Shown here: one piece after another, positions 1-64,000 of the stretch
Layout: every line of letters starts with the position of its first letter
How positions within the stretch are numbered: the stretch's first letter is position 1
Source: Acidobacteriota bacterium
GTDB taxonomy: Bacteria > Acidobacteriota > Blastocatellia > RBC074
DNA length: 64,000 nucleotides
Assembly: GCA_018268995.1 (NCBI GenBank)
Contig: JAFDVL010000102.1
Span: 21,696-85,695 of the forward strand
Reading direction: 5' to 3'
Notes under the pieces: model-generated
What the model saw: the letters and a program-made list of their open reading frames with translations, nothing else
Told to the model about the DNA's origin: nothing
Databases searched by the model: none
Made by a program: the position numbers and the translations under genes

Positions 1-392
1 ATCGGCAACCCGCCACCAACAATTGCATAGCCGCCATAAAATCGGCGTGCGGCATCGAAAAAGTGCATTGAGCCGCCGTGGCCTTTGCTGCACCCATTTG
101 CCTTACCGTACAGTTCCGCCATCAATGATCCCATTTCCATCCCGCGAGCTAACGCATGACCGTGTTCACGGTAGGTTGAAACAATCGCATCGTCAGCGGT
201 AAATGCTTGCATCGCCCCAACCGCCACGGCTTCTTCCCCAATGTACAAATGCAGGAACCCACGAATGTTGCCAAGGCTATACAATTCAGCAGCTTTCTCT
301 TCAAAGCGGCGAATGCGCATCATTTCGCGAAGCAATGCCAATGCGTGTTCGCGCTCAATTGCAGGCGGCGGACTGTTTTTGGTCGCGTTCAT
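1..392 (-). CDS. Pyruvate/acetoin dehydrogenase E1 component alpha subunit, N-terminal part; gene continues past the window start.
   Basis: Reverse-strand translation from the ATG at 392 reads [59 protein letters not shown]...[10 protein letters not shown]...GGSMHFFD. This N-terminus is typical of TPP-dependent E1α proteins (PdhA/AcoA). The frame stays open to position 1. Confidence 0.7.
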
Positions 393-2156
393 TTAACTTT
401 CCTCCAACGTTGAGGTATCGCCAATGGGCAAACCTAATTCCTGCGCTTTCAGTAAACGGCGCATGATCTTGCCGCTGCGTGTACGTGGTAATTTGTCGCG
501 GAACTCAATCTCTTTGGGTGCGACAACTGCCCCTAATCTTGCACGGGCAAAGCCGAGTAATTCCTTGCGCAACGCGTCAGAAGCTTCATAGCCCGACTTC
601 AAAGACACAAACGCCTTCACGATTTCCATTGCTGTCGGGTCTGGTTTGCCAATCACGCCTGCTTCCGCAACAGCAGGATGCTCCAGCAAAATACTTTCGA
701 CTTCAAAGGGGCCAATCAGATGCCCTGAAGTTTTGATGACATCATCCTTGCGCCCAACAAACCAGAAGTAACCATCCTTGTCTTGTCTGGCCAGATCGCC
801 AGTCAGATAGAACCCGTCGGCGAAACATTTCTGATACCGAGCCGGTTCGTTGAGGTATGCGCGAAACATGGAAGGCCACCCTGGTCGCAGAGCTAATTCG
901 CCCTGCACATCGGGCGTCGTGACAACCTCGATTTTTCCGGCGGGGTTCTTATTAACGATGGCGGCTTCGATACCGGGCAAAGGTTTGCCCATTGAGCCGG
1001 GGCGAATATCCATTGACGCAAAATTTGCGATCATGATGCCGCCCGTTTCTGTCTGCCACCAATTGTCGTGAAACGGCAGGCCATAGGTTTTATGGCTCCA
1101 GGCAACAGCCTCTGGATTGAGTGGTTCGCCAACACTGGCCAGGAATCGCAATTTGCTGAGATCATACTTTTTTGCCACCTCTGCCCCAGCTTTCATCAAC
1201 ATCCGAATTGCAGTGGGTGCGGTGTACCAGACGGTAACTTTTTGTTCCTGTAAGATGCGATACCAACGTTCTGCATCGAAGTCCGCCTCATCTACAATCA
1301 TCGTGACACCGTTCGTCAGTGGAGCAATGATGCCGTAGGAAGTGCCTGTCACCCATCCGGGGTCTGCCGTACACCAGAAGACGTCCGCCTCGTGCAAGTC
1401 CAATGCGTACTTGCCTGTGATGTGATGCGCAACGACTGCTCCATGAACGTGAACGGCTCCCTTCGGAGTACCCGTCGTACCGCTGGTAAAATGTAACAAT
1501 GCGATGTCTTCAGGGTCTGTGGGCTGGATGGTGAACTCTTCGTTAGACTCTCGCATCAATTGATGAAAATTCAATGTGCCAGGAATGCTGGTTAGCTCCT
1601 GCCCTGTGCCCAGCAAAAGCACATATTTCAAGGATGGAAGTGCATCGCGAATGGCAGCGACTTTGCGTTGGTACAATGTCTCTGTCGTCACCAGCACTTT
1701 TGCTTCACCAAGATTGATCCGAGCCTTGATCGGTTCCGGGCCAAAAGCCGAAAACAGCGGACAAAATACACTGCGATTTTTGAAGGTGCCAAGCGCGGTA
1801 AAATACAATTCCGGCACACGTCCGGTCAGGGCAAATACGCGATCCCCTTTGGCAATACCAAGGTTCTGCAAAACGTTGGCAAACCGATTTGTCAGTCTGT
1901 GGAGCTGTTGATAGGTAAATTCATGAACTTCGCCATTTTTCCCCAACCAACGCATGGCCAGTTTATTTGCAGTCGCACCCTGCGCGTGACGATCCACCGC
2001 TTCATGCGCGATATTCAGGCCTCCATCGTTGGGAAGCCCCTGCAATTCCCGTTGTGCCTGTTGCCACGTAAAGGTGGATCGCGTGAATTCGTAATCCAAC
2101 AAATTGGCTTGGGACTTGAACTGGCTGGGTGTCTTTTGGATTGTGGGCCAAGACAT
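393..2156 (-). CDS. acsA: Acetyl-CoA synthetase, short AMP-forming AcsA type.
   Basis: Part of the 672-aa ORF. I chose the internal ATG at 2154-2156 (MSWPTIQK...). The protein has the AMP-binding motif [10 protein letters not shown], the segment [12 protein letters not shown] and the Acs-characteristic WWQTETG. Its stop (393-395) abuts the start of the upstream E1α gene. Confidence 0.7.
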
Positions 2157-2453
2157 ACAGATTACTCCTTTAGGCAAATAACAATTGCAAGCTTCAGGCC
2201 AGATGAAGATGAAACCGCCGGAGGGTACGCTGCACAGAAAAGAGCCCTGCTGATGCGGCTTTTCACGCAACAAGTGGGAAATCCTGCCCGTTTCGCCTGC
2301 CCAATTCTTCGCGGATGTCAGAGGTGTCATCATCAAAAAATGGATTTCATTGGAGCGAGACGAGAAACTGTTTTCAAATCTGATTCGATGAGGTAAAAAT
2401 ACTGTCTCCAATCACCCATCTGAAAACAATAACCATTTGCTGAAAGAGGAATT

Positions 2454-3764
2454 ATGACCGACTGGAATCGCAGACAATGGATTGCTACGGCAGCCGGCAT
2501 CACGGGATTAGCCAGCATCGAAAATATGGCGCTGGCCTTTGATGCAAATGCCTTTGGGCAAAAACGCAGCGGAACCCCGAAAGCCAATCGGCCCCGCAGC
2601 AAAATGAAAATTACAAAATTTATGGCAACGCTCGTTGCATCCCCTGATTTTGCGCTCTTAAATTCCTGGAATGTCCACGACACGCATTTCCTGCGTTCCA
2701 TCCTCGAAATCGAAACGGCGGATGGATACAAGGGCATTGCGGAAATCGGTGGTGGACAAATTAAAGAACTTGAGGCCGCCAGTCAGGTTGTGCTGGGGAA
2801 AGACCCGTTTGAAATCGAATACTTCCGCCGCAACATCAACAATATTCACGCGTTTGGTGCAGTCGAAACTGCTTGTCTCGACTTGATCGGCAAGGTCATC
2901 AATCGTCGTGTAGTGGATTTGCTGGGTGGTGCATACCGCGAAGCGCAGCCGTTTTCAGCCTACATTTTTTTCGTGATGCCAACACCCAATGGCCCGGACT
3001 ATTCAACGCCTGAATTGGCGGCAAAACAGTTCGTCGAATTCAATCAGAAGTATGGTTTCACTTCCTGCAAGTTCAAAGGCGGCGTGCTGCATCCCAACAA
3101 AGAGATTGAAGCACTGCAAATCATGCGCGAAAAAATGCCGAAGGCAAAACTGCGGATTGATCCAAATGCAGCCTGGAGCGTTGAGACTTCGGTGCGGGTG
3201 GCCAAGGCAATTGAGCCGTTAGATATGGAATATTACGAAGATCCGACACCAACGCTGGACGGAATGGCAGCCGTGCGCAAACAAACCAAAATCCCGCTGG
3301 CAACCAATATGGTCGTCACCCGGATGGAACATATCAAACCCGCCATTCAGAAAGGTTCGGTTGATATTGTCCTGCTTGACAATCATTACATGGGGGGGCT
3401 GAACAATGTGCGTTATTGGGCAGCAATTTGCGAGGCGATGGGCTGGGGGTGCTCCGGCCACAGCAACAATCATCTGGGGATTTCGATGGCAATCATGACG
3501 CACATGAACTGCGCGATTTCACGAGTGGAATATCACGCAGACACCCATTATCCCTGGACAACGCAAGACATCATCAAAGGCCCCATGCTGCAATTTAAAG
3601 ATGGGAAAATGGCCCTGCCGGATGCGCCGGGACTTGGCGTTGAAATTGACCCGGACAAATTCGCCGCCTTGCAGGAAAACGTAAAGAAATTCAGCAATCG
3701 GCACGATCTACTGAAAAAGTGGGACCCGAATTATCCCCTGAATAACCACATCATCCGTTGGTAA
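2454..3764 (+). CDS. gudD: Glucarate dehydratase-like enolase-superfamily enzyme with an N-terminal twin-arginine-like signal.
   Basis: The C-terminal half matches GudD (TNMVVT...HSNNHLGISMAIMTHM...DTHYPW...GLGVEIDPDK). The N-terminus NRRQWIATAAGITGLASI looks like a TAT signal. An AGAGGA RBS precedes the ATG at 2454. Confidence 0.75.
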   Translation: MTDWNRRQWIATAAGITGLASIENMALAFDANAFGQKRSGTPKANRPRSKMKITKFMATLVASPDFALLNSWNVHDTHFLRSILEIETADGYKGIAEIGGGQIKELEAASQVVLGKDPFEIEYFRRNINNIHAFGAVETACLDLIGKVINRRVVDLLGGAYREAQPFSAYIFFVMPTPNGPDYSTPELAAKQFVEFNQKYGFTSCKFKGGVLHPNKEIEALQIMREKMPKAKLRIDPNAAWSVETSVRVAKAIEPLDMEYYEDPTPTLDGMAAVRKQTKIPLATNMVVTRMEHIKPAIQKGSVDIVLLDNHYMGGLNNVRYWAAICEAMGWGCSGHSNNHLGISMAIMTHMNCAISRVEYHADTHYPWTTQDIIKGPMLQFKDGKMALPDAPGLGVEIDPDKFAALQENVKKFSNRHDLLKKWDPNYPLNNHIIRW

Positions 3765-3793
3765 GCCTTAAGTGTATTGACAGGTGTGGTGAC

Positions 3794-3851
3794 GCAAACA
3801 GGATGTTTGCGCTACAGGTTTGCAGATAATGTACAACAAACATCTTGTTTG
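3794..3851. repeat. Paired palindromic hairpin motif, copy 1 (gCAAACAGGATGTTTGc ... CAAACATCTTGTTTG).
   Basis: Motif A at 3794-3810 is a CAAACA-N3-TGTTTG palindrome. Motif B at 3837-3851 is its near reverse complement. The A-to-B offset is 41 nt. A second copy of the same arrangement lies at 25216-25272. Confidence 0.5.
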
Positions 3852-3904
3852 TTGCTCCACATCAGTCTTTCTAATCTTTGTTGTCATCACACCTAAAAGA
3901 TAAA

Positions 3905-3935
3905 GAGCCGAGAATTTCCCCCTCGGCTCTTTTCT
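3905..3935 (+). terminator. Candidate rho-independent terminator.
   Basis: The sequence GAGCCGAGAATTTCCCCCTCGGCTCTTTTCTC forms an 8-bp GC-rich stem followed by a T-run. It lies in the convergent gap between the gudD-like gene and the GMC oxidoreductase gene. Confidence 0.4.
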
Positions 3936-3958
3936 CTCTCCAACCTAAGTTTACGTGC

Positions 3959-5680
3959 TCAAATATTGCCCTTCTTGCTTTCTTCCACCAACCAGTCACA
4001 AGCACGAAGCGTAATTGCCATCATGGTTAGCGTTGGGTTCTGGCAACCTTGTGAAGTGAAGGCAGCACCATCCGTGACAAAGACATTTTTGACATCCCAC
4101 AACTGATTCCATTTGTTGAGCACTGATGTCTTCTTATCCGCCCCCATCCGAGCAGTTCCGGTTTCGTGAATACAGAAGCCTGGGGGGGCTGCTTCGGTAT
4201 TTTGCGAAGTTATCTTGAATCCCGCAGCAGTAACCATCTCACTGGTCGTTTCCAGCATGTCTTTAATCATCGCGCGTTCGTTGTCGCCGTGCTGCGCTTC
4301 GATGTGCAAAACGGGGATGCCCCACTTGTCAACTTTGGTAGGATGAATCGTCACGCGATTTTCAGCACGTGGCAGCATTTCGCCCCAGCAATTCAGCGAG
4401 AAGAATAATTCTTCGGGTGCTTCGCGCACTTGTTTTTTGAACTCAGCGCCAAAGCCCTGCGTGTTCTTCGCCCGTGCATAGCTGTAACCCATTCTGACTC
4501 CGCCTTGCATGCCGTACCCGCGAATAAAATTCGGATGCTTATCAAAAACGTTACGGAACTTCGGCACATAAATTCCGTTGGCGCGCCCATCAGAATAATC
4601 GTATTCCTGCCCTTTTAGCTGGGGAACAATCCCGCCAACTCCGATGGGAAAAGCATGATCCATCAAATAACGTCCAAGCACATCGTTTGAATTCCCAAGT
4701 CCATTTGGATGCTGGCGCGGTTTTGTGTTCAGCAAAATTCGGGTTGATTCCAGAGTGGAGGCACAAAGCACAACGACTTTGGCCAGGAACTCATAATCCT
4801 GTTTCGTTCGTTGATCAATCACGCGAACGCCCTTCGCCTTGCCCGTGTTGTTATCAATCAGGATTTCGCGCACGACAGAATGCGGACGTAAGGTCATCCG
4901 TCCGGTTTTCTGCGCAGCGGGCAAAGTCGAACCCGGACTGCTGTAGTATGAGGCCGTCGTACAACCGCGATCACAATGTCCGCACCAATGGCAGGCAGCG
5001 CGCCCCTGATGCCGCTGCGTCAGGATGGCTGCGCGTCCGATGATCACCTTGCGATTTTTGAAGTTGCGCTCCACTGCTTTTTTCAGCAAATGCTCACCAC
5101 AGGTCATTTTCATCGCAGGCAAAAATTTGCTATCCGGCAGTTGCGGCAGATTTTCGTAGGAACCACTGATGCCGACAAAGTCTTCGACCGCATCGTAGTA
5201 AGGCTCCAGCTCCTTGTAGCTAATTGGCCAGGGTTCACCAAATCCATCGCGCTCTGCGGCTTTGAATTCGTAATCCGAGAGGCGATAGGATTGCCGTCCC
5301 CAAGTCAGTGAACGTCCTCCCACCTGACGCCCACGAATCCACCAGAAAGGCTTGTCATCCGGCGTTGTGTAGGGATTATCAATGTCGTCCACGAACAAAT
5401 GCGCGCCATATTCGTTTGCCGCATAACAACGGCTTTGAATTGGCTGACGCGGTGCAAATTTGGAACCTGGGCCACCCGAAGCAAGCCCGCGATATTTCAT
5501 GTCATAGGGGAAAGAGTGCTCGGTAAAATCCTTCATTGGATCAATATCGCGCCCCGCTTCCAGGACAAGAACTTTCATTCCGCGCTGGGTTAAGGCCATC
5601 GCGGCATACCCGCCGGTTGCACCAGAACCAACGACAATCGCATCGTAGACTTGTTTTGCGGTATTTCTTGAATTTTGCAT
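3959..5680 (-). CDS. GMC family FAD-dependent oxidoreductase.
   Basis: FAD-binding N-terminus [19 protein letters not shown] and length around 570 aa. The start is taken at the internal ATG ([10 protein letters not shown]...) at 5678-5680. Confidence 0.8.
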
Positions 5681-5823
5681 TGGATGCCTCTCAGTGATGG
5701 AGTTGATAAATTCGATGCGATGTAAATTATGCGCCGTGTCTGTTATTGTCAATCTGTCCGTTGCTTGAAGCACGACAAATCACAATGCTATAAAAGGTCG
5801 AACATTCATCCACGAGGTATTTT

Positions 5824-6156
5824 ATGTCTGATTTAGCAGCCAAAACCTGTGTTCCCTGCAAAGGTGGCGTGCCACCTTTGGGCAGCGCTGAAATCGCCAC
5901 GTTGCTTACCCAGCTTAATAATCAATGGGAAGTGATTGCTGAACATCACCTCCGCAAGGAATTCAAGTTACCGGATTTTCGCACTGCGCTCGCATTCACA
6001 AATCAGGTAGGCGAACTGGCAGAAGAACAAGGGCACCATCCAGATATTTATCTGGCCTGGGGCAAAGTCGAGATTACAATTTGGACACATAAAATTGACG
6101 GCCTGAACGAAAGTGATTTCATCCTTGCCGCAAAAATTGATCGCTTGCAAACATAG
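5824..6156 (+). CDS. phhB: Pterin-4a-carbinolamine dehydratase (PCD/DCoH).
   Basis: The 110-aa protein contains ...EEQGHHPDIYLAWGKVEITIWTHKIDGL..., the canonical PCD motif. Confidence 0.85.
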   Translation: MSDLAAKTCVPCKGGVPPLGSAEIATLLTQLNNQWEVIAEHHLRKEFKLPDFRTALAFTNQVGELAEEQGHHPDIYLAWGKVEITIWTHKIDGLNESDFILAAKIDRLQT

Positions 6157-6965
6157 TGCAATCCAGCCACTCCCCCAACGAAAAATTCACAGATAGATTT
6201 TTTGCGCGCCAGCCCTGGCTCGCGTACAGCATCCTTGGACTGAATGTCATTGTGTTTCTTGTGATGCTTAAGGCAAGCTTGCTACCGATTCGTTTGACCC
6301 TCATTGCTGGCAACGATCACGCCACACTGATCAATTTCGGGGCCAAATCCAATTTCTGGTTGCTACAGCAAAGACAGTGGTTCAGGTTGGTAACGCCCAT
6401 TTTCATTCACATCGGACTTTTGCATCTTGCTTCCAATTCATACGCCCTGTGGATTGTCGGCCCCATCGTCGAAAGACTCTATGGATCAGGGCGATTTGCC
6501 TTGCTGTATTTACTGACCGGAATTGCCGGAGTTGCAGGCAGCGTGTTGACCAGGGGAGATGTCCAATCCCCAGTGGCTGGGGCGTCAGGCGCGCTCTTTG
6601 GCCTGTTTGGAGCGTTGTTGATGGTGAGCTTTAAATACCGGCATGAACTTCCGACCACCTTTCGTCAGGCATTCCGAAAGGGGATACTCTTGGTTGTTGG
6701 ATTCAATTTTCTCTTCGGGTTGCTGAATAACACTGGGTGGTTGTTTGGAAATCGTTTCAGAGCGGTCATCCCTTTCATAGATTTATGGGGGCACGCCAGT
6801 GGGTTGCTTACAGGCGCGATTTTAGCGATGATCCTGCCTTATTTGCCACCAGAAAAAAATTCTCATTCCTGGCTGGACAAATTGATTTTGGTAATTTGTT
6901 TATTCATTGTGAGCTATTGTTTTTTACGCGCATATCAATTGCGCCCCTATTTCATCCAACGATAA
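6156..6965 (+). CDS. Rhomboid family intramembrane serine protease.
   Basis: Multi-TM protein with the GASGALFG serine motif and a downstream His in a TM helix (HASGLLTG). The GTG start overlaps the phhB stop (taGTG). Confidence 0.7.
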   Translation: MQSSHSPNEKFTDRFFARQPWLAYSILGLNVIVFLVMLKASLLPIRLTLIAGNDHATLINFGAKSNFWLLQQRQWFRLVTPIFIHIGLLHLASNSYALWIVGPIVERLYGSGRFALLYLLTGIAGVAGSVLTRGDVQSPVAGASGALFGLFGALLMVSFKYRHELPTTFRQAFRKGILLVVGFNFLFGLLNNTGWLFGNRFRAVIPFIDLWGHASGLLTGAILAMILPYLPPEKNSHSWLDKLILVICLFIVSYCFLRAYQLRPYFIQR

Positions 6966-6975
6966 AGGAGCATCT

Positions 6976-7866
6976 ATGGCAATCAGGAAAGTTGGCGTTC
7001 TCGGCGCGGGGCTGATGGGTTCTGGCATCGCACAGGTCGCAGCTGTGAGTGGTTATGAAGTCACCGTGCTTGAGGTCAACGAACAAGTTCTCAGCAAAGG
7101 CCTCAGCGGAATTGATAAATCACTGAGCAGGTTTGTCGAAAAAGGATCGCTCAGCGCAGAAGCCAAAGCCGCAACGATGGATCGGTTGAAAGGCACCACG
7201 AACATCCAAGACCTGGCTGATGCAGACATTATCATCGAAGCCATCATTGAGAACCTGAACATCAAACGAGAAACCTATGCCAGGCTGGATCAACTGTGCC
7301 CGGCGCGTACAATTTTCGCCTCAAATACGTCCTCTCTTTCGATCACCGAGATGATGACCGCCACCAGCCACGAACGCCAACGCCGTTTTGTGGGAATGCA
7401 CTTCTTTAATCCAGTGCCTCTGATGAAGTTGGTCGAAGTCGTTAGAACAATTGTGACGGACGAAGACGTATATGCAGAAGCAGTCGCACTCGGAACAGCG
7501 ATGGGCAAAACCGTCGTGCAAACCAGCGATAAAACGGGCTTCATCGTCAACCGATTGCTGGTGCCTTATATGCTGGATGCGATCCGGGTTTATGAAGAGG
7601 GTCTGGCATCTACCGTGGATATTGATAATGCAATGAAGCTGGGCTGTGGCTATCCGATGGGGCCGCTGACCTTGTCTGATTTTGTAGGGCTGGATACGAC
7701 ATTGTATATCTCCGAAATCATGTTCAATGAATTCAAGGAAAAACGTTTCGCTGCGCCGCCCTTATTGAAGCGAATGGTGCAAGCCGGATTATTAGGCCGC
7801 AAATCAGGACGCGGTTTTTATAATTACAGCGATCCGAAAAACCCGCAGCCAATTAAATTAGTATGA
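6976..7866 (+). CDS. hbd: 3-hydroxybutyryl-CoA / 3-hydroxyacyl-CoA dehydrogenase.
   Basis: The N-terminus KVGVLGAGLMGSGIAQV is a Rossmann fold, and the protein matches the 3HCDH family throughout (e.g., MKLVEV, GFIVNRLL). Confidence 0.85.
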   Translation: MAIRKVGVLGAGLMGSGIAQVAAVSGYEVTVLEVNEQVLSKGLSGIDKSLSRFVEKGSLSAEAKAATMDRLKGTTNIQDLADADIIIEAIIENLNIKRETYARLDQLCPARTIFASNTSSLSITEMMTATSHERQRRFVGMHFFNPVPLMKLVEVVRTIVTDEDVYAEAVALGTAMGKTVVQTSDKTGFIVNRLLVPYMLDAIRVYEEGLASTVDIDNAMKLGCGYPMGPLTLSDFVGLDTTLYISEIMFNEFKEKRFAAPPLLKRMVQAGLLGRKSGRGFYNYSDPKNPQPIKLV

Positions 7867-8840
7867 GCCTTGGCGTAATCCTTTTTAATCTCGGAGGGCC
7901 GGAAACATTAGCCGATGTGCAACCGTTTCTCTTTAATCTGTTCTCCGATCCTGAAATTATCCGTCTGCCAGCCCGTTTCATGCAGAAACCGTTGGCGTGG
8001 CTGATTTCTACCACAAGAGCCAAAAAATCTTCCGCCTATTATGCCCAAATTGGCGGCGGTTCGCCCTTGCGACGCATCACGGATGAACAGGCAAAGGCAT
8101 TGCAAGCCGAGTTAGGAAATCGCGGCATCGAGGCTAAAGTGTATGTGGGGATGCGCTATTGGCATCCCTTCACCAACGAAGCCATGCACCGCATCGAACG
8201 CGATGGCATCACGGAATTGATCGTGCTGCCGCTGTATCCTCAATATTCGGTTTCGACCACGGGTTCCAGTCTGAAAGAATTCATTGGACTACTCAAAGGA
8301 CAAACCAAATGGCGCAAGATTCGACGCCGCTACGTCACGCGCTGGTACAATCACGCGCCGTACATCAACACCCTGGCGGAGCAGATCAAAGCGGAAATTG
8401 CTCAATTCCCCGATCCCGATCCGCGCAAAGTGCATTTGCTTTTCAGTGCCCACAGCGTCCCGCAAAGTTATATTGAACGCGGCGATCCATATCTACGCCA
8501 CACGCAGGAAACGGTGCGTCTGGTTTCGGAGGCGCTTGGCAATGTCAGCCCCACCTCCTTGAGTTTTCAAAGCAAAGTTGGCCCGGTGAAATGGCTCGAA
8601 CCAGCGACAGATCAAAAGATTCGCGACCTGCGCTCATCGGGTGTCGAGCAACTGCTGATGATTCCGATCAGCTTTGTTTCGGAACATATTGAAACCTTGT
8701 ATGAACTAGACATTCTTTACAAAAAGTTGGCAGACGAGATTGGTGTGCCCCACTATCGCCGAGTGCCTGCCTTCAATACCGATGTGCGGTTTATCATGGC
8801 GCTGGCAGATTTGGTGAGCGAGAAAGTGAGCCGACAATGA
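7863..8840 (+). CDS. hemH: Ferrochelatase.
   Basis: The N-terminus GVILFNLGGPETLADVQPFLFNLFSDPEIIRLP is the ferrochelatase signature. The gene overlaps hbd by 4 nt. Confidence 0.9.
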   Translation: MSLGVILFNLGGPETLADVQPFLFNLFSDPEIIRLPARFMQKPLAWLISTTRAKKSSAYYAQIGGGSPLRRITDEQAKALQAELGNRGIEAKVYVGMRYWHPFTNEAMHRIERDGITELIVLPLYPQYSVSTTGSSLKEFIGLLKGQTKWRKIRRRYVTRWYNHAPYINTLAEQIKAEIAQFPDPDPRKVHLLFSAHSVPQSYIERGDPYLRHTQETVRLVSEALGNVSPTSLSFQSKVGPVKWLEPATDQKIRDLRSSGVEQLLMIPISFVSEHIETLYELDILYKKLADEIGVPHYRRVPAFNTDVRFIMALADLVSEKVSRQ

Positions 8841-9475
8841 AGAAATGGATTGTGATCGGATTGGTGATTGTTGTCCTGATTGGTCTTGGAGTCATTGCGA
8901 CCCCATTGTTCCTGTTTCGAGCCATGCACGTTCCCACGGGGGCAATGGCCAACACAATCATTCCGGGGGATGGGTTCTGGGCCAAACGATGGGTGGGCGA
9001 GATTAAGCGCGGAGACATTGTTATATTTGAACCCCCCTCGAATCGAAAGGTCTTATTCGTAATGCGTGTGATCGGGATGCCTGGGGAAAGCATTCAGTTT
9101 CGCGGAAAAAAAGTACTGATTGATGGTGAGGAATTGCCCGAAAGAAGGGCAATCATCGAACTCCCGACCGAGTCCGATCATGGCCTGCTGAAAGAGTCAT
9201 CGCATGAAGGCGAAGGGAAATACACGGCGCTTTACACGACAGAGAGTTGGAATGCGACTGATGGAGCAATCTATTCCGGCATGAAATTCGGAGTAGCCGC
9301 ACCGTTTCAAATCCCAAGCGGACATTATTTTGTGCTTGGTGATAGTCGTGACAACAGCATGGACAGTCGTTTTTGGGGGCCTGTTCCAGAAAATCAAATC
9401 AAGGCCAAACCGTACATCATTTATTCATCGAAAGAACCAAGTCACCTATTTGCCAAGCTTGAAATAAATCCATGA
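8837..9475 (+). CDS. lepB: Signal peptidase I.
   Basis: N-terminal TM helix plus the S26 motifs ...GDSRDNSMDSRFWGPV... (the catalytic Ser/Lys boxes were not all located). It overlaps the hemH stop. Confidence 0.85.
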   Translation: MKKWIVIGLVIVVLIGLGVIATPLFLFRAMHVPTGAMANTIIPGDGFWAKRWVGEIKRGDIVIFEPPSNRKVLFVMRVIGMPGESIQFRGKKVLIDGEELPERRAIIELPTESDHGLLKESSHEGEGKYTALYTTESWNATDGAIYSGMKFGVAAPFQIPSGHYFVLGDSRDNSMDSRFWGPVPENQIKAKPYIIYSSKEPSHLFAKLEINP

Positions 9476-10857
9476 ACTTCGACTCGATCATTATCGGCGC
9501 GGGAATCTCAGGCCTCAGCATTGCCTATTACCTGAAAAAAGCAGGGCAAAATATCTTATTGCTTGAGGCCAGCGAACGCGTTGGCGGGGTGATTCAATCG
9601 CTGGATGCCGATGGATTCCTGCTCGAACGCGGCCCAAACAGTTTGCGAGGAACACACGAGCTACTGGATTTAGTGGATGATTTGCAGTTGCAAGATGAAC
9701 TGGTCGCCGCGTATCCCAAAGCTCCGGCGTTTGTGTATTTTCAAAAATCGCTGCATCCGGTTCCGATGTCGCCGCCCGCACTCATCAAGACCAAGTTGCT
9801 TTCTACCAAAGCCAAGTTTCGACTGTTGCGTGAGCCATTCATAGCCGCGCGCAAGGGAACCAGTGAAGAGAGTTTGGATTCGTTTGTACGACGAAGATTA
9901 GGGGATGAGATTTTAGAACGATTCGTCGCGCCCTTTGTTTCCGGAGTATACGCGGGTGATCCCAAACAATTGAGCATTCAGGCCAGCTTCGCGCGGCTGG
10001 CAGAGTTTGAAATGCAAGCGGGCAGTATTTTGAAAGGCGCAATCAAAGCGGCTCGTGCGGCCAAGTCGAAACACGAGCCTCCGAAACGATCTTTGCGACC
10101 GTATCGGCTGTGTTCTTTTCAGAAGGGGCTAGAGACACTGCCGCAGGCAATGGCTAAATCGTTGGGCGAGAGCCTTGTCACTGGTGCCTGCAACATTGAG
10201 TTATCTCGAATTTCGGATTTTCAATTTCAGGTAAACTACGAACACCAAAACCAGCGAGAAACTGTTACGACCAGAACGCTGATCGTGGCTACCCCAGCGT
10301 CAGCGGCCTCACAAATGCTAGACAGGTTTGCGCCTGAAATCACGAAGCATTTGGCAGAGATTCATTCGACAAAACTCTGCGCTGTTCCGTTAGCCTATCG
10401 AATTGATCAACTTCCGCATCCGTTAGATGGCTTCGGCTTTCTTGCCCCACGCGACCAGGGCTTGCGCACGCTGGGCAGCATCTGGAATTCCTCGCTCTTT
10501 CCGCATCGCGCGCCAGAAGGATGGGTCGTGATGAACAACTTCATCGGTGGCGAAACTGACCGTGAAGCGATCAATCTGAGCGATGACGAATTGATCACAA
10601 TCGTACATCGTGACCTGCAAACTGTGCTGGGAATCAAGGGCGAACCAAAACGCCTACCAATCACCCGATGGCAACGCGCAATTCCACAATATAATCTAGG
10701 CCACGCAGCGCGCATCGCAGCGATTGAGAAGGAGTTGAGCCAGCACGAAGGGTTGTGGCTGACAGGAAATTATTTGCATGGTGTGGCCATTGGCGATTGC
10801 CTCAAACGCGGTAAGGATTTAACCGAGGAGATCGTGGAATGGATGTCCAAACATTAA
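9472..10857 (+). CDS. hemY: Protoporphyrinogen oxidase (HemY type, FAD-dependent).
   Basis: The N-terminus IIIGAGISGLSIAYYLKKAG is an FAD Rossmann fold with amine-oxidase-like architecture. The gene is co-operonic with hemH. Confidence 0.8.
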   Translation: MNFDSIIIGAGISGLSIAYYLKKAGQNILLLEASERVGGVIQSLDADGFLLERGPNSLRGTHELLDLVDDLQLQDELVAAYPKAPAFVYFQKSLHPVPMSPPALIKTKLLSTKAKFRLLREPFIAARKGTSEESLDSFVRRRLGDEILERFVAPFVSGVYAGDPKQLSIQASFARLAEFEMQAGSILKGAIKAARAAKSKHEPPKRSLRPYRLCSFQKGLETLPQAMAKSLGESLVTGACNIELSRISDFQFQVNYEHQNQRETVTTRTLIVATPASAASQMLDRFAPEITKHLAEIHSTKLCAVPLAYRIDQLPHPLDGFGFLAPRDQGLRTLGSIWNSSLFPHRAPEGWVVMNNFIGGETDREAINLSDDELITIVHRDLQTVLGIKGEPKRLPITRWQRAIPQYNLGHAARIAAIEKELSQHEGLWLTGNYLHGVAIGDCLKRGKDLTEEIVEWMSKH

Positions 10858-11429
10858 AAATTCGGCGATTGTTACTCATTCCAATTTTGTTCACAATTTG
10901 CCTTCCGGTTCTTGTGCTTTCACTGCTGAGCAAACCGAAGATGACCGAAACACCTGAGCCATCAGCTTCCTATCGAATCGTTGTCAAAAAATCGCAGCGG
11001 AAGCTTTATCTCTATAACCAGGACAAGAAGCTGCTCAAGACGTACAAAATCGCGCTTGGCTTTAACCCTGTCGGAACCAAGCAAAAACAGGGCGATGGCG
11101 CGACGCCCGAAGGTAAGTATTACATCACGCATAAAAACCCGAATAGCAAGTTTCACCTTTCACTCGGAATCAGCTATCCAAACAGTCAGGACGCAGCCTC
11201 AGGGTTGCAGCGAAAACTCATCACGCCAAAAGAATACGAAATGATAACCACTGCGATCCAGGCTCAGGCAAAGCCACCTCAAAACACGAAGCTTGGCGGT
11301 GATATTTTTCTGCACGGTCACGGCACAGATTCGGATTGGACTTGGGGGTGCGTCGCATTAGAAAACAACGACATCAAGGAATTATTTGATTTGCTCCCGA
11401 TCAAAACGCCTGTCAAGATTGAGCCGTAA
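10839..11429 (+). CDS. L,D-transpeptidase (YkuD) domain protein, secreted.
   Basis: TM/signal N-terminus, with the catalytic HGHGTDSDWTWGCVAL (His...Cys) motif. It overlaps the hemY 3' end by 19 nt. Confidence 0.75.
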   Translation: MDVQTLKIRRLLLIPILFTICLPVLVLSLLSKPKMTETPEPSASYRIVVKKSQRKLYLYNQDKKLLKTYKIALGFNPVGTKQKQGDGATPEGKYYITHKNPNSKFHLSLGISYPNSQDAASGLQRKLITPKEYEMITTAIQAQAKPPQNTKLGGDIFLHGHGTDSDWTWGCVALENNDIKELFDLLPIKTPVKIEP

Positions 11430-11434
11430 AGATT

Positions 11435-12073
11435 ATGTCAAACGAAAATAATGTCAGAGATAGTTACGATCTCGTGGCAGATGAATACGCCAAACGCCTT
11501 TATCACGAATTACAGGACAAAGCTTTTGACCGAAAGATGTTGGATTGGCTGGTCGAGCGAGTGGGACAATCAGGGGTGATTTGTGATTTAGGCTCCGGGC
11601 CAGGGCAAATCGCACGCTACCTGGCCAATCAAGGCGCACAAGTCTGTGGCATTGATCTGTCCGATGAAATGGTCAGACATGCGCAACGACTCAATCCTGA
11701 CATTGCGTTCACACAAGGTTCGATGCTGAAGTTGCCGCAGGTTGCGGATGCCACGTTTGCTGGCGTGGCTGCGTTTTATTCCATCATCCATATTCCGACG
11801 CCAATGGTCATTTCGGCCTTGTGTGAAATCAATCGCATTCTGCAACCGGGAGGTACGTTGCTCTTAACCTTTCACATCGGGGCACAACCGATTTTTATGG
11901 ATGAGTGGTGGGGACAGACAGTCGCTTTGGATTTTCATTTTTTTACAGTTGAAGAAATGAAGGACTACCTCATCTCTTCTGGCTTCGCAATTTTGGAAGT
12001 AATGCAAAGAGAGCCGTATTCCGAAGTCGAAGCACAAACAAAACGAGCCTATATCTTTGCTCGGAAGCGATAA
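11435..12073 (+). CDS. Class I SAM-dependent methyltransferase.
   Basis: SAM-binding motif VICDLGSGPGQIARYLANQGAQVCGIDLS. Confidence 0.75.
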   Translation: MSNENNVRDSYDLVADEYAKRLYHELQDKAFDRKMLDWLVERVGQSGVICDLGSGPGQIARYLANQGAQVCGIDLSDEMVRHAQRLNPDIAFTQGSMLKLPQVADATFAGVAAFYSIIHIPTPMVISALCEINRILQPGGTLLLTFHIGAQPIFMDEWWGQTVALDFHFFTVEEMKDYLISSGFAILEVMQREPYSEVEAQTKRAYIFARKR

Positions 12074-12079
12074 TACTTT

Positions 12080-13480
12080 ATGAAAACATTGTATCTGGAT
12101 TGTTTCGCTGGCATCAGCGGCGATATGACGATTGGAGCCTTGCTGGATTTAGGGCTGGACTTTGAGTATCTAAAACAAGAGTTAGCCAAACTCGGCATTG
12201 AAGGCTATGAATTGACGCTGGAACGTGTGGATCGTAGTGGCATCAATGCGGCCAAATTCGACGTACTTCAACGTGAGGAGGTGCATGTTTCGCATTCTCA
12301 CGATCACCACGAACATCACCATTTGCATTCGCACGATCATCATCACGATCACGAACATTCTCACGAACATCACCACGATCACCATCATCACGAACACTCA
12401 CACGATCATCATCATCACCCGCACCACGAACTTCATCACCAACATCATGCCCCTGCATCGGAATCGGGGGCCGCGCCAGCAGTTTCTCATCATGACCACC
12501 ATCATCACGATCATCGGTCGCTTTCAACCATCAAGCACCTGATCGCATCTTCGAGTTTAAGCGAGCAGGTCAAACAAAATGCCACCGCAATCTTTCAGCG
12601 AATTGGAGAGGCAGAGGCCAAGATTCACGGGATGGATCTGGAGTCCGTTCATTTTCACGAGGTGGGCGCGATAGATTCCATTGTGGACATTGTCGGTACG
12701 TGCATTGGCCTTGATGCTCTGGGCATTGATCAAATCGTCGCATCGCCCTTGCACGTAGGGTTTGGCACATTCACCTGCGCACACGGCACCTATCCAATTC
12801 CCGGCCCTGCGGCAACTGAAATCCTGCGCGGAGTCCCTGTCTATGCCAAAGACATTGAGGGAGAACTTGTCACCCCCACTGGCGCGGCGATAGTCGCAAC
12901 ACTGGCCAAAGCATTCACCAAACTACCGGCGATGCGGATTGACAAGGTTGGGTACGGAGCGGGAACACGAACTTACCCCAAATTCCCGAACGTGCTGAGA
13001 GCCGTTTTGGGAGAGATTGAGATTGCAGACAAGACCCCTGATACGATTACAGTGATTGAAGCCAATCTGGATGATTTAAGCCCACAGGTTTTTGGACACC
13101 TGATGGAACAAGCGTTTGCCGCAGGGGCGCTGGACGTTTTTTACACGCCGATTCAGATGAAGAAAAATCGTCCGGGCGTCTTGTTGACAATTCTCTGTGC
13201 AACGGAAGATCGCGAGCAGATGATGAATTTAGTCTTTCGCGAAACGACCACATTGGGGCTGCGTTTTCGCGAGGAAACGCGCAAGATCCTGCGACGTGAA
13301 TTCGTGACGGTCACAACCCAATTCGGCCCGATTAAAATCAAGGTTGCGCACGACCCATCCGGCGCAATCCTGAACGCCGCTCCTGAATTTGAGGATTGTC
13401 GGGCAGCCGCAATTCAGCATCAGGTTGCGATTCGTGAAGTGCAATTGGCGGCGTCCACGGCGTACAGCAATCATCATTGA
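12080..13480 (+). CDS. larC: LarC-family (DUF111) nickel-insertion protein with a long His-rich insert.
   Basis: MKTLYLDCFAGISGDMTIGALLDLG at the N-terminus; GAIDSIVDIVGTCIGLDALGID and TPTGAAIVATL at the C-terminus. The central tract HSHDHHEHHHLHSHDHHHDHEHSHEHHHDHHHHEHSHDHHHHPHH is strongly His-rich. Confidence 0.75.
   Translation: MKTLYLDCFAGISGDMTIGALLDLGLDFEYLKQELAKLGIEGYELTLERVDRSGINAAKFDVLQREEVHVSHSHDHHEHHHLHSHDHHHDHEHSHEHHHDHHHHEHSHDHHHHPHHELHHQHHAPASESGAAPAVSHHDHHHHDHRSLSTIKHLIASSSLSEQVKQNATAIFQRIGEAEAKIHGMDLESVHFHEVGAIDSIVDIVGTCIGLDALGIDQIVASPLHVGFGTFTCAHGTYPIPGPAATEILRGVPVYAKDIEGELVTPTGAAIVATLAKAFTKLPAMRIDKVGYGAGTRTYPKFPNVLRAVLGEIEIADKTPDTITVIEANLDDLSPQVFGHLMEQAFAAGALDVFYTPIQMKKNRPGVLLTILCATEDREQMMNLVFRETTTLGLRFREETRKILRREFVTVTTQFGPIKIKVAHDPSGAILNAAPEFEDCRAAAIQHQVAIREVQLAASTAYSNHH
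12290..12470 (+). repeat. Low-complexity CAY/GAY codon repeat encoding the His/Asp/Glu-rich segment of larC.
   Basis: Directly visible as reiterated catcac/gatcac/gaacat units. Confidence 0.6.
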
Positions 13481-13549
13481 TCCCGTTCGCGCTGCGACAA
13501 GACGAACTCAGTAACCTTGGTGCGTTAATCTTTCCTTGCCCCCGCCCCA

Positions 13550-15778
13550 ATGGATTTTATTGCCATGAGCCAAGCAGAATATGCAAAACAGCATCGCGGG
13601 ACGCGTGATGCGTACGAATCGTACTTCAGCGGGATGGACGCTTCGATGCAGCAGAAAGTTGCGTTGACGACTGGGTACTTCCCGACACGCGGGCGAATTG
13701 CTGATATGGGCAGTGGGTCGGGGCGTGGGACTTACGATCTGGCCTGTTTATATGCGAATCTGGAAGTAGTCGGGGTTGATATTAATCCGGTTTCTGTTGC
13801 CCGTTCGCAGGAAACATATCAGGCATCGAACCTTTCCTATCTTACAGGAGACATCGCGGAAAAAGTTTTTCCTGACGAATCGCTGGATGGCGTTCTCAAT
13901 TCATCCGTGCTGCATCACGTCACCAGCTTCAATCAGTTTGATGTGGTGCGCGTCTCCACCACATTTGATCATCAGGTTGCACAATTAAAAACAGGCGGCG
14001 TCATCATCGTCCGCGACTTTGTTATTCCCAATGGGCCAGAGAAAGTCTGGCTGGATTTACCAACGGATGACGGGCTGAGCGAAGGAGAAATCAAAGGGCT
14101 TTCCTCCGCAGCGTTATTTGAACGTTTCGCGCGTAACTGGCGTAGCAGTTTGAATCCCGACACGGCAGTTCCCTACTTGCAATTAACGTCATCCCATCCG
14201 CATTGGGCGCGCTTTGAAGTGAGTCTGCGTGCTGCTACAGAATTTGTACTGCGCAAAGATTACCGCGCAGATTGGGATGCTGAGTTGCTTGAAGAATACA
14301 CGTACCTGAATCAAGCAGAGTTTGAAGCTGCGTTTCGCGCACGCGGATTACGCATCATCAATTCAATGCCGATTTGGAATCCGTGGATTGTGCAAAATCG
14401 CTTCAAGAATCGGTTTCAGCTCTACGATCTTGCGGGCACGCCAATCGCGTTTCCTCCGACAAACTTTTTAATTGCGGCGGAAAAGGTTCCTGCGACAGAG
14501 GGCGTTGAATTGTTTGAACTAAAACAATCTGCTCTGGAGTCTCCCAAATTTCTTTCCGTCAGAAGCTATCGCCACAAGACCACCGGGGAACATTTTGAGC
14601 TGGTGACAAGGGCAAAACAAACCATTGACCTGCTTCCCTGGTTTGAGAATAACGGGCAGATTTTCATCTTAGCCAAAAAAGATTTTCCGCGTCCGCTTGT
14701 GAACGCCTGTTCTGATCATCCAAACCTGAATCATTCGACAAGGTCAGGGTACATCACAGAGCCAATTACAGCATTAGTTGATGGAACCGAAACCCCCAAT
14801 GTGGCGATACACCGCGTCTTACAAGAGCGGGCAGGCATTCAGGCAGAAGATATTACCTCCATTGGCGACCCGTTTGATTACTTCACCTCACCCGGCGGAT
14901 TGGATGAACGCGTTCTGGCGCGGCTGGTTCAAATTCAACCGAGATTTGCCACTCCTTTCGTCAGTCCGAATTATACGAAATTTACCTCGGCGGGCATCGT
15001 CCGTGAATTGGATGCTGGGCAAACGCTACGCGCCAGCCACGTAGGCGGGATGTTCGACGCCCGAATGGAAATCAATCTCTATCGGCTGCTTCGCAGTCTG
15101 AACCGTTCCGTTGGAACCTGGATTGGTGCTCCAATTCGGTTAATTGAACAAGCCTCAACGGATGTGCCACAAGAAACACGGTCAGTGCTTTCGCCAACCG
15201 CAATTGAAGCGTTCGAGGCTGACACGACAACACCGGAACTAAAATATCTGGAGCTGCGGGAAGGAAGTTTCTCTGAGATAAATGCAGCGGGGTACGATCT
15301 AGCGCAAGCTGAATTTGAGTATGTCATTCCACGCGAAATAAGCAGGAATACGGTGACGGCGCTGCCGGTCGTAAAGCGCAAAGAAGGCGTTTTCATTGCA
15401 CTGGAACAACGTGATCTGCCTGCGCCACAGCACTTCACCCAGAATTCGCGCCTTGCGGTCGTTCCGGCGTGGAGGCTGCCACATACACTTCAGCATCTGG
15501 CAGAAACGCCTGCTTTTTTGAGGCAGCGATTTCGCAGTGATTATGGAACTGGTTTGCAACAGGCGTGGGAATTAGGCGGCGCGTACTTCCCGACTCCGGG
15601 AGTAACGCCTGAAATTGTTTACCCATTTGCCTGTGAGGTTGAAGCAGCAGATTTGGCTGGATCAGGGTTACAGACTGTCAGGCTGGAAGAAGTAATCGAA
15701 CATATTGATCTGGTACAGGACGCGCATACATTGATTGCCATTCATCGTCTGGCGCATGCGCTGGGGTTCTTGCCATAA
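13550..15778 (+). CDS. 742-aa protein with an N-terminal SAM-methyltransferase domain fused to a roughly 500-aa uncharacterized C-terminal region.
   Basis: SAM motif IADMGSGSGRGTYDLACLYANLEVVGVDINP at residues 50-80. I recognise no family in the remainder. Confidence 0.55.
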   Translation: MDFIAMSQAEYAKQHRGTRDAYESYFSGMDASMQQKVALTTGYFPTRGRIADMGSGSGRGTYDLACLYANLEVVGVDINPVSVARSQETYQASNLSYLTGDIAEKVFPDESLDGVLNSSVLHHVTSFNQFDVVRVSTTFDHQVAQLKTGGVIIVRDFVIPNGPEKVWLDLPTDDGLSEGEIKGLSSAALFERFARNWRSSLNPDTAVPYLQLTSSHPHWARFEVSLRAATEFVLRKDYRADWDAELLEEYTYLNQAEFEAAFRARGLRIINSMPIWNPWIVQNRFKNRFQLYDLAGTPIAFPPTNFLIAAEKVPATEGVELFELKQSALESPKFLSVRSYRHKTTGEHFELVTRAKQTIDLLPWFENNGQIFILAKKDFPRPLVNACSDHPNLNHSTRSGYITEPITALVDGTETPNVAIHRVLQERAGIQAEDITSIGDPFDYFTSPGGLDERVLARLVQIQPRFATPFVSPNYTKFTSAGIVRELDAGQTLRASHVGGMFDARMEINLYRLLRSLNRSVGTWIGAPIRLIEQASTDVPQETRSVLSPTAIEAFEADTTTPELKYLELREGSFSEINAAGYDLAQAEFEYVIPREISRNTVTALPVVKRKEGVFIALEQRDLPAPQHFTQNSRLAVVPAWRLPHTLQHLAETPAFLRQRFRSDYGTGLQQAWELGGAYFPTPGVTPEIVYPFACEVEAADLAGSGLQTVRLEEVIEHIDLVQDAHTLIAIHRLAHALGFLP

Positions 15779-15872
15779 GCATCCGAAATTGCCGGGAGTA
15801 TTTGCCGTTGGCTCCTACTCCGGTTGCAATTCATCAGAATGAATCAAGGCTTTTCACAACAACCAAATTGGA

Positions 15873-17309
15873 CTATTTGGGCGCAGAGGCAGGTTGAATA
15901 CGGATTTCGCTGATGTTGTGCGGGGCCGCCGACTCAACGTTGAGCTGGAATGCAATCCAGTCGGAAGCTTTCTTCGTTTGCACCAAGACCTCGATTTCTG
16001 TTTCAGAAGATCGTTTGATGCTGTGCAATTTCAGACCTCCTGATTGCTGAAAGAATCCCATGTCCTGTTCGGCATTTTCCGGGTTCCCTCCGTGATCCTG
16101 ATGAAACTTTCGCATCGTTTCGATCTTGCCGGTATTCAATGCCTTCACAAAAGCCTCCAGCGTTTTGCCAGCAGGCGTATTTGGTAAAGCCAACTCATCT
16201 CCCGTCGAAGATTGCGTTTTGGCTGATCCGGTCGGAGCTTTCATTTCATCCAGTTCGTGTTGAATTGCTCCGATTAAGGATTTCAATTGTCCGGCCAGCC
16301 GTGAATCTGTGTTTTTGGCTTCGACCGCTTTCAAGGCAGCAAGATGTGCTGTCTTGAGCGATTGTGCCGCAGCGACTTCGATGTCGGGTTTGACACCCAC
16401 GCCTTCCCAATTGGTTTTCGTGATCGGATTAATCGCGCGGGCAAACGGCACGCCGATCACAAAATCCTCACTGATTTTATGTGGGCTGACAGGATGTGCG
16501 CCGCCGCCTGTCACCTCCCCAATGATCGTTGCGCGTTTCAGATTTTTAAGGTTATAGGAAAATTCTTCCGCCCCCGAAAATGTGTATTTACTGGTCAGGA
16601 CGAACACCGGCTTTTCGCCCCCGAACTTTTTACCAGGCACGTTTTCCTTCGTCCAGAATTCTTCTGTCTGATTGCCAGGCCGCTCATAAATGTCATTGAG
16701 GTGTGTGCGCTTATCAAAGAGGTAACTGGAAACAAACGCAACCATCGCCGGGTCTCCGCCCCCATTCTGTCGCAAGTCAATAATCAAAGCATCCGTGTTG
16801 GCCAGAAATGACATGGCAGCGGCGGCAGTTTCGCGGGCAAATTCCGGGTCTTCAAAACCTCGAAAATCCAGATAGCCAATGTTGCCACCTAACCGTTCGA
16901 CTTTTTCAAATCCAAAATTCCGTTTGCTGGCCATCATTCGGTACTGCTCACGATCTGCCCCTCCTCCCAGATTCGGGCCACCGCCTCCGGTAAACCTGAC
17001 ACTTAGATGCTTATCCTTACTTACCTCGCGCAAGTGATCGGTCAGGGTATTGGCGAAGATGATCGGATTCGTGATTTGATCGTAGTCCTTCCGCTCCTGT
17101 CGAGCGCGAATGGCCGATTCCATCTGTTTGGCCACTTCAGGGAAAACATAATTTTCGTGCAATTTTTTAATCGCTGCCTCAATCACCTGACTGCGGATGC
17201 TGGCGTCAATTGCTTTTGCGGGTGTCTTTGCAGGCGGATTCCCTGGTTGTGCAATCACAGAAAGGGACAGGACGAGTGCCAGAAAAAGGGATAAAATTCG
17301 CATTCTCAT
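15873..17309 (-). CDS. S41 family (C-terminal processing / tricorn-like) peptidase, secreted.
   Basis: Signal peptide MRMRILSLFLALVLSLSVIAQ. The S41 hallmark ALIIDLRQNGGGD is present. The start at M19 (17309) versus M21 (17303) is ambiguous. Confidence 0.75.
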   Translation of the reverse strand: MRMRILSLFLALVLSLSVIAQPGNPPAKTPAKAIDASIRSQVIEAAIKKLHENYVFPEVAKQMESAIRARQERKDYDQITNPIIFANTLTDHLREVSKDKHLSVRFTGGGGPNLGGGADREQYRMMASKRNFGFEKVERLGGNIGYLDFRGFEDPEFARETAAAAMSFLANTDALIIDLRQNGGGDPAMVAFVSSYLFDKRTHLNDIYERPGNQTEEFWTKENVPGKKFGGEKPVFVLTSKYTFSGAEEFSYNLKNLKRATIIGEVTGGGAHPVSPHKISEDFVIGVPFARAINPITKTNWEGVGVKPDIEVAAAQSLKTAHLAALKAVEAKNTDSRLAGQLKSLIGAIQHELDEMKAPTGSAKTQSSTGDELALPNTPAGKTLEAFVKALNTGKIETMRKFHQDHGGNPENAEQDMGFFQQSGGLKLHSIKRSSETEIEVLVQTKKASDWIAFQLNVESAAPHNISEIRIQPASAPK

Positions 17310-17568
17310 ACTCCTCTTGAAAAGATAGGATTTCCTACAGTTTGGTTTACTAAAATCTCCCACAAGAGTTCCAACTTTAACTGGACGATGTTGAAATATT
17401 TACGGCGAGGACGGTTTGTGTTCAGGAGTGAATCCAGGATCAGTTCATCGCTTCAAATACACCGTTCGTCATTAAATCCTACCGTTCGTCAGATACCTTC
17501 GGCTTCCAACTAAATCTATCCGTATCTTTTCAGGCAAAGCAGCGCTTTGCTTTACCTGAGGAGACAAG

Positions 17569-18336
17569 ATGAATAACACCCTTTTTTTTCGCCTACTCTC
17601 AGTCCTTTTTTTCAGCCTGATGGTTTTCATTTTCACCACGTTTTGTGCGCCTGCCTGGGCCCAGACCTCTCGTGCTGAAACCGCTAAATCGTACCTTGAG
17701 CGAGGCCAAAGCTGGCTTGCCAAAGGGGAATTCAAGCGAGCCATTTCGGATTTTGATTTGGCCATCGCCACTGATCCATCATCAGCACAGGCCTATTTCA
17801 ACCGGGGCGAATTGCGCCGTGTGACAAAAGATTTTGCAGGTGCCGTTGACGATTATTCCAAGACCATTCAAATCAACCCGACGGATGCCAAAGCCTGGTG
17901 CAATCGCGGAATCGTGCATCGCCATCAGGGGCAGATTGAAGAGGCGATTGCAGACATCACACATGCACTTGAACTCAACCCCAATTTCGCTGAAGCCTAT
18001 TACTATCGGGCGACGTCCTACTGTCAAAAGCAGCTCCTGGAAAAAGCGATAGCCGATTTTGATCTCGCAATTCGGCTGCGTCCGCGATTTGCTGAGGCCT
18101 ACAATGATCGGGGCGTCACGCTTCATCGAATTGGAAAGCTGGAGGCGGCAATTGTGGATTACAACCATACCATCAAGCTTCAACCAGAGTTCGTCAAAGC
18201 CTGGATGAATCGAGGGATTGCCTACCTCGAAGCAGGGGCGATGGAAAAAGCCAAAAAGGACTTGGCCGAAGCCTGTCGTTTAGCACCGGAAATGAAAGCG
18301 ACAGTTGAGCAAATTCTGGGATCGCATAAGCCTTAA
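17569..18336 (+). CDS. Secreted tetratricopeptide (TPR) repeat protein.
   Basis: Signal peptide, then about six tandem 34-aa TPR units (AxAYxNRG..., AEAYYYRA..., AEAYNDRG...). Confidence 0.8.
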   Translation: MNNTLFFRLLSVLFFSLMVFIFTTFCAPAWAQTSRAETAKSYLERGQSWLAKGEFKRAISDFDLAIATDPSSAQAYFNRGELRRVTKDFAGAVDDYSKTIQINPTDAKAWCNRGIVHRHQGQIEEAIADITHALELNPNFAEAYYYRATSYCQKQLLEKAIADFDLAIRLRPRFAEAYNDRGVTLHRIGKLEAAIVDYNHTIKLQPEFVKAWMNRGIAYLEAGAMEKAKKDLAEACRLAPEMKATVEQILGSHKP

Positions 18337-18389
18337 AACCCAGATTTTTCGCATAGCGTTTACGCCCACAAAGCTTTATTCTTACCGCT

Positions 18390-19547
18390 ATGATGCAACG
18401 TACCGAAACACTTTTAGATACTCATCATAGCCACGAACACAACGGAACCTGGCTTTCCTGGCAGGCCTTAACTTGTTCGTGCATTTATGGCAAAACGCTC
18501 ACAGCACGCTGGGGATCAAGGTTGATGCTGATTCTGGCTGCCACCTTGACCTCAGCGCTGCTGAAATATTGGATGATCGCTGATGCACGCCACACATCGT
18601 TTTCATCGTGCCTGTTTTACTCGTTCATCTATTGCGCCTGCATTGGCGTAGAGTTTTTTTATTCATTCCATCTTTTTTCTGAGCGCATCGCGCGTCAGCC
18701 GTTTCCGCTGAACTGGTTCTTTCTCTTCCTGACCGTCTTGGTTTCTGCGGCCATTGGATATTTGACAGGAGGACTGATTTTGGTCGCGTTCGGTGCCTTT
18801 TCTTTGCACGAGTTTCTGGAATCATTTGCCCGCAGTCTGCGCTTTTCGCTCGTGCTTGGAATGGTATTTGGCATTAGTTTCTTTTTGTATGAATCGTTAC
18901 GAATCCGACTGGAAGCAACGACGCTGGAGCTGCGCACAAAACAGTTGGAAGAGGAACGCGCACGAAAACTGGCGATTGCGGCCCAATTGTCATCGCTGGA
19001 ATCTCGCGTCCGCCCACATTTTCTGTTCAATACGCTGAATTCCATTTCTGCTTTGATTCGAGAAGAGCCTGTTCAGGCGGAGCGAATGGTCGAACGACTT
19101 TCTGCCATGCTTCGGTTTTCGCTCGAATCCAATCAGCGGAGCATTGTTCTGCTGCGTGACGAAGTCAAAATTGTCACTGATTATTTGGAAATCGAAAAAG
19201 CGCGGTTCGGAGATCGCTTGCAGTTCCAAATCAATGTGCCGACTTCGGTGAGTATGGTGCAGATGCCGCCATTCGCGCTGCAAACGTTGGTCGAAAACAG
19301 CATCAAGCATGCCATTGCGAATAAGCGTGAGGGCGGAGAAATCCTGATCCAGGCAGAACTGAAGAATGATGTCGTTCGTTTGGAAGTACGCGATGATGGG
19401 CCGGGTTTCTCAGAGGATCAGATTCCGCCCGGTCACGGATTAGATAACCTACGATCTCGACTCTACGCATTATTTGGCGAAGCAGCTTCGCTAGACATTC
19501 GGCCCGATGGCAAATACACAGTTGTAACGATTTCTTTCTTTGGCTAA
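18390..19547 (+). CDS. Sensor histidine kinase, LytS/YehU (5TM-LYT / His_kinase) family.
   Basis: Multi-TM N-terminus. The H-box ESRVRPHFLFNTLNSISALI and a C-terminal HATPase region are present. Confidence 0.8.
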   Translation: MMQRTETLLDTHHSHEHNGTWLSWQALTCSCIYGKTLTARWGSRLMLILAATLTSALLKYWMIADARHTSFSSCLFYSFIYCACIGVEFFYSFHLFSERIARQPFPLNWFFLFLTVLVSAAIGYLTGGLILVAFGAFSLHEFLESFARSLRFSLVLGMVFGISFFLYESLRIRLEATTLELRTKQLEEERARKLAIAAQLSSLESRVRPHFLFNTLNSISALIREEPVQAERMVERLSAMLRFSLESNQRSIVLLRDEVKIVTDYLEIEKARFGDRLQFQINVPTSVSMVQMPPFALQTLVENSIKHAIANKREGGEILIQAELKNDVVRLEVRDDGPGFSEDQIPPGHGLDNLRSRLYALFGEAASLDIRPDGKYTVVTISFFG

Positions 19548-19567
19548 AACTCTCTGAGATTGAATCC

Positions 19568-20356
19568 ATGACGACGCAATCCATCCTGCAAGTATTCCTG
19601 GTTGACGATGAACCGCTAGCCCTGAAACGACTGGCCCGGCTGCTGACAGAAACAGGGCAAGTTGCGATTTTGGGGCAAGAATCCGACCCTGAAACGGCAC
19701 TGACGCGTCTCAGGGATGCGTCCTTACGCGAGCAGGTAGATGCGCTTTTTCTGGATATTCAGATGCCTGTACTCAATGGATTTGATTTGTTGAGGCGATT
19801 GGATTGGCAGCCGTTTGTGATCTTCACAACAGCGTATAACGAGTATGCCTTGCAGGCGTTTGAGGTGCATTCAATTGACTACTTGCTCAAACCGGTTGAG
19901 ACAACCAATCTGCATCGCGCACTGACCAAGCTCCAGCGGTTTGCTGCGGCTCCCGTGCAACCGGATTTCCGCAGCGTAGTCGAACAGCTGGCAGCCTCAA
20001 TGGTTTCGCCAAAAACAATTGCTCCCTCTCGAATTGCTTCACGCCTCGGTGAGCGAATTCGCTTTATTGAGCTTTCACAGATCACGCATTTCTATGCGCA
20101 GGACAAGCTCACCTTTGCAGCAACCGCGAACGGTAATCACATTATTGATCGCACCATCGTTGAATTAGAGCAGGAATTGGCCAGCAACCAGTTTATCCGC
20201 ATTCATCGTGCGATCCTGCTGAACGCGGATTACATTGACGAAGCGCATTCGTGGTTCGGGGGACGATTGGTCGTGCGCCTGAAAGATGCCAATCGAACGG
20301 AACTGACCGTCGCACGGGATCGAGTCAAAGAGCTAAAAGATAAACTTGGATTTTAG
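19568..20356 (+). CDS. LytTR-family response regulator (REC + LytTR DNA-binding domain).
   Basis: Receiver motifs LVDDEP...DALFLDIQMP. The C-terminal LytTR motif is ...FIRIHRAILLN... Confidence 0.85.
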   Translation: MTTQSILQVFLVDDEPLALKRLARLLTETGQVAILGQESDPETALTRLRDASLREQVDALFLDIQMPVLNGFDLLRRLDWQPFVIFTTAYNEYALQAFEVHSIDYLLKPVETTNLHRALTKLQRFAAAPVQPDFRSVVEQLAASMVSPKTIAPSRIASRLGERIRFIELSQITHFYAQDKLTFAATANGNHIIDRTIVELEQELASNQFIRIHRAILLNADYIDEAHSWFGGRLVVRLKDANRTELTVARDRVKELKDKLGF

Positions 20357-20391
20357 CTGCGATTGGTGTCCACCGATTTTTCCAACTGTCC

Positions 20392-23025
20392 TCAGAAACT
20401 AAACCGTATTCCAGTTTCCATTCTTCGCCCCGGCATCGCGGCAATAGCTTGCCCAAAAAACGGCGATGTTTGCACACCGATAAAGTTCGTCAGGTTCGCT
20501 TTATTCAAAACGTTCGATGCCTGCACATAAAATTCCGTTTTGAATCGCTTGCTGGCTAGACTCATCCCTGCACCGGGCATCGAACTCAGCATATCGTCAC
20601 CGCCACCACGGATAATCCGAACCTGCATTGGGCCACCAGCTTGTTCCTTCGGCTTACCAAAGCCAAAAGCCCAGCTTAAACGTGTCCCCAAGTTGAACTG
20701 GCTGGCACCGCGAGCACTGTTACGAGCAAAGCCGAGGGGGCGGTCATTGATGACAGCATCACCGTTGTTATCAAACCCGGTCGTGATGTTGTACGGCATA
20801 GCAGAAAGGTAATTAAAGGTCGTACCGATCCGCAGCATTTTGTACAACGGAAAGCTCGCCATCCCGAACACCATATGCCGAATATCATTCAAGGCAGCCC
20901 CACGTTCCGCGCGTAGATCATAACTATTCATCGGCAAACTAAACGGGCTATCGGATTCATTCGTCGTCTTGGACAAGCGATAGTTAATACCAAAGTGAAT
21001 TGCCTTAGGAATGCTGCTCCAGTTCAAGTTCAGCATCAGTGCATGACCTTGCGAATTCGCTATCGAAGCAACCTGCGTAATGTTGCCTTGCGTAGGAAAC
21101 GGACGCCCAAGACCCGGAATCGGTTGGTTAATATTTACCCCACGCAATTGATGCAGCCCCCGTGTAAAAGAATAGTTCGTCATAAAGCGGACACCACGCG
21201 GAAGCTCGCGCTCAACTCCAATCGAAGATTGAATGATGTACGGCATTTGCAGATTGCTTTGTTGTTGAATCACGCTGGGGGGCAAGGTGCTGGCGGTTCC
21301 GCCCGAAAACGGGTCGGGGTAGCCGGGGTTTCGGACAATCAAATCCGTTTGCCGTTGCCCATTGACACGCAAAATCTGTTCATAAGTTGCAGAACCAAAC
21401 CAATCGTAAAAAATCCCACCGCCGCCGCGAATCGTCGTCTTTCCATTTTTGAATGGCGACCAGGCGAAGCCTGCGCGTGGCGCAAAATTGTGCTTATCGC
21501 CCAAATTGGTTTGGAATTCGTGGCGCAGACCAAAGCTCAGCGTGAAGCTTTTATGTAAGCGCCAGTCGTCCTGGGCATACCAACCCACCTGATACTGATT
21601 CAACGACACAGCAGGCGAACCGCTCCGCTGCGTGTATTGCAATGGGCGATTCGCCAGAAAATCGGCGAGGCTGGCAAACGTAAAGGTGCCACTTGTATTG
21701 CGCAATTCACTGCTGCGGTAACGCCCGACTTCAAATTGGACGCCCGTGCGTACCAGGTGCTTTTTGAAAATGGAGATGTCCAGATTGTCGCTCAACTCAA
21801 TCTCACGCAGGTTACGATTGCTGGTGAGTTGCGCGCCTCCGCGCGTAAAAGCATCCAGCACGACAATGGTCTGAGCATTGGAAAGCGAGCTGATGCCAAC
21901 CTCGCGCCACGTCGTTTGAAAGCGCAATTCATTGAATAGTTTTTTGCCCAACGCGCCCGAATCAGACAACCGGAAAATATGTTCCATGCTATCGCTGCTG
22001 TACGCACGGTCGGATAAATCAAAATTGCCCACACCAAGATTTTCCTGACGATTGGCATTGCGTTGATACTCACCGCGCAAAGTATGGGTTTTATTGAGGG
22101 CGTGTTCGATACGAGTTTGCAGGTTCAGGCGACGTGACGGGCGGCGAATCAAATCGGCAAAGTTGCCCGTTGGAAAGGCAGCCACAATCGTTTTCGTGTC
22201 ATAGGAATTCATGCCATCTACGGAACCCGACAGCGACGTATGATTCTTCCAAAGCGGGCCGCTGAAATCCATCCCATAGCGCCGATCCTGTTCGGCACCA
22301 CGAAACGGGGCAAAGGCATTGCGCGCATTCAATGACTCATCGCGAAAGCCAAAATTCACGCTCCCGTGCCATTGGTTAACGCCGGGTTTGGTATAAATGT
22401 CTACGCTGATGAAACCCGCTTCATGGTTTTCGGCAGCCCATTGATTTGTGCGGAACCGAATCTCACGAATCTGCGATTTCGGCGGCAACTTTCCACCTCC
22501 AAAGCCATTGACACGAAAGCGCGCACCGGGGCCAGCCATATTGCGAATGATGTTTTCAAATTCATCAGGATCGTCGGGCAACATGGCCAATTGCTCTTCT
22601 GTCAGGACAGAACTAAACCCATCACCACGCGGGTCTGTATTGGCTTCCTGCTTATCTTGTGAAATCTGAATTTCATCTTTGACATTCGCCACAGGCAAAG
22701 TCACAGCAAGCGTATTTACACCAGCATTAACCGTGACCGCCTCCAAGACCTGTGCCTCAAAGCCTTCTGCATTGACCTTCACTCGGTAAACACCTGGCGA
22801 TAATTTACTAAACCGCGCTTCGCCGTAACGGTTGGAGTCAGTGGTTTTCGCTTTCAGGCCAGTTGCTTCAATCACAACCACTGCATTGCGAATGGCAGCA
22901 CCAAGCGCGTCGGAAACAGTGATCTTCAAAGTGGCATCATTGTTGGCGGACTGTGCCAAACAAAGGCTCAGCATCAAGACGCACCACAGGCAGACAAGCA
23001 TGAATTGTCGAGGGTAAGGATTCAT
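20392..23025 (-). CDS. TonB-dependent receptor-like outer-membrane β-barrel with an N-terminal carboxypeptidase-regulatory-like domain.
   Basis: Signal peptide, then an N-terminal CarbopepD_reg-like domain (GVYRVKVNAEGF) and a long β-strand-rich region. The C-terminus ends in ...GIRFSF, the aromatic terminal residue typical of OMPs. Length is 877 aa. Confidence 0.7.
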   Translation of the reverse strand: MNPYPRQFMLVCLWCVLMLSLCLAQSANNDATLKITVSDALGAAIRNAVVVIEATGLKAKTTDSNRYGEARFSKLSPGVYRVKVNAEGFEAQVLEAVTVNAGVNTLAVTLPVANVKDEIQISQDKQEANTDPRGDGFSSVLTEEQLAMLPDDPDEFENIIRNMAGPGARFRVNGFGGGKLPPKSQIREIRFRTNQWAAENHEAGFISVDIYTKPGVNQWHGSVNFGFRDESLNARNAFAPFRGAEQDRRYGMDFSGPLWKNHTSLSGSVDGMNSYDTKTIVAAFPTGNFADLIRRPSRRLNLQTRIEHALNKTHTLRGEYQRNANRQENLGVGNFDLSDRAYSSDSMEHIFRLSDSGALGKKLFNELRFQTTWREVGISSLSNAQTIVVLDAFTRGGAQLTSNRNLREIELSDNLDISIFKKHLVRTGVQFEVGRYRSSELRNTSGTFTFASLADFLANRPLQYTQRSGSPAVSLNQYQVGWYAQDDWRLHKSFTLSFGLRHEFQTNLGDKHNFAPRAGFAWSPFKNGKTTIRGGGGIFYDWFGSATYEQILRVNGQRQTDLIVRNPGYPDPFSGGTASTLPPSVIQQQSNLQMPYIIQSSIGVERELPRGVRFMTNYSFTRGLHQLRGVNINQPIPGLGRPFPTQGNITQVASIANSQGHALMLNLNWSSIPKAIHFGINYRLSKTTNESDSPFSLPMNSYDLRAERGAALNDIRHMVFGMASFPLYKMLRIGTTFNYLSAMPYNITTGFDNNGDAVINDRPLGFARNSARGASQFNLGTRLSWAFGFGKPKEQAGGPMQVRIIRGGGDDMLSSMPGAGMSLASKRFKTEFYVQASNVLNKANLTNFIGVQTSPFFGQAIAAMPGRRMETGIRFSF

Positions 23026-23133
23026 ATTATTTGGTGATCATGAAAGCCACGTCTCAGGCATCAGGAAGACGACTACGAAAATTGTCTGTGTTTTCCTGAT
23101 GCCTCAAGGTTTGAGTGCTTCTATCGAGCGAGT

Positions 23134-24072
23134 CTATTTTTTCTCGAATTTTTCAGCTTTTAAGGCAGGGTTAATTTTGAATTTCGTCAACTGCCATTCT
23201 TCTGAGATTTGCCCGTCAATCGTGCGGGAAACACGATGGGGCAAGGTGACTCCACCTTCAGAACGATAATCTTCAAATCGAAGCTGAATCTCCACCATCG
23301 GTTCAGAGGCAGCCTGTGCCTGCGATTTTTCGCGCGCATCCTTCATTTCTTTTTCGAGTTCTTCAGGCGATTTCTTTTTCACATCTTCATGCGAAATCTG
23401 CCGAGTGATCATTGCTACACGTGGTTTTCGTCCTTGATAACTCAGCATCAACGGACGATGTGTTTTCTGATCCAGGAATAATTGTGCAGTTAGCCCGATG
23501 GATTTGCTTTTGACATCCAGGACATCCGCCAGACCATCCGGCGCTTCGGCTTCTCCGGCATAACTGCATTCCAGTGAAACCGAGGAAGGGGCAATCGCGA
23601 GAACCCCTAATAATAGGCGCGTCCAATCCTGTCGAATAAATGTTTGCTGAGCTTTCTGTTGATCGGCTGAAGCATTAGGGCCATTCACGCCCATCCGAAA
23701 CACTACATTGCCACCCGCAGGAGCACTGTTTTGGGTGTCCATCCAGGCATTTTCGCCATTGACTGCTTCAATGCGCGTGATCTCGACGCCAGCAATGGGA
23801 CTCATCACTGATGATTTGAGGAACTTATCGGGCAACATCATTTCCAGTTCGATGTCACCGCCCATTTCACGATCCCCCATGATTTGGCGATACGTCCCAG
23901 CCATCGAGAGAGATTTCACCTTGTCACTGCCAATCGCGCTACGGGCCTGCGTCAGCAATTCCTGTGCGCGTACCGTCTTTGCCGCATCGTCCTGATCCAC
24001 CAGCTCTGTAGGAAGGCTGAATGAAATGAATGAGGTCAATACTGAAATTAAAACTACGATCAATTTCGTCAT
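23134..24072 (-). CDS. Hypothetical membrane-anchored or secreted protein.
   Basis: Start taken at MTKLIVVLISVLTSFISFSL (TM/signal; ATG at 24070-24072). I recognise no family. Confidence 0.45.
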   Translation of the reverse strand: MTKLIVVLISVLTSFISFSLPTELVDQDDAAKTVRAQELLTQARSAIGSDKVKSLSMAGTYRQIMGDREMGGDIELEMMLPDKFLKSSVMSPIAGVEITRIEAVNGENAWMDTQNSAPAGGNVVFRMGVNGPNASADQQKAQQTFIRQDWTRLLLGVLAIAPSSVSLECSYAGEAEAPDGLADVLDVKSKSIGLTAQLFLDQKTHRPLMLSYQGRKPRVAMITRQISHEDVKKKSPEELEKEMKDAREKSQAQAASEPMVEIQLRFEDYRSEGGVTLPHRVSRTIDGQISEEWQLTKFKINPALKAEKFEKK

Positions 24073-24208
24073 GCAAGAATCTCCTTTCGCATGACTCTTG
24101 TTGTCAACCCAAAGAGAAGTTCCATTATTTGCCAAAGAATTTGCGGGCGGACTTGTCGCAAGGCCCAACAACAGGTATTTTCGGCGCAAATCAATTGAGG
24201 AGATTCAT

Positions 24209-25174
24209 ATGAGTATTGTTCGCTGGGGATTAATTGGCTGCGGAGACATCTCACAAAAACGCGTTGCGCCTGCCTTACGGGATTTACCCGATGTAGATTT
24301 TGTCGCCGTCAATCGCGCGCGCGCCGAATTAGCCGAAGAATTTGCGCGCAAGTTTGGAGCGCGCAAGTGGTACGCAAACTGGCAGGAATTACTGGCTGAT
24401 CCTGAGATAGATGCCGTGTACATTGCGACGCCTGTACATTTGCACGCGGAGCAAACAATTGCCGCTGCCGAAGCCGGCAAACACGTGTTATGTGAAAAGC
24501 CAATGGCCTTGAATGTTGAAGAATGTGATCGAATGATCGCCGCCTGTCAGGCCAATGGCGTCAAGCTTGGCATTGCCTATTATCGCCACTTTTACCCGGT
24601 TATCGCCCGTATTAAAGAACTCATCGCGGCTGAAGAAATTGGCCAGCCGGTACTGGCGCAAATCAATGCCTTCGAGTGGAACGACATGCAGCCCAGTGAT
24701 CCGCGTTATTGGTTTCTGACCAAAGCCAAATCCGGCGGTGGCCCGATGATGGATTTTGGTTGTCATCGAATCGAAGTGTTAATAAATATTTTCGGGCCGA
24801 TCAACCGAGTGCAGGCATTCACGGACGCGCTTTTGTTTACGCGCGAAGTCGAAGATTCAAGCGGTGCGTTTTTCAAATTTGAGGATGGAGCGCGTGCGAC
24901 CCTAACCGTGACGCATGCGGCATTTGAAAGCCAGGATACTTTGGATATTTTTGGGTCCAAAGGTTCTTTGCATGTCTCCGTCCTGAATCGCGGAGACCTC
25001 ATTATCAAAACTGCCAGCGGAGATCGTACAGAATCGCATCCACCGCACAGTAACATTCAACTACCTTCGATTAAGGATTTCACACAGGCGATTCTTGAGA
25101 ACCGTGAACCGCAGGTGGATGGAATCGTCGGGCGAGAAGTTGCACGTGTGGAGGAAGAGATTTATAAGGCTTAA
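24209..25174 (+). CDS. Gfo/Idh/MocA family NAD(P)-dependent oxidoreductase.
   Basis: The N-terminus VRWGLIGCGDISQKRVAPAL is a Rossmann fold, followed by EKPMALNVEECDRM. A GAGGAG RBS precedes the ATG at 24209. Confidence 0.8.
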   Translation: MSIVRWGLIGCGDISQKRVAPALRDLPDVDFVAVNRARAELAEEFARKFGARKWYANWQELLADPEIDAVYIATPVHLHAEQTIAAAEAGKHVLCEKPMALNVEECDRMIAACQANGVKLGIAYYRHFYPVIARIKELIAAEEIGQPVLAQINAFEWNDMQPSDPRYWFLTKAKSGGGPMMDFGCHRIEVLINIFGPINRVQAFTDALLFTREVEDSSGAFFKFEDGARATLTVTHAAFESQDTLDIFGSKGSLHVSVLNRGDLIIKTASGDRTESHPPHSNIQLPSIKDFTQAILENREPQVDGIVGREVARVEEEIYKA

Positions 25175-25215
25175 TTATATGAACAAGTTTCGTTTTGAAG
25201 TCATCGGCGGAGCAA

Positions 25216-25272
25216 CAAACAGGATGTTTGTCGTACATTTTCTTGCAACAGGTATCGCAAACATCTTGTTTG
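25216..25272. repeat. Paired palindromic hairpin motif, copy 2 (CAAACAGGATGTTTG ... CAAACATCTTGTTTG).
   Basis: Motif A lies at 25216-25230 and motif B at 25258-25272, an offset of 42 nt. This is the same architecture as copy 1 at 3794-3851. It also lies in a convergent 3' intergenic region. Confidence 0.5.
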
Positions 25273-25311
25273 CGCCCTCAATGGATTTCGTCAGAACACC
25301 ACGCAAATAGC

Positions 25312-26529
25312 TTAGTTTTCTGCCTTCCCTGTTCGTACATTCCACCTTACTTTGCGATCCTGCTTAAAAGCCAGATTGCCGATGTGCGCCGCATTGGCAC
25401 AATCTACGGCGACACGAATATCCGCATTTGGCTTCTTGCGGCTTTTCACGCAATCCAGGAAGTTGCGAACATGATCAATCGTTCCGTCACGCCTGGATCG
25501 AATCATGATTTCGGGTTCCACTTCTCCGAGCTTGCCAATCAGCTCACCGCCTTCGGGGTAAATTGCCAGGCGCGAGCGATCTAATTTCATGGTGCCTCTG
25601 GTGCCACGAATTTCCAACCCGCCATCGTCAATGCTGGAAGCCATCATCCCGTGATAGGTCACGCTGAAATTTTTCGGATAATCCAGCACACAGGTAATCG
25701 TATCGGGGCATTCCCAATCCAAAACGTAGCGGTTGCCATTTGTCATCGCGGTCATCGGCACGGGCGAACCTGTGAACCAATGCACCACGTCAATCCAGTG
25801 CGACATCAAATCGGTCAATGCGCCACCACCGAAATCCCAGAACCAACGCCAGCGTGCGAATTTATTCACCGTGACTTCCTGTTGCGGCGCATTGCCCAGC
25901 CACGCTTTTGTATCAAGTTTCGCAACATCAAACTTTTTGGGCAGAGCTGAAATCGCGTAGTTCTGAAACCACCACGCTCGGACGAATGTGACCTGCCCAA
26001 TTTTGCCGGAATCAACCAGTTGCTTGCCAAGAATAAAATGTTCCCAGCTTCGCTGTTGCGTCCCGGTTTGCACTACCTGCCCTGAAGACTCAACCGTCCG
26101 AATTAATTCTGCCCCTTCCTCCAGCGAATGCGTGACAGGCTTTTCGACGTAGACATCTTTGCCTGCTTTGACACTGTCCATTGTCATCCTGGCGTGCCAA
26201 TGATCCGGGCTGCCAATCAATATAGCGTCAATGCTCTTGTCATCCAGCAGCGCACGATAATCACGAAGTTGCTTCGCATTCGGAGCGACTTCAGCCGCTT
26301 GTAATAAATTTGGTTCGTAGACATCGCAAATCGCCACGATTTCTGTATCCGGTTCAGCTTTGCTGTTCCCCATCAGTGACTTTCGGCAACGCCCTCCTGT
26401 TCCCATAGCACCCAGCCGAATGCGTTCGTTCGCGCCCAACACATTGCGATAAGAAAGCGCTGAGGATGCGACAATCCCCGAAGCCGAGGTTTGCAAAAAA
26501 CCTCGACGCGTCAATGTTTGTTTTTTCAT
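25312..26529 (-). CDS. Gfo/Idh/MocA family oxidoreductase with twin-arginine signal (periplasmic).
   Basis: MKKQTLTRRGFLQTSASGIVASSALS is a TAT signal. GANERIRLGAMGTGGR is a Rossmann fold. EKPVTHSLEEG is the family motif. Confidence 0.8.
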   Translation of the reverse strand: MKKQTLTRRGFLQTSASGIVASSALSYRNVLGANERIRLGAMGTGGRCRKSLMGNSKAEPDTEIVAICDVYEPNLLQAAEVAPNAKQLRDYRALLDDKSIDAILIGSPDHWHARMTMDSVKAGKDVYVEKPVTHSLEEGAELIRTVESSGQVVQTGTQQRSWEHFILGKQLVDSGKIGQVTFVRAWWFQNYAISALPKKFDVAKLDTKAWLGNAPQQEVTVNKFARWRWFWDFGGGALTDLMSHWIDVVHWFTGSPVPMTAMTNGNRYVLDWECPDTITCVLDYPKNFSVTYHGMMASSIDDGGLEIRGTRGTMKLDRSRLAIYPEGGELIGKLGEVEPEIMIRSRRDGTIDHVRNFLDCVKSRKKPNADIRVAVDCANAAHIGNLAFKQDRKVRWNVRTGKAEN

Positions 26530-26541
26530 ATTTTTTGCTGC

Positions 26542-27456
26542 TTACAAGAGCGGCTTTCGTGCGATCAGGAAAGCCGATGCCGTCGTTAAATCCGATTCCG
26601 ATAAATGCTGAAATCGGGCGTTTAGTTCATCTCGTGTCAGACCAGATTTCCCTTTGATGGTATACATCCCTTTGAGTTCAAACCCTGATTCCGCCAGCAA
26701 TGCCTGATGCGTCGAAAGAGGTGCGCGGTTGATAAAGTACATTCGCTTGCCCTTCATCAAACGCCACATCCAATCGGGAACTGACCAATGTCCATTCCAT
26801 TCGCTGCTGGTGCCGTGCGAGGAAAAATCTATGCTATGAGTCATGTAACCACCGGGCCGCAAACACTTCCACATCAGGGCATACATTTCGCGTAAATCAT
26901 CAACGTGTTCCAGCACAGAATGCGATAAGAGATAATCTACAGAATTTGCTTCTAACGTTGTTGCGTCGTTGAGATAAGAAAGAAGATCATTCTGTTCTCG
27001 CAGTGCAAACCGAATCCGTTCCAGCCATTCCGGCGAAAGAAAATACGACATTCGCTCAGCAGCAAATAATTCAGCCGGAAAAGCCTTTGTCGGGAAGTTT
27101 GGGTCTGATACGACGAAGGGTGCTTTCCGCTGAAAATAACTCGCAAGCTCGGCGACCAGATGCGATTCAGTTCCCGGTGGTAATACGGGATTCGCATCAA
27201 AGGCGACATATTTCTGAACACCTGAGAGCAACGCGGCGATGCCAACGCCAAGCGATTTTCCGGGGCCAATTTCCAGGACGGATTCTGGGGAATCCCAGGA
27301 TTTGAAGTAGTTCGCAATGCACACGTGGCTCATCCAGACGCTGTAATAATATGCGGCATCCACTTGCGGATAATTACGGCACCGCATTGCATCAGCGACG
27401 GAAGGAACAAAGAGCGTGGTTAAGCCACCCAGAAATGGTTTGATGCGAATCTTCAT
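26542..27456 (-). CDS. Class I SAM-dependent methyltransferase.
   Basis: SAM motif VLEIGPGKSLGVGIAALL...VAFDANP. The start is taken at MKIRIK (27454-27456) to avoid overlap with the DoxX gene. Confidence 0.6.
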   Translation of the reverse strand: MKIRIKPFLGGLTTLFVPSVADAMRCRNYPQVDAAYYYSVWMSHVCIANYFKSWDSPESVLEIGPGKSLGVGIAALLSGVQKYVAFDANPVLPPGTESHLVAELASYFQRKAPFVVSDPNFPTKAFPAELFAAERMSYFLSPEWLERIRFALREQNDLLSYLNDATTLEANSVDYLLSHSVLEHVDDLREMYALMWKCLRPGGYMTHSIDFSSHGTSSEWNGHWSVPDWMWRLMKGKRMYFINRAPLSTHQALLAESGFELKGMYTIKGKSGLTRDELNARFQHLSESDLTTASAFLIARKPLL

Positions 27457-27535
27457 ACGCTTTTCCGGCAAAAACCCTGAAAGAAAGAGAGCGCCAATGC
27501 ATTCCTCTTTCCAGGAATCCCAGCCCGGAAAATCA

Positions 27536-27958
27536 TTAAAGTCGCAGATTCGCGTCCACTGACAATTTGCCACCACCCAAATAAATCAAGGTAATCGCGA
27601 TACTCAGCAACGCCAATGGAAATTCCATTCCCCCCTGATTGGCAAAGAACGCGTGACGATGAACGCCAAAAATCGCGGTGATCATGACTCCAGCAATGGC
27701 CAATGCACCGAGCCGCGTAAAAAGCCCCAGCAACACTAAAACTCCGCCCAACAGTTCAGCGAACGCTGCGGCTCCCATCCAGAACCACGAAGGCCATAAA
27801 CCTAAGGGAGCGGGGGCACTGAGAAAAGCACTAAGACCGCGTCCACCAAAGGCACCAAAAACTTTTTGTGCCCCGTGGGCAATAAAGATAACGCCCAGCG
27901 CCAACCGCAGCGGAACAGTCGCCCAGGTTTTATGCGTCGAGGTGATTCGTCGGAGCAT
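27536..27958 (-). CDS. DoxX family membrane protein.
   Basis: 140 aa with four TM helices. The DoxX-like N-terminus is LRLALGVIFIAHGAQKVFG. Confidence 0.75.
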   Translation of the reverse strand: MLRRITSTHKTWATVPLRLALGVIFIAHGAQKVFGAFGGRGLSAFLSAPAPLGLWPSWFWMGAAAFAELLGGVLVLLGLFTRLGALAIAGVMITAIFGVHRHAFFANQGGMEFPLALLSIAITLIYLGGGKLSVDANLRL

Positions 27959-28127
27959 GTCGAAATCCTTTCTTTTTCGGTGTAGGAATATTTTTTGATG
28001 ATTTCAGCGAAAATCTAGCATCCAACTATCCCCTTTGCAATGTTGCAATCTATGCGCACAGGCAGTAGTTTTAGCGCAAGCTGTTTTCCCAAAAGCTTAC
28101 TTACCACATTTTAGGAGGAAGAAAATC

Positions 28128-28973
28128 GTGCTTACACGTCGTAACTTTTTACAATCGGCCACTGTTGCCGCTGCGGGCGGTGCATTGCTGACACTACCCG
28201 AAACGTCTTTCGCCAAGCAGAAAATCAAAGCCCCCGGCATCCAGCTTTATACGGTGCGCGCGGAAATGGCCAAGGATTTTGAGGGAACCCTGAAAGCAGT
28301 CGCAGCCCTTGGTTATAAGGAATTTGAATTTGCAGGCTACAACAATAAATCGCCGCAGGAAGTCAAAACATTACTTGGCAACCTTGGCGTCACCGCACCG
28401 TCAGCCCATTTCGCCCTGGCGGAGTTTGATAAAAACATCAACAAAACCATTGATATTGCCAAAGGCGTTGGCCACAGCATCTTGATTTGCCCATTCCTGA
28501 TGCCAGATCAGCGCAAGACGCTAGATGATTATCGCAAGGTCGCGGCCATTTTGAATAAAGCCGGGGAGGCGTGCAAAAAGGCAGGCATTACCTTTGGCTA
28601 TCACAACCACGATTTCGAGTTCAAAGAAGTTGAGGGCAAATTGCCAATGGATTTGCTCTTGGCAGAATGCGATAAGAATCTGGTAAAAATCGAATTGGAT
28701 TTGGGCTGGATGACCTATGCAGGCAAAGACCCGGTGGAGTATTTCACTAAGCATCCCGGACGTTTCATCAATTTCCACGTCAAAGACATGAATCCGAGTA
28801 CCAAGGAAATCACCGTCGAACTCGGTCGCGGCAATGTGGATTTCAAACGTATTTTTGCCAAGAGCAAGCTGGCTGGCGTGAAGCATTATTTCGTCGAACA
28901 GGATCGCTCAACCATGTCACCGCTCGAAAGCATCAAGATCAGCATGGAGTACCTGAAAAACCTGGAGTTTTAA
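28128..28973 (+). CDS. Sugar phosphate isomerase/epimerase (xylose-isomerase-like TIM barrel) with TAT signal.
   Basis: GTG start at 28128, preceded by an AGGAGG RBS. The TAT signal is LTRRNFLQSATVAAAGGALL. The TIM-barrel AP-endonuclease-2 type motifs GYHNHDFEF and HVKD are present. Confidence 0.7.
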   Translation: MLTRRNFLQSATVAAAGGALLTLPETSFAKQKIKAPGIQLYTVRAEMAKDFEGTLKAVAALGYKEFEFAGYNNKSPQEVKTLLGNLGVTAPSAHFALAEFDKNINKTIDIAKGVGHSILICPFLMPDQRKTLDDYRKVAAILNKAGEACKKAGITFGYHNHDFEFKEVEGKLPMDLLLAECDKNLVKIELDLGWMTYAGKDPVEYFTKHPGRFINFHVKDMNPSTKEITVELGRGNVDFKRIFAKSKLAGVKHYFVEQDRSTMSPLESIKISMEYLKNLEF

Positions 28974-29001
28974 GTCCTCCCGTAAAATAGCGATTACGAG
29001 G

Positions 29002-29024
29002 CACTGCGGAAATACGAAACAAGC
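29002..29024 (+). promoter_or_regulatory. Shared 20-mer CACTGCGGAAATACGAAACAAGC, copy 1, 76 nt upstream of the 29100 gene.
   Basis: A near-identical sequence (CACTGGAAATACGAAACAAATC) occurs at 30229-30250 upstream of the next gene. The candidate function is promoter or operator. It could instead be a flanking direct repeat. Confidence 0.3.
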
Positions 29025-29099
29025 AAGCGCGATTTTGAGCTGAGAGTTTTTCTGTTTTGTTATTGCCTGCTTCGTAATCGCCAACTCACCTTTCAAACT

Positions 29100-30089
29100 A
29101 TGCGGTATATTCTTCTTCTTTCCCTCTTCCTCACGATAACAATAAACGCCCTGGCACAGGCAGGACAGCAATGGATCACCAATGCCTCCGGCGTCCGTGC
29201 CAGATCAACGTCAGCCACAACTGGGGAGGAAGTTGTCCGCTTGCCAATCGGCACGGTGCTGAAACAATTGGATAATGAACAACGTGCGGGCCAGGTGAAT
29301 AACAAAGGAGATTACTGGTATCACTTCGCCTTGCCCAACGGAAAAGATGGATGGGTGTTTGGCGCTTTCATCACGCGGTTTGATGAGAACAAGCGAGGTG
29401 AGATTTACAAAACCATTGCTGCAACCAAGGTCAAAGCAGAGGAAGCAAGCTTTGCTGAATACGCAGATTTATTACGATTCCTCACAGCGGCAATCCCCGA
29501 AGTCACAGACCGCGCAACACTCGCCGAATTGGAATTGTGGCGCTGGGTCGCGCTGCAAAAAGCCTTTGAGAAAATCCCAGTGGATAAGCTGCAACAAGCC
29601 GAATATCAGCGCTTCATCAAGACTCATCAGGCCAATGCCGTTTACAGCGAACCGGGTGGAATCTGGTTGGTAAAGGCGGATTTACTTTGGAATTTGCAAA
29701 AGAAAAATGCTGACCTGCCAATAGCGGATACGATTGCCTGGGAGGCGGCAAATCTGCCTTTGCCTGGGGAATGCGAGGGCGATGATACGTGTTACACCAT
29801 GTACCTCAATCAGACCAAAGCCAAATATCTGCAACTTCATCCCAATGGTAAACACGTAAATGAAGCGCTGGACACGCTTTTGGAAGCCTATCAGGGGATT
29901 AACGAACAGATGAAAAATGTGGCCACGCCAAAAGGCAACTCCAAAGAGGATCAGCAAATTCGCAAAGACGCCCTGGCAGCGATCACGAAAATGCGTACCA
30001 ACCTTGCACAGGTCTCTCATCCCAAAAAGACAAAGCTGATGCAGTTACTGGCACAGTACGAGAAAAATTATCTCCCGGCCAAAAAGTAA
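29100..30089 (+). CDS. Secreted protein with an N-terminal bacterial SH3-like domain; function unknown.
   Basis: Signal peptide MRYILLLSLFLTITINALAQA. The SH3b-like segment is GVRARSTSATTGEEVVRLPIGTVL...GDYWYHFALPNGKDGWVFGAFI. Confidence 0.55.
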   Translation: MRYILLLSLFLTITINALAQAGQQWITNASGVRARSTSATTGEEVVRLPIGTVLKQLDNEQRAGQVNNKGDYWYHFALPNGKDGWVFGAFITRFDENKRGEIYKTIAATKVKAEEASFAEYADLLRFLTAAIPEVTDRATLAELELWRWVALQKAFEKIPVDKLQQAEYQRFIKTHQANAVYSEPGGIWLVKADLLWNLQKKNADLPIADTIAWEAANLPLPGECEGDDTCYTMYLNQTKAKYLQLHPNGKHVNEALDTLLEAYQGINEQMKNVATPKGNSKEDQQIRKDALAAITKMRTNLAQVSHPKKTKLMQLLAQYEKNYLPAKK

Positions 30090-30228
30090 CCTTACCCACA
30101 ACTTGCCATAAATTCTGCTTGAAGCCCGGAGGTTGTGCAGCCCCGTGTTTTTTTCTACCTGACCATCTTGTTCTCGGCCAACAAGATAAAATTTGTTCAA
30201 GTTGAAAATTGAATTTCCCCGTATAAAA

Positions 30229-30250
30229 CACTGGAAATACGAAACAAATC
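30229..30250 (+). promoter_or_regulatory. Shared 20-mer CACTGGAAATACGAAACAAATC, copy 2.
   Basis: See copy 1 at 29002-29024. Confidence 0.3.
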
Positions 30251-30401
30251 GCCTTGTGTCATAGGCGGAAGCAAAAAAACTGGAACAGACTTGGTACGAA
30301 ATTGATGCAAAGCTTCCTCGCATGAATTACCCCGGAAAAGATTAACAAGACGATTGCACCTCGCTCCCCTCGCAATTGTCGTCAGCCGAAGTAAAAAAAT
30401 T

Positions 30402-31796
30402 ATGCAGCCCCCTCTTAAGCTTATCTTGTCGTTTGCTTTTTTGCTGCGTATTGCAATTACGATCATCGCCTGGTTCTCTTTACACGACGTAAAAGCGTTT
30501 TACGCTAAAGATACCGGGTCATATTTGCAACCAGCACTTGAATTGGTCGCACAGGGCAGTTTCACCACCTTTGGCGCACCTGAACTTTTTCGCACACCTG
30601 GCTATCCCTTGCTGCTGAGTTTGGGAGTTTGGCTGGGACAAGTGGAAATCATCACGATTGGTCTGCAAATTCTGCTTGGATGCCTCACCACTTATCTTGT
30701 CTACCTGCTTGCACTAGAACTTTTTACGGATACACGAATCGCCAGTTGGAGCGCACTTGCATTCAGTCTGGAACCGATCAGTATAATCAGCAGCAACTGG
30801 CTTTTAAGCGATACGCTTTTCACGACGTTGCTGGCGGGTGCGCTGTATTGCCTGATTCGGTTTGTCAAAACACGGCAAACGAGTCTGCTGATGCTCGCGG
30901 CCTCAATCTTTGCTCTTTCCGTGTATGTTCGTCCCATCGGATATTTCCTGCCATTAGCATTGGCGTTAACGTTACTGATCTGGGGAGTGGTGAAGCGGGA
31001 AAAACAGCTGATTGCCCAAACCTTCCTCTTTGCCGCCATCGCCTTTGGAATCATTAGCGCCTGGCAAATCAGAAATAGAGTTGAAACCGGATATGCCGGA
31101 TTCTCTGCTGCGGTGGATTACAACCTGTACTTTCATCAGGTCGCGGCGCTCAAGTCCAGAGAGAATGGCGTGCCATTTTATGAAGTGATGGAGGAAATGG
31201 GATTTTACAGCCGCGAAAAATATCTCAGCCAAAATCCTGAACAGCAAATCTGGACGCTGGCGCAGCAATACGAATTCATGCGAACCGAAGGCGTTAAGGC
31301 AACGTGGCGCGATCCGTTAGCCGCAGCGAATATTTATTTGCATGGCTTAGTCATTTCGATGTTTGATCCGGGCGCGTCTGAATATTTGCGATTGTTCGGC
31401 CTCTATCCCAAATCCGGTAAAGTCCTGAACGGCGTGGTCAGCGAAGGCATCATCGCCACTGCGATAAATCTGGTGACGACAAAACCGTTGCTGTTCTCTT
31501 TAACCTGTATTTTGGGCTTCCTGCTCCTACTGTACTACTCACTTTCCCTCATCGGCCTCAAAGCCAGCTTCCAACAATCCAGCCTATCTTTCCTGCTCTT
31601 GCTGATCACAGGCATGTACTTGATCGCACTTTCAGGCGGAACGATTGCGGCAAGTAGATTTCGTCTGCCCGTCATGATCGTCGTTTGCATTCTGGCGGGA
31701 CAAGGTTTATCAATAGCGATGTCGCAGATACAACTTTGGAAAGTACAACTTGCTCCTGCCCTTAATCTGGGAGAAGCAAATCTGACGCGTCAATAA
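30402..31796 (+). CDS. Integral-membrane glycosyltransferase family 39-like (ArnT/PMT-like) protein.
   Basis: About 12 predicted TM helices. The first periplasmic loop carries a D-x-type motif (HDVKAFYAKDTGSYLQ). The topology resembles aminoarabinose/mannosyl transferases. ATG at 30402. Confidence 0.5.
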   Translation: MQPPLKLILSFAFLLRIAITIIAWFSLHDVKAFYAKDTGSYLQPALELVAQGSFTTFGAPELFRTPGYPLLLSLGVWLGQVEIITIGLQILLGCLTTYLVYLLALELFTDTRIASWSALAFSLEPISIISSNWLLSDTLFTTLLAGALYCLIRFVKTRQTSLLMLAASIFALSVYVRPIGYFLPLALALTLLIWGVVKREKQLIAQTFLFAAIAFGIISAWQIRNRVETGYAGFSAAVDYNLYFHQVAALKSRENGVPFYEVMEEMGFYSREKYLSQNPEQQIWTLAQQYEFMRTEGVKATWRDPLAAANIYLHGLVISMFDPGASEYLRLFGLYPKSGKVLNGVVSEGIIATAINLVTTKPLLFSLTCILGFLLLLYYSLSLIGLKASFQQSSLSFLLLLITGMYLIALSGGTIAASRFRLPVMIVVCILAGQGLSIAMSQIQLWKVQLAPALNLGEANLTRQ

Positions 31797-31903
31797 AGTT
31801 CGATTTACAACAGAAACAAGTTCACCGCAAAGGCGCAACAACTGTGTCTTTGCGGTGATGCCAGTTTTAGGATTGCTTCCGCAAATTGAAAGCACAAATA
31901 CGC

Positions 31904-33247
31904 ATGATGACATCGCGCCGCACATTCGGATGGTTATTCGTCCTTCTCTCATTGACCATCACCGCCCAAAACACAGCCCGCAAATACACCACTGTTGAGC
32001 GATTACAACCCGAACATTTACGCGCCGTTCATGAAGATCGCCTGCGTCATCAACAGCAACGCAAGACCATCAAAGTCATCAAAGGCTACAACGACTATCG
32101 CGCGATCATGCACGTCCATGCCGAAGATGCGACGCACACTGGCGGCACGCGTCCCGAATTACTGGCGGCGTGCAAACGAACAGGCGTCAACGTTGTGATG
32201 CTGACGAATCACGTCCGCCCACCCGTAGATTTCATCACCGATACCTGGCGTGGGTTGCGCGAAGGCGTGCTTTTCATTCCCGGTGCAGAGCATGAAGGCT
32301 TTTTGTCTTATCCGATGAAATCCATTCTGAACCGCAAAACAAACTCGCGCGAAGAATACATTCAAATGGTCAGGGAAGGCGGAGGCAACATCTTCCTTTC
32401 GCATATCGAAGAGCGTCCCGACTGGGCGACTGATCAATTGACGGGAATGGAAATTTATAACCATCACGCTGATTTCAAAGGTGAGTTGGAGTTCCTGAAA
32501 TGGCTACCGCAGACGCTTTCTGATCCTGATGGCATTGTAAAATTCAAGCAACTGCTGGCGGATTACCCGATGGAGTTTTTCGGCGCGACACAGGATTATT
32601 TGCAGGATTACATCAAGAAATGGGATGCCGACAGTCAACAGCATCGCGTCACAGGCGTCGCCGCCAATGATTGCCATCACAATCAGGTCATCACCGTCAA
32701 AGTTGCCGCACCGGATGCGATTGAATTATGGCTGACGGGAGACAAAGACCCGACCTTCAAGGTGAACGCCAAACGTGCGCCACGCATCCCCGAATTGACC
32801 AAAGACAAACAACCCGGTGACATCATCGCCGTCGTAGACATTGACCCATACGACCGCAGTCTGAGTTACGTCACCACCCACATCCTCGCCCAAAAACAGA
32901 ACGAATCCTCCATCCGCGAAGCCCTCAATCAGGCACACGCCTACGTTTCGCACGATTGGTTTTGCGATCCAACAGGATTTGCTTTTGTCGTGAACAAAGG
33001 CACGCGACAAATAGGAATTATGGGCGATGGGGTGAAGTTCAGTGCGGAAATGAAATTGTCTGTGGCTGCGCCAACAAGTGGAATGATTCGATTGTTTCGC
33101 AACGGAGCGATGGTGCAGGAATCAAAAAGCAATTCGATGGACTATCCAGTCACGGAGCCAGGAACGTATCGCGCAGAAGTTTGGTTGGAACTGGATGGCG
33201 AATGGCGTCCGTGGATTTATGCGAATCAGGTTAGGGTTTTACAATAA
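31904..33247 (+). CDS. Secreted hypothetical protein, possibly a PHP/CehA-like metal-dependent hydrolase.
   Basis: Signal peptide. The His-rich motifs IMHVHAEDATHTGG, NHV and HHADFKG resemble PHP-domain metal ligands. This assignment is weak. Confidence 0.4.
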   Translation: MMTSRRTFGWLFVLLSLTITAQNTARKYTTVERLQPEHLRAVHEDRLRHQQQRKTIKVIKGYNDYRAIMHVHAEDATHTGGTRPELLAACKRTGVNVVMLTNHVRPPVDFITDTWRGLREGVLFIPGAEHEGFLSYPMKSILNRKTNSREEYIQMVREGGGNIFLSHIEERPDWATDQLTGMEIYNHHADFKGELEFLKWLPQTLSDPDGIVKFKQLLADYPMEFFGATQDYLQDYIKKWDADSQQHRVTGVAANDCHHNQVITVKVAAPDAIELWLTGDKDPTFKVNAKRAPRIPELTKDKQPGDIIAVVDIDPYDRSLSYVTTHILAQKQNESSIREALNQAHAYVSHDWFCDPTGFAFVVNKGTRQIGIMGDGVKFSAEMKLSVAAPTSGMIRLFRNGAMVQESKSNSMDYPVTEPGTYRAEVWLELDGEWRPWIYANQVRVLQ

Positions 33248-33291
33248 TCATTTGAATATGATTGGTAATCAGCGCTCGCCGATCTATTTGA

Positions 33292-34260
33292 TTACTTGCC
33301 CTTTCTCCAACTACTATTTCGCTCTCTTGTGATTTCGTGATAATTGGCTTTCGCCTTTTCGAGAAAAGAATTATCTGCTGATATTTTCTCAACAATCCAG
33401 TCTATGAATTCCTGGCTATATTGAGCACTACTATATTGAGATTTGTAGTAGAACCGTGGAATTCCAGAAATATTATAGACAGACCTAACTGACAGAACGT
33501 CATAGTTATTTATTTTGGGCGTAATCTGCAAACGTTCATTTAGTTCTCGAACAATATCAATTTGCCTAAATGGATGGGTGTCGTCTGGGTTGAGTAAACG
33601 GTTTGCTGGTACACTTGGATCATCAACAAGACGGATGACTTTGGGCGAATTAGAAGCTGGATTAGTTTCAGTGTCAGGCACAATCATGATCCTCGCCCCA
33701 ACTGGAGCCTCAACAACCTTTCTAATTCCATCTAGCCAAGAAACTTTTATTATCTCTAATTCCCTATGAAGAAATTGTTGAAGATCATCTGAGGTTCCAG
33801 GTTCACTTTTGGCTCCGTGTCGAAAATATACTGTCCCAGTATTAAACGCGCTTCTCGCTTTGCCATCTCGGCCTTGATAGTTACCAGGGGCAATGAATAC
33901 GAGTGGTACTGAAGTACGACCGATCTCAAGTGCCGCAACCATTTGCCCCTCTTTTTCTACTGCCAGCATGTTAAATTCACTGAAATGTCGCCCTGTATAA
34001 GAGAAAATCTTGTCTGTAATTTTTGCTGGGTCGTAGCTAAGGATAGTTGACACGTCTTGCCCTGATACTTTGCCTTCATCATTCACATTAAACAATAAAA
34101 CACCCCCACCTGAATTTGCCATTGCAACTATGTCTTTGATCACTTCGCACCAATCGCCTTTCGATGAAGTGTCAAAATGCTCTTTGAAATCTATTTGTGC
34201 TGTTTCTTGAGATGAGAGCAGGGCTGATTCGATAATATTACTCATAAGAGGTCCAAACAC
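33292..34260 (-). CDS. AlbA_2 (Schlafen-like, 'divergent AAA') domain protein; putative nucleic-acid-binding or defence-associated.
   Basis: The N-terminus ESALLSSQETAQIDFKEHFD...WCEVIKDIVAMANSGGGVLLFNVNDEG matches the AlbA_2 motif (E..-E.K...D + AFAN.GGG.L..GV). The gene is conspicuously AT-rich compared with its flanks. Confidence 0.55.
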   Translation of the reverse strand: MFGPLMSNIIESALLSSQETAQIDFKEHFDTSSKGDWCEVIKDIVAMANSGGGVLLFNVNDEGKVSGQDVSTILSYDPAKITDKIFSYTGRHFSEFNMLAVEKEGQMVAALEIGRTSVPLVFIAPGNYQGRDGKARSAFNTGTVYFRHGAKSEPGTSDDLQQFLHRELEIIKVSWLDGIRKVVEAPVGARIMIVPDTETNPASNSPKVIRLVDDPSVPANRLLNPDDTHPFRQIDIVRELNERLQITPKINNYDVLSVRSVYNISGIPRFYYKSQYSSAQYSQEFIDWIVEKISADNSFLEKAKANYHEITRERNSSWRKGK

Positions 34261-34352
34261 CCATACTCGAGATTTGACTTGAAGTTTAGTTATTTCCCAC
34301 CTGTCCTCCGCTCTTACTATTTTTTCGCGTGCTAAACTTCTGCAAAGTTTTC

Positions 34353-34895
34353 TTACTCGCTGTCATACGGAGGCCGAAAGTAATACAGCTTTGTCTTTGA
34401 CGGTTGGCGGGTGTTATATGCAACATATCCACCGCCCAGTCCCTTCACAAGCAGACTAATATCGCCGCCTAGTCCCCCGTCTGTATTCCCGTCAATCGTG
34501 CGGATTGCCCCCATATTATCGGCGTTGACGATGAAGCCGACATGATTCTTGGCTACGCCTGAGGCGTTAACGGGCATGTTGTATATGTCGCCCGGTTGCG
34601 GATTGGTGACCTGTTTGTAGGCAACCGTGTACCGTTCGATGGCATTGGATTTTTTATTGGACGAACCTGTCAGGCTGAAATTGGCGGGCAGTGGTCTGAC
34701 ACCTGCTTGTGCCAGACACCAATACACAAAATCACCACACCAGCTATTGCCGGGATCGTCTACGTTGTCCGCGACATAACCGGTTTGACGTGAGGTACGG
34801 ATGTATTCAAAGACACGCGCTTTGTTTGTTTTCCAGCCTGTTTTTACCAAGGCTTCCAGAAATGCGATGTAGAGTACGTCCATTGCGGTTGGCAT
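34353..34895 (-). CDS. CHAP-domain (cysteine/histidine-dependent amidohydrolase/peptidase) protein with no signal peptide.
   Basis: CHAP motifs are NSWCGDFVYWCLAQAG (Cys) and GDIYNM...KNHVGFIV (His). ATG at 34893-34895 with a GGAGG RBS. Confidence 0.65.
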   Translation of the reverse strand: MPTAMDVLYIAFLEALVKTGWKTNKARVFEYIRTSRQTGYVADNVDDPGNSWCGDFVYWCLAQAGVRPLPANFSLTGSSNKKSNAIERYTVAYKQVTNPQPGDIYNMPVNASGVAKNHVGFIVNADNMGAIRTIDGNTDGGLGGDISLLVKGLGGGYVAYNTRQPSKTKLYYFRPPYDSE

Positions 34896-34984
34896 AATTC
34901 CTCCTGGGTGAGGGGGAGAGTAACAAGGCAAGCGCGGCAGTAACCAGACTGTAAAGCTTGTCATTACCTAGTTTTTTGCACGCA

Positions 34985-35206
34985 CACAGCCCGCGAAGCG
35001 GGTGGTAGCATAAAGCCTGGGGTGCAACCCCAGGTAACATCGGGTTCGGACACATTAGCCCGCGAAGGCGGGCGATAGCTCACGTGGTTGGCGGAGCAGC
35101 TATCGCCTGCTCCGCAGGCTAGGCCTGATGGCCACATTTTTCCTGGGGTTACGGCTCTCGCCTTCACCCCAGGCTTTACTCGGACGCCCGCCTTCGCGGG
35201 CTGGCA
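34985..35206. repeat. GC-rich cluster of at least seven hairpins with internal symmetry; candidate structured ncRNA or REP/MITE-like element.
   Basis: Hairpins GCCCGC-GAAG-GCGGGC occur three times (34988-35003, 35057-35074, 35184-35204). CCTGGGG...CCCCAGG occurs twice (35016-35034, 35142-35173). Central stems GATAGCT...AGCTATC and GCGGAGCAG-CTATCGC-CTGCTCCGC are also present. The 18-mer AGCCCGCGAAGGCGGGCG has its reverse complement about 110 nt downstream. Confidence 0.5.
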
Positions 35207-35302
35207 AACGAAACGCATCAACAAAAAATGACAAGCTGTAAAGGAGGGCGTTTTATTTAGCGTTACGCCCACCTTCACAGTCGGGCTACTGCCTTATTTG
35301 TA

Positions 35303-37714
35303 CTATTTCTTTTTCCGATTCGCTTTCCCGCGTTCCTCGCATTCACGCAGCATGTCAGTGATGCGTTGGCGTTCATCGGCGGGCAGACGCGGGCCGTAAA
35401 TCGCGAGTCCTTTGCGTAAGGCTTCAGCGGCTTTGGTGTATTCCTGATTCACATAATTTGCCTGATACAAAATTGTGTACAGTTCAAATTTGTCTCCGGC
35501 CAATTCTGCATTCGGCATGGCATCGGCTAGTTTCAATGCCGCTTCAGCATCCTTCAAGGCTCGTGCATTATCCCCTTTGAGGAAGGCGTTATCTGCGCTC
35601 AGCCAGAGCGAGAGGAACAGGCGCATCTTATCGGGTAAATTCTGGGCCAGCTGTAAGGACTGGTTGATATTCAAACGCCCCTTATCAATGTAACTCATTC
35701 GCACGGCATCCGGCAGCTTGCTTTCTTCCCAGCCTGCATACCGAGTGTAGGCCTTGCCAAGGATGTAATTCGATTCGGCCAGCGCAGCATCATCGGCATA
35801 TCGAGCACCACCGAAAATGACGTGCGAAATGGACATGAACTTCGCGGCTTTCAGCAACGAGACTTTTTTCTTGGCCACTTCATTGAAGAGTTGCAGCGCG
35901 GTTTCTGCCTGCTCGACCGCCTCTTTCCAGGGCACGGCATCTACTTCCTTGCCCAGATCAATAAACTTCGCTGCCGGGTCTTTTGACAGCAGAACGTGGG
36001 CCAGAATCATGTGCGCAGGAGGAAATTTTGGATTGATGCCGATGGCTTTGCGCAGGGCTTTTTCCGCTCCGATTTTGTCACCACGAGCAAACAAGACATC
36101 ACCAAGAACGACATACGCAAAGTCATACAGCGGGTAACGCTTGTTGATGGCGCGCAAATCGTTGATGACTTCTTCAGTGTTGCGACCCGCATTAAATTTG
36201 GCTTCGGCGAGCAGCGTCTTGGTTTGGTAATCAGTCGGACGAACTGCCAGCGCTTCACTAAAGCTCTTGATCGCATCTTCCTTCATCCCCAGCGATTGCT
36301 CTGCGCGGCCACGATAGGTAAAGGCCTGATGATAGCCGCCGCCATTGATGCGAATGGCGTCATTGAAAATGGCAATTGCTTCCCGATATTTTTGCTTATT
36401 GAATAGATCAACGCCTTCCTGCAATTTCTTCTCAGCGTCTTTGGTCGGCGTTTTTTCATCGGTCAGATAAATCTGTTTCTGCTGCGTCGTAGATTCGACA
36501 ACTGCTTCCTGATCGCTTTGTGTGAAGGCGGCATTGATCTCATAAGCAGTCGTTTGGTTAGGTTTCACTTCGGCGGGTTGCGTTTGCTGCTTTCCGCCCT
36601 TTGCCAACGTTAGATTTCGCAATCCCACCGGAACGCGAATGGTTCGCTGGCTCCCTGAAGTAAGCGTTCCGACGGCTTTGCCATCCACAGAAACCGTCAC
36701 ACCATCCACTTCTGGATTTGTGATGCGCAAGGTTCCACACGGCGAATCTGCGCTGCATTTTCCAACTTCGGGATAAGACACCACAGAAAGCGGCAATTGA
36801 TTTGCGCTCAGCATCGTCGTGGCATATTGCGGATGCTGGCGATTGTTCGTCATCTTTGGCACTTCATCACGAACGTATGTGCGCAACTCTTCAAAGGTTA
36901 CTTTGCCATCTGCATCAAAATCCGCATTGCCTTGCACGGCTTCGAGCAGACAATAAGTAAAAACACCGTGACCCAGTTCATCTTTTTCCATCGAAGATTC
37001 ATTTTGATCCGCCGCAGACAAATAGCCGATGCCGCGCGGAATGCCTTCCAGCTCTTTCAGCCATTGGTTCTGCGCACGTTGTGTCACTGCCAGTCCGCGC
37101 GAACCACTATCCAACATTACGCCCGCGCTGTGGCAGGTATCGGAAATCACCAGTCCTTTTTTGGCAGGGATGCTGTTTACGGTACGCTTGAAAGTTTCCA
37201 TCCGCATTCCAGATTTTGAAATCGTGCGTGGGTCGGTGTCATAAAGCACAAAGTATGGATATTCCTCGGTTCGTCCCGAAGCTCCTTTTTCCTGCCAGAT
37301 CACGCCGTGGGCCGCAATGAAAACCACAAAGTAATCATCCGGTTTGGATTGTTTCAGCTTCTCCAGTGAGGCTTCGATATTGGCTTTGGTGGCTTGTTCA
37401 TCCACCAGCAGAGAGATATTGGATTCAGGGAAATTGCCGCCTTCATTGCTGCGCAGGAACTTATAAATTTCCGTCGCATCTTCTGCGGCATTTTTCAGAT
37501 TGGAAATTTGATTTCCATCCACATTTTGATCGCCGAATTTATACCGAGAAACGCCAATCACCACTGCCCATAAATTCACATTGCGATTGGCTGCGGCATC
37601 CTCTTTGGTCGCTCCCACCTTGATCGTTAATCCACGATCTCGTGTTTGGGCAATGGCAAGGAAAGTGACGGCACTTAGAAGAATTGTGAGGCTAAGATAA
37701 GAGAGGCGATTCAT
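35303..37714 (-). CDS. Secreted caspase (peptidase C14) domain protein with a C-terminal array of TPR repeats.
   Basis: Signal peptide MNRLSYLSLTILLSAVTFLAIAQ. The caspase His/Cys dyad is FIAAHGV ... ISDTCHSAGV. There are multiple TPR units in the C-terminal 450 aa. Confidence 0.8.
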   Translation of the reverse strand: MNRLSYLSLTILLSAVTFLAIAQTRDRGLTIKVGATKEDAAANRNVNLWAVVIGVSRYKFGDQNVDGNQISNLKNAAEDATEIYKFLRSNEGGNFPESNISLLVDEQATKANIEASLEKLKQSKPDDYFVVFIAAHGVIWQEKGASGRTEEYPYFVLYDTDPRTISKSGMRMETFKRTVNSIPAKKGLVISDTCHSAGVMLDSGSRGLAVTQRAQNQWLKELEGIPRGIGYLSAADQNESSMEKDELGHGVFTYCLLEAVQGNADFDADGKVTFEELRTYVRDEVPKMTNNRQHPQYATTMLSANQLPLSVVSYPEVGKCSADSPCGTLRITNPEVDGVTVSVDGKAVGTLTSGSQRTIRVPVGLRNLTLAKGGKQQTQPAEVKPNQTTAYEINAAFTQSDQEAVVESTTQQKQIYLTDEKTPTKDAEKKLQEGVDLFNKQKYREAIAIFNDAIRINGGGYHQAFTYRGRAEQSLGMKEDAIKSFSEALAVRPTDYQTKTLLAEAKFNAGRNTEEVINDLRAINKRYPLYDFAYVVLGDVLFARGDKIGAEKALRKAIGINPKFPPAHMILAHVLLSKDPAAKFIDLGKEVDAVPWKEAVEQAETALQLFNEVAKKKVSLLKAAKFMSISHVIFGGARYADDAALAESNYILGKAYTRYAGWEESKLPDAVRMSYIDKGRLNINQSLQLAQNLPDKMRLFLSLWLSADNAFLKGDNARALKDAEAALKLADAMPNAELAGDKFELYTILYQANYVNQEYTKAAEALRKGLAIYGPRLPADERQRITDMLRECEERGKANRKKK

Positions 37715-37869
37715 AAACGATCCTTTGCGTATTTTCAGGAAAGTCTGAGAAAGTTCTGATAAAGCGGGGAGAGACTTGCAAGTTCCGGGAACGTCAGATG
37801 CGCATTGCGAATCGTGGCACGTTCCTGAACCTTACAAGTCCTCCCAGTCCGTTCCTAGAGAAAAATTTG

Positions 37870-38931
37870 CTATGGCAAAATCACCGTGCCACCCGTCCGC
37901 GTATCAACTTGCGGCGTCTGGCGTACGGGATCGCGTGTTGCAAATTTATAAGCGCCAAGTCCGACCGCCGCGCCAATCACACCGAAGATTGGAAGAGCGT
38001 TTTGCGGTGCCCAGAAACCGACCTGCGCGCTGATGACATTGATTGTGCCTTCCCACACGGCATCGGTTCCCTCAACTTGCACTTTGATCTTGGTCGAAGT
38101 CCCCGAAGTCTCGCTGGCCGTGAAATTCACCTGAGCAACCCCTTGTGAATTTGTCGTGGCCCGTAAGCTTGCCTGCCCGGCCAGAGTACCAGCATTGCCT
38201 GAATTTGCGCCGCCGCCACCTAACAGGAATAAGACAGGTGCATCCGGGACAGGACGATCATTTTCATCCGTCACGCGAACCTGCAAGTTGCGCGTCGAAC
38301 GAGCACGAATTTCCGTATTCGTGCCCAGATTCAACGGCTTGATCAGATATTTACGCGGCCCGGCCTGCTGTTGTGCCGCATTCGCCGCAGCGATTTCTTT
38401 GTCGTACAGGCCAAGTGCAAAATTGCCAACTGACATTACCTGCCCGCTGATGGGCGTAATGATCGGTTGACCATCCCGAATGCCAGCACGAAACTGCGCG
38501 CCTTTGGTGGTCACGAATCCGGCACCTGCAACCTCTAATCTGGCTGCTGATTCAGGCTTCAGGGAAACACTGACTTCCCCGTTGACCAATGAGGCAAGCA
38601 TCGCGTGCGAAACAGTATCTGCCGCCAGTTTGACAGTGGCCCCACCGCGCAACGTGATGTTGCCGATGGTTGCAAGCATTACCTGAGCACTGGCCCCAGA
38701 TGCAGCTTGCACCGTGTCACCGTTCCAAAGCAATCCTTGTCGCCCGGCTTCGTTTCCATTGATTTCAATCGCTTCCATTGACTCAACCGACCCGATTGGC
38801 GCTGCTGTCAGCCGTGTGGCGGAACGGTCATTGGAGCGATCATTTACGCGCGATGCCCCTGCCAGTGAAACGACTGGCATGAGTGCAAGCGCAAAGGCTA
38901 GTAGAAAAATCGTGAACTTTAATTTTCGCAT
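37870..38931 (-). CDS. Secreted hypothetical protein with a C-terminal TM anchor; possibly FecR-like.
   Basis: Signal peptide MRKLKFTIFLLAFALALMPVVSLAGA. The C-terminal helix is IFGVIGAAVGLGAYKF. The stop is 2 nt from the start of the giant downstream gene. Confidence 0.45.
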   Translation of the reverse strand: MRKLKFTIFLLAFALALMPVVSLAGASRVNDRSNDRSATRLTAAPIGSVESMEAIEINGNEAGRQGLLWNGDTVQAASGASAQVMLATIGNITLRGGATVKLAADTVSHAMLASLVNGEVSVSLKPESAARLEVAGAGFVTTKGAQFRAGIRDGQPIITPISGQVMSVGNFALGLYDKEIAAANAAQQQAGPRKYLIKPLNLGTNTEIRARSTRNLQVRVTDENDRPVPDAPVLFLLGGGGANSGNAGTLAGQASLRATTNSQGVAQVNFTASETSGTSTKIKVQVEGTDAVWEGTINVISAQVGFWAPQNALPIFGVIGAAVGLGAYKFATRDPVRQTPQVDTRTGGTVILP

Positions 38932-38933
38932 GG

Positions 38934-41900
38934 TTAGTTCTCCCTCCTGGCACTCGCCTCGCCTTTTGATTCAAGTTTGCGCGGTGCCAGTTGTATAACG
39001 TCGGAAAATAGAGCTTCTGTTCTGAATAATGTGGTTGCCGAATTGAAAGCAGGGATGAATGGACTGGACGAAGCTGTGACAGTCGTCGCGTCGCCATCGG
39101 TCACTGCCACACGGACATAGGTAATATCAGGTCGTCCGCTCGCTCCACTGAAATCTTGTTGCAGTGTGAAGGGCTGCCCAGGCAAGAGTGTGGATAACGA
39201 ATTGAGTACCGATGTCAGATCAACCTCAATCAATCGGCTGGCAGGCTGACGAAATGTATCAAAGAACTGATACGTGATTTTGGTCGCGTTTTTGTTTGCA
39301 TCATAAAGAGAAACCTTGACGCGGAAATCATCACGCACCGTCGTCATTTCAACCAATGGCGTCGTCGCTGGATTGCCGATCACGTTTCCATCTCGCGGAA
39401 CAATTTGAATCGCAGGGGAAACGCGCGCGGAGATATTGGCCGCCGCCGTCCCCGGATCACCAGCCGCTTCGGGGCGACCAGGAGACACCCCTCCGGTGAT
39501 AAAGCTGAAGCGGATTTGCGAATCAAACAACGCAGGCAACACCTGTGTTGCAAAGACGCCCTGATCGCGATTGGCAAATGTCCCGGCAAACGTTGGCAGC
39601 GGCGGATTGAACAAAATGCGGAACCGAAGCTGCTCGCCACTAAGCAAAGTCCGATTGATTGAAATCGGCTGTGCCGCAGTACGATCTGGATTCACGGTTG
39701 GATTCAGTGGAACCTCTGCCCCCGAAGCCGGAACCAGGCGCAATGAGAAATAGCGACTGTCATCCACACCACTTAAGTTCGCCGCGTTGGTCACACGAAC
39801 AAACAACGCCGTCGTCAAATTCATCGGCAGACAGCCTGTATTCGTGAGTGTGAACGTCCCAGAAGGTGGCGTCGCATTGCTGCCCGCCACGATGGGGCCA
39901 AGTTGCAGTGCCGTGCCTCCTGCATCATAAGCAACTGTACCAATAGCCGTTCCAGCCAAACCGGTGCTGGTGATCGTGGAGGAATTATTCGCCGAGCTGA
40001 CATCAAAAGTTTGACTGGAAACCGTTGCCTCACTCGTCAAAGTCGTATTTTGCGCAAGGCAAGCGAGGGTTCCAGTGATCGTCAAAACGGCGGTTCCCGG
40101 AGCCAGATTTGAAGTCGAAGCAAAGAATGGATTCCCATCCCGTCCACAAGACCAGCCAGCCGGAGCCGTACACGTAGCCCCTAACAACTGAACAGGTGGC
40201 CGGATGACCGCAGATACAAAACCAGCGGTACTTGGGCCATTGTTGGTCACGTTAATGGTGTACGTCACCGCAGCACCACTGGCGACTGGATTGGGTGCCA
40301 CACTTTGCGTAATCGCCAGATTCGCTGAAGCATTGACCGTTGCGTTCGCATTGGCAGTATTGTTTGTCGTAATCGTGTCCTGCTCATTGCTGCTGACGGA
40401 TGCGGTATTCGTGGCAGTGACCGATTGTGGCGGCGTCCCTGTGGTCGGAATCGTAGGAGCAATGACCACGCTGACAGTCGCGTTGGCACTGGGAACAATC
40501 GTCCCTAAATTACAATTGATTGGCCCGGTTCCGGTGCAACTACCGGCTAATGGCGTGACCGAGACGACTGTAAACTGGCCATTCGGAATCGTCACGTTAT
40601 CCGTTAATGCCACGCCTGTTGCATCATTCGGCCCGTTGTTGGCAACCGTGATTGTGTAGGTCAGATTGTTTCCGACAAAGACGGGATTTGGTGCTGCTGT
40701 GACCGTCACGCCCAAATCGGCAACTGCATTTTGGACGGCCAGACAGGCAGAAAACTCTGACGTATTTCCAGAGCTATCGGTCGCCGTTGCGGTCACAACA
40801 CGCCCGGCAGTCACTGGTGTCGTGACCACCAGGGAAATGTTTCCGACCCCGCTGGCATTGGTTGTGACGTTGGTCCGCCCAACAAATACTTCCCCCTCAC
40901 CATTCCCGGTCGTATCGCAACTGGCATTGCTGAAAACTTCAACGATGTAGGTTGAGTTTGCCGCACTGTTCAATGTCCCAACAATGGTTGTTCCGGTCGT
41001 CCGCGTCAAAGCAGACGTGAGCACCGGATAGTTTTGGAGATTATTCGCACCTGTATCCGTGTCATTCGTGTCATTCGCGGTGACTCCGGCTGCCCCTAAA
41101 TCAATTCCTAATTGTCCATTGTTGTAGATGGAATTATTCAGAATCGAATTATTGACCGTACTGGAGGAAATAAAAGGAGCAGGAAGATAAACACCCTGCG
41201 TGGCGTTATTCGCAATAATGTTCCCCGCACCTGGTGCTGTTCCGCCAATCGTTGTATTCGCGACCCCATCAAGCTGAATTCCCGCCGCATTAAAAGATTC
41301 AGAATTTCCATTCCCCAGCGCACCTGTGCCAGCAGCATCTACGCCAATGTAATTCGATTGAATCACATTACCATCAGCAGCTTCGGGGGTGGCCTCCGTC
41401 CGAGTGGGAACACTTCCGCTGATGCTAATACCACTGCCGAAGTTTCCTGAGATCACATTCCGTGCTCCGGCTGTCGTGCTGCCAATCACATTGTTGGCTG
41501 CAAGAAACAGGTTCACGCCCGTGCCATTTCCGTTGGCGCTGGTTCCAGCACTATTTGTACCAATGTAATTGCCTAATATCCGGTTGCCTGAGCTTGTTTC
41601 AAGAAATAGGAAGATTCCAGAAAAACTATTGCCGGAAATAATATTGCGAGCGGCTGCCGTTGTCCCTCCAATAATGTTATTCGGGGAGCGATCAATTCTG
41701 ATCCCCTCGCCTCCGTTATTCACCAGCGTATTTCCTTCGATGACATTGCTATTTCCGAGGTTGATGTTTATCGCTCCGGCAAAGGTAAACCCGGAAATTG
41801 TCAGACCCCGTATTGTATTAGAGTTCCCCGTCAGGGTGAGGGCATAAGATCCACCAGTAAAATTTGCCCCCTGATTAATCACGATGCTTTGCGAGGCAGG

Positions 41901-43469
41901 TGCGCCTCCCTGCGGAGTGCCATCAATGATGATCGGATTGGTAATATCCGGGAGCGGCGAGTTCAGTAAAATTGTTTGGGTTCCGCCGCCGATATTGAAG
42001 GTAATGGTATCTGAACCCGCCGTTGCATTCGCTTCCTGGATGGCAGCCCGCAGCGTGCAAATAGGGCCACCAGCGCGCGAACTGTCACAAATACCATCGC
42101 CAGGAATCGCATCAGGCAAATCGCCATTTGAGTTCACACTAAACGTTGCTTCCGGCACGGCATTGATCACCATCGGAGCAGCAGCATTTTTACGCAGCAA
42201 AACCAGCCCATCCAAAGCGCTGGCAGTTGTTCGCAGTGCTAATGCCGCCACCAATTCTCCCTGCCCTTCTAAAGATGCCGAGCTGATGTCTTTGCTGGCA
42301 TTATTCGCGAGGACTCGCAATTGATTCGATTGAAGCGTGACTAAGTCATCCACCTTGCTGCCAGAAATTCGAGCACGCATTAAATGCATTGCGCCACTAT
42401 TTTCCTGCCGGGCGGATCGGGCATTTTCAGTTGGCTTGAGCACCTGCGTTATTTGCCACTGCTCAGCCGCGCGGGAACGAACACTTTGCCTGCTGTTGCC
42501 TGTTACCATCTGACTTACGACTGAAATTGAGCCATCCTGCGCAAGCAATGCGATCTGATTTATGTAGACTTGTGCATCATCAACAAAGTGGCCGATTGCT
42601 AGCGAATCGGCTTTCGCCGAAAGCGCTTTGCGCATGATCGTTGGGGTCTGTCTTCCACCTGCAATGACGACCAGCTCGGTGCCAGCAGCAACAGCGAGAT
42701 CAGAAAAGGCATCGCGGGTTAAGTGGGCGAATGCCAGCGAAGTCGCAGGCTGTGACAGGTTATAGGTTTGAGGCTGTGCTTTCCACGCTCCATCGGCAGC
42801 GCTGAACAACTGAATGAATGCACCATCTGCTGTTTGTTCGGCAACGGCGAAATCTGCCAGTCCATCCACGCGATTGAATTCACCACTCCCCAGCGCCGTG
42901 ATCGCCCCTTTTACCTCCGTCACCACTGGCTCGGCGAAGCCACCTTTGCCATCGCCAGCCAGGAAATATAAGACATTACTATTGCGTGCAGCTGCAATCA
43001 CATCAAAATGGCCATCCGCATCAAAATCGCCTGTTTCAAGAAAATCTGGAATTGAAGGAAGAAGGAGATTACTGCCCGCAGAAGAAAAGATTGCGCTTCT
43101 GGATTCCGTGTCGAAACGGGGATAGAGAGCGTTGGCATTTCCGCGATAGGTGGTGATTATTCCGACGCCACCATTTTCATATCCACCGATCAAATCTGTC
43201 ATCCCATCTTCGTTGAAGTCAGCGGTGGCGAGGGCCAGCGGACGAAGACTGTTTACGTCCTGACCTGCCGACTCCAGCAATTGCGCATTGGACAATCGGA
43301 GTGATTTGCTGCTTGATTGAATTTTGATCGTTTTGGTTTCTGGTCTGGGTAAAACAGTTGTCGCGGGCTTCCTGATGAACGTGGCCAATCCACCAGCGAC
43401 AATCGCAATTGAAGTTAAAGTTAATAGGACTATTTTTGTTGTGAGTTTATGTAACAAACGAACAGACAT
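38934..43469 (-). CDS. Giant (1511 aa) cell-surface protein with FG-GAP/VCBS-like repeats, right-handed parallel β-helix repeats and DUF11 ('conserved repeat domain') units.
   Basis: N-terminal TM anchor. FG-GAP-like DFNEDGMTDLIGG and GDFDADGHFDVIAA. A long Gly/Asn-rich β-helix region (NNIIGGTTAAARNIISGN..., the 'GxxxNxI' periodicity). DUF11-like LTYTITVANNGPNDATGV and VTYTINVTNNGPSTAG. Confidence 0.7.
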   Translation of the reverse strand: MSVRLLHKLTTKIVLLTLTSIAIVAGGLATFIRKPATTVLPRPETKTIKIQSSSKSLRLSNAQLLESAGQDVNSLRPLALATADFNEDGMTDLIGGYENGGVGIITTYRGNANALYPRFDTESRSAIFSSAGSNLLLPSIPDFLETGDFDADGHFDVIAAARNSNVLYFLAGDGKGGFAEPVVTEVKGAITALGSGEFNRVDGLADFAVAEQTADGAFIQLFSAADGAWKAQPQTYNLSQPATSLAFAHLTRDAFSDLAVAAGTELVVIAGGRQTPTIMRKALSAKADSLAIGHFVDDAQVYINQIALLAQDGSISVVSQMVTGNSRQSVRSRAAEQWQITQVLKPTENARSARQENSGAMHLMRARISGSKVDDLVTLQSNQLRVLANNASKDISSASLEGQGELVAALALRTTASALDGLVLLRKNAAAPMVINAVPEATFSVNSNGDLPDAIPGDGICDSSRAGGPICTLRAAIQEANATAGSDTITFNIGGGTQTILLNSPLPDITNPIIIDGTPQGGAPASQSIVINQGANFTGGSYALTLTGNSNTIRGLTISGFTFAGAININLGNSNVIEGNTLVNNGGEGIRIDRSPNNIIGGTTAAARNIISGNSFSGIFLFLETSSGNRILGNYIGTNSAGTSANGNGTGVNLFLAANNVIGSTTAGARNVISGNFGSGISISGSVPTRTEATPEAADGNVIQSNYIGVDAAGTGALGNGNSESFNAAGIQLDGVANTTIGGTAPGAGNIIANNATQGVYLPAPFISSSTVNNSILNNSIYNNGQLGIDLGAAGVTANDTNDTDTGANNLQNYPVLTSALTRTTGTTIVGTLNSAANSTYIVEVFSNASCDTTGNGEGEVFVGRTNVTTNASGVGNISLVVTTPVTAGRVVTATATDSSGNTSEFSACLAVQNAVADLGVTVTAAPNPVFVGNNLTYTITVANNGPNDATGVALTDNVTIPNGQFTVVSVTPLAGSCTGTGPINCNLGTIVPSANATVSVVIAPTIPTTGTPPQSVTATNTASVSSNEQDTITTNNTANANATVNASANLAITQSVAPNPVASGAAVTYTINVTNNGPSTAGFVSAVIRPPVQLLGATCTAPAGWSCGRDGNPFFASTSNLAPGTAVLTITGTLACLAQNTTLTSEATVSSQTFDVSSANNSSTITSTGLAGTAIGTVAYDAGGTALQLGPIVAGSNATPPSGTFTLTNTGCLPMNLTTALFVRVTNAANLSGVDDSRYFSLRLVPASGAEVPLNPTVNPDRTAAQPISINRTLLSGEQLRFRILFNPPLPTFAGTFANRDQGVFATQVLPALFDSQIRFSFITGGVSPGRPEAAGDPGTAAANISARVSPAIQIVPRDGNVIGNPATTPLVEMTTVRDDFRVKVSLYDANKNATKITYQFFDTFRQPASRLIEVDLTSVLNSLSTLLPGQPFTLQQDFSGASGRPDITYVRVAVTDGDATTVTASSSPFIPAFNSATTLFRTEALFSDVIQLAPRKLESKGEASARREN

Positions 43470-43567
43470 GAGTTGCTCCTTTGCAATCTCGTGGGGGCTG
43501 AAGATTCAATCCAGGCGCAGGGAAATGGGGGAGTGGTGGATTGCACCTGATAACAGATAACTACGAT

Positions 43568-44401
43568 TTATTTCGTGATAGAAACAAGCTCGGTACTGGC
43601 ACCGCCAACATCAGCCAGTGATTTCACCATTCCGACATCCTTGGCAAACCAGGCAGTAGATTTCACGGTATTATTCATCGGCATTTCTTTGCCGTTCATT
43701 TTCATCACCATTTTGTTCGTCATCGTCATTGAAACCTTAAAGGCCTCAAAAGTACCAGCAGGAACCGTGACAGATTCTTTGCCAACAATCTCTGAACTAA
43801 TGTTCATCGTGCCTTTCGGTGCAGTCATGTTCGGCAATGGGGTTTTCGCAAATTCACCTTCAATTTCGTATTGCAGATCCCATTTCTTGCCAACCTTCCA
43901 GTCACTCTCAACGGGGTAAGAAATGCCTTCGGTTTTTACGGTTTTGTATTTGTATTGCACATTCTGCCCGGCGTTCAGATTGCCGGATTCCAAGGCCATC
44001 AACCCGTCCGGTTTGCATTTCACACCACTTTCGACAACCACCGCGCCTGAGCTGGCAACGGTTTGTCCAGTCTTGGATTTCATTTCGTAAGGAGCGAATT
44101 CCATCTTATGCATAAAGCTTTCGCTCGTGAAATTGGAATAGGTCTCAGTAAACGTCGAAGGGGGGAAATTATTTCCGCTGTAGGATGATTTATAGGTTCG
44201 CTTCAGTGTGGCAGAAGCAGGGTAATAGGCATTGTAACACCCGCCTGATGAGGCCGACGAAGTTGCAGTTGTCCCATTCGCCTTTTCACCTGTCGCAGGT
44301 GCCGTCGGGGTTTGCTTACAGCCTGCTACGCCAAGCATCAGACCAATCATTATTGCTAACAGTTTGTGTGTCCGGTTTGAAGTGATCACTGTTTTCTCCA
44401 T
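43568..44401 (-). CDS. Hypothetical lipoprotein.
   Basis: Lipobox LGVAGC after a signal peptide. Thr/Ser-rich linker. Confidence 0.55.
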   Translation of the reverse strand: MEKTVITSNRTHKLLAIMIGLMLGVAGCKQTPTAPATGEKANGTTATSSASSGGCYNAYYPASATLKRTYKSSYSGNNFPPSTFTETYSNFTSESFMHKMEFAPYEMKSKTGQTVASSGAVVVESGVKCKPDGLMALESGNLNAGQNVQYKYKTVKTEGISYPVESDWKVGKKWDLQYEIEGEFAKTPLPNMTAPKGTMNISSEIVGKESVTVPAGTFEAFKVSMTMTNKMVMKMNGKEMPMNNTVKSTAWFAKDVGMVKSLADVGGASTELVSITK

Positions 44402-44496
44402 ATGGTTGACAAGTTCGCAGCTGAATGCGATAAGCTGCGGTGAGGTTAACTCCCAACAAGATAAGCGAGATTTTCCTTCGAAAACAGGAGGCCCCG

Positions 44497-45270
44497 ATGA
44501 CGATGGAAGAAAATTATAGCTTGCAACGACTACTTACCTTGAGAAAGCTGACGCGCGCGATTACAGAACTTTTGCGCGGGCAAATGAAAGAGCATTTGAC
44601 GACAATCGCACCGTTGTTACGTCCTAAAACTGTTCTTGGTGAATATATCAAAAGCAGTACACGCGAAATGACGCCGGGTGCGAATTTAGCTTTTAAAGAC
44701 CTGCAAACTCTATACGAAACCGTCGCAGCCAACAAACCTTTTCTTTTAGCAAAAGAATTAGATTCTTCGCTGGACATCATGAACACCACCATTGAAATCA
44801 CGCCGATGGAATATAGCTATGAAGCGCAGGCCGAAAATCATCGGAAAGTGATTTCAATCACCTCTCCGCTCAAAAACATATTGACCTATTCGGGGTATGG
44901 GCCAACGAAGCTCAAAGAGTTGCTGGCGGATCGGTATCGTCAGCCGGAAAAAGTGCAGGAATACATTGTGCATTATTTAGCCCTGCACGTCACGATTGCG
45001 CGGCAACCGGGACTTTCTCAGATGTTGTCGGCACTGCACTTTCCAATCACCACGATTCGCTTACCCGAATTTGGCGAATTGCCAATTACCTGCATCAACT
45101 CCTCTATCAGTACGATTCGCCCCTCTGATCCGGTCTTAATTGAAAGTACCGAGTTTTCGGGACTGGACGCTTTTGAAGAAGTCGTCAATGTGACAGACAT
45201 CGCGAATTTGCAGGATTCTCTCAAAGAACGATTGCGTGAAATAGCCAAAAACCACGGCGAAAATCTTTGA
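44497..45270 (+). CDS. Hypothetical protein.
   Basis: ATG at 44497 preceded by AGGAGG. I recognise no motifs. Confidence 0.45.
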   Translation: MTMEENYSLQRLLTLRKLTRAITELLRGQMKEHLTTIAPLLRPKTVLGEYIKSSTREMTPGANLAFKDLQTLYETVAANKPFLLAKELDSSLDIMNTTIEITPMEYSYEAQAENHRKVISITSPLKNILTYSGYGPTKLKELLADRYRQPEKVQEYIVHYLALHVTIARQPGLSQMLSALHFPITTIRLPEFGELPITCINSSISTIRPSDPVLIESTEFSGLDAFEEVVNVTDIANLQDSLKERLREIAKNHGENL

Positions 45271-45276
45271 TCGCGG

Positions 45277-45573
45277 TCACCCGATCATCACCGTCATTTC
45301 TCCCATCACGATATTGCCCCCGTGAACGGTTGTATCTCCGATCCGAGCAGCAGGCATAAAGCCAATCATGACCGTCATTGACCCCATCGCGATTACATCC
45401 GGCGGCCCAACACAGGTTGCCATATCGCCAACGCGGGCAGCGGGCATAAAGCCGATCATGACCGTAGGACAACACGGCGGCAAAATTGGGCCTCCGACGT
45501 GTGGCACGGGTGGCGTGCCGGGGGTGACCATGGGGCAAACATGCATATCACCTAATCTGGCTGCTGGTGGCAT
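45277..45573 (-). CDS. PAAR-domain protein (type VI secretion spike tip), minimal form.
   Basis: Three PAAR motifs: MPPAARLGD, GFMPAARVGD, GFMPAARIGD. Conserved Cys/His is present (HVCP, PPCCP). 98 aa with no C-terminal extension. Confidence 0.9.
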   Translation of the reverse strand: MPPAARLGDMHVCPMVTPGTPPVPHVGGPILPPCCPTVMIGFMPAARVGDMATCVGPPDVIAMGSMTVMIGFMPAARIGDTTVHGGNIVMGEMTVMIG

Positions 45574-45584
45574 AAAAAACTCCT

Positions 45585-46484
45585 TTACAACTCTCGCATC
45601 GCCTTCGTTACTGCCTGTCGTTGTGAGGCATTCAAAGACACTTTTTTCAAAGCTGTGGTGCCAATCTTTTTCAGCAACCGACGTGCTTCACTTGTCAGCG
45701 GTTGACTATCTGGTGTGGGAACATTCGCATCAACGCGATACCAGTCTTGTGGACGATAATCGAAAAGCGATTCGACTAAATGCGGGCGTAATTGTTTTGG
45801 CAGCGTGGTCGTCAAAATTCGATCCAGGCTCGCCAATAACACAGGATTGCGGCGATGTTGCACGATCGCCTCGTGCATCCAGGCAATCTTTTGCTCCGGC
45901 GCGATGGTGGCATCCACCATCCGTTTTTCTAATAATCCAATTGCCGGAGCCGTGCCATTATCAGCCAAAGCATCAATCACAAACTTGATGTGAACGGAAT
46001 CAGGATCGCTGTGGGTTTCCCAAAATTTCAGCACTTCAGCCGTAGGAGGTCGTACGATTGCCAGAGCCTTGATGAGCATCGTGTCGCAGGCATCACAATT
46101 TATCGGCTTCCCAGACCGCACCAAGGCCGCCAGCGTTTCCCGCATTGGAGCCGAGTCATTGCCGCGTATCGTTTGATACAACTGAGCCAGCCGCAGTTTA
46201 TTGACGGGTTTGCGAATATGATCTTCGCGAGGATCAAGCCGATAGATGGCTTCGATTGACGAGAGAAATTCCAGAAGCTTTTTTTGTTCTTGAGAATTCG
46301 TGCTGGCAGCAAGCTTTTGCATCTCCTGCAAAAGTGAATCTGGATTCTGGGAAGAAGTCGTTGGCGTGACTGTCCCAGCTGCGGCTTTTTCGGCCTCTGA
46401 CGCGACAAGAGTTGATCGTCCTTCGCAGGCGAAAAACAAGAGCATTGAAATTATCGGGCCGGCCCAGATCATTCGGCAGTTCAT
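45585..46484 (-). CDS. Hypothetical secreted protein or lipoprotein, paralog A of the downstream gene.
   Basis: Signal peptide MNCRMIWAGPIISMLLFFAC. It shares blocks with 46501-47292 (HSDPDSVHIKFVIDALADNGTAPAIGLLEKRMVD vs HSTPDSIHLHFTIDALCKNGTDPAIALLERKMID; LRLAQLYQTIRGNDSA vs LRIARIFKVLMMNDSA). Confidence 0.6.
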   Translation of the reverse strand: MNCRMIWAGPIISMLLFFACEGRSTLVASEAEKAAAGTVTPTTSSQNPDSLLQEMQKLAASTNSQEQKKLLEFLSSIEAIYRLDPREDHIRKPVNKLRLAQLYQTIRGNDSAPMRETLAALVRSGKPINCDACDTMLIKALAIVRPPTAEVLKFWETHSDPDSVHIKFVIDALADNGTAPAIGLLEKRMVDATIAPEQKIAWMHEAIVQHRRNPVLLASLDRILTTTLPKQLRPHLVESLFDYRPQDWYRVDANVPTPDSQPLTSEARRLLKKIGTTALKKVSLNASQRQAVTKAMREL

Positions 46485-46500
46485 GAGTGGTTCTCAGGAT

Positions 46501-47292
46501 TTACTTAATCAACAAATCCACTTCCGTCAGCGTAATATCAACAGCGACCTTTTCCAGTGGCTTTAATTCCAAATTAGCTTTGGCGTATTCACAAATTGCC
46601 CGCAACTCTTCCAGGGCTTCATTGAAGGCAAGGGCGCGATCCGGTGGAACAGGAACATCGCAGGATTTGTACCATTCTTCCTTGCGATAGGCGCATAAGG
46701 CTTCGACTAATGATCCTTTTAATTCAGGGTCTAAACTGGACTGCAACAGGCGATGACAACCACGCAGCAGTGGGAGATCGTTGCGATGCGACAGGATTGG
46801 GCCGCGCATCCACGCCAGCTTGTAATCCACTTCCTGCTCTGGATCAATCATCTTTCGCTCAAGCAAAGCAATGGCGGGATCAGTGCCGTTTTTGCACAAA
46901 GCGTCAATCGTAAAGTGCAAATGAATCGAATCCGGTGTGCTGTGCGCATCCCAGTATTGAACCGCTACGGACGGAGCGGGCCGAACCGCAGCCAGTGCTT
47001 TGACCAGCAGTTCTTCGCGTGCATCTGAGTCCTTAAATGTGGGCACCTGCGTTAAGGCCACCAGGGTTTGATGGGCTGCCGCAGAATCATTCATCATCAA
47101 GACCTTAAAGATGCGGGCGATGCGCAGTCTTTTGGGAGAGAGAGCAATGTAATCTTCACGCGAATCTATCCGGCTTAAGTAATCCGCAGAACTCAAGGCC
47201 GACAACAGCATAGACTGTTCATTTGGAGTCTTACCGTTGGCCCAGCCGACGGCTTGCCTGACTAATTCCTGCGGAGTTGGTTCATTGGCCAT
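46501..47292 (-). CDS. Hypothetical cytoplasmic protein, paralog B of 45585-46484.
   Basis: No signal peptide (MANEPTPQELVRQAVGW...). It shows paralogy as described for 45585-46484. Confidence 0.6.
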   Translation of the reverse strand: MANEPTPQELVRQAVGWANGKTPNEQSMLLSALSSADYLSRIDSREDYIALSPKRLRIARIFKVLMMNDSAAAHQTLVALTQVPTFKDSDAREELLVKALAAVRPAPSVAVQYWDAHSTPDSIHLHFTIDALCKNGTDPAIALLERKMIDPEQEVDYKLAWMRGPILSHRNDLPLLRGCHRLLQSSLDPELKGSLVEALCAYRKEEWYKSCDVPVPPDRALAFNEALEELRAICEYAKANLELKPLEKVAVDITLTEVDLLIK

Positions 47293-47312
47293 CTAAGTCT
47301 TCCTCAGTCAAA

Positions 47313-49154
47313 CTATGCTTTATCCTTCAAGCCGGGATGTTTGCGCACCGTGATCGTTTGAATCAAGTCAGCATCCAAGCCGCGCCGGACGTCATACCCC
47401 ATCACATTTTCGCGCCACGGATGACCACGCTTTTTCCCTTTGTCATCCACACTGTTGACGTCATCGTCCGAGAGCTTGAATCCGGTCGCAACGTTATTTT
47501 CCCCACCGCTGCCACGATGAAATAATCCCAGAATGTGGCCTATTTCGTGCGCCATATTTTGCCCCGAATCATGTTCCGGTGCTCCGACCGTCCAATCGGA
47601 AGGATAGATCACCCCAAAGAGCCGTTTCTTCAGGTCATCCGAAGAGAAACTCGCTTGCACTTTTTTGCGCGCCTTGACATAAGCCGCATCCGAAGAATTT
47701 GAGCGGTTCTGATGCGAAAAGGATTTCATCTTCACTTTCTTTGCTGCGGCATCCGGTAGGACGCCACTAGGTAAAACCAATGACGTGCTGGGAAAACCAT
47801 CTAATTCTTCCGTCTTCCCTGAGACGCTTTGCAAGTCGGTCGCAGCGGCATTGGTTCCGGTGGTGGAACGGACAAAGGCAACATTGAGAACACTGGGGTT
47901 GAAATTCAAGCGCGTCGCAATCGGGGAGACATTATTATTCACGTTCACCGTCCAGTTATCTTTTTCCGCTGTCACCGTGAAGATTCCTTTATTTGCCGAA
48001 GCTACAGCATTATCCCAAGTCGTAGCATCAGGATCAGGAACAAATTCAATGCCGCATTGCCACCAGATAATCTGAGCAACCTGCATAAAATGAAGGACAT
48101 CGCTTGGCGACACCGTCGGGCTACGTTCTGGATGATTTGTCTTGTCTACGCCATTGATAATGTTGATGCGATAACGAATTTCTTTGATAACGCCGACCCA
48201 AGCGCGATACGTTGCCAGCAATGGGCCTTTTTCACCATCCCAACGTGCTTCAATCACCGCCATTTTATCGGTCGGAGCAGATGTGCCTCGCACCTTTACC
48301 CAAATGCCCTGATTGGAACCGACGAATTCAATCGGGCCTTCTTTGATGTGCCAGGTCACTTTGCTGACCTCTAAATCCCCCGGCCAAACCCAAGTGATTG
48401 CAATCTTCGCCGCTTTGGTTTCCAAATCAGGATCGCTTTTTTTCAAAACTGGAATCAGAGAAGGATTCACCAAGATATTCCAAGCCATATCAGGGGTCAG
48501 CGTGATGGCTTTGGCAAATTCAGTTTCCTTGCCGGGTTCCAATTCGGCTTTCAACGCTTCGATGGCGGCAGGACGGGGCGGCAATTTGCTCGGAGAAATG
48601 GGGACGGGAACAACGGGACAGACTTCAATTCTTGGCTCAACCGCTTTGCCTGAAATTGTTGTGAATGTGCTGCTGCCATTATTCTGCCGACTGACCAGGA
48701 TACCCTTGGTTTTGTCTGGCGTGGTGGTCGCTTTGACTTCCAACTGCTTGACGGTCACGTAGGCTTGAAAATACTGATGATCAGGAAAAAACAGCCAGCC
48801 TTTGATAACTGAGGAGGAAATCGGGAAGTCTGTGTATTCGTTGGTGAAGGGATATTTCAGCGTTAGTTTTGCTTCGCCCAAATCGTCATCGCTGAAGACA
48901 TCCACATCAATTCCCTTGATGGAAATTTCGATCTTGTCACCAGGCTTCTTATTTGTCAGATCAAGTTCGACTGACCATTTATCTTCCGGCAACTTGATCG
49001 TGTCTTTATCGCGCACCTCAAATTCATGATTGGGATCACCAACTGTTTTCCCGTCCACCTTGGCGGTTAATTTCCATTCTCCAGCACCAATGATGTCGCC
49101 GCTTTCATTCGCGTAGACTTTATTGAATGTTACTTTGATCTTCGTTACTGGCAT
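47313..49154 (-). CDS. Metzincin-type zinc metalloprotease domain protein; candidate T6SS cargo effector.
   Basis: 613 aa with no signal peptide. Near the C-terminus are the extended zinc motif HEIGHILGLFH (HExxHxxGxxH) and a Met-turn-like NVMGY about 40 aa later. The N-terminal 450 aa is β-rich and of unknown fold. Confidence 0.65.
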   Translation of the reverse strand: MPVTKIKVTFNKVYANESGDIIGAGEWKLTAKVDGKTVGDPNHEFEVRDKDTIKLPEDKWSVELDLTNKKPGDKIEISIKGIDVDVFSDDDLGEAKLTLKYPFTNEYTDFPISSSVIKGWLFFPDHQYFQAYVTVKQLEVKATTTPDKTKGILVSRQNNGSSTFTTISGKAVEPRIEVCPVVPVPISPSKLPPRPAAIEALKAELEPGKETEFAKAITLTPDMAWNILVNPSLIPVLKKSDPDLETKAAKIAITWVWPGDLEVSKVTWHIKEGPIEFVGSNQGIWVKVRGTSAPTDKMAVIEARWDGEKGPLLATYRAWVGVIKEIRYRINIINGVDKTNHPERSPTVSPSDVLHFMQVAQIIWWQCGIEFVPDPDATTWDNAVASANKGIFTVTAEKDNWTVNVNNNVSPIATRLNFNPSVLNVAFVRSTTGTNAAATDLQSVSGKTEELDGFPSTSLVLPSGVLPDAAAKKVKMKSFSHQNRSNSSDAAYVKARKKVQASFSSDDLKKRLFGVIYPSDWTVGAPEHDSGQNMAHEIGHILGLFHRGSGGENNVATGFKLSDDDVNSVDDKGKKRGHPWRENVMGYDVRRGLDADLIQTITVRKHPGLKDKA

Positions 49155-49187
49155 CGAATCTTTGCCTCTCCGTCAATATTGAATGGT

Positions 49188-49925
49188 TTAGCTGCCGTGC
49201 AATTGTTTCAACTTATCCTTCGTGGCGGCATCAATCTTTCCGGTGACATCTAATTCATTGTTCTGCTGGAACATTCGCAAGGCCGAAGCTAAGTCATCGG
49301 TTAGCTCATCGCCTGTTGAAGCGCAAGGAAAGCCCAAATTGGATAAGCGCATTCGCACCCCGGAAATTTCAGAGATGGGGTCCATGCCACCCAGATTCAA
49401 AGGTAATACACGCTCTTCCGGCGTCCCTGGGCGAATAACCAACCGACCTTCGCGTGCATTTGGCGGCAGTTCAACCTCAATCTGCCCCTCGCCATCTGTT
49501 GAGCCCTCTTTCACCACTTTGCCGTCTATTTCCAGACGAAAGGGAGCATTCTTGACAGGTTCATCTTGAATTGGTTCCGGGTTGTAATCCGGGTCTTCGA
49601 CGTGAGAACCATCGTCTGCACCCGTAGCATTTTCTTCCGCTGGTTTATCCTCTGCTTTGGGCGGTTCCATCACTTTGAGTTTGAGCTTGGCTGGAACGCC
49701 TTTGATCTTGAATTTATGCTTTTGATCAGTCGCACAAGATTCTTCTTTCAGTTCCTTGTCGGGGATGAACAGGACATCGCCTTCTTTGAGAATATTAGGA
49801 TCAGTGCGTTTCTGTTTCAGCTCTGCATTTTTAGGATGATTCCAGAGCGTTTCCCAGAAGAAGCCGCGATCAAAAGCGATGCTGCTGACGCAATCTCCGG
49901 GTTGGATAACATACTCTTCAGGCAT
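49188..49925 (-). CDS. LysM domain + peptidoglycan-binding (PG_binding_1-like) domain protein.
   Basis: The N-terminus YVIQPGDCVSSIAFDRGFFWETLWNHPKN...LKEGDVLFIP is LysM. The C-terminus GVRMRLSNLGFPCASTGDELTDDLASALRMFQQNNELDVTGKIDAATKDKL is PG-binding-like. It starts 22 nt after the vgrG stop. Confidence 0.65.
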   Translation of the reverse strand: MPEEYVIQPGDCVSSIAFDRGFFWETLWNHPKNAELKQKRTDPNILKEGDVLFIPDKELKEESCATDQKHKFKIKGVPAKLKLKVMEPPKAEDKPAEENATGADDGSHVEDPDYNPEPIQDEPVKNAPFRLEIDGKVVKEGSTDGEGQIEVELPPNAREGRLVIRPGTPEERVLPLNLGGMDPISEISGVRMRLSNLGFPCASTGDELTDDLASALRMFQQNNELDVTGKIDAATKDKLKQLHGS

Positions 49926-49947
49926 ACAATTCTTTCACTCCCCTGCT

Positions 49948-52278
49948 TCAGGCTTTTGTCCAGGCTTCTTTATCCAAATCGGGGAAGGTCACTTTGCAAC
50001 TGCCCGGATCAATACCGGCAACAAGAGCATAGCCTTTTTCATCCAGTGTGCCTTCCGCCAGAGTTTGTCCATCGGGCAACGTGACACGGTAGCGCAGCCC
50101 CGGAACAGGCTTGCCATCTTCATTCACGACCTCAATTTCGATCTTGGATTTCTTTTCTTTGTTCTCTTCAGAGTTGGGATTATGCGAGGGCGCATTCGCC
50201 GCAGCTTGTTCTGATGCGGATTTGGCCTGCCATTGCTGTTTGTACGTTGGCGCTTTGTCGCCCGGATCAGCATTGTCGGCAATGTCAGCTTCAGCAGGTG
50301 CGGTGGGCGAAACCAACATTCCAGCCATTCCGGGCAAAGCAGCACCACCACTGTTGATCATCACCATCGTGCCTTGAATAAAGACGCCTGCCGGAAGCAA
50401 GGTAATAAAATTGCCGCCGCATTTCAGCGTCAGGCCGCTGCTGGATTCGATGACAACCTGCATCCCCTTAACGTAGATGTTGCCAGTCGTGGATTCAGTG
50501 TGATTGCCAGAAATTTCCTCTGTCACATTGCCTTTGACGGCGACAGATTGCGCCCCAGTGATTTCAATAGCCTCTTTGCCTTTAATTTTCAAGTGATGAT
50601 CACGGCCAATTTCTTCGACTTGATCTCGTTTGATAACGATTTGCTGATCACGTTCGATCAGCTCTTTTTGGTCGCGCTTGACGATTAAATGGGTGTCGCG
50701 GCCAATCCATTCGCGGCGATCATTTTTGACGCGCAAGTCCATGTCCTTCTCGGCATGCATGAACAATTGCTCATCGCCTTTTTTATCTTCCATCCGAATT
50801 TCGTTGAAGCCGCCACCGCCCTTGGAAGAATAGGTTTTGACGGTACTCTTGGTCATTTCATCGGGCAGTTTGTAAGGCGGCATGGAATCCGCGTTATAAA
50901 CGCGTCCCACGATAATCGGACGATCTGGATCACCTTCCAGAAAATCTACGATGACTTCCTGCCCGATGCGTGGCAGCGAGATTTGCCCCCATCCTTTTCC
51001 GGCCCACGTCGTAGACACGCGAATCCAGCAGGAACTCATGGCATCGTATTTCCCTTCCCGATCCCAATGGAATTGCACTTTCACGCGTCCGTACTTGTCA
51101 GTGTAAATTTCTTCGCCCGGCGGGCCGACAACGATGGCTGTCTGCGAACCAGCGACGACGGGAACCGGGGTAATGCGCGGTGAGCGAAATGGCGTCGGGT
51201 GCTGGATACATTGAAACGAATTGTAATAACTCAGCGTTGTCTCCCCCGCATCCGAGCTGCGCCAGCTTTCGCCTAGATCGGCGGAATGTTGGATTGAGGT
51301 CAAAACATACGCCTTGTTAAAGTCGCGACGATAGTGATCGCGAAGGTCAAATCTGTAGCCCGTGACTAAACCTCGACAGGTGCTTGCGCCGTTCACGACA
51401 ACTTGTGGCAAATCTTCTTCCTGAATACGAATGCCAACCAGACGCTCGCCTTCATCTTTGGTCTTGTATTCACCGGGATAATCGTAAATTTCCAATTTAC
51501 TCTCGCCCTTACCGGACAGATTTGATGTCAGATCAAGGCCAGGGTTTTCAAAATTGAAATCGCGGACTGTGTATTGACCGGGCCGAACCTCACGGCTCAT
51601 GGTGAAATCTGTGATGACATCTTCGTCGCGTTCCTGCCCGATGACCGTTTTGTAACTGACCATATCCTGCAACGGGCAAGGTTTGAATTCATTGGCGTTG
51701 TTGGCAAGGATGAGGGTGTGTTTTTCTTTTTCGTGCTCGAAGAAGTAAAAGATGCCTTCTTCTTCCATCAGGCGCGAGACAAAGTTGAAATCCGTTTCGC
51801 GGTACTGCACGCAGTATTCGCGTTTGGCGAAGTTGCCTTGCAGCTTGTTTTTGAAATCGGCAAATCCGTTGTCCTTGAAAATCTTCTCGAGAATTTCAGG
51901 CACGGTCATTTCCTGAAAAATACGGCAATCACTGGTTCGCGTCAGCATCCAGAACCAGGGCACCAGCGAGGCAGAATAATGCGTGAAAACAGTTGGCTTG
52001 TCGCCTTCTTCCAGCGTGGAAGAGCCGCCCTGCGAAAAGGAACTGATCAAACCATTGATGAATCGTTCAGAGCCGTCTGGCAAGACAATCGCGATGGTGG
52101 CGCGCTTGCCAACAATGTCTTCAAATTTGATGCTGCGATTTTCCGACATCAGCCGCAGACTGAAATGGAAGAGTCGCGAAATTCCTTCCTGCCCATCGAA
52201 TCCCTGCAACAACAATTCGTCCTCGCCCAGCGGCGTGTAAATGCGAATGATGCGATTTTCCTGTTTATATTCTGGCAA
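49948..52278 (-). CDS. vgrG: Type VI secretion system spike protein VgrG.
   Basis: The N-terminus ENRIIRIYTPLGEDELLLQGFDGQEGISRLFHFSLRLMS is the canonical VgrG/gp27 start. Length is 776 aa. The start is TTG at 52278 with an AGGAGG RBS. A C-terminal extension of about 70 aa follows a Lys/Glu-rich linker. Confidence 0.9.
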   Translation of the reverse strand: MPEYKQENRIIRIYTPLGEDELLLQGFDGQEGISRLFHFSLRLMSENRSIKFEDIVGKRATIAIVLPDGSERFINGLISSFSQGGSSTLEEGDKPTVFTHYSASLVPWFWMLTRTSDCRIFQEMTVPEILEKIFKDNGFADFKNKLQGNFAKREYCVQYRETDFNFVSRLMEEEGIFYFFEHEKEKHTLILANNANEFKPCPLQDMVSYKTVIGQERDEDVITDFTMSREVRPGQYTVRDFNFENPGLDLTSNLSGKGESKLEIYDYPGEYKTKDEGERLVGIRIQEEDLPQVVVNGASTCRGLVTGYRFDLRDHYRRDFNKAYVLTSIQHSADLGESWRSSDAGETTLSYYNSFQCIQHPTPFRSPRITPVPVVAGSQTAIVVGPPGEEIYTDKYGRVKVQFHWDREGKYDAMSSCWIRVSTTWAGKGWGQISLPRIGQEVIVDFLEGDPDRPIIVGRVYNADSMPPYKLPDEMTKSTVKTYSSKGGGGFNEIRMEDKKGDEQLFMHAEKDMDLRVKNDRREWIGRDTHLIVKRDQKELIERDQQIVIKRDQVEEIGRDHHLKIKGKEAIEITGAQSVAVKGNVTEEISGNHTESTTGNIYVKGMQVVIESSSGLTLKCGGNFITLLPAGVFIQGTMVMINSGGAALPGMAGMLVSPTAPAEADIADNADPGDKAPTYKQQWQAKSASEQAAANAPSHNPNSEENKEKKSKIEIEVVNEDGKPVPGLRYRVTLPDGQTLAEGTLDEKGYALVAGIDPGSCKVTFPDLDKEAWTKA

Positions 52279-52288
52279 TGCCTGCCTC

Positions 52289-53416
52289 CTAATTCGTCAA
52301 TTCAAAATGATGCAGATCCACGTTGGCTGAATAAAACGTCGCGCCCCAACGAAACTTGTGTTTGTGTAATTGTTCCAGCAAACTCCACTCCAGCGTAAAG
52401 AAACCCTGTTTCCAGGCAATTAGCTTTGGAGCCTTTGCCAGCAAGACTTCAAGGGGTTCCGACCGCTTCGGGATAGGCTTTCCAGCGGCTTTCAATTTCT
52501 CATCTTCCTTCTGACGCTCATCCTGGATTCGTTTCAACTCGGATGCGACCTTTTTGACAAACTCATCGTTCACGTCTTTGACATCTTTCCACATCGCCTG
52601 TGGACTGGTGTTCCATCGCGTCAGACTCAAATCAACTTTCGCCTTCCCGGTAAACTCAATCAGAAAATCCCACTCCGCCTTCGATAGAATTGGATTGCTC
52701 AGAGATTCAATGTCAATCGCATTGCCGATGGCATGTTCGCTGATTGTGCCCAGACGATAGCGATAACCGCTGTCCTTCATTGGACGTGGATTGAATCCGC
52801 CTGTTTTGAACGGCTTGTCATACGCAACACGAACTTTGGCAAGTGCCGCTTTGAGTTCTGCTGAATTTCCACGCAGGATCAGCTCTGACACATCGTTGAC
52901 GCCTTTTTTTTGATAGGCCTTTCGCACCCAGCGGTAGAAAACTTTTTGCGCCTCCGGGTTCTCTCCCATCTCAATCAATTTGCGAAGGCCTTTTGTGGAT
53001 TCCAATTCCGTATCCGACTCGTAGGAGTAATCTTCATACTCAGCGGCGGAGCCAAAATACTCGTTCCGATAGGCAATATAATCATCCACATTCTTGAGGT
53101 TGATTTTCCCCTTCAGCAACTTGAATTCTGATTCCTCTGCTGCCCGAACCAGCGCTTTCCGCATTGCGCGAAAGATAATCATTTGCAATGGATCATCCGC
53201 AGTGAACTCAGGGCAGGGCAAGGTTTCCCAACTCAACCGAAGGCGATGGTGCGGATCGGCCAAATCTTTCATGCCCACCGAACCTGGCGTATCACCAAGC
53301 AAAAGGCGTGGCGCATCGGGATTGCCAAAATCGTTGTGGCCAAGTGGTCCCGGCGTAAGGGGCGAAAGCTTGAATGGGTCGCGGCCACAGGAAATGATGT
53401 TGCGTGAGTTCCCCAT
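52289..53416 (-). CDS. Peptidase M15 (VanY/L,D- or D,D-peptidase) domain protein; candidate peptidoglycan-targeting T6SS effector.
   Basis: M15 zinc motifs are ISEHAIGNAIDIE (SxHxxGxAxD) and the C-terminal KFRWGATFYSANVDLHHFE (WGG...D.xHFE). There is no signal peptide. The N-terminal extension of about 200 aa is unknown. Confidence 0.65.
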   Translation of the reverse strand: MGNSRNIISCGRDPFKLSPLTPGPLGHNDFGNPDAPRLLLGDTPGSVGMKDLADPHHRLRLSWETLPCPEFTADDPLQMIIFRAMRKALVRAAEESEFKLLKGKINLKNVDDYIAYRNEYFGSAAEYEDYSYESDTELESTKGLRKLIEMGENPEAQKVFYRWVRKAYQKKGVNDVSELILRGNSAELKAALAKVRVAYDKPFKTGGFNPRPMKDSGYRYRLGTISEHAIGNAIDIESLSNPILSKAEWDFLIEFTGKAKVDLSLTRWNTSPQAMWKDVKDVNDEFVKKVASELKRIQDERQKEDEKLKAAGKPIPKRSEPLEVLLAKAPKLIAWKQGFFTLEWSLLEQLHKHKFRWGATFYSANVDLHHFELTN

Positions 53417-53995
53417 CTATGCGCCCTCCTGCTTAGATGGAAACTGTTGATGATGCAAAAACACCCGCAAATCTGAAGCGGAGAAAAATACTAATCGCAC
53501 TTCTTTAATCTGATCATCGCTGGCCAAAAACGAGGCGATAGCTTTCGATGAAACAGCGGCAGCCTCTTCGCGGGGATAGCCGTAAACACCTGTCGAAATC
53601 GCAGGAAAAGCGATGGATTCCAAGCTATTCTCTGCCGCTAATTTCAGCGAGTTGTGATAGCAGGCAGCCAGATAAGCTGCATCCTGTTCACCGTGTCTGC
53701 CTTTGATCGGGCCAACGGTGTGAATGACAAACCGTGCAGGCAAATTTCCAGCAGTTGTCAGTACGGCATCTCCGGTCGGAAGCCCATCTGGGAAGCGTGT
53801 CTGGCGGATTTCCTGACACGCTTCCAGAATGGATGGCCCACCGTTTCTGTGAATTGCACCGTCCACCCCACCACCACCCATCAATGTCCAATTCGCAGCA
53901 TTCACGACAGCATCAACGGCTTGTGCCGTGATGTCGCCTTGCAATGCAATGACGCGACCGGAGAGAAATGAATGGGTTGTTTGTGGCGATTGCAT
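53417..53995 (-). CDS. Macro-domain protein (ADP-ribose binding / O-acetyl-ADP-ribose deacetylase-like, YmdB type).
   Basis: GDITAQAVDAVVNAANWTLMGGGGVDGAIHRNGG ... FPAISTGVYGYP are the classic macro-domain motifs. The stop is directly adjacent to the ATG of the M15 gene (TAGATG). Confidence 0.85.
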   Translation of the reverse strand: MQSPQTTHSFLSGRVIALQGDITAQAVDAVVNAANWTLMGGGGVDGAIHRNGGPSILEACQEIRQTRFPDGLPTGDAVLTTAGNLPARFVIHTVGPIKGRHGEQDAAYLAACYHNSLKLAAENSLESIAFPAISTGVYGYPREEAAAVSSKAIASFLASDDQIKEVRLVFFSASDLRVFLHHQQFPSKQEGA

Positions 53996-54027
53996 AAAAT
54001 GATTTTCTGCCTGAAACGCATTTCCAA

Positions 54028-56685
54028 TTACGAGATGTCGTATTTGAAGTGTTCGTCTTCCGTGAGACTAACGTAAACCTTCGAGACGGCTTCTCCCGTT
54101 GCCATACGCGTCAGGAACTCACCGCTCATTTCAGGCAGTAATGTTCCATTGAGCACGTTGTGAACGTTGCGCGCGCCGCTGTCCACATCGGTACACCGTT
54201 TCGCGACGGCTTCCACCACGGCATCGTCGTAGGAGAAGTCTGCGCCGTGATTTTCTTCGATTCGCTTCGCAATCTTGGAGAGCTGCAACTTGATAATGAG
54301 CCGCAAAATTTCATCCGAGATTGGATAGTACGGCGCGATGGTCATACGTCCGAGTAACGCAGGCTTGAACGCCTTCACTAACTCAGGCCGTAAGGCTTCG
54401 ATCAACCCCTCAGGCTCAGGCTTTGTATCCGGGTCGGCGCACAGCTTCATGATCGTGTCCGTCCCAACGTTCGAGGTCAGCAGAATAATCGTATTTTTAA
54501 AATCAATCTCACGTCCTTCGCCATCTTCCAGCACGCCCTTGTCAAAGACCTGATAGAAAAGCTCCATCACGTCTGGATGAGCTTTTTCAACTTCATCCAG
54601 CAGGACGACCGAGTATGGTTTGCGGCGGACAGCTTCCGTCAAGACACCGCCTTCGCCGTACCCGACATAGCCTGGAGGTGAGCCTTTGAGACTGGAAACA
54701 GTGTGCGCTTCCTGATACTCGCTCATGTTGATCGAGATCAAATTGCGTTCACCGCCGTAGAGTGAATCGGCCAATGCCAGGCCCGTTTCGGTCTTGCCAA
54801 CACCGCTGGTTCCGACCAATAAAAATACACCGATGGGGCGTTTGGGATCAGTCAAACCAGCACGCGAGGTCTTGATGCGTTCGGAAATTGCGTTCAGGGC
54901 ATGATCCTGACCGATAACGCGTTTCTTCAGGGTATCGGAAAGATGTAAGATCGCCTGAATTTCATCCGCTACCATTTTACCAACCGGAATGCCTGTCCAG
55001 CCTGAAATCACTTCGGCAATGGTCTGTGACGTCACAACCGGCTGCATCAATGGCGTCTCGCCCTGAACCGTTTTCAGTTCCGCATTCAGGTTGGCGAGGT
55101 CAGTACGCAAGGCTTGCGCCCCTTCTGTCGAATGCTCGGCAGCCATTGCTTCCAGCTTTTCACGAATTTCGCGAATCTTACCAATCAGGTTTCGTTCCTG
55201 TTCCCATTGTGCATTCAGTTTTGCCAATGACTCTTCAGTGGTGGTGCGTTCTGCATTGAGTTCGGCAATGCGCTCTTCGTGTGCAGCACCAGTGATGGCT
55301 TCACGTTCGAGGACATTGATTTCAGTCGTCAGATTTGCAATGCGACGATTGGAATCTTCAATCGCAGGCGGCGTTGCTCCCTGGCCGATGGCAACTTTGG
55401 CGCAAGCGGTGTCAAGCACACTGACGGATTTATCAGGTAATTGCCGCCCTGTGATGTAACGACTGGATAAGCGCACGGAATCTTCAACTGCCTCATCCAA
55501 AATGCGAACGTGGTGATGGTTTTCCAGCGCGCTGACAATACCACGCATCATCACAATGCCTTTGGCTTCGTCCGGCTCTTCGACTTTGACGACCTGAAAG
55601 CGGCGAGCAAGCGCGGCGTCCTTCTCAAAGTATTTTTTGTACTCGGCCCAGGTGGTCGCCGCAATGGTTCTGAGTTCGCCGCGTGCCAGTGCAGGCTTCA
55701 GCAAATTCGCCGCATCGTTCTGTCCGGCCTGTCCGCCCGCGCCGATCATCGTATGTGCTTCGTCAATAAAAATAATGATCGGAGTGGGCGAGGATTTGAC
55801 TTCGTCAATCACTGACTTCAAGCGATTTTCAAATTCCCCCTTGATTCCGGCACCCGCTTGAAGCAGGCCTAAATCAAGAGTTCGCACAATGACATTCTTC
55901 AGCGGGTCAGGCACATCGCCTTGGGCAATACGAAGGGCGAAGCCTTCAACAACTGCGGTCTTACCAACCCCCGCTTCACCCGTCAGAATTGGGTTGTTCT
56001 GGCGGCGACGCGTCAGAATGTCAACGACCTGACGGACTTCAAATTCACGGCCCAACACCGGATCAATTTTGCCGGAACGAGCCTTAGCAGTCAGGTCAAT
56101 CGTGAATTGATCCAACGCCTTTGTTTTGCCCGGTGCACCAATTGCTCCGCCTTCAGTTGCCTCACCGCCCCCCTCCATCGGTTGCGAGGTGAAGCCTTCT
56201 GCGGCACGAGCTTCGGCTGAACCTGTGGTCAAGGCAGCAAAGTTTTCGCGCAGTTCGTCCACTTTGATTTTTGTGAAGTCTTTGGAAATCTCACGCGCAA
56301 GACGAATCAATTGCTCATTCGTCAATAAAGCCAACAGCAAATGGCCAGATCGAACTTTCGCCTCACCGTATTCCACCGACGCCAATAACCACGCGTCCTG
56401 AAACAAGGTTGGAATGTATGGGGAAATCGAAGGTGTGCGCGCATTCCCAGTCTTCAAGCGATCCATTGCTACTGTGATGTCCTTGCCCAACCGTGACGCA
56501 TTTAGCTCATAGTGACGAAGGATTTTATTCAGATCGGTATCAGTGGATTCGAGCAATTTGACAAAGAGATGCTCAATTTCGACATCGTAATTGGTACGAG
56601 ACAAGCAAAGTCCGGCAGCACCTTCAAGCGCGCTTCGTGTCGTATCATTTAATCGGGCTACAAGTGATTTTAAACTTACATTCAT
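54028..56685 (-). CDS. clpV: Type VI secretion AAA+ ATPase ClpV (TssH).
   Basis: ClpB-like protein of 885 aa. The N-domain is LKSLVARLNDTTRSALEGAAGLC. There are two AAA modules (GEAGVGKTAVVEG; GTSGVGKTETGLALA). It lies within the T6SS operon. ATG at 56685. Confidence 0.9.
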   Translation of the reverse strand: MNVSLKSLVARLNDTTRSALEGAAGLCLSRTNYDVEIEHLFVKLLESTDTDLNKILRHYELNASRLGKDITVAMDRLKTGNARTPSISPYIPTLFQDAWLLASVEYGEAKVRSGHLLLALLTNEQLIRLAREISKDFTKIKVDELRENFAALTTGSAEARAAEGFTSQPMEGGGEATEGGAIGAPGKTKALDQFTIDLTAKARSGKIDPVLGREFEVRQVVDILTRRRQNNPILTGEAGVGKTAVVEGFALRIAQGDVPDPLKNVIVRTLDLGLLQAGAGIKGEFENRLKSVIDEVKSSPTPIIIFIDEAHTMIGAGGQAGQNDAANLLKPALARGELRTIAATTWAEYKKYFEKDAALARRFQVVKVEEPDEAKGIVMMRGIVSALENHHHVRILDEAVEDSVRLSSRYITGRQLPDKSVSVLDTACAKVAIGQGATPPAIEDSNRRIANLTTEINVLEREAITGAAHEERIAELNAERTTTEESLAKLNAQWEQERNLIGKIREIREKLEAMAAEHSTEGAQALRTDLANLNAELKTVQGETPLMQPVVTSQTIAEVISGWTGIPVGKMVADEIQAILHLSDTLKKRVIGQDHALNAISERIKTSRAGLTDPKRPIGVFLLVGTSGVGKTETGLALADSLYGGERNLISINMSEYQEAHTVSSLKGSPPGYVGYGEGGVLTEAVRRKPYSVVLLDEVEKAHPDVMELFYQVFDKGVLEDGEGREIDFKNTIILLTSNVGTDTIMKLCADPDTKPEPEGLIEALRPELVKAFKPALLGRMTIAPYYPISDEILRLIIKLQLSKIAKRIEENHGADFSYDDAVVEAVAKRCTDVDSGARNVHNVLNGTLLPEMSGEFLTRMATGEAVSKVYVSLTEDEHFKYDIS

Positions 56686-56730
56686 GATCAACCTCGATTC
56701 CAGGGGCCTCTTTAGTAATTTAGTGGATCG

Positions 56731-57591
56731 TTATTTTTTCGGCGGCGCATACGTCGAAAGTGGGTACGCCTTCAGCCCAAAGGTTTCCGGGCTTTCTGCC
56801 AAGATGGCAGCGGCAAAGAACCTGGGCAGATAATGAACCCCTTCGTCTAAAAAAGCCTTGTCGAATTTCTTGGCGTCTGGCTTCGCTAAGATCGCCCAGA
56901 GTTCACCGCCTGAGTCGTGCTCTTTAATCAATTCAGCAAAATCGCGTTTTACATTTGCAGTGCCACGGTTGTACGCAAGCATGGCCAGCGCGGCGGAGAT
57001 GCCATCCTTCCCAAATTCCGCCATTCGCGCTTTGATAAATCGAGCCGCCGCGTTTGCCCCTTTCTCGACATCGCAAAGGGCATCCGCTTTTACGCCTAAA
57101 CTTGTGGCAGATGCTGGCAGGATGGCAAACATCCCTTTCCCTTTGCCCTTCGCAGGGCAGGGTTGGAATTCGGATTCCAACAACGCAACCGCATTCCCTA
57201 ACGTTTCCAGGACTTTCTCTTTTTCAAACTCACCATTGATAATAGGAGCATATTGCACCGCACGCTCAAAGACTTTGTTCAGGTCTTCACCGCCCGACTT
57301 GGGATCAGCAGCGCCAACGCGTACGGCATAGACATCAACCCATTTTTTGATCAACTGGACGCCTTCTGCTGAAACCACCAAAGGCTTTTCAGGGGATAAC
57401 ATCCAACCAAGATTTCCCGCGTAATTTGAGATAAAACTGGCCCGTGCCTGGTCATTCATTTTCAAATACTGTGATGCGCCACTTGTTGCAGCCTCTGAGG
57501 CTTTGGGCGCTGAGGTATTGCTTTGGGCGAGGATCGGCATGGCTAAAAACAGCAGTGAGGTTAGCATGACCGATGGGATTAACTTCTTCAT
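56731..57591 (-). CDS. Secreted lytic transglycosylase (SLT-domain) protein.
   Basis: Signal peptide MKKLIPSVMLTSLLFLAMPILAQS. SLT-like motifs are LLESEFQPCPAKGKGKGMFAI (ES-x-F...G-LMQ variant) and LAMLAYNRGTANV (AYNAG-like). Confidence 0.55.
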   Translation of the reverse strand: MKKLIPSVMLTSLLFLAMPILAQSNTSAPKASEAATSGASQYLKMNDQARASFISNYAGNLGWMLSPEKPLVVSAEGVQLIKKWVDVYAVRVGAADPKSGGEDLNKVFERAVQYAPIINGEFEKEKVLETLGNAVALLESEFQPCPAKGKGKGMFAILPASATSLGVKADALCDVEKGANAAARFIKARMAEFGKDGISAALAMLAYNRGTANVKRDFAELIKEHDSGGELWAILAKPDAKKFDKAFLDEGVHYLPRFFAAAILAESPETFGLKAYPLSTYAPPKK

Positions 57592-57604
57592 TTTTCCTGA
57601 CTCC

Positions 57605-58924
57605 TTATCGTTTGACGAAATAAAAATCTCCATCAAGGGAGGTATTTTCCCAGGGCACTTGTTGACCATTTGTTTTTTCTTTAACTGCAATTCGGGTTCG
57701 TTTCAGTACTTCTTCTACTTTTAAATTCGGCTCGCGCATGTGCCTTAATAATTCCTGCGTGTACAGACCATTTTTCCCATCGCCATCGCTGGCAACTTCT
57801 CCTGGCCCCGTGGCATAAGCCACAACGGTTCCACTTGGTGCCGACATCACCGCGAGTCCACGTGAAAGTGAGCGCGTACGTTGCACAAAAGGGTTGTTGC
57901 GACAGGCGTCCAGAATCACGATATTCAAACGGCTCCCAGCAGATTCCAATTCGTTCATGATCCGGCCTGCATCCACGGCTTCATATTCGGCATCGCCTTC
58001 CTTTTCAATCTTTGCTCCGACAGGAACCAGATAATTTACGCCTTTGACCTGAATTCCGTGTCCCGCAAAATAGAACAAGGCCACGCTGCCGCGCTGTATT
58101 TTATTGCCAAACGCGCGCAGGCTTTCTTCCAGTTCGCGTTTGTTCAGGTTGGTATATTGCATGACCTCAAAACCTGTTTCACGCAGGGATTGCGCCATCG
58201 CATTAGCATCGTTAGCAGGATTCGCCAACGGGCCAACCTGATAGTTGCTATTCCCGATCACCAAAGCCAGACGATTTGTGCTACTGATTTCATTGACCGA
58301 GCTGGATGAAATGCCCGAATTTGTGACGACAGTTGAATTCCCGTCACTGCGAGCAGGCGTACTGACAGCAGGATTCTCATTCGGCTTCTTTTCCGGCGGC
58401 AGAACAGGCCCGGTCGGCTGATTTGTATTGTTGCGGACGGGTGGATTTGTCGGCGCAGTATTTTTGCTAATGATTACTGGCCCTTTCACTTTCAAAGTAA
58501 AAAAGCCGCTTTGGTTGTTGCGCGGGCCAAAAACGCGCATGAGCACATTTTGACGAGTGTCCAGTCGAAGTTTTGCATCCTTCCGGTCTCCACCGGAGGA
58601 AGCATCAAACTTGATCAGTGTTTGTGCATCAGCATCCAGAATTTCGACGCCGATGTTTGACCATTGCTCATTGGTTTTCACCTCAAGAGAAAAACTGACA
58701 TCGCCCGGCCCGGCGGTAAAAGTATAGAAGCGGTTGATGGAAACATTCGGAGCAATATTCCCTTTCAATTCCTGATTGAACAATGGCATGGGATTATCTT
58801 TGCTGCTTGGTTGTGCAAACACCAGTTGAGCGACACAAAGACAGCCCAATGCAATCCAACGCAACCTGCAAGACAATCGGTTTGCGCTGTTGGAACTTCG
58901 ATGTAAGGCGTTCAATAATTTCAT
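57605..58924 (-). CDS. Secreted caspase-family (peptidase C14) protease with an N-terminal β-sandwich pre-domain.
   Basis: Signal peptide. The caspase His/Cys dyad is ALFYFAGHGIQ ... IVILDACRNNPF. It lies inside the T6SS operon. Confidence 0.8.
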   Translation of the reverse strand: MKLLNALHRSSNSANRLSCRLRWIALGCLCVAQLVFAQPSSKDNPMPLFNQELKGNIAPNVSINRFYTFTAGPGDVSFSLEVKTNEQWSNIGVEILDADAQTLIKFDASSGGDRKDAKLRLDTRQNVLMRVFGPRNNQSGFFTLKVKGPVIISKNTAPTNPPVRNNTNQPTGPVLPPEKKPNENPAVSTPARSDGNSTVVTNSGISSSSVNEISSTNRLALVIGNSNYQVGPLANPANDANAMAQSLRETGFEVMQYTNLNKRELEESLRAFGNKIQRGSVALFYFAGHGIQVKGVNYLVPVGAKIEKEGDAEYEAVDAGRIMNELESAGSRLNIVILDACRNNPFVQRTRSLSRGLAVMSAPSGTVVAYATGPGEVASDGDGKNGLYTQELLRHMREPNLKVEEVLKRTRIAVKEKTNGQQVPWENTSLDGDFYFVKR

Positions 58925-58953
58925 AATTTGCCCTATTGCTATCAGAGTCAGCC

Positions 58954-64000: not shown

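Follow-up and report, generated by a model that had tools for sequence, protein, structure and literature searches.

In the 64-kb window, by which we mean the whole stretch of DNA analysed here, a variable low-GC segment (33236..34343, no strand assigned, 1108 bp, GC 0.406) carries the gene of a prokaryotic Schlafen (pSlfn; 33292..34245, minus strand, 317 aa plus stop). It is flanked on the left by a CehA/McbA-like metallohydrolase gene (31907..33247, plus strand; NCBIfam NF038032, E 3.9e-9, below the cut-off), which is convergent with the pSlfn gene, and on the right by a CHAP-domain gene (34353..34895, minus strand; 180 aa as annotated; Pfam CHAP, E 1.4e-10), which lies upstream of the pSlfn gene in the same orientation. 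The segment ends on both sides where DNA homology to locus L008, the closest relative, breaks off: blastn of the window against L008 showed homology spanning 31931-33235 and 34344-34918 only, and edge alignments placed the breaks at 33235 and 34344, with homology restarting exactly at the CHAP stop codon. These breaks coincide with the islet edges of 33250 and 34350 given in the preliminary description, which had also claimed that the gene at 33292-34260 is AT-rich relative to its flanks. This ORF is present, and the two AT-rich strings quoted in that description were found at about 33371-33390 and 33471-33486. The claim agrees with windowed GC analysis, in which the lowest-GC kilobase of the window is 33214-34213, with a GC of 0.404 as compared to 0.499 (z -4.6) and a runner-up at 0.441. 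The pSlfn gene ranks lowest among the 52 ORFs for both GC (0.409 versus a mean of 0.498, z -3.0) and GC3 (0.335 versus 0.527, z -4.2), so that the gene stands well apart from the remainder of the window in both measures; since GC1 and GC2 are ordinary in the same comparison, the shift in composition is synonymous.

The gene model starting with ATG at 34245 corresponds to a 100% identical NCBI protein of 317 aa (P0001), while the longer ORF 33292-34260 on the minus strand uses the upstream GTG at 34260 and yields an alternative of 322 aa. The protein is named 'putative DNA binding domain-containing protein' by NCBI. Upstream of the start, after the CHAP stop codon, lies a 107-bp spacer (34246..34352, minus strand) that edge alignment showed not to be homologous to L008. 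As the spacer is within the variable segment, the gene's own signals for expression presumably reside there; promoter and terminator scans of the minus strand scored no higher than shuffled sequences and yielded no sigma-70-like or terminator-like site. No mobility signature that would account for cargo exchange was found at the islet: neither the ORF list nor Pfam revealed an adjoining integrase or recombinase, there is no tRNA gene anywhere in the 64-kb window, and the repeats at the islet edges are short and at chance level. A 10-nt inverted repeat (33173/34334) was likewise rejected as a mobility mark, being at chance level for 1.4 kb.

Comparison with relatives revealed that the gene occupies an exchangeable slot. 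L008 keeps the CehA-like gene (82% amino acid identity) and the CHAP gene (93%), and between these conserved flanks lies a low-GC gene of unrelated type, coding for an Mrr type IV restriction protein (Mrr_N+Mrr_cat); the pSlfn gene is thus not a core gene. Orthologues of the CehA-like gene, the anchor of the hotspot, were found with 52-82% identity in Blastocatellia- or Acidobacteriota-type genomes, at 19 loci, and relatives at 39-41% at three loci of Verrucomicrobiota type. Directly after the CehA orthologue follow a DUF4145 gene in L009, an RT-TIR gene in L017 (retron type XII model, E 7e-61), a TIR protein gene in L019 (PDC-S66/ThsB models) and a gene for an RxxxxH (HEPN-like) protein in L015. 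The cargo genes after the anchor all have a GC of 0.39-0.45 and are all convergent with CehA. No defence-type cargo follows CehA in the more distant L014 and L034, and a metagenome scan for an empty CehA-CHAP site returned only more distant loci (≤70% identity), none of them with CHAP. These data support the view that the islet arrived by horizontal transfer as a single defence gene and now occupies a variable hotspot in the genome of a Blastocatellia-type acidobacterium.

The encoded protein is a prokaryotic Schlafen. Its N-terminal Schlafen/AlbA_2 nuclease domain (residues 1-170; 33736..34245, minus strand), already recognized as an AlbA_2 domain in the preliminary description, was identified by Pfam PF04326 (SLFN_AlbA_2; residues 19-154 of the 322-aa ORF, E 1.3e-12, 48.7 bits against a gathering cut-off of 25.3), and its AF2 model, with pLDDT above 90 across the domain, matched 3lmm (4e-7), the SAMD9 tRNase 9o0d (2.7e-5), SLFN13 5yd0 (3.8e-5) and, below the latter, SLFN12/5/11/14 in Foldseek. 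The catalytic Ex4(E/D)xK motif, as defined for pSlfns (PMC13056530), is encoded at 34183..34206 (minus strand): E14-TAQI-D19-F-K21 aligns to SESASIEFK of SLFN13 in a profile alignment, and in the family alignment the E, the D/E and the K are each found in 31/31 homologues. The CRISPR-associated Schlafen CbCash has the catalytic triad E17/D22/K24 (PMC13462974). An acidic residue aligned to SLFN13 D248 is present at position 56 or 57 in 30/32 members; this third catalytic acid, D56, is replaced by N in 15/32 members, the acid having moved by one position. A linker (residues 171-204; 33634..33735, minus strand) follows, which is predicted to be disordered (pLDDT 47-59) and is the least conserved part of the protein (mean pairwise identity 0.42 in the homologue alignment).

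The C-terminal domain had been left unassigned in the preliminary description, which does not fully hold: PF18740 (EC042_2821, "REase-like") matches residues 224-300 over profile positions 1-93 of 97, by a small margin (27.6 bits against a cut-off of 24.9), even if the REase in the Pfam name is probably misleading. Similarly, PADLOC recognized the candidate system PDC-S19 (E 1.4e-10), but only with the C-terminal third of the protein (residues 221-313 on model positions from about 226 to 325-329); the N-terminal DUF3644 HEPN with Rx4-6H of PDC-S19 is absent from this match, and no PADLOC model covers the whole pSlfn protein. The module (residues 205-317; 33295..33633, minus strand) is predicted by AF2 (pLDDT 87.7) to have the topology helix-helix-hairpin-helix-helix. 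Foldseek against PDB and BFVD gave no match to an REase fold; matches were to HTH, excisionase and MerR-like proteins and were weak, with a best PDB E of 0.68. Among 25-32 homologues, the C-terminal half conserves T223, H224, P225, R227, N236, R254, Y267, Y276, S277, F280, W283 and F294 and no PD-(D/E)xK-type acidic/lysine pattern. The module is thus probably not a working restriction nuclease, and this reading was rejected.

Furthermore, the C-terminal profile also matches DUF3644-HEPN proteins (E ~1e-29 to 1e-31), with 38-39% identity to their C-termini, so that two unrelated RNase effectors share one module. These partners surfaced only in an exhaustive profile search combined with Pfam and PADLOC; a word-indexed search for other partners of the module mainly retrieved fragments that belong to the pSlfn family itself. 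Two of them (P0243 and P0278) match PDC-S19 over their full length (model positions 1-250, E 1e-100) and carry the HEPN motif RNRIEH or RNKIEH (RN[RK]IEH). By analogy, and from the absence of catalytic residues, the EC042_2821 module is probably the sensor/regulatory part of the pSlfn. A distant, standalone viral look-alike of the module was also found (BFVD A0A4D5ZKU1). More speculatively, the module might be no nuclease but an unrecognised winged-helix-type sensor of invaders on Schlafen and DUF3644-HEPN proteins alike, for which the viral look-alike could be a blocking decoy; we regard this idea as doubtful.

The homologues, with a length of about 312 aa, number more than 1500 when counted as clusters at 90% identity, and they are spread over distant phyla. 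At about 45-50% identity, they occur at loci unrelated to each other, where defence genes and insertion sequences are found beside them; family members in L004, L005 and L007 are about 10 GC points below the GC of their hosts. In the small sample of eight homologue contexts, a defence-type gene lies no more than 10 kb away in six, whereas L007 has only an IS200 transposase and L030 no defence neighbour. The neighbours comprise a Gabija-like pair, RelA_SpoT/DUF4365/recombinases, DarT with Macro (DarTG), SIR2, an MmeI_N fragment with HEPN_Swt1, HEPN and IS200. A conserved partner gene was sought and rejected, as none is common to the eight contexts, which argues that the pSlfn is a single-gene system; CHAP is a neighbour in this lineage only. 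A phage origin was rejected, tblastn having given no phage match and two IMG/VR scans having found nothing, and so was a plasmid origin, for which tblastn gave one partial match only, to the N-domain at 32%.

Taken together, the observations comprise the composition anomaly, the slot replacement in relatives, the assignment of the domains, the conservation of the motif, the structural match, the common C-terminal module and the defence neighbourhoods. From these data we consider it likely that the gene is horizontally acquired single-gene immune cargo combining a pSlfn RNase effector with a C-terminal sensor/regulatory module. We propose that the N-terminal AlbA_2 domain would act as a metal-dependent RNase through its E-x4-D-x-K triad, with tRNA, by homology, as the most likely substrate. 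The C-terminal module would hold the nuclease inactive until an invader cue arrives, possibly a nucleic acid given the weak winged-helix resemblance of the module, and tRNA cleavage would then shut down translation and limit phage yield. RNase activity, the tRNA target, the sensing role and phage protection are inferred. pSlfns have been described as anti-phage tRNases with fused sensors (PMC13056530), and a Schlafen from E. lactis protects against phage (PMC13552941). The horizontally acquired defence or abortive-infection type suggested in the preliminary description is in line with the catalytic motif, the Schlafen/SAMD9 fold match, the defence neighbours of homologues and these published anti-phage pSlfns.

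Immunity might instead target plasmids or further kinds of mobile DNA and not phages, as in the HEPN-based 'Ishtar' proteins that clear plasmid RP4. The C-terminal module is common to DUF3644-HEPN proteins, and plasmids are lost through the action of a single-gene DUF3644-HEPN system whose C-terminal domain is uncharacterised (bioRxiv 10.64898/2026.07.06.735840). However, the Ishtar C-terminal domain is described as having five to seven strands and three helices, as compared to the two-strand, four-helix model obtained here, and the prokaryotic Schlafens tested to date all counter phages or are controlled by CRISPR (PMC13056530; PMC13462974; PMC13552941). We regard this alternative as unlikely. 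It is compatible with the reading as immune cargo, the two not being mutually exclusive. A reversal of roles, with the C-terminal EC042_2821 domain as a DNase effector of REase fold and AlbA_2 merely binding nucleic acid, appears very unlikely. The PF18740 match passes its cut-off under the name 'REase-like', EC042_2821_CTD was described as an REase fold (Anantharaman et al., 2013; PMC3710099) and several mammalian Schlafens are devoid of catalytic residues (PMC13462974). Contrarily, the full catalytic motif is found in the N-domain of all members, whereas the invariant or near-invariant residues of the C-terminal half (T, H, P, R, N, R, Y, S, F, W) do not form a PD-(D/E)xK pattern, the topology predicted for the module is helix-helix-hairpin-helix-helix, and its Foldseek matches include no REase. 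Also very unlikely is a role outside immunity, as a nucleic-acid binder or regulator in which AlbA_2 is joined to a winged-helix-like domain, similar to many proteins annotated as 'transcriptional regulator', and which is AT-rich and poorly conserved by chance: a defence neighbour is missing for 30.4% of pSlfn genes (PMC13056530), as is the case in L030, and the weak HTH-like matches would suit a DNA-binding regulator, but the slot elsewhere holds Mrr, RT-TIR, TIR and DUF4145 genes, the homologues recur across phyla beside defence genes and insertion sequences, and the motif is strictly kept, which a mere binding domain would not need.

The anti-phage pSlfn family is already known, if recently described, bacterial Schlafens having been established as immune tRNases only in 2025-2026, and the islet gene is a real, fairly ordinary member of it. 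The locus extends current views and overturns none. Most fused 'sensor' domains of bacterial Schlafens are unexplored, and a large pSlfn family is added here; moreover, a module common to a Schlafen and a HEPN-based defence candidate points to a swappable sensor. If the winged-helix sensor reading were true, it would provide a natural experiment on one sensor controlling two different RNases. The slot itself represents a defence hotspot of small size and clear limits in soil Acidobacteriota, and the turnover of immune genes is poorly documented for this phylum.

In comparison with known systems, the protein shares with pSlfn1-55, including RorSlfn5 and EcoSlfn7 (Perez Taboada et al., Nat Microbiol 2026; PMC13056530), the PF04326 nuclease with Ex4(E/D)xK, the fusion of nuclease and accessory domain in one polypeptide, the location among defence genes and the patchy distribution across phyla. 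However, its accessory domain is the EC042_2821 C-terminal module and not Ig-like, DUF262 or HisKinase, and none of the seven pSlfns tested in that study has the Schlafen plus EC042_2821 architecture. PDC-S19 consists of DUF3644 (EC042_2821-family HEPN) and an EC042_2821 C-terminal domain (Anantharaman et al., 2013; PMC3710099); homology extends over the C-terminal ~100 residues (38-39% identity, profile E ~1e-30), and both systems are single genes of similar size (PDC-S19 scale ~330-380 aa) with an RNase-type N-terminal effector, which is a Schlafen domain here and a HEPN with Rx4-6H in PDC-S19. CbCash (PDB 9ylu; PMC13462974) likewise carries the E-x4-D-x-K triad in a Schlafen domain at its N-terminus, with close numbering (E17/D22/K24 as compared to E14/D19/K21 here), the profile match to 9ylu being weak (E 0.067). 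CbCash senses cA4 via a Csx15 Rossmann-like domain in type III CRISPR loci (PMC13462974), whereas CRISPR genes and a cyclic-nucleotide sensor domain are absent here. Finally, the nuclease fold and catalytic motif are those of mammalian SLFN11/13/14 and of the SAMD9 tRNase domain, the latter being single-lobed as in the protein described here (9o0d, TM 0.45-0.47 normalised to target); compared to these mammalian proteins, the acidobacterial pSlfn is far smaller, has no second lobe, helicase or STAND modules and shows an identity of 13-20%.

The gene at 33292-34260, described as AT-rich relative to its flanks when the sequence was first read, is on the minus strand and appears in the ORF list as a 322-aa ORF with a GTG start. 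An identical 317-aa protein (P0001) is found at NCBI in an Acidobacteria MAG, with an ATG start at 34245, five codons inside the 322-aa ORF; residues are numbered here according to the 317-aa protein. When the 52 non-overlapping window ORFs of ≥90 aa were compared, this prokaryotic Schlafen (pSlfn) gene showed both the lowest GC (0.409; mean 0.498, sd 0.030, z -3.0) and the lowest GC3 (0.335 as compared to 0.527, z -4.2), and since its GC1 and GC2 were ordinary, the shift from the window average is located at synonymous sites. With a 1-kb sliding window, the GC minimum of the 64 kb was detected at 33214-34213 (0.404, z -4.6), and both sequence strings cited in the preliminary description were found in the window. 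The next lowest kilobase, 62950-63949 (0.441, z -2.8), holds a 166-aa ORF (62974-63474, minus strand) without Pfam match.

The CehA/McbA-like metallohydrolase gene to the left of the islet (CehA; 446 aa, 31907-33247, plus strand) was used as bait for relatives and retrieved 22 related loci in GTDB species genomes, 19 of the Blastocatellia/Acidobacteriota type (52-82% identity) and three of the Verrucomicrobiota type (39-41%). In the closest relative, L008 (CehA 82% aa identity), the PMT-like, CehA-like and CHAP genes are kept, the latter at 93% aa identity. DNA homology between the window and L008 spans 31931-33235 and 34344-34918 and is absent between; it fades within the final few CehA codons and starts again exactly at the CHAP stop codon. 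Because homology breaks there on both sides, the variable segment was set to 33236-34343 (1108 bp, GC 0.406), which the islet edges proposed from the sequence alone, 33250-34350, match nearly exactly. A search for features that would account for cargo exchange revealed neither a tRNA gene nor an integrase, and no meaningful repeats at the flanks. Just past CHAP, at 35303-43469 on the minus strand, three genes encode an 803-aa caspase (EACC1-associated type) with TPR, a Big_1 protein and a 1511-aa FG-GAP/DUF11 protein; as L008 synteny stops at 34918, this block is likewise missing from the locus of the closest relative. It may include a second conflict-system gene, namely caspase-TPR.

Relatives show the slot to be a small hotspot of variable content, with the pSlfn gene as one alternative cargo. 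In L008, the slot (1017 bp, GC 0.43-0.48 versus 0.54-0.57 in the flanks) encodes an unrelated Mrr_N plus Mrr_cat protein matching the PADLOC type IV methyl-directed restriction models; its gene (L008:9391-10297, minus strand) consists of two overlapping ORFs of 221 aa and 101 aa, a split due either to a frameshift in decaying cargo or to a long-read sequencing error. The gene directly after CehA encodes a DUF4145 protein in L009 (241 aa, GC 0.42), an RxxxxH-motif protein without Pfam match in L015 (157 aa, GC 0.40), a reverse transcriptase-TIR fusion in L017 (289 aa, ended by the contig end, GC 0.41; PADLOC RT-TIR_XII, E 7e-61) and a TIR protein in L019 (294 aa, GC 0.39; PDC-S66 and ThsB models), all convergent with CehA. 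Thus, a differing low-GC, defence-type gene follows CehA in six of the eight informative loci, i.e., those with a CehA orthologue at least 71% identical; L012 and L013 have no such gene directly after CehA, and the more distant L014 and L034 carry a DUF900 hydrolase gene at this position. The pSlfn gene is not core, since relatives hold other genes at the slot, in L008 with both flanks kept. At L012:11107-11754 and L016:10081-10704, further low-GC (0.38) genes follow within a few kb downstream of CehA; one is without Pfam match, and the other, with apparent Sel1-type repeats by eye, adjoins an ORF that is RHS-like by eye and a gene for a Uma2 endonuclease (PDC-S03 models). The variable zone may reach past the first gene after CehA.

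Homologues of the pSlfn protein formed 1542 clusters at E ≤ 0.001 in a large protein database; almost all of the best 120 measure 300-330 aa and have the same two domains at 45-66% identity, and the sources of these 120 are Acidobacteriota, Desulfosporosinus, Sphaerotilaceae, Atribacterota and many metagenomes. P0003, the closest homologue from another Blastocatellia MAG (58% identity), resides at a different locus. In three higher-GC hosts, homologue GC was about 10 points below that of the surroundings (0.40 versus 0.50 in L004, 0.55 versus 0.67 in L005 and 0.54 versus 0.64 in L007), and it equalled that of the host in low-GC Desulfosporosinus, a pattern which fits repeated transfer. No relatives were detected in the phage genomes or IMG/VR contigs searched, and the plasmids searched gave one partial match only. 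No conserved neighbour gene was common to eight homologue contexts, which argues that the pSlfn gene works alone. The neighbours comprise a small HEPN gene (L004), a RelA_SpoT gene, a DUF4365-TPR gene, serine recombinases and a HATPase_c_3 gene (L006), IS200 and many small ORFs (L007), DarT and Macro immediately upstream with an IS200 transposase downstream (L031), a SIR2 gene immediately upstream (L032), and an MmeI_N fragment with HEPN_Swt1 and DUF5343 (L033). Next to the homologue in a Sphaerotilaceae genome (L005:4194-9346), an IS21 element (transposase and IstB) lies between an AAA_15/OLD-TOPRIM gene and a UvrD-like gene, which, named from their domains, appear to be a Gabija-like pair broken by the insertion sequence. 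L030 has no defence neighbours and nothing suggestive nearby; its homologue P0005 (L030:10001-10993) is without the N-terminal ~40 residues, carries a ~45-residue internal duplication spanning the PGNYQGRDGK...YFRHGAKS block, and probably reflects either misassembly or degeneration of the gene.

The N-terminal half of the protein was recognized by Pfam as SLFN_AlbA_2 (E 1.3e-12), with no NCBIfam match to the protein. In an alignment of 32 family members (A1), E14, D/E19, F20 and K21 were present in every covering sequence, and W32, E34, K37, D38, N44, G48 and the block YFRHGAKSEP at 140-149 were conserved as well. Profile searches against PDB matched SLFN13 (5yd0, E 1.4e-5), SLFN11, SLFN14, SLFN5, SLFN12 and, weakly, the CRISPR-associated Schlafen CbCash (9ylu). 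In the profile alignment, E14/D19/K21 align to the SESASIEFK segment of SLFN13 and D56, by counting, to its catalytic D248; an acid occupies position 56 or 57 in 30 of 32 members. The Ex4(E/D)xK motif defines active Schlafen nucleases (PMC13056530), and the CbCash triad E17/D22/K24 was observed holding Mg2+ and the scissile phosphate (PMC13462974); as read from the alignment, E14/D19/K21 is this motif and also the CbCash triad. An AlphaFold2 model built on A1 (mean pLDDT 86.6) comprises two confident domains and a disordered linker at ~171-215, and Foldseek searches of the full model against PDB returned, at E < 1e-3, AlbA_2-fold proteins only: DIP2311 (3lmm), the SAMD9 tRNase domain (9o0d) and SLFN13, 12, 5, 11 and 14. 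Hence, Pfam, catalytic motif and predicted fold agree on the suspected Schlafen-like AlbA_2 domain, and together with foreign composition and hotspot residence they support the notion of a horizontally acquired defence or abortive-infection gene.

The ~200-aa C-terminal domain had been considered unassigned, which does not apply to the part comprising residues 224-300 of the 322-aa ORF, matched by the Pfam 'REase-like' family EC042_2821 (PF18740; 27.6 bits, cut-off 24.9). PADLOC recognised nothing but the last ~90 residues, which correspond to the tail of the candidate system PDC-S19 (E 1.4e-10). Some members are labelled by JGI as 'Putative DNA-binding domain/EC042_2821-lke REase'. Identity as a restriction endonuclease is unsupported: the conserved C-terminal residues are T223, H224, P225, R227, N236, R254, Y267, Y276, S277, F280, W283, F294 and F295, no PD-(D/E)xK-like pattern of acidic residues or lysine is conserved in the family alignment of this half, and Foldseek of the modelled residues 205-317 (pLDDT 87.7; helix, helix, two-stranded hairpin, helix, long helix) against PDB gave nothing significant (best E 0.68) and no restriction enzyme. 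The top non-significant matches were winged-helix and MerR/excisionase-type DNA binders, among them RacA (TM 0.65 on target), MerR-family proteins, Xis, BldC, GntR and PadR. Among viral models (BFVD), the sole significant match was A0A4D5ZKU1 (E 2.2e-6, TM 0.70), an unnamed 142-aa viral protein with 26% identity to the module, followed at weak scores by many HTH, excisionase and PrtN proteins. These matches point to a nucleic-acid-binding fold without establishing it. A0A4D5ZKU1, for which no sequence relatives were found in IMG/VR or INPHARED, could represent the putative sensor fold as a free-standing viral version.

When the C-terminal alignment was used for an exhaustive profile search, only 654 representatives were retrieved at E ≤ 0.001, most of them with the pSlfn architecture or fragments of it. 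Among those scanned, P0243, P0278 and P0304 carry the same module with an N-terminal DUF3644, the EC042_2821 family of HEPN RNases (Anantharaman et al., PMC3710099), in place of AlbA_2; DUF3644-HEPN proteins with this module make up the PDC-S19 family proper of PADLOC. In P0243 and P0278 the RN[RK]IEH motif is present, PDC-S19 model positions 1-250 are matched at E 1e-100, and the last 100 residues share 38-39% identity with residues 204-302 of the window protein. By sequence comparison, one module is joined to two evolutionarily unrelated RNase domains, Schlafen and DUF3644-HEPN, which is the strongest argument for the module as a common sensing or regulatory part and the N-terminal domains as interchangeable effectors; since the module is common to PDC-S19, PADLOC detects only the pSlfn tail. 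P0122, P0132, P0140 and P0143 (~105-115 aa, on long contigs of 95-190 kb) consist of the module alone and represent either split genes or free-standing copies.

Following homology with RorSlfn5, CbCash, SLFN11 and SAMD9, we propose that the N-terminal domain would act as a Mg2+-dependent endoribonuclease cutting tRNA, with the anticodon arm, T-loop and acceptor stem as possible sites. The enzyme would be silent until the C-terminal module senses an infection cue, and its activation would then arrest translation and lower phage yield. As Cash and RorSlfn5 form oligomers, oligomerization is likely here, too. The analysis demonstrates domain identity, motif, fold, the sharing of the C-terminal module, hotspot residence and foreign composition; enzymatic activity, substrate, autoinhibition, trigger and protective phenotype are inferred.

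The pSlfn islet is real and in agreement with current knowledge, and the AlbA_2 plus EC042_2821 architecture was already recognizable from Pfam sequence models. Three points go beyond expectation: Slfn and HEPN effectors are swapped on one module, the label 'REase' is likely wrong, and Blastocatellia have a compact defence hotspot. On every computational count, the window protein belongs to the pSlfn family; its architecture is probably one of the 55 compositions listed by PMC13056530 and lies outside the pSlfns tested experimentally (PMC13056530). With the 'EC042_2821 REase' family it shares the HMM match only, and its different N-terminal effector precludes full membership of PDC-S19. 'Ishtar2', an anti-plasmid protein reported in a 2026 preprint (bioRxiv 10.64898/2026.07.06.735840), likewise combines DUF3644-HEPN with an uncharacterised C-terminus.

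Follow-up and report, generated by a model that had tools for sequence, protein, structure and literature searches.

A symmetric hairpin array in a Blastocatellia genome is most likely a three-layer nest of non-autonomous mobile and repeated DNA

Introduction

A 64,000-nucleotide stretch of DNA from an Acidobacteriota bacterium of the Blastocatellia, hereafter the window, carries an array of GC-rich hairpins between two genes of the minus strand, a CHAP-domain gene (34353–34895) and a caspase-TPR gene (35303–37714, stop codon 35303–35305). Is this array a structured RNA that acts at this locus, or a repeated DNA element that settled there? An earlier note on the same DNA had placed the array at 34985–35206 and proposed both readings, a riboswitch or sRNA on one side and a miniature inverted-repeat element on the other. 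Here, we examined the array together with its relatives in other genomes. We conclude, with a probability of about 85%, that three layers of non-autonomous mobile or repeated DNA are nested in the region, which is not a dedicated regulatory RNA.

Results

Six hairpins form a symmetric array in the intergenic region

The intergenic region (34896–35302) is flanked by the stop codon of the caspase-TPR gene and the start of the CHAP gene. Three copies of a first hairpin, A, had been reported there, and all three were found: an exact 16-mer (GCCCGCGAAGGCGGGC) at 35058–35073 on the plus strand and at 35186–35201 on the minus strand, and a 15-nt variant (GCCCGCGAAGCGGGT) at 34989–35003. The two reported copies of a second hairpin, B (CCTGGGG...CCCCAGG), lie at 35016–35034 and 35142–35173, compared with 0.01 copies expected. 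The 18-nt inverted repeat that had been described across about 110 nt is perfect (35057–35074 and 35185–35202), with 110 nt separating its arms. Moreover, the A-B-A'-core-B'-A'' symmetry is present, and its 'core' includes a diverged fourth A hairpin, A3* (AGCCTGCGGAGCAGGCG, 35104–35120, minus strand), which carries a compensatory C-G to T-A change. With this fourth hairpin included, the two halves of the array mirror each other completely, A B A | A* B A. A3* was read from the sequence and forms part of what had been seen as central stems; an identical variant occurs in other loci (for example L087; L numbers denote related loci).

The resulting composite of six hairpins (A> B> A> <A* <B <A) spans 217 nt (34987–35203), as defined by blastn boundaries and by the architecture shared with its relatives. 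Its unit 1, delimited by an Rfam alignment to RF01687 and by a two-hairpin fold, comprises A1, a linker and B1 (AGCCCGCGAAGCGGGTG GTAGCATAAAG CCTGGGGTGCAACCCCAGG; 34988–35034, plus strand). The inner hairpin A2 (AGCCCGCGAAGGCGGGCG; 35057–35074, plus strand) is one arm of the inverted repeat, and unit 2 comprises A4, a linker and B2 (AGCCCGCGAAGGCGGGCG TCCGAGTAAAG CCTGGGGTGAAGGCGAGAGCCGTAACCCCAGG in the minus-strand reading; 35142–35202, minus strand). The long B tip of unit 2, which contains an inner GGC-GAGA-GCC hairpin, belongs to a class that recurs across the family, and the inner A hairpins of the window are 46 nt apart, within a family range of 46–65 nt.

Compared with shuffled sequences, the whole intergenic region folds with z-scores of −10.0 and −9.0 on the two strands, about 60 kcal/mol better than the shuffles on either strand. 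The A 16-mer alone is not significant, with 3 matches at up to 3 mismatches against 0.87 expected in the window, and 69 single matches to it were found in viral contigs. It is a generic GC hairpin and is therefore unusable as a probe; the non-randomness of the array resides in the combination of its features. Only one composite is present, and a second copy was not found within the 64 kb. Furthermore, the palindrome extends over 34936–35293, beyond the limits given earlier, because two further repeat layers enclose the hairpin array.

Several other structural readings were rejected. A pseudoknot of the two central stems fails on loop lengths (1 nt across a 9-bp helix), and these stems are the fourth A hairpin together with inverted linkers. 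An integron with attC sites, considered for its 'cassette-like' genes on the same strand with palindromes between them, showed no GTTRRRY/RYYYAAC core sites by eye, and 358 nt is too large for such a site. For the long B loop, a K-turn and other motifs were weighed by eye and likewise dropped.

The composite belongs to a dispersed family in Acidobacteriota

The family was scanned with a 22-base pattern of the A–B unit (GCCCGCGAAGN{9,16}TAAAGCCTGGGG), taking one genome per species. More than 119 stretches were recovered among the matches listed, nearly all from Blastocatellia, Pyrinomonadaceae or Chloracidobacterium MAGs, and several contigs per MAG were matched, with at least 10 contigs in one MAG. 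Because the scan requires 22 exact bases, this sample of the family is biased to conserved copies. A search of E. coli genomes gave no match. The dominant architecture in the more than 119 listed loci is A>-23-B>-~50-A>-~48-65-<A-~50-<B-24-<A, to which the window conforms. In relatives, several composites can occur in one 8-kb locus, together with 46-nt tandem arrays, and composites point either way and lie among unrelated genes. The suggestion of a miniature inverted-repeat element thus proved apt in a first sense, since the array is a transposase-less palindromic repeat that recurs at more than 119 other places among the matches listed.

Blastn alignment of the window against related loci gave about 226 matches, with coverage rising sharply at 34987 and falling at 35203. 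These sharp edges therefore mark the ends of the repeated unit and are nearly the coordinates given for the array before. In the Logan assemblies, two contigs with the CHAP gene stop exactly at 34985/6 and one contig with the caspase gene stops inside the right arm; such breaks are the expected behaviour of repeated or polymorphic sequence in de Bruijn assemblies.

The composites of the family are intergenic, separated from the neighbouring ORFs by a median of about 50 nt, and lie between 44 co-directional, 16 convergent and 8 divergent gene pairs. Divergent pairs are mildly depleted (8 of 68 composites vs. 84 of 514 in the background), a weak bias obtained with a crude ORF caller. The linkers vary among units (GACAGC, GATAGC and GGTAGC), with no fixed tag.

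Selection on pairing was assessed in 64 distinct A hairpins that lie outside the constraint of the search pattern. Double compensatory substitutions were seen in four of the six A-stem pairs (G-C/A-T, 35/22; C-G/T-A, 52/7; C-G/G-C, 57/5; C-G/T-A, 47/11). Of the A-stem pairs, 95.8% are formed; column shuffles gave 85.5%, and 88.3% at most. This result proves that the A hairpins are constrained to pair, and RNA and single-stranded DNA are equally compatible with it.

The modules are related to the Rfam candidate sRNA Acido-Lenti-1

A search of the whole window against Rfam at the gathering threshold, a check that had been advised before, reached no family; among the weaker matches only Acido-Lenti-1 (RF01687) was suggestive, at 16 bits against a threshold of 37. 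Its full model (1–46) aligns at 34988–35034, and the second unit was not reported. Other sub-threshold matches (CRISPR-DR28, sucA-II, Avashort thermometer, isrG and BTH_s19) were taken as chance. Family units in six related loci (L132, L154, L109, L171, L166 and L179) pass the RF01687 threshold with 37.7–41.8 bits, and the window units are therefore diverged members of the Acido-Lenti-1 family. The descriptors of Acido-Lenti-1 are present here, namely two hairpins with a linker, alignment over the full model and dispersal in Acidobacteriota MAGs.

Acido-Lenti-1 has been described only as a candidate sRNA, with 89 representatives in Acidobacteria and Lentisphaerae (Weinberg et al., 2010, PMC2864571). 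In its original seed alignment the motif is clustered, multi-copy and found on both strands. In the annotated orientation, the seed contains 38 A-C mismatches vs. 8 G-U pairs, and when it is read on the other strand, GNRA/GNNA tetraloops and GNA triloops appear as its loops. The same bias (G-T 9 vs. A-C 2), together with G-N-A loops, is seen in the Blastocatellia units. This asymmetry, together with the loop types, suggests that the folding strand of Acido-Lenti-1 is probably the reverse of the strand modelled in Rfam.

Likeness to the Rfam motif lies in the 46-nt modules, with an 8-bp hairpin, a linker of about 12 nt (GCUAnnUUAUGc / GCUUUAUGCU) and a 5–6-bp hairpin, and in their multi-copy occurrence in Acidobacteria. 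The window units, in contrast, reach no more than 16 bits, and the strand on which Rfam lists the motif, as a candidate sRNA, is the opposite one. The modules here are assembled into palindromic composites and tandem arrays and lie on either side of a Y1 transposase gene.

The modules are thus related to an Rfam candidate sRNA motif, and the idea of an RNA was therefore not unreasonable. A functional structured RNA at this locus, whether an Acido-Lenti-1-like sRNA or a riboswitch or leader of the CHAP gene, would agree with the RF01687-like architecture of the units, with relatives that pass the threshold, with the covarying stems and with loops of the GNRA/GNA type; the region would also be transcribed, on the minus strand, between co-directional genes. 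Covariation and GNRA/GNA loops are as compatible with a function in RNA as with one in DNA. Against the RNA stand the sub-threshold scores in the window, a G-U/A-C asymmetry that places the folding strand opposite to that of Rfam, and units that face both ways within a single palindrome, form 46-nt tandem arrays and recur at more than 119 unrelated loci among the matches listed.

GCGNAGC, which forms the core of hairpin A and of the long B tip, is the DNA mini-hairpin of Hirao and colleagues, known for its extraordinary stability. Such a mini-hairpin would suit a role in single-stranded DNA.

A Y1 transposase gene lies between the arms of full-length relatives

A gene for a Y1 (HUH) transposase of 148–150 aa is present in five of the related loci that were fetched. 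The protein matches PF01797 (1.3e-24) and the NCBIfam IS200/IS605 model NF033573 (60.8 bits, cutoff 55), and falls below the curated RAYT model NF047646 (21 bits vs. a cutoff of 80). In three of these loci the gene occupies the exact centre of a composite, A>B>A>[gene]<A<B<A, being intact in L139, a pseudogene in L166 and 5'-truncated in L169; in L109 and L154 it adjoins full composites. As an independent test, homologues of the Y1 protein were gathered by protein similarity alone and three of them (L319–L321) were looked up. All three genes had A>B>A> before them and <A.. or a complete composite after them. Across the related loci, A/B modules flank the members of this Y1 clade in 8 of 8 cases, while a distant Y1 gene in L215 had no A/B flanks.

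The Y1 proteins share an invariant Y---Q--HH motif (Y115, Q119, H122 and H123) and a conserved C-terminal tail, and by this signature the associated transposase is assigned to TnpA_Y1 subclass 1.2. Members of this subclass are low-copy, not IS-like and 'generally without' terminal hairpins, and their first description reported no DNA partner (Quentin et al., 2018, PMC6006769). The best 120 Y1 clusters (90%) are at least 86% identical and mostly on 1–2 contigs; the apparently low copy number of the gene, as judged from contig counts, resembles the single-copy behaviour of RAYTs. Since full-length relatives carry the Y1 gene between their arms, the window composite is a gene-less, REPIN- or MITE-like derivative. 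Modules that flank a transposase gene also speak against a dedicated RNA.

The composite is the interior of an IS4-type MITE

Few loci align to the window beyond the composite, and the flanks they have in common are terminal inverted repeats (CTTGTCATTACCCAAATCTTTGCACG...), which the window shares with L114, L133, L108, L183 and L249. These shared repeats define a second layer of 279 nt (34957–35235), an IS4-family-derived MITE with the composite as its interior. Its left terminal repeat (CTTGTCATTACCTAGTTTTTTGCACG) lies at 34957–34982 and its right terminal repeat, which has an internal deletion, at about 35210–35235. The element is bounded by an 8/8 direct repeat on the plus strand, CTGTAAAG at 34949–34956 and again at 35236–35243, as expected of a target-site duplication.

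A metagenome scan with the terminal repeat found at least 120 stretches, in which pairs of the repeat enclose from 81 to about 1700 nt. In copies of 1.57–1.62 kb (L281 and L248), the same terminal repeats surround an IS4 transposase (NF033590, 271 and 268 bits, cutoff 160) with the Tnp_DNA_bind and Tn5 dimerisation domains. Duplications were then sought with an allowed end ambiguity of 0–3 nt and with mismatched pairs as controls. Perfect 8-bp flanking repeats were found in 23 of the 59 pairs, and 7/8 matches in a further 7, compared with 1.5% and 1.4% in the controls. The perfect duplications include those of the window, L114 and L249, and that of L114 (GCTTACGC) lies at the position equivalent to CTGTAAAG in the window. 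A second outer family of terminal repeats (GGGTGTACGAAGT...) was also observed, with ambiguous duplications.

Most MITEs of this terminal-repeat family have interiors without A/B hairpins. A composite-bearing subfamily with the same internal junctions comprises the window, L114, L133, L108, L183, L249 and L287, and these shared junctions indicate that the composite arrived here as cargo of the IS4-type MITE. The array is thus a miniature inverted-repeat element in a second sense, too, lying inside a MITE with IS4-family terminal repeats and an 8-bp duplication; this embedding argues against a functional RNA as well.

We also considered that the composite had transposed alone by means of the Y1 enzyme, the outer CTTGTCATTACC repeats and the 8-bp repeat being either coincidental or the composite's own. 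Most composites elsewhere do occur without outer repeats, and the Y1-bearing elements end at the outer A hairpins. However, the outer repeats form a family apart, with an IS4 transposase of its own and usually no A/B hairpins, the 8-bp duplication is general to that family, and the composite-bearing MITEs of L114, L133, L108, L183 and L249 all have the same internal junctions. Transposition of the composite alone at this site is therefore very improbable, and arrival as MITE cargo is preferred.

Compared with known IS4-family (IS50/Tn5-like) MITEs, the element is alike in that its terminal repeats start with 5'-CT and are identical to those of a 1.6-kb IS with an IS4 DDE transposase, and in its short target duplication, lack of coding capacity and many copies. 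It differs in three respects. The duplication is 8 bp here, whereas that of IS50 is 9 bp; the interiors differ strikingly from copy to copy and are often made up of other palindromic repeat composites; and insertions recur at the same position of one hairpin family.

The MITE interrupts a hairpin of a third dispersed family

The first, outermost layer is what remains on both sides of the MITE. Its left part, one hairpin arm (GGCAGTAACCAGACTGTAAAG), lies at 34936–34956 and its right part, the rest of the interrupted hairpin, at 35244–35293, 10 nt from the caspase-TPR stop codon. When 34957–35243 (the MITE and one copy of the duplication) was removed in silico, a near-perfect 71-nt hairpin was restored (−48.3 kcal/mol, z = −10.2). 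Intact relatives of this hairpin are found in L150 and L186, and homologous hairpins in L114 and L141 are broken by the same MITE family at the homologous 8-mer. The recurring duplications CCGTGAGG/CCTCACGG agree with repeated insertion at the same site. Together, these alignments suggest that the MITE family may target this hairpin family.

Neighbouring genes give little sign of a regulatory role

Upstream of the closest CHAP orthologues (92% and 71% amino-acid identity) lie other genes than in the window, and the element is absent from both places. Nucleotide homology with these orthologues ends at window position 34918, 23 nt upstream of the ATG. The element is therefore not a conserved regulator. 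An empty site was sought by looking up the CHAP and caspase-TPR genes, which returned only the same strain or other gene contexts, so that these look-ups yielded no clean empty site. The neighbours of the array had also been called an islet of likely foreign genes, for which GC content shows no supporting anomaly.

No promoter-like site was found in the region. Terminator-like sites amounted to two weak matches, compared with 1.1 expected from shuffles, and none of them had a real T-run at the 3' end of a major hairpin in the orientation of the genes. An intrinsic terminator was rejected, as there is no proper hairpin with a T-tract and the counts are no higher than in shuffles; the remark that the array is too elaborate for a simple terminator agrees with these counts. 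A riboswitch or other cis-regulatory leader was rejected as well, on the orthologues without the element and the want of an above-threshold Rfam match. With the composite present in unrelated contexts besides, the riboswitch or sRNA proposed as a function of this locus finds no support, and we regard a functional structured RNA here as very unlikely.

A different possibility is that an element of mobile origin was exapted by the host in the manner of REPs, as a transcription barrier, a stabiliser of the 3' end of the caspase-TPR mRNA, or a site for protein binding or DNA topology. The element lies directly downstream of the caspase-TPR gene, 10 nt from its stop codon and between co-directional genes, it folds very stably, and such roles have been reported for REPs (PMC3733652). 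The intergenic placement of the family and its mild depletion between divergent genes (8/68 vs. 84/514) point in the same direction, but this weak bias in gene context depends on a crude ORF caller. Moreover, the main hairpins are not followed by a T-run, the terminator-like matches are at the level of shuffles, and the element is absent beside the CHAP orthologues. We consider exaptation unlikely, and selfish repeated DNA remains the preferred reading.

Discussion

The layers suggest a sequence of events. The Y1 transposase presumably multiplies gene-less composites in trans and would recognise their hairpins in single-stranded DNA, by analogy with the IS200/IS605 TnpA and with RAYTs. An IS4-type DDE transposase would then have inserted the 279-nt MITE and left the 8-bp CTGTAAAG duplication, an act of transposition deduced from the sequence, and the MITE would have landed in one arm of the 71-nt hairpin, a member of the third dispersed family, just downstream of the caspase-TPR gene. 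Effects on the flanking genes, such as a block to read-through or mRNA stabilisation as for REPs, would be secondary.

The object joins known kinds, namely REPIN-like repeats associated with a Y1 transposase and an IS4-derived MITE. Like the REP/REPIN–RAYT systems and BIMEs, its family consists, in related genomes, of short extragenic palindromes in many copies (Bertels and Rainey, 2011, PMC3116915; Di Nocera, 2013, PMC3733652; Nunvar, 2010). As in REPINs, inverted doublets fold into one long hairpin, here A B A | A* B A; in relatives a Y1 HUH transposase gene, usually low-copy, is flanked by the repeats; and the repeats form clusters and tandem arrays and nest inside other palindromes. In contrast to REPs, each arm consists of three hairpins of two kinds (A-B-A) and not of one REP, and a conserved GTAG or CGTC tag is lacking. 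The transposase differs from RAYTs, scoring 21 bits vs. 80 and carrying an IS200-like Y---Q--HH in place of YIxxNP. It resembles subclass 1.2 in its Y---Q--HH motif, conserved C-terminal extension and apparently low copy number, and differs from that subclass in that the gene is embedded in triple-hairpin inverted modules that proliferated. Class 3 'REPtron-like' Y1 genes with hundreds of hairpin copies have been described in Acidobacteria (Quentin et al., 2018, PMC6006769).

The wider point is that the evidence suggests a tie between Acido-Lenti-1 and the subclass 1.2 Y1 transposases, with an inverted strand in Rfam. In its full form, the proposal is that Acido-Lenti-1 is not an sRNA but a single-stranded DNA hairpin module recognised by subclass 1.2 Y1 transposases, that it represents a further REPIN-like lineage, that its Rfam strand is wrong and that it also travels as MITE cargo; we hold the chances of this proposal as a whole to be about even.

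For the annotation of the window, a false lead is gone: the array is best read as selfish repeat DNA and not as a regulator of the CHAP or caspase-TPR gene. More broadly, if this interpretation holds, palindromes in Blastocatellia nest, with a composite in a MITE in a hairpin, and such nesting probably helps to fragment metagenome assemblies. If the proposal for Acido-Lenti-1 is true, a REPIN-like lineage would be added to those of the RAYT-associated REPINs and class 3 REPtron-like elements, spanning the Acidobacteriota and perhaps the Lentisphaerota and Planctomycetota. An Rfam candidate sRNA to which no function has been assigned since 2010 would also gain a testable identity, and the subclass 1.2 Y1 transposases, for which no DNA substrate was described, would gain a candidate.

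IS4-type MITEs: a probable hairpin target and diverse interiors

The 279-nt IS4-type MITE (window 34957–35235) holds the composite, a 217-nt palindrome of the GC-rich hairpins A and B (34987–35203). A third dispersed family, consisting of near-perfect hairpins of roughly 70 nt (GGCAGTAGCCCGACnGTnAnGGAGGGC...), is the target of this MITE, with one interrupted member in the window (34936–34956 plus 35244–35293) and others at the related loci L150 (3419–3489) and L186 (874–948) and in the flanks of L114 and L141. The same 8-mer of this hairpin family is the insertion point across different genomes, implying that MITE insertion is site- or structure-specific. Moreover, very diverse interiors occur in MITEs that share the IS4-type terminal repeats CTTGTCATTACC... 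(L211, L237, L205, L214, L277, L318, and other metagenome loci), and many of these interiors are in turn arrays of further GC-rich hairpins built around GCGNAGC cores, such as CGTCGCGTAGCGACG, GGCCGCGTAGCGGCC, and CCGTGGGTTTCAACCCACGG. This heterogeneity suggests that palindromic repeats were repeatedly captured by IS4-type MITEs or inserted into MITE centres.

Another composite subfamily (L093, L126, L148, and L177) has a different set of inverted repeats at its outer flanks (GGGTGTACGAAGTnAAAGTTAAA) and possibly represents a second MITE family with the same composite cargo; the duplications flanking these composites were ambiguous.

Local context of the window element

The neighbouring genes, all on the minus strand, occupy 33292–34260, 34353–34895 (the CHAP gene), and 35303–37714 (a caspase(C14)-TPR protein), and they look defence-like. 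The caspase(C14)-TPR protein matches the PADLOC 'caspase' model, and weak PADLOC PDC-S19 matches were obtained for the product of the 33292–34260 gene, a Schlafen AlbA_2 and EC042_2821 restriction-endonuclease-like protein. The genes next to the CHAP gene differ in its closest relatives, and GC content shows no anomaly.

Independent metagenome assemblies stop in or beside the composite (Logan contigs L002, L003, and L198), with two contigs ending at 34985/6, immediately beyond the left edge, and one at 35181, inside its right arm. These breaks fit either repeated k-mers or a structurally polymorphic population.

In addition, a 104-codon ORF on the minus strand spans the hairpin array (34964–35278), and other copies of the composite (e.g., L139 and L169) show similar ORFs with similar peptides. 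Such ORFs are side products of the GC-rich repeat that annotation could mistake for genes.

The A-B unit: Rfam model, associated Y1 genes and spread

The published seed of Acido-Lenti-1 (RF01687; PMC2864571, supplementary file 183), to which the two-hairpin A-B unit is related, contains 38 A-C mismatches versus 8 G-U pairs in the annotated orientation, and its loops read as GNRA/GNNA and GNA on the opposite strand. As judged from this alignment, the family model was probably built on the wrong strand.

Several of the IS200-like Y1 transposase genes associated with composites are decayed: that of L319 (2501–2947) has DHILLL in place of the HUH motif and adjoins an IS110-family transposase gene, that of L166 (518–955) contains in-frame stops, and that of L169 (194–484) is missing its first ~50 codons. 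In L320, a second and distinct Y1_Tnp gene lies 1 kb from the Y1 gene.

The composite family, together with an intact Y1 gene, also occurs in JAXMOL01, a MAG labelled 'Candidatus Hydrogenedentota' (L129 and L139), which could reflect horizontal spread or mis-binning. Head-to-tail tandem arrays of the A-B unit were found in L132, L113, L154, L161, L171, and L179; the L132 array (7088–7500), on a 7.49-Mb Acidobacteriota chromosome (OY970193.1), comprises nine copies with a 46-nt period. Furthermore, multiple composites are packed into 1–2 kb at several loci. Therefore, A-B repeats grow by tandem duplication in addition to dispersal.

What the first reader, a model, noticed from the sequence alone, without database searches (positions are those of the whole stretch)
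45585..47292. Tandem paralog pair, one with a lipoprotein-type signal and one cytoplasmic, between the metzincin and PAAR.
The two about 270-aa proteins share several long conserved blocks but differ in localisation signal. This could be a duplicated immunity protein specialised for two compartments. It could also be an immunity protein plus an adaptor or chaperone for the metzincin or the PAAR.
Basis: seen in the sequence. Interest (0 to 1): 0.55.

Follow-up and report, generated by a model that had tools for sequence, protein, structure and literature searches.

The report
Two-compartment partner pair for T6SS protease
Next to a protease toxin of a bacterial type VI secretion "harpoon", an Acidobacteria genome encodes two old, related helical-repeat proteins, one kept in the cytoplasm and one exported as a lipoprotein; they most likely neutralise the toxin in both compartments, an arrangement no experimental study found in the paper searches describes.

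Summary
ORF A (46501-47292, 263 aa, no signal peptide possible) and ORF B (45585-46484, 299 aa, lipobox LFFAC, Cys20) are 37% identical over 253 residues (E 6e-54). They lie in one tightly packed minus-strand gene row: VgrG, PG_binding_1 protein, 613-aa metzincin, A, B, PAAR, inside a T6SS cluster of an Acidobacteria MAG.

Both belong to an un-named family (no Pfam or NCBIfam model; 508 representative clusters). The AF2 model shows a HEAT/ARM-like alpha-solenoid (pLDDT 95).

The order metzincin, signal-less copy, signal- or lipobox-bearing copy recurs in 15 distinct loci, including an orphan cassette in Methylomonas. One locus has only the signal-less copy. The signal-less copies form one clade, so the duplication is old. 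Both copies diverge together with the metzincin's catalytic half, and B changes about twice as fast as A.

Best reading (inferred, not shown): both bind and inhibit the metzincin. A would act in the producer's cytoplasm and B in the periplasm. A could also, or instead, serve as a loading chaperone. A conserved Cys in a Pro-rich loop marks the cytoplasmic forms and hints at a cysteine-switch-like contact with the zinc (speculative).

This is a new variant of effector-immunity organisation, of moderate interest.

The parts
46501..47292 (-). Paralog A: 263-aa signal-less (cytoplasmic) HEAT/ARM-like alpha-solenoid protein. Proposed cytoplasmic inhibitor and/or chaperone of the metzincin.
   Evidence: ORF. 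An in-frame stop lies directly upstream of the ATG. AF2 model has pLDDT 95.2 and 17 helices. Foldseek returns only generic ARM/alphaRep/PUF repeat proteins. No Pfam or NCBIfam family matches. Residues invariant only in the A type are H126 and C211.
45585..46484 (-). Paralog B: 299-aa predicted lipoprotein (lipobox LFFAC, Cys20) of the same family. Proposed periplasmic immunity protein.
   Evidence: ORF. Lipobox pattern match. 37% identical to A. B orthologues carry a lipobox or signal peptide in all 14 other loci. It changes faster than A: dN is about 2x, and B is more diverged than A in 65 of 66 locus pairs.
47313..49154 (-). 613-aa metzincin effector candidate: N-terminal C2-like beta-sandwich (about residues 1-140), disordered linker, a beta domain, and a C-terminal catalytic domain with HEIGHILGLFH and Met585.
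   Evidence: Sub-threshold Pfam M10, M12B and M43 hits. Invariant H536, E537, H540, H546 and M585. The family profile matches serralysin/protease C in the PDB, E 1.6e-4. AF2 pLDDT 85. Foldseek probability 1.0 to C2 domains. Some homologues carry a fused PG_binding_1 domain.
49188..49925 (-). 245-aa protein with a C-terminal PG_binding_1 domain. It is a constant companion of the effector cassette.
   Evidence: PF01471, E 3.3e-7. It sits upstream of the metzincin in every locus read, and upstream of unrelated effectors in L005, L006, L014 and the P0183 locus.
49948..52278 (-). VgrG spike protein with a C-terminal transthyretin/CarboxypepD_reg-like extension.
   Evidence: Phage_GPD, Phage_base_V and Gp5_trimer_C match; CarboxypepD_reg matches weakly at residues 713-765. 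The same C-terminal sequence ends a 295-aa protein in Methylomonas. It also occurs as free-standing 124-134-aa proteins in L013 and L014.
45277..45573 (-). 98-aa PAAR spike-tip protein, last gene of the row.
   Evidence: PF05488, E 1.2e-21. A strong AGGAG lies 6 nt before its ATG, 11 nt after the stop codon of B.

Best explanation
A and B are two ancient paralogs of an un-named HEAT-like helical-repeat family. Both serve as specific binding partners (immunity-type inhibitors) of the catalytic domain of the adjacent T6SS-delivered metzincin, and they divide the work by compartment.

A stays in the cytoplasm. There it would bind the freshly made protease, which has no conserved disulfide pair and so could fold and be active there. 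[quoted passage not shown] It would also protect against toxin that reaches the cytoplasm.

B is exported and lipid-anchored. It would neutralise protease injected into the periplasm by sister cells.

Shown here: the paralogy, the different targeting signals, the helical-repeat fold, the conserved gene order, and the co-divergence with the protease. Inferred: binding, inhibition, and the compartment where the protease is toxic.
For: (1) The paralogy is real and covers the full length.

(2) Targeting differs. A cannot carry a signal peptide. B has a lipobox or signal peptide in the window and in 14 other loci.

(3) The order metzincin, A, B holds in 15 distinct loci, with metzincin identity to the window copy falling to 38-44% (P0215, P0209, P0214). 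These include cassettes with no T6SS core genes in the DNA read (Methylomonas L001, L016). Neighbouring cassettes with other effectors carry only one or no downstream gene. The double partner is therefore specific to the metzincin.

(4) The A copies form one clade, so the duplication is old and both copies have been kept. A is the more conserved copy, so it is not decaying.

(5) Between the window and L004 the flanking genes stay similar: VgrG 91%, PAAR 85%. The cassette genes diverge much more: metzincin 67% (mostly in the catalytic half), A 59%, B 38%. Across 12 loci, A and B distances follow the catalytic half better than the N-terminal half. Partial r is 0.71 and 0.56 against 0.38 and 0.13.

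(6) The fold is a confident alpha-solenoid. HEAT-repeat immunity proteins are a recognised class (PMC3482391).

(7) The metzincin has only one conserved Cys and hence no obligatory disulfide. Relatives fused to PG_binding_1 point to a cell-envelope site of action.

(8) Metzincins of the serralysin group, the closest solved relatives, are known from established knowledge to be paired with dedicated periplasmic inhibitors (Inh/AprI).
Against: No binding, inhibition or toxicity data exist, and no complex prediction could be run.

The compartment in which the metzincin is toxic is unknown. Most periplasm-acting T6SS effectors need no cytoplasmic immunity.

The co-divergence measures come from 12 non-independent loci and would also arise from simple linkage.

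L015 has only the A-type copy, and the most distant metzincin locus (P0223) has a single 319-aa downstream gene that could not be read.

In the wider family, signal-bearing and signal-less forms are interspersed in a poorly resolved tree. One remote member is a fusion of two copies behind a single signal peptide. The split is therefore not a universal rule of the family.
Confidence: 0.5

Rival explanations
1. Immunity plus an immunity-derived chaperone/adaptor. B would be the only true immunity protein. A would be a cytoplasmic paralog re-used to stabilise the metzincin and hand it to the VgrG (TTR extension)/PG_binding_1/PAAR spike complex, and inhibition would not be its selected function.
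For: There is a precedent. P. aeruginosa Tla3 (PA0259) is a cytoplasmic adaptor homologous to the immunity protein TplEi/Tli4, and it bridges Tle3 to VgrG2b (PMC6560169). A is more conserved than B, as expected if it must also fit conserved machine parts. A is always the first gene after the effector. L015 keeps A but not B.
Against: A matches none of the known adaptor families DUF4123, DUF1795, DUF2169 or DUF2875. The cassette already carries constant candidate connector parts: the TTR-like domain and the PG_binding_1 protein. A diverges with the catalytic half of the effector rather than with VgrG or PAAR. This reading is not exclusive of the best explanation.
Confidence: 0.3
2. Redundant duplicated immunity genes. 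A would be a copy that lost its signal peptide and is neutral or decaying, like the tandem immunity duplicates common at T6SS loci.
For: Tandem paralogous immunity genes are frequent. Examples are TsiP1/TsiP2 (PMC9927574), Tli1/Tli2 of Aeromonas (PMC7245790), and Tli1a/Tli1b, where Tli1b is a probable pseudogene.
Against: A is intact in all loci and forms an old clade of its own. It is more conserved than B: dN is about half, and A is less diverged than B in 65 of 66 locus pairs. It also has its own invariant residues. In the published duplicates both copies carry signal peptides.
Confidence: 0.03
3. Neither protein is an immunity protein. The two HEAT-like proteins could be accessory or co-delivered factors, for example target-binding subunits or regulators of the protease, or partners of the PG_binding_1 protein.
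For: There are no functional data. Alpha-solenoids serve many roles. The effector's C2-like domain could point to a eukaryotic target, in which case immunity would be unnecessary.
Against: Their position directly downstream of the effector, the exported copy, the cassette-specific divergence against conserved flanks, and their absence from cassettes with other effectors all match effector-immunity logic.
Confidence: 0.12

Closest known systems
T6SS effector-immunity modules with tandem paralogous immunity genes (P. aeruginosa TseL-TsiP1/TsiP2, Aeromonas Tle1-Tli1/Tli2; from memory also PldB with PA5086-5088)
   Same: There are two homologous genes next to a VgrG-linked effector. The immunity candidates are helical-repeat or small binding proteins. 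The exported copy is a lipoprotein or periplasmic protein.
   Different: In the published cases read here both copies carry signal or lipoprotein peptides. Here one copy is always signal-less and the other always exported, and this split is conserved across 15 loci. The protein family itself is un-named.
Tle3 / Tla3 (PA0259) / Tli3 (PA0261) of P. aeruginosa H2-T6SS
   Same: A cytoplasmic protein with an immunity-type fold sits alongside a periplasmic immunity protein for one VgrG-loaded, periplasm-acting effector. The VgrG carries a TTR-type C-terminal extension.
   Different: Tla3 and Tli3 are not paralogs of each other. Tla3 resembles the immunity protein of a different effector and has two DUF2875 domains. 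A and B have no DUF2875. The effector there is a lipase, not a metzincin.
Imm-HEAT immunity proteins of polymorphic toxin systems (Zhang et al. 2012, PMC3482391)
   Same: All-alpha HEAT-type repeat proteins encoded next to toxins and predicted to neutralise them by binding.
   Different: Those were linked to other toxins (Ntox34, Tox-REase-7). A and B reach only sub-threshold HEAT_2 scores, in 5 of 21 members with best E 0.0011. No two-compartment pair was described there.
Serralysin-type metzincins with periplasmic inhibitors (Inh, AprI, SmaPI); MMP/astacin zymogen 'cysteine/aspartate switch' (from established knowledge)
   Same: A metzincin is paired with a dedicated producer-encoded inhibitor. 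Serralysin/protease C is the closest solved relative of the catalytic motif region. The A-type copies have a conserved Cys in an exposed Pro-rich loop, and exported copies most often have Asp at that column.
   Different: Inh/AprI are small beta-barrels in the periplasm only, whereas A and B are alpha-solenoids. The switch residues of zymogens lie in cis pro-peptides. Zinc ligation in trans by A or B is pure inference.

Membership tests
T6SS immunity protein (functional class) | Encoded immediately next to the effector in the same transcription unit | tested here: met
   Gaps are 20 nt (metzincin to A) and 16 nt (A to B) on the same strand, with no promoter or terminator signal above chance. 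The same order is found in 15 loci.
T6SS immunity protein (functional class) | Located in the compartment where the effector acts | tested here: inconclusive
   B has a lipobox and A has no signal peptide. The effector's site of action is unknown. Homologues fused to PG_binding_1 suggest the cell envelope.
T6SS immunity protein (functional class) | Binds and neutralises the cognate effector | not testable with these tools
   No complex prediction or experiment was possible. The only support is indirect: co-divergence with the catalytic half of the metzincin.
HEAT/ARM-type alpha-solenoid (Imm-HEAT-like) | Stacked helical hairpin repeats | tested here: met
   The AF2 model has pLDDT 95.2 and pTM 0.90 with 17 helices. 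The best Foldseek hits are designed ARM/alphaRep, PUF and TOG repeat proteins, with probability up to 1.0 but E no better than 0.012 and TM below 0.5 when normalised to the query.
HEAT/ARM-type alpha-solenoid (Imm-HEAT-like) | Match to a curated HEAT model above threshold | tested here: not met
   A and B have no Pfam hit at E up to 0.1. HEAT_2 matches only 5 of 21 family members, best E 0.0011. The family profile has no PDB sequence match at E up to 10.
Known T6SS adaptor/chaperone families (DUF4123 Tap/Tec, DUF1795 Eag, DUF2169, DUF2875 Tla3) | Match to the family's Pfam domain | tested here: not met
   No such hit for A, B or any of the 21 aligned members.
Bacterial lipoprotein (for B) | N-terminal basic residue, hydrophobic stretch, and a lipobox ending in Cys | tested here: met
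   MNCRMIWAGPIISMLLFFAC matches the PROSITE PS51257-type pattern with Cys20. Orthologues have FACEG, QGACG, LAGLAC, LLLAC or LASC. The Methylomonas copy instead has a plain signal peptide without Cys.
Metzincin metallopeptidase (for the neighbouring effector) | HExxHxxGxxH zinc motif plus a downstream Met-turn | tested here: met
   H536, E537, H540, H546 and M585 are invariant in 39 homologues. The profile aligns the motif-to-Met-turn region with protease C/serralysin, E 1.6e-4. Pfam M10, M12B and M43 scores all fall below their gathering cut-offs, so it belongs to no curated subfamily.
Serralysin inhibitor family (Inh/AprI) | Small beta-barrel periplasmic inhibitor (Pfam Inh) | tested here: not met
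   No Pfam hit, and the fold is all-alpha.
Cysteine-switch type latency (MMP pro-domain) | Conserved Cys in a PRCGxPD-like segment ligating the catalytic zinc | tested here: inconclusive
   C211 in WYKSCDVPVPP is invariant in 12 of 12 A-type copies and absent from 11 of 11 B-type copies. Family-wide, Cys occurs there in 51 of 108 signal-less and 4 of 56 signal-bearing members (Fisher p 7e-8). The loop has no regular secondary structure in the model. The motif is not PRCGxPD, zinc ligation cannot be tested here, and general Cys avoidance in the periplasm is an alternative cause.

The most novel reading that the evidence does not exclude
The two paralogs are trans-acting, pro-domain-like inhibitors of one metzincin, each tuned to the redox state of its compartment. 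The cytoplasmic copy would insert an exposed Pro-rich loop (WYxxC..PxPP) into the active site and cap the catalytic zinc with a free cysteine thiol, a cysteine switch supplied in trans. The exported copy would use a carboxylate (Asp is the commonest residue at that column) or pure steric blocking, because a free thiol would not survive in the oxidising periplasm. This would be a new inhibitory principle for T6SS immunity. It would also explain why this effector family, unlike its neighbours, always carries two immunity genes.
Probability: 0.15. Interest if true: 0.75.

Novelty: new variant of a known kind. Interest (0 to 1): 0.55.

Why it matters
T6SS effector-immunity pairs are normally described as one toxin and one immunity protein placed where the toxin acts. 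A conserved pair of paralogs split between cytoplasm and periplasm would mean that some effectors, here a protease with no obligatory disulfide, must be controlled on both sides of the inner membrane. It would also show how a duplicated immunity gene can be re-targeted to a second compartment, or turned into a loading chaperone.

The finding also defines three linked, un-annotated families in poorly studied soil Acidobacteria: a C2-domain metzincin effector, its HEAT-like partners (508 representative clusters, no Pfam model), and a PG_binding_1/TTR connector set. A copy in a cultured Methylomonas strain could make the system experimentally accessible.

Tried and rejected
- **PDB sequence search.** The A1 profile found nothing in the PDB.
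- **Metzincin fold search.** The full-length model search was dominated by the N-terminal C2-like domain, so the catalytic domain could not be placed by fold. Its placement rests on sequence motifs and the profile hit to serralysins.
- **Pattern-based locus scans.** Scans of genome contigs and metagenome contigs returned only 5 loci each. Large-scale statistics on pairing were therefore not possible.
- **dN/dS.** Synonymous sites are saturated even for the closest loci, so only dN and identity are used.
- **Family-wide tree.** The NJ tree of 164 representatives is star-like at depth. It cannot say whether there was one duplication or several outside the metzincin-linked subgroup.
- **Promoter and terminator scan.** Nothing above chance.
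- **Literature.** Searches for a cytoplasmic-plus-periplasmic paralogous immunity pair, or for a metzincin T6SS effector, found no precedent. These searches cover open-access text only, so absence is not proof.
- **Rejected readings.** 'Low-complexity similarity' is rejected. 'A is a decaying duplicate' is rejected. 'A has a mis-called start hiding a signal peptide' is rejected because a stop codon lies directly upstream.
Full report
**Observation**

On the minus strand the window carries a tightly packed gene row:

| Gene | Coordinates | Size |
|---|---|---|
| VgrG | 49948-52278 | 776 aa |
| PG_binding_1 protein | 49188-49925 | 245 aa |
| HExxHxxGxxH protein (metzincin) | 47313-49154 | 613 aa |
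| ORF A | 46501-47292 | 263 aa |
| ORF B | 45585-46484 | 299 aa |
| PAAR | 45277-45573 | 98 aa |

The intergenic gaps are 22, 33, 20, 16 and 11 nt. Shine-Dalgarno-like motifs precede A and PAAR. No promoter-like or terminator-like sites exceed chance.

Upstream on the same strand lie an M15_4 peptidase-like gene, a Macro-domain gene, ClpV, an SLT gene, a caspase-like gene, a CsgG-like gene, TssG and TssF. The pair therefore sits at the spike/effector end of a T6SS cluster. Exact look-up places the window in an Acidobacteria MAG (locus tags JST84_28185-28195), where all three genes are annotated 'hypothetical protein'. The closest loci elsewhere are Blastocatellia MAGs.

A and B are 37% identical (58% positives) over 253 residues with two gaps, E 6e-54.

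B begins MNCRMIWAGPIISMLLFFAC, which fits the lipoprotein signal rule with Cys20. NCBI calls its start four codons later (295 aa), which keeps the hydrophobic core and the lipobox. A has an in-frame stop directly upstream of its ATG and cannot carry a signal peptide.

**What the proteins are**

Neither protein matches any Pfam or NCBIfam model. A word-indexed search found only 22 relatives. A profile search of 1.84 billion representatives found 508 clusters (422 at E up to 1e-10), so this is a real, sizeable and un-named family.

An AF2 model of A is very confident (pLDDT 95.2, pTM 0.90). It shows 17 helices stacked as a HEAT/ARM-like solenoid. Foldseek against the PDB gives only generic repeat proteins such as designed armadillo, alphaRep, PUF and TOG, with E no better than 0.012 and TM below 0.5 when normalised to the query. 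Five of 21 members give sub-threshold HEAT_2 hits. The fold says 'protein-binding scaffold' and nothing more specific.

**The neighbour**

The 613-aa protein has invariant H536, E537, H540 and H546, and an invariant Met585 in NVMGY. Its family profile aligns the stretch from the motif to the Met-turn with Erwinia protease C and Serratia serralysin (E 1.6e-4). Pfam M10, M12B and M43 scores stay below threshold. It is therefore a metzincin outside the curated subfamilies.

Its AF2 model (pLDDT 85) has these parts:
- an N-terminal beta-sandwich that Foldseek matches to C2 domains with probability 1.0;
- a disordered linker;
- a beta domain;
- the catalytic domain.

All 53 homologues found are unannotated. 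Three carry a fused PG_binding_1 domain, which hints at action in the cell envelope. The family has only one conserved Cys (C179, 90%), so it has no obligatory disulfide.

**Conservation of the pair**

I read the DNA of related loci and scanned stop-to-stop frames with the family HMM. In 15 distinct loci the metzincin (where the DNA reaches it) is followed first by a copy with no room for a signal peptide. A second copy follows whose N-terminus is a lipobox or signal peptide. The loci are the window, L001, L002, L004, L005, L007, L008, L009, L012, L013, L014, L016, L017, L019 and L021.

- In L007 the gene caller had missed the signal peptide by choosing a late start.
- The metzincin in these loci falls to 38-44% identity with the window copy.
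- Two cassettes have no T6SS core genes in the DNA read. One is in Methylomonas sp. AM2-LC, next to IS and toxin-antitoxin genes. The other is L016.
- A further locus without DNA shows the same gene lengths, 278 and 322 aa.
- The one exception is L015, with a PG_binding_1-fused metzincin, an A-type copy only, and no T6SS genes nearby.
- Cassettes in the same arrays that carry other effectors have one downstream gene or none. The double partner is thus specific to the metzincin.

**Evolution**

In a tree of 23 paired sequences the A-type copies form one clade and the B-type copies lie outside it. The duplication therefore predates the spread of these cassettes.

B is more diverged than A in 65 of 66 locus pairs. 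Its dN is about twice that of A, and A changes at roughly the rate of the metzincin. Synonymous sites are saturated, so dN/dS is not usable.

Between the window and L004 the identities are as follows:

| Gene | Identity to L004 |
|---|---|
| VgrG | 91% |
| PAAR | 85% |
| PG_binding_1 protein | 80% |
| Metzincin | 67% (loss concentrated in residues 331-613) |
| A | 59% |
| B | 38% |

Across 12 loci the distances of A and B follow those of the catalytic half better than those of the N-terminal half. Partial correlations are 0.71 and 0.56 against 0.38 and 0.13. The pairs are not independent, so this is only directional evidence. This pattern of conserved machine parts around a fast-changing toxin domain and its partners is typical of effector-immunity modules.

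**Type-specific residues**

Twenty-one positions are conserved in both types, which suggests a shared core function. A-type copies have their own invariant H126 and C211 and near-invariant R60, R219 and R231.

C211 lies in WYKSCDVPVPP, a loop without regular secondary structure in the model. Across 164 family representatives, Cys occupies this column in 51 of 108 signal-less and 4 of 56 signal-bearing members (Fisher p 7e-8). Asp is the commonest residue there in the signal-bearing forms, 20 of 56.

This may only reflect avoidance of free Cys in the periplasm. Column 200 shows the same trend. It also allows a cysteine-switch-like reading, which I list as the novel case.

**Mechanism**

The best-supported explanation is that both paralogs bind the catalytic domain of the metzincin and that they split the task by compartment. 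A would hold the protease inactive, and perhaps stable, in the producer's cytoplasm. B, a lipoprotein, would protect the periplasm from protease injected by siblings. I give this about 0.5.

The main rival, at about 0.3 and not exclusive, is that A has become a loading chaperone or adaptor. The precedent is Tla3 of P. aeruginosa, a cytoplasmic adaptor homologous to an immunity protein (PMC6560169).

Against a pure adaptor role:
- A has no known adaptor domain.
- A tracks the catalytic domain rather than VgrG or PAAR.
- The cassette already has constant connector candidates. One is the transthyretin-like domain, which is fused to VgrG here, free-standing in L013 and L014, and forms the C-terminus of a 295-aa protein in Methylomonas. 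The other is the PG_binding_1 protein, which precedes several different effectors.

A decaying redundant duplicate is excluded by A's higher conservation. A non-immunity role cannot be excluded without experiments (about 0.1).

**Comparison with what is known**

Tandem paralogous immunity genes are common, but in the cases read here both copies are exported. HEAT-type immunity proteins are a recognised class. No paper found describes a metzincin T6SS effector, or a conserved pair of a cytoplasmic and a periplasmic paralog. These searches cover open-access text only.

I rate the finding a new variant of a known kind. The logic is standard effector-immunity. The new elements are a protein family without a name, a new effector family, and an unusual, conserved two-compartment split.

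**Limits**

Nothing here demonstrates binding, inhibition, toxicity, localisation or secretion. Signal peptides were judged by a pattern and a hydrophobicity script, not by a trained predictor. The set of loci is small and phylogenetically clustered, mostly Acidobacteriota metagenome bins.

Noticed in passing
window 49948-50180 (VgrG C-terminus); L001 6409-7296; L013 6875-7249; L014 6666-7070: The VgrG ends in a transthyretin/CarboxypepD_reg-like domain (...IEIEVVNEDGKP...FPDLDKEAWTKA). The same sequence ends a 295-aa non-VgrG protein upstream of the Methylomonas cassette. It also occurs as free-standing 124-134-aa proteins before each effector cassette in other loci. It looks like a movable connector between spike and cargo.
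   Followed up: partly
window 49188-49925; L005, L006, L014, L016 and the P0183 locus: A 223-265-aa protein with a C-terminal PG_binding_1 domain precedes not only the metzincin but also unrelated effectors (a Het-C-like 780-aa protein, a 745-aa unknown, a 461-aa unknown, a 1186-aa protein) in effector arrays. It may be a generic adaptor or a peptidoglycan-anchoring co-effector.
   Followed up: partly
window 47313-49154 (residues 1-140 and 172-186 of the metzincin): The effector has an N-terminal C2-like (lipid-binding type) beta-sandwich. It also has a 90%-conserved single Cys (C179) in a Pro-rich linker, PRIEVCPVVPVP, with invariant P180 and P183. This could be an internal cysteine-switch-like latency element. 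Not tested.
   Followed up: partly
L001 (Methylomonas sp. AM2-LC, CP157005.1, 1000097-1020915): A full cassette (TTR-ending protein, PG_binding_1 protein, metzincin 74% identical to the window copy, A, B with a plain signal peptide) lies in a gammaproteobacterium next to IS21/rve, RhuM and a TacA/acetyltransferase toxin-antitoxin pair. No VgrG or PAAR is within 10 kb. It is probably a horizontally acquired orphan cassette in a cultured strain.
   Followed up: partly
L015 8001-10937: A metzincin homologue fused to PG_binding_1 (706 aa) is followed by only a signal-less family member. There is no exported copy and no T6SS genes within 8 kb. This is the single exception to the pair rule.
   Followed up: partly
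L013 11536-12684; L016 7165-8340: A TPR-methyltransferase gene (382-391 aa) directly follows the A/B pair in two distant loci. A methyltransferase is also nearby on the opposite strand in the P0183 locus. Its meaning is unknown.
   Followed up: no
window 44440-45270 (+): A 276-aa ORF without any Pfam or NCBIfam match converges on the PAAR gene, with stops 6 nt apart. A 255-aa gene sits at the same place and orientation in L004 (12057-12824), but L008 has no such gene there.
   Followed up: partly
window 52289-53995; L002 3615-4957; L004 3017-4806: Between ClpV and VgrG lie a Macro-domain protein (192 aa) and an M15_4-like peptidase (375 aa). In L002 the peptidase slot holds a Glyco_hydro_19 protein instead. 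This may be a second, swappable cell-wall effector slot.
   Followed up: no
window 56731-59946: A CsgG-like lipoprotein, a caspase-like (Peptidase_C14) protein and an SLT transglycosylase are embedded between TssG and ClpV in the T6SS cluster. The caspase gene also appears upstream of ClpV in L002.
   Followed up: no
window 33292-37714: Downstream of the cluster lie a second caspase/CHAT-TPR protein (803 aa), a CHAP-domain protein (203 aa), and a Schlafen AlbA_2 plus restriction-endonuclease-like protein (322 aa). These are possibly further conflict or defence genes.
   Followed up: no
proteins P0143 and P0149 (remote family members): P0143 (605 aa) is a fusion of two family domains behind one signal peptide, so both copies would be exported. 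P0149 (565 aa, lipobox) has an extra 300-residue N-terminal region. The two-compartment split is therefore not universal in the wider family.
   Followed up: partly
window 45585-46484: The public annotation (MBS1812075.1) starts B four codons later (295 aa, MIWAGP...). That start removes the only basic residue before the hydrophobic core, so the upstream ATG at 46484 gives the better signal peptide.
   Followed up: yes

Follow-up and report, generated by a model that had tools for sequence, protein, structure and literature searches.

To our knowledge, only a small number of peptidases have been described as T6SS effectors (VgrG2b/Tpe1, an M91 Rhs domain, and T6EC12), and none of them has a firmly established physiological substrate. 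The Tpe/Tpi family includes the C-terminal metallopeptidase of P. aeruginosa VgrG2b together with PA0261, and the Tpe1-Tpi1 pair of A. baylyi (PMC6899460). T6EC12 of Methylocaldum szegediense, reported recently, is a T6SS cargo protein whose scaffold is novel and contains an HExxH motif; toxicity was seen in several compartments, and only mutants were used to deduce that it is a protease (bioRxiv 10.64898/2026.09.28.754971). Two further systems are instructive for loading and immunity. In Ketobacter alkanivorans, genes for a VgrG (Kalk_10465), a LysM protein (Kalk_10460), a toxin (Kalk_10455), and an immunity protein (Kalk_10450) form one locus, where the LysM protein is needed for binding of the toxin to VgrG and the product of the downstream gene neutralizes the toxin (PMC10673891). 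In Enterobacter cloacae, the periplasmic lipoprotein Tli neutralizes the incoming toxin Tle, while Tle depends on cytosolic Tli for its activation prior to export (bioRxiv 10.1101/2023.03.28.534661).

The window, i.e., the whole stretch of 64,000 nucleotides analyzed in this study, contains a gene for a protease that resembles each of these systems in part (Table 1). This protease is, with a probability of about 75%, a T6SS cargo effector, presumably secreted and toxic, and a zinc endopeptidase of a new metzincin family. With the Tpe/Tpi family the locus shares a T6SS-associated HExxH zinc peptidase, a TTR-like module of VgrG, and an immunity protein, putative here, that is exposed to the periplasm and often a lipoprotein. 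However, the VgrG2b catalytic domain is described as M35-like and is unrelated to the metzincin of the window, the VgrG2b peptidase is fused to VgrG whereas the protease described here is a separate cargo protein, and the latter has C2-like and Ig-like domains and is accompanied by an additional cytoplasmic paralog of the putative immunity protein. Membership in the VgrG2b-type (Tpe) family was rejected, as no homology between the catalytic domains could be detected: 6H56, the PDB entry of the C-terminal domain of VgrG2b, was absent among the best 60 sequence-profile matches and the best 50 Foldseek matches. T6EC12 is likewise a T6SS cargo effector with an HExxH center, but it has HELSH together with D312/E341, lacks the third His of HExxHxxGxxH, and has no Met-turn described, so that T6EC12 is not a metzincin; its size and domain make-up also differ from those of the window protease. 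The Ketobacter locus resembles that of the window in gene order, with vgrG, a stand-alone LysM or PG_binding_1 gene, toxin gene, and immunity gene in succession. The Tle-Tli system, with one immunity function split over two compartments, is a precedent for two inhibitor pools. In that system a phospholipase is the effector and a single gene yields both pools via alternative start codons, whereas the window encodes a protease and two diverged paralogs (37% identity, E 6e-54).

Table 1. Features of the protease locus and of its T6SS context in the window
Feature	Position	Strand	Basis
Protease (candidate effector) ORF, 613 aa	47313..49154	-	ORF call and translation
C2-like β-sandwich, residues 1-141	48732..49154	-	Foldseek vs PDB
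Conserved segment P174-R-I-E177-V-C179-P-V-V-P-V-P185 (R-x-E-x-[C/H/D]-P-V)	48600..48635	-	Alignment
Ig-like β-sandwich, residues ~231-336	48147..48464	-	AF2 secondary structure: all-β, pLDDT 91-97
Metzincin catalytic domain, residues ~337-613	47316..48146	-	Separate AF2 model
Zinc-binding motif HEIGHILGLFH, H536-H546 (H536, E537, H540, G543, H546)	47517..47549	-	Sequence
Met-turn V584-M585-G-Y587 (VMGY) in motif H-P-W-x-E-N-V-M-x-Y	47394..47405	-	Sequence
Paralog A, 263 aa, no signal peptide	46501..47292	-	Sequence
Paralog B, 299 aa, N-terminal signal peptide with lipobox-like FFAC	45585..46484	-	Sequence
PAAR spike-tip protein, 98 aa, final operon gene	45277..45573	-	Pfam PAAR_motif E 1.2e-21
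LysM-like (N-terminal) / PG_binding_1 (C-terminal) protein, 245 aa, no signal peptide	49188..49925	-	Pfam, profile
VgrG spike, 776 aa	49948..52278	-	TIGR03361 E 1.8e-198; Phage_GPD, Gp5_trimer_C
VgrG C-terminal TTR/prealbumin-like module, residues ~705-776	49951..50166	-	CarboxypepD_reg 0.0038 at 713-765
Upstream T6SS core context	54028..62965	-	
ClpV	54028-56691	-	Pfam AAA_2/ClpB_D2-small
TssG	60028-61077	-	Pfam T6SS_TssG 1.9e-111
TssF	61109-62965	-	Pfam T6SS_TssF 5.8e-231

Motifs, domains, and family status of the protease

The protease ORF starts with ATG, and GGAGAGG is located 10 nt upstream. Residues are numbered herein with Met1 counted; numbers in the alignments A1/A2 and in the full-length model, which omit Met1, are one lower. 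The initial annotation had described a 613-aa protease without a signal peptide, and the ORF, its translation, and its hydropathy all agree with that description. No Sec/Tat signal peptide was detected by hydropathy: the N-terminus has no hydrophobic segment (maximal Kyte-Doolittle value of 0.28 for a 12-mer in the first 45 aa), and the AF2 model opens with a β-strand at residue 3. No TM-like stretch was found anywhere along the protein (maximal 19-mer Kyte-Doolittle value of 0.98).

The HExxHxxGxxH pattern occurs once in the six-frame translation of the window, against ~0.006 occurrences expected by chance. The alignment of 239 relatives shows essentially no variation at the three His, at the Glu, or at the Met of the Met-turn. 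The zinc-motif residues are conserved at H536 in 201/202, E537 in 199/202, H540 in 199/201, and H546 in 201/202 relatives. Position 543 is most commonly Gly (145 of ~200 relatives) and otherwise N (31), C (11), or S. R547, directly after the third His, is present in 202/202 relatives. M585 of the Met-turn is located 39 residues past H546 and is conserved in 191/196 relatives, together with N583 (195/195), P579 (189/189), and, less strictly, Y587 (130/196). Both elements that had been proposed as a metzincin signature, HEIGHILGLFH and VMGY, were located, and the zinc motif and the Met-turn are near-invariant among relatives; conservation of HExxHxxGxxH in homologs, which had been suggested as a check, was found at the His and Glu positions in 199-201 of 201-202 sequences.

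In the full-length AF2 model (pLDDT 90.5, pTM 0.83), the protease consists of a C2-like domain, a conserved Cys segment, an Ig-like domain, and the metzincin catalytic domain. The N-terminal part had previously been taken for a β-rich region of ~450 aa with no recognizable family. A non-catalytic N-terminal region does exist, but its length is ~336 aa, and its families became recognizable at the structural level (AF2, Foldseek) as C2-like and Ig-like. Foldseek matches of the C2-like domain in PDB were E-Syt2, CAR4, cPLA2, dysferlin, and other C2 domains (E 2e-5 to 1e-4, prob 1.00, target TM 0.5-0.6). By sequence profile, the best PDB match of this domain was the C2 protein 4rj9 (E 0.037), in an alignment that spans the D-x-D...DD-x-G loop, and the Pfam C2 model had no match in the protease at E ≤ 0.1. 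The acidic loop cluster of the domain (D20, E26, D83, D85, D89-91) is kept in the majority of relatives and lost in several subfamilies (loci L020-L022, L027, and L028). Because this region is C2-like, a role of the N-terminus in targeting, as had been suggested, is plausible.

The conserved Cys segment is modeled as extended and Pro-rich with pLDDT 87-90. Among the 239 relatives, position 179 is occupied by C (116), H (48), D (4), N (4), or S (2), A also being found, and position 177 by E (131) or H (35). Fusion proteins that have no C2 domain retain VEIDPV, VEIHPV, or VEMNSV just ahead of the core. This segment is a candidate metal-ligand or "switch" segment. As to other architectures, a ~690-aa subfamily of relatives bears a C-terminal PG_binding_1 domain, and long relatives have OmpA and PG_binding_1 domains fused to the Ig-like and catalytic core.

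The catalytic domain was also modeled alone (AF2 pLDDT 89.8, pTM 0.89). Its top Foldseek matches in PDB are almost all metzincins, with ADAM/adamalysin-type enzymes first; the structural neighbors include ADAM17/TACE, ADAM33, ADAM8, snake-venom MPs, myroilysin, and PAPP-A, all at weak scores (E 3.7e-3 to 1, TM 0.3-0.5). All matches of the protease profile in PDB are metzincins, including serralysin-type PrtC (E 7e-5) and leucurolysin (E 6e-4). The Pfam matches to the M10, M12B, M7, and M43 families are all sub-threshold, e.g., Peptidase_M10 with 16.3 bits (cut-off 24) and Reprolysin_4 with 13.8 (cut-off 22), and NCBIfam TIGR03952 scored 15.2 versus a cut-off of 208. The protease thus stays below the curated Pfam/NCBIfam cut-offs of the named families M10 (matrixin/serralysin), M12B (reprolysin), M7, M43, and M66. 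The thresholds of the Pfam metzincin families were reached by 0 of 57 family members, with sub-threshold matches to M10 in 14, Reprolysin_4 in 7, and M43 in 5 of them; no Pfam domain was found in any of the 62 full-length homologs scanned. Since no Pfam threshold is reached and the matches to solved structures are weak, the protease is, judging by sequence, a member of a new, uncharacterized metzincin family.

This family has the HExxHxxGxxH motif, the Met-turn, and probably the fold class in common with metzincins (adamalysin/ADAM M12B, serralysin M10B, and matrixin M10A), and its M-x-Y arrangement resembles that of astacins and serralysins. In the classical metzincin families the residue following the third His is Asp, Pro, Ser, or Glu, whereas here it is the invariant Arg. 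Unlike the named metzincins, the family has large insertions of its own, e.g., the conserved PSxSWxxPSGVxPD, and the protease is predicted to be made in the cytoplasm, with neither a signal peptide nor a removable N-terminal pro-domain of known kinds.

The protease operon, its paralog pair, and its distribution

The operon has the order vgrG, LysM-like/PG_binding_1 gene, protease gene, two paralogs, and PAAR gene, with gaps of 11-33 nt. The initial annotation had the two paralogs and the PAAR gene following the protease gene, all of which were confirmed, but it overlooked the LysM-like/PG_binding_1 gene. The product of the latter matches Pfam PG_binding_1 (E 3.3e-7), and its family profile matches the PG-binding domain of CtpB in PDB (E 1e-4); the LysM matches of its N-terminus are weak (MltD, E 0.036; phage gp61 LysM, E 0.16). 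This gene was found directly 5' of the protease gene in every locus having upstream sequence. Its product may act as a loading adaptor between VgrG and the effector, or as a co-effector. In vgrG loci, LysM and PG_binding_1 proteins that stand alone are experimentally required for VgrG-toxin binding (PMC10673891). Loading by this separate protein, whose class was shown to bridge VgrG and effector, is more likely than loading by the N-terminus of the protease. The TTR-like module of VgrG has weak profile matches in PDB (TTR of EAEC VgrG1, 6sjl, E 0.17; 6h56, E 0.44), and in other loci it is encoded as a free 122-128-aa protein ahead of each cassette. The T6SS cluster of the window also carries genes for wall remodeling, namely SLT (56731-57690) and M15_4-like (52289-53416).

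Searches of Pfam, NCBIfam, and PDB with the paralogs yielded nothing past a weak alphaRep/HEAT-like PDB match (E 0.12); paralog A is α-helical. In all 28 loci with a first paralog, this protein has no signal peptide, while the second paralog almost always has one of the lipoprotein type; about 20 loci encode a second paralog whose N-terminus is hydrophobic, in most cases together with a lipobox. The loci with a single paralog mostly retain only the cytoplasmic one (L003, L021, L024, L027, L028, and L030), so a purely periplasmic toxin fits poorly. The paralog genes are always located 3' of the protease gene, even in distant relatives that share only the catalytic domain and differ in their N-termini (L031-L034). 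Paralog A is a putative cytoplasmic inhibitor, immunity protein, or chaperone, and paralog B a putative periplasmic (lipoprotein) immunity protein. The effector-immunity-PAAR arrangement put forward in the initial annotation is supported by synteny, including the way in which the paralogs track the catalytic domain across different N-termini.

In total, 352 cluster representatives of protease relatives were found at E ≤ 1e-3 in at least six phyla, nearly all in uncultured organisms. The cassette of helper, protease, and paralog recurs in Acidobacteriota, Verrucomicrobiota, Planctomycetota, Myxococcota, Methylomirabilota, and Gammaproteobacteria. It is located directly behind vgrG in 12 of the 24 loci with enough upstream sequence, and five of these 12, as well as the window, lie inside core clusters with ClpV/TssF/TssG; the remaining 12 loci are orphan cassettes with vgrG absent within 10 kb. 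The gene order of the window is shared by L005, L006, L008, L010-L016, L019, and L035, which belong to Blastocatellia, other Acidobacteriota, Verrucomicrobiota, Phycisphaerales, and an unclassified MAG. A PAAR gene occupies the same place in L005, L006, and L008, and in L035 it follows the paralogs and an intervening methyltransferase gene. Side-by-side cassettes having the same TTR and LysM adaptors with different effectors were found in L002, L012, L013, and L015. Gene neighborhoods thus point to a strong link of the protease cassette with T6SS. The only cultured carrier found by homolog searches is Methylomonas sp. AM2-LC (CP157005.1, at about 998-1020 kb). No characterized family member was found among the homologs. 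None of 72,556 plasmids searched by tblastn matched the protease, and a third round of homolog searching, with a profile of 147 sequences, added neither further named organisms nor any protein from Ketobacter. All members are currently labeled "hypothetical" or "peptidoglycan-binding protein."

Proposed mechanism and alternative readings

In the mechanism proposed here, the protease, which has no signal peptide, would be synthesized in the cytoplasm, where the 263-aa paralog would hold it harmless or folded before export. The LysM-like/PG_binding_1 protein would link the protease with VgrG, whose gene lies two genes upstream, by binding it to the TTR-like C-terminus of this VgrG, and the VgrG-PAAR spike would then be fired with the protease into neighboring bacteria. 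There it would cleave one or more proteins, while the exported 299-aa lipoprotein paralog would shield sister cells in the periplasm. The site of action may be the cell envelope, as suggested by the possible lipid binding of the C2-like domain and by the peptidoglycan-binding modules that travel with the protease; the latter argument is weakened because PG_binding_1 and LysM proteins in T6SS loci may serve loading.

This mechanism could be refined by latency. Metzincins (MMP, ADAM, and astacin pro-enzymes) are usually kept latent by a cysteine or aspartate switch, and it is tentatively conceivable that the R-x-E-x-[Cys/His/Asp]-P-V segment, through C179, caps the catalytic zinc, with release only in the target, e.g., once the C2-like domain has bound Ca2+ or membrane. 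The C, H, or D at position 179 are residues typical of metal ligands, E or H occupies position 177, the extended, Pro-rich segment is confidently modeled, and VEIDPV or VEIHPV persists before the core in the fusions without a C2 domain. On the other hand, MI/APC covariation (Neff ~136) gave no clear partner of position 179, the subfamily signal being dominant and the highest values (z ~3) falling on D489, W319, and G586. Moreover, a structural metal site tying the N-terminal module to the catalytic domain reads equally well, the few members with N, S, or A at position 179 do not fit, and latency would leave a dedicated cytoplasmic inhibitor less necessary. The fuller version, in which the C179 cap is pulled off via Ca2+ or membrane binding of the C2-like domain and a duplicated inhibitor has diverged, with one paralog as chaperone/safety factor in the cytoplasm and the other as an immunity lipoprotein, is more speculative still.

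Two other readings would change the target or the function. A mainly anti-eukaryotic or trans-kingdom effector, acting as an ADAM-like sheddase directed by its C2-like domain to protist or fungal membranes, with paralogs that protect only the producer, appears improbable. The exported lipoprotein paralog, found in about 20 loci, is a signature of periplasmic protection from incoming toxin, PG_binding_1 and OmpA are repeatedly fused to the catalytic core, and the resemblance to ADAMs is weak and at the fold level only. These points are set against the facts that C2 domains are mostly eukaryotic membrane-targeting modules, that ADAM17 and other ADAMs are the nearest structural neighbors of the catalytic domain, that the cytoplasmic paralog is the more conserved of the two, and that toxicity to yeast as well as E. 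coli was found for another T6SS HExxH effector, T6EC12 (bioRxiv 10.64898/2026.09.28.754971). Least probable is a non-toxin accessory enzyme of the T6SS, i.e., a wall-remodeling or maturation peptidase aiding assembly or cargo processing, with the paralogs as its regulators. The protease is always accompanied by peptidoglycan-binding modules, and T6SS clusters, including that of the window, carry wall-remodeling genes; however, its location between vgrG and PAAR is a cargo position, orphan cassettes occur far from T6SS genes, side-by-side cassettes with alternative effectors are typical of interchangeable toxins, and paired cytoplasmic and periplasmic inhibitors resemble immunity. We also know of no peptidoglycan hydrolases with a metzincin fold. 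For the protease itself, a function as a peptidoglycan hydrolase was rated unlikely in view of this fold and of the possible loading role of the peptidoglycan-binding modules.

Significance of the family

As a probable T6SS cargo effector, the protease adds a well-defined and widespread family to the T6SS peptidases, for which the structural model is confident, the catalytic signature clear, and a candidate loading adaptor identifiable. The conserved pair of putative inhibitor paralogs assigned to two compartments is unusual, and the family assignment fills an annotation gap for the proteins that carry the uninformative labels given above. The family may serve as a tractable system for three problems: how a producer avoids harm from a potentially promiscuous protease, how cargo is paired with VgrG by LysM/PG_binding_1 adaptors and TTR modules, and which proteins of the bacterial envelope are targeted by metzincins. 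A compartment-gated zymogen paired with inhibitors in two compartments, if true, would represent a new logic for the safe T6SS transit of a promiscuous protease. Finally, the carrier phyla Acidobacteriota, Verrucomicrobiota, Planctomycetota, and Myxococcota are ones whose T6SS biology is almost unexplored.

Gene context of the protease

The protease gene starts with ATG, carries GGAGAGG 10 bases upstream and encodes a 613-aa product; the ORF proposed in the initial annotation is real. Both motifs noted there were located in the translation, HEIGHILGLFH at residues 536–546 and VMGY at residues 584–587. Residue numbers here refer to the true protein, i.e., alignment position + 1, as the alignments and the full-length model lack Met1. 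When the window was translated in all six frames, HExxHxxGxxH was found once, against about 0.006 occurrences expected by chance. Neither a hydrophobic N-terminus nor, over the whole protein, a membrane-like segment was found, in agreement with the earlier reading that a signal peptide is absent.

The genes from the protease through the two paralogs to PAAR share the minus strand with gaps of 11–33 nt and therefore form one operon. The paralogs are 37% identical (E 6e-54). The previously described placement in a VgrG/PAAR region, with two paralogous genes and then PAAR following the protease, was confirmed (see table). Between vgrG and the protease gene lies a putative adaptor gene; its product ends in a PG_binding_1 domain (E 3.3e-7; PDB profile, 1e-4) and has an N-terminus that reads as LysM-like (YVIQPGDCVSSIA...GDVLFIP), which is weakly supported (E 0.036–0.16).

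Genes of the T6SS region in the window, in order of transcription
Gene	Coordinates	Strand	Features
TssF	61109-62965	-	
TssG	60028-61077	-	
CsgG-like lipoprotein	58954-59946	-	E 8e-38
Caspase-like Peptidase_C14	57605-58924	-	E 3e-42
SLT lytic transglycosylase	56731-57690	-	
ClpV	54028-56691	-	
Macro-domain, 192 aa	53417-53995	-	E 2e-43
M15_4-like, 375 aa	52289-53416	-	Short Peptidase_M15_4 (VanY-like) match, no signal peptide
VgrG	49948-52278	-	C-terminal extension, sub-threshold CarboxypepD_reg match (prealbumin/TTR-like)
Putative adaptor, 245 aa	49188-49925	-	C-terminal PG_binding_1
Protease	47313-49154	-	
First paralog	46501-47292	-	
Second paralog	45585-46484	-	
PAAR	45277-45573	-	E 1.2e-21

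The CsgG-like, Peptidase_C14, and SLT genes are inserted between tssG and clpV, which is unusual for a core T6SS cluster. An 86-nt overlap between the SLT and caspase ORFs means that one of them may have a wrongly called start codon. The M15_4-like and Macro-domain genes sit between clpV and vgrG; the former, kept in the same position in locus L008 (80% identity), could encode either another effector or an accessory enzyme for wall remodelling. Convergent with PAAR, with stop codons 6 nt apart, is a candidate 276-aa ORF with a GTG start (44440-45270, plus strand), for which no Pfam match was found. Downstream of the T6SS island (35303-43469, minus strand) are three genes. Their products are a caspase/CHAT-like protein that carries TPR repeats (803 aa), a Big_1-like protein of 353 aa, and an adhesin-like protein of 1,511 aa that is rich in repeats.

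Catalytic family and predicted structure

Among 5.8 billion proteins searched, 62 are full-length homologs of the protease (~610 aa), and none of these has a Pfam domain. These come from metagenomes or MAGs in 61 of 62 cases, the exception being Methylomonas sp. AM2-LC (74% identity). With a profile run against 1.84 billion cluster representatives, the family grew to 352 members at E<=1e-3, of which 120 reach E<=1e-30. Alignment of 239 collected members by hmmalign upheld the metzincin reading when checked for loss of the motif in homologs: the zinc motif is near-invariant (H536, 201/202; E537, 199/202; H540, 199/201; H546, 201/202). R547 (202/202), P579 (189/189), N583 (195/195), D596, and Q599 are invariant, and the Met-turn residue M585 is conserved in 191/196.

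The protease has sub-threshold matches to Pfam M10 (16.3 bits, cut-off 24), Reprolysin_4, M7, and M43, and none of 57 family members reaches a family threshold. Searched against PDB sequences, the family profile matches metzincins only: serralysin-type PrtC (E 7e-5), leucurolysin (6e-4), then ADAMs and MMPs. In the classical metzincin families the third His is followed by Asp, Pro, Ser, or Glu, whereas in this family the residue is the invariant Arg547. On its motif and predicted fold class, the protease is therefore placed in the metzincin clan, outside all families described there. The literature searched contained neither a description of a metzincin delivered by a T6SS nor a characterised protein from this family.

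The AlphaFold2 model of the full-length protease, built from a 57-sequence alignment, is confident (pLDDT 90.5, pTM 0.83). Residues 1–141 are predicted to fold as a beta-sandwich, for which Foldseek gives C2 domains as neighbours, among them those of E-Syt2, CAR4, cPLA2, dysferlin, Munc13, and perforin (E 2e-5 to 1e-4 at probability 1.00; target-normalised TM 0.5–0.6). The sequence profile of this domain alone has the C2 protein 4rj9 as its best PDB match (E 0.037), and the alignment falls exactly on the calcium-loop motif of C2 domains, W...D-x-D-x-x-x-D-D-x-G. Acidic positions D20, E26, D83, D85, and D89–91 are kept in the protease and most relatives and absent from some subfamilies. An all-beta, Ig-like domain is predicted at residues ~231–336, and the catalytic domain would start at about residue 337. 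The N-terminal region is beta-rich as initially proposed; its extent of about 450 aa did not hold, and its domains are recognisable by predicted structure. Modelled alone (pLDDT 89.8), the catalytic domain has metzincins as 25 of its 26 top PDB matches, including ADAM17/TACE, ADAM33, ADAM8, snake-venom enzymes, myroilysin, and PAPP-A. These matches are weak (E 3.7e-3 to 1, TM 0.3–0.5) and nearly all metzincin; hence the predicted fold class is supported, and no close solved relative was found among them.

One of the family's most conserved stretches, P174-R-I-E177-V-C179-P-V-V-P-V-P185, is situated between the C2-like domain and the Ig-like domain. Among aligned members, position 177 is occupied by Glu (131) or His (35), and position 179 by Cys (116), His (48), Asp (4), Asn (4), or Ser (2). 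Long fusion proteins lacking the C2 domain have VEIDPV, VEIHPV, or VEMNSV directly N-terminal to the conserved core. The Cys/His/Asp exchange at position 179 resembles that of a metal ligand; covariation analysis singled out no partner residue for this position. Hypothetically, it may mark a structural metal site. The same alternation could be read as a zinc switch, such as confers latency on the pro-enzymes of MMPs, ADAMs, and astacins; that the protease is such a switch-gated zymogen appears unlikely.

The cassette in other genomes and proposed loading onto VgrG

Loci were compared by tblastn with the window proteins, 31 from species-representative genomes and others reached through exact proteins. 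The order adaptor-protease-paralog(s), herein the cassette, is kept in every locus with enough flanking DNA. It was found in Blastocatellia and other Acidobacteriota, Verrucomicrobiota, Phycisphaerales and other Planctomycetota, Polyangiaceae, Methylomirabilota, Pseudomonadales, and Methylomonas. Identity of 85% to the Blastocatellia loci makes it probable that the window, too, comes from this group. Upstream sequence of at least ~4 kb was available for 24 loci, and vgrG lies upstream in 12 of these (L002, L005, L006, L008, L010–L013, L015, L016, L019, and L035), five of which also have ClpV/TssF/TssG (L005, L006, L008, L015, and L035). L035 matches the window layout: TssF-TssG-ClpV-VgrG-VgrG-adaptor-protease-two paralogs-...-PAAR. 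The remaining 12 are orphan cassettes amid unrelated genes. The only cultured carrier among those found is Methylomonas sp. AM2-LC (L001; CP157005.1, ~998–1020 kb). Its cassette neighbours IS21/rve transposase genes, a RhuM gene, and a TacA/acetyltransferase toxin-antitoxin pair, and directly upstream of it is the gene for a protein of 288 aa that ends in the TTR-like module. This setting suggests a mobile orphan cassette.

Several interchangeable cassettes in a row were found in L002, L012, L013, and L015. Each array unit comprises a free TTR-like protein (90–128 aa), homologous to the C-terminus of the window VgrG, a LysM-like/PG_binding_1 protein or LysM-like N-terminal fusion, a different putative effector, and putative immunity genes. 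The same pattern was reported in a 2023 survey of vgrG loci, where co-immunoprecipitation showed that a downstream toxin, Kalk_10455, needs a stand-alone LysM protein to bind VgrG and deletion of a fused LysM domain abolished binding (PMC10673891). Together, by analogy with the tested proteins rather than homology to them, the array pattern and these experiments suggest that the 245-aa adaptor docks the protease on the TTR-like module of VgrG.

In L002, the arrays occupy 3684-9249 and 18646-19556. One effector there, 602 aa long, ends in HEIGH and precedes a 308-aa gene; on the opposite strand, TTR-like and LysM-like modules are followed by genes of 560 aa (OmpA-like) and 759 aa. Two proteins of ~1,150 aa (P0169 and P0182) have seven tandem matches to the C2-like domain, with neither a Pfam domain nor a protease part. 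Relatives of 1,176–1,448 aa (P0170, P0175, and L037 5441-9787) have OmpA-family and PG_binding_1 domains fused to the Ig-like/metzincin core. Upstream genes in L037 include those for a 479-aa LysM-containing protein and a DUF8367 protein; no vgrG was found on this 10-kb contig.

Putative immunity and possible site of action

Both paralogs are alpha-helical and match no known family, save for a weak alphaRep/HEAT-like match (E 0.12). The first lacks a signal peptide in all 28 loci. In ~20 loci, the second starts with a hydrophobic stretch that usually includes a lipobox. Loci with a single paralog mostly retain the cytoplasmic type (L003, L021, L024, L027, L028, and L030); the lipoprotein type occurs alone in both Polyangiaceae loci. 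Both types also follow the protease in L031–L034, distant relatives sharing the catalytic domain only, which argues for putative inhibitors binding that domain rather than loading chaperones of the N-terminus. In E. cloacae, periplasmic Tli confers immunity, and cytosolic Tli is needed to activate Tle before export (bioRxiv 10.1101/2023.03.28.534661). The paralogs would likewise constitute two pools; here, unlike in Tli, each pool has its own, diverged gene.

Evidence on the site of action points both ways. Action in the envelope is favoured by the exported second paralog, the C2-like fold, of lipid-binding type, a large ~690-aa subfamily with C-terminal PG_binding_1, and the OmpA and PG_binding_1 fusions of the long relatives. 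Activity in the cytoplasm is favoured by the near-universal presence of the cytoplasmic paralog. Toxicity of the protease in both compartments would account for all of these observations, and would be analogous to that of T6EC12, a recently reported HExxH effector toxic in several compartments and not related to the protease. VgrG2b may free lipoproteins from membranes (PMC6899460); on this precedent, membrane-proximal envelope proteins may, speculatively, be reasonable substrate candidates.

The system would work in a manner like that of the Tpe/Tpi peptidase effector-immunity pairs; membership in that family was rejected, the catalytic domains having no detectable relationship among the top 60 sequence-profile and top 50 Foldseek matches. 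Overall, the protease is probably a T6SS cargo protease toxin (probability about 0.75), which is a known kind of effector. What is new in this system is the catalytic family, the C2-like domain, and putative immunity duplicated across two compartments.
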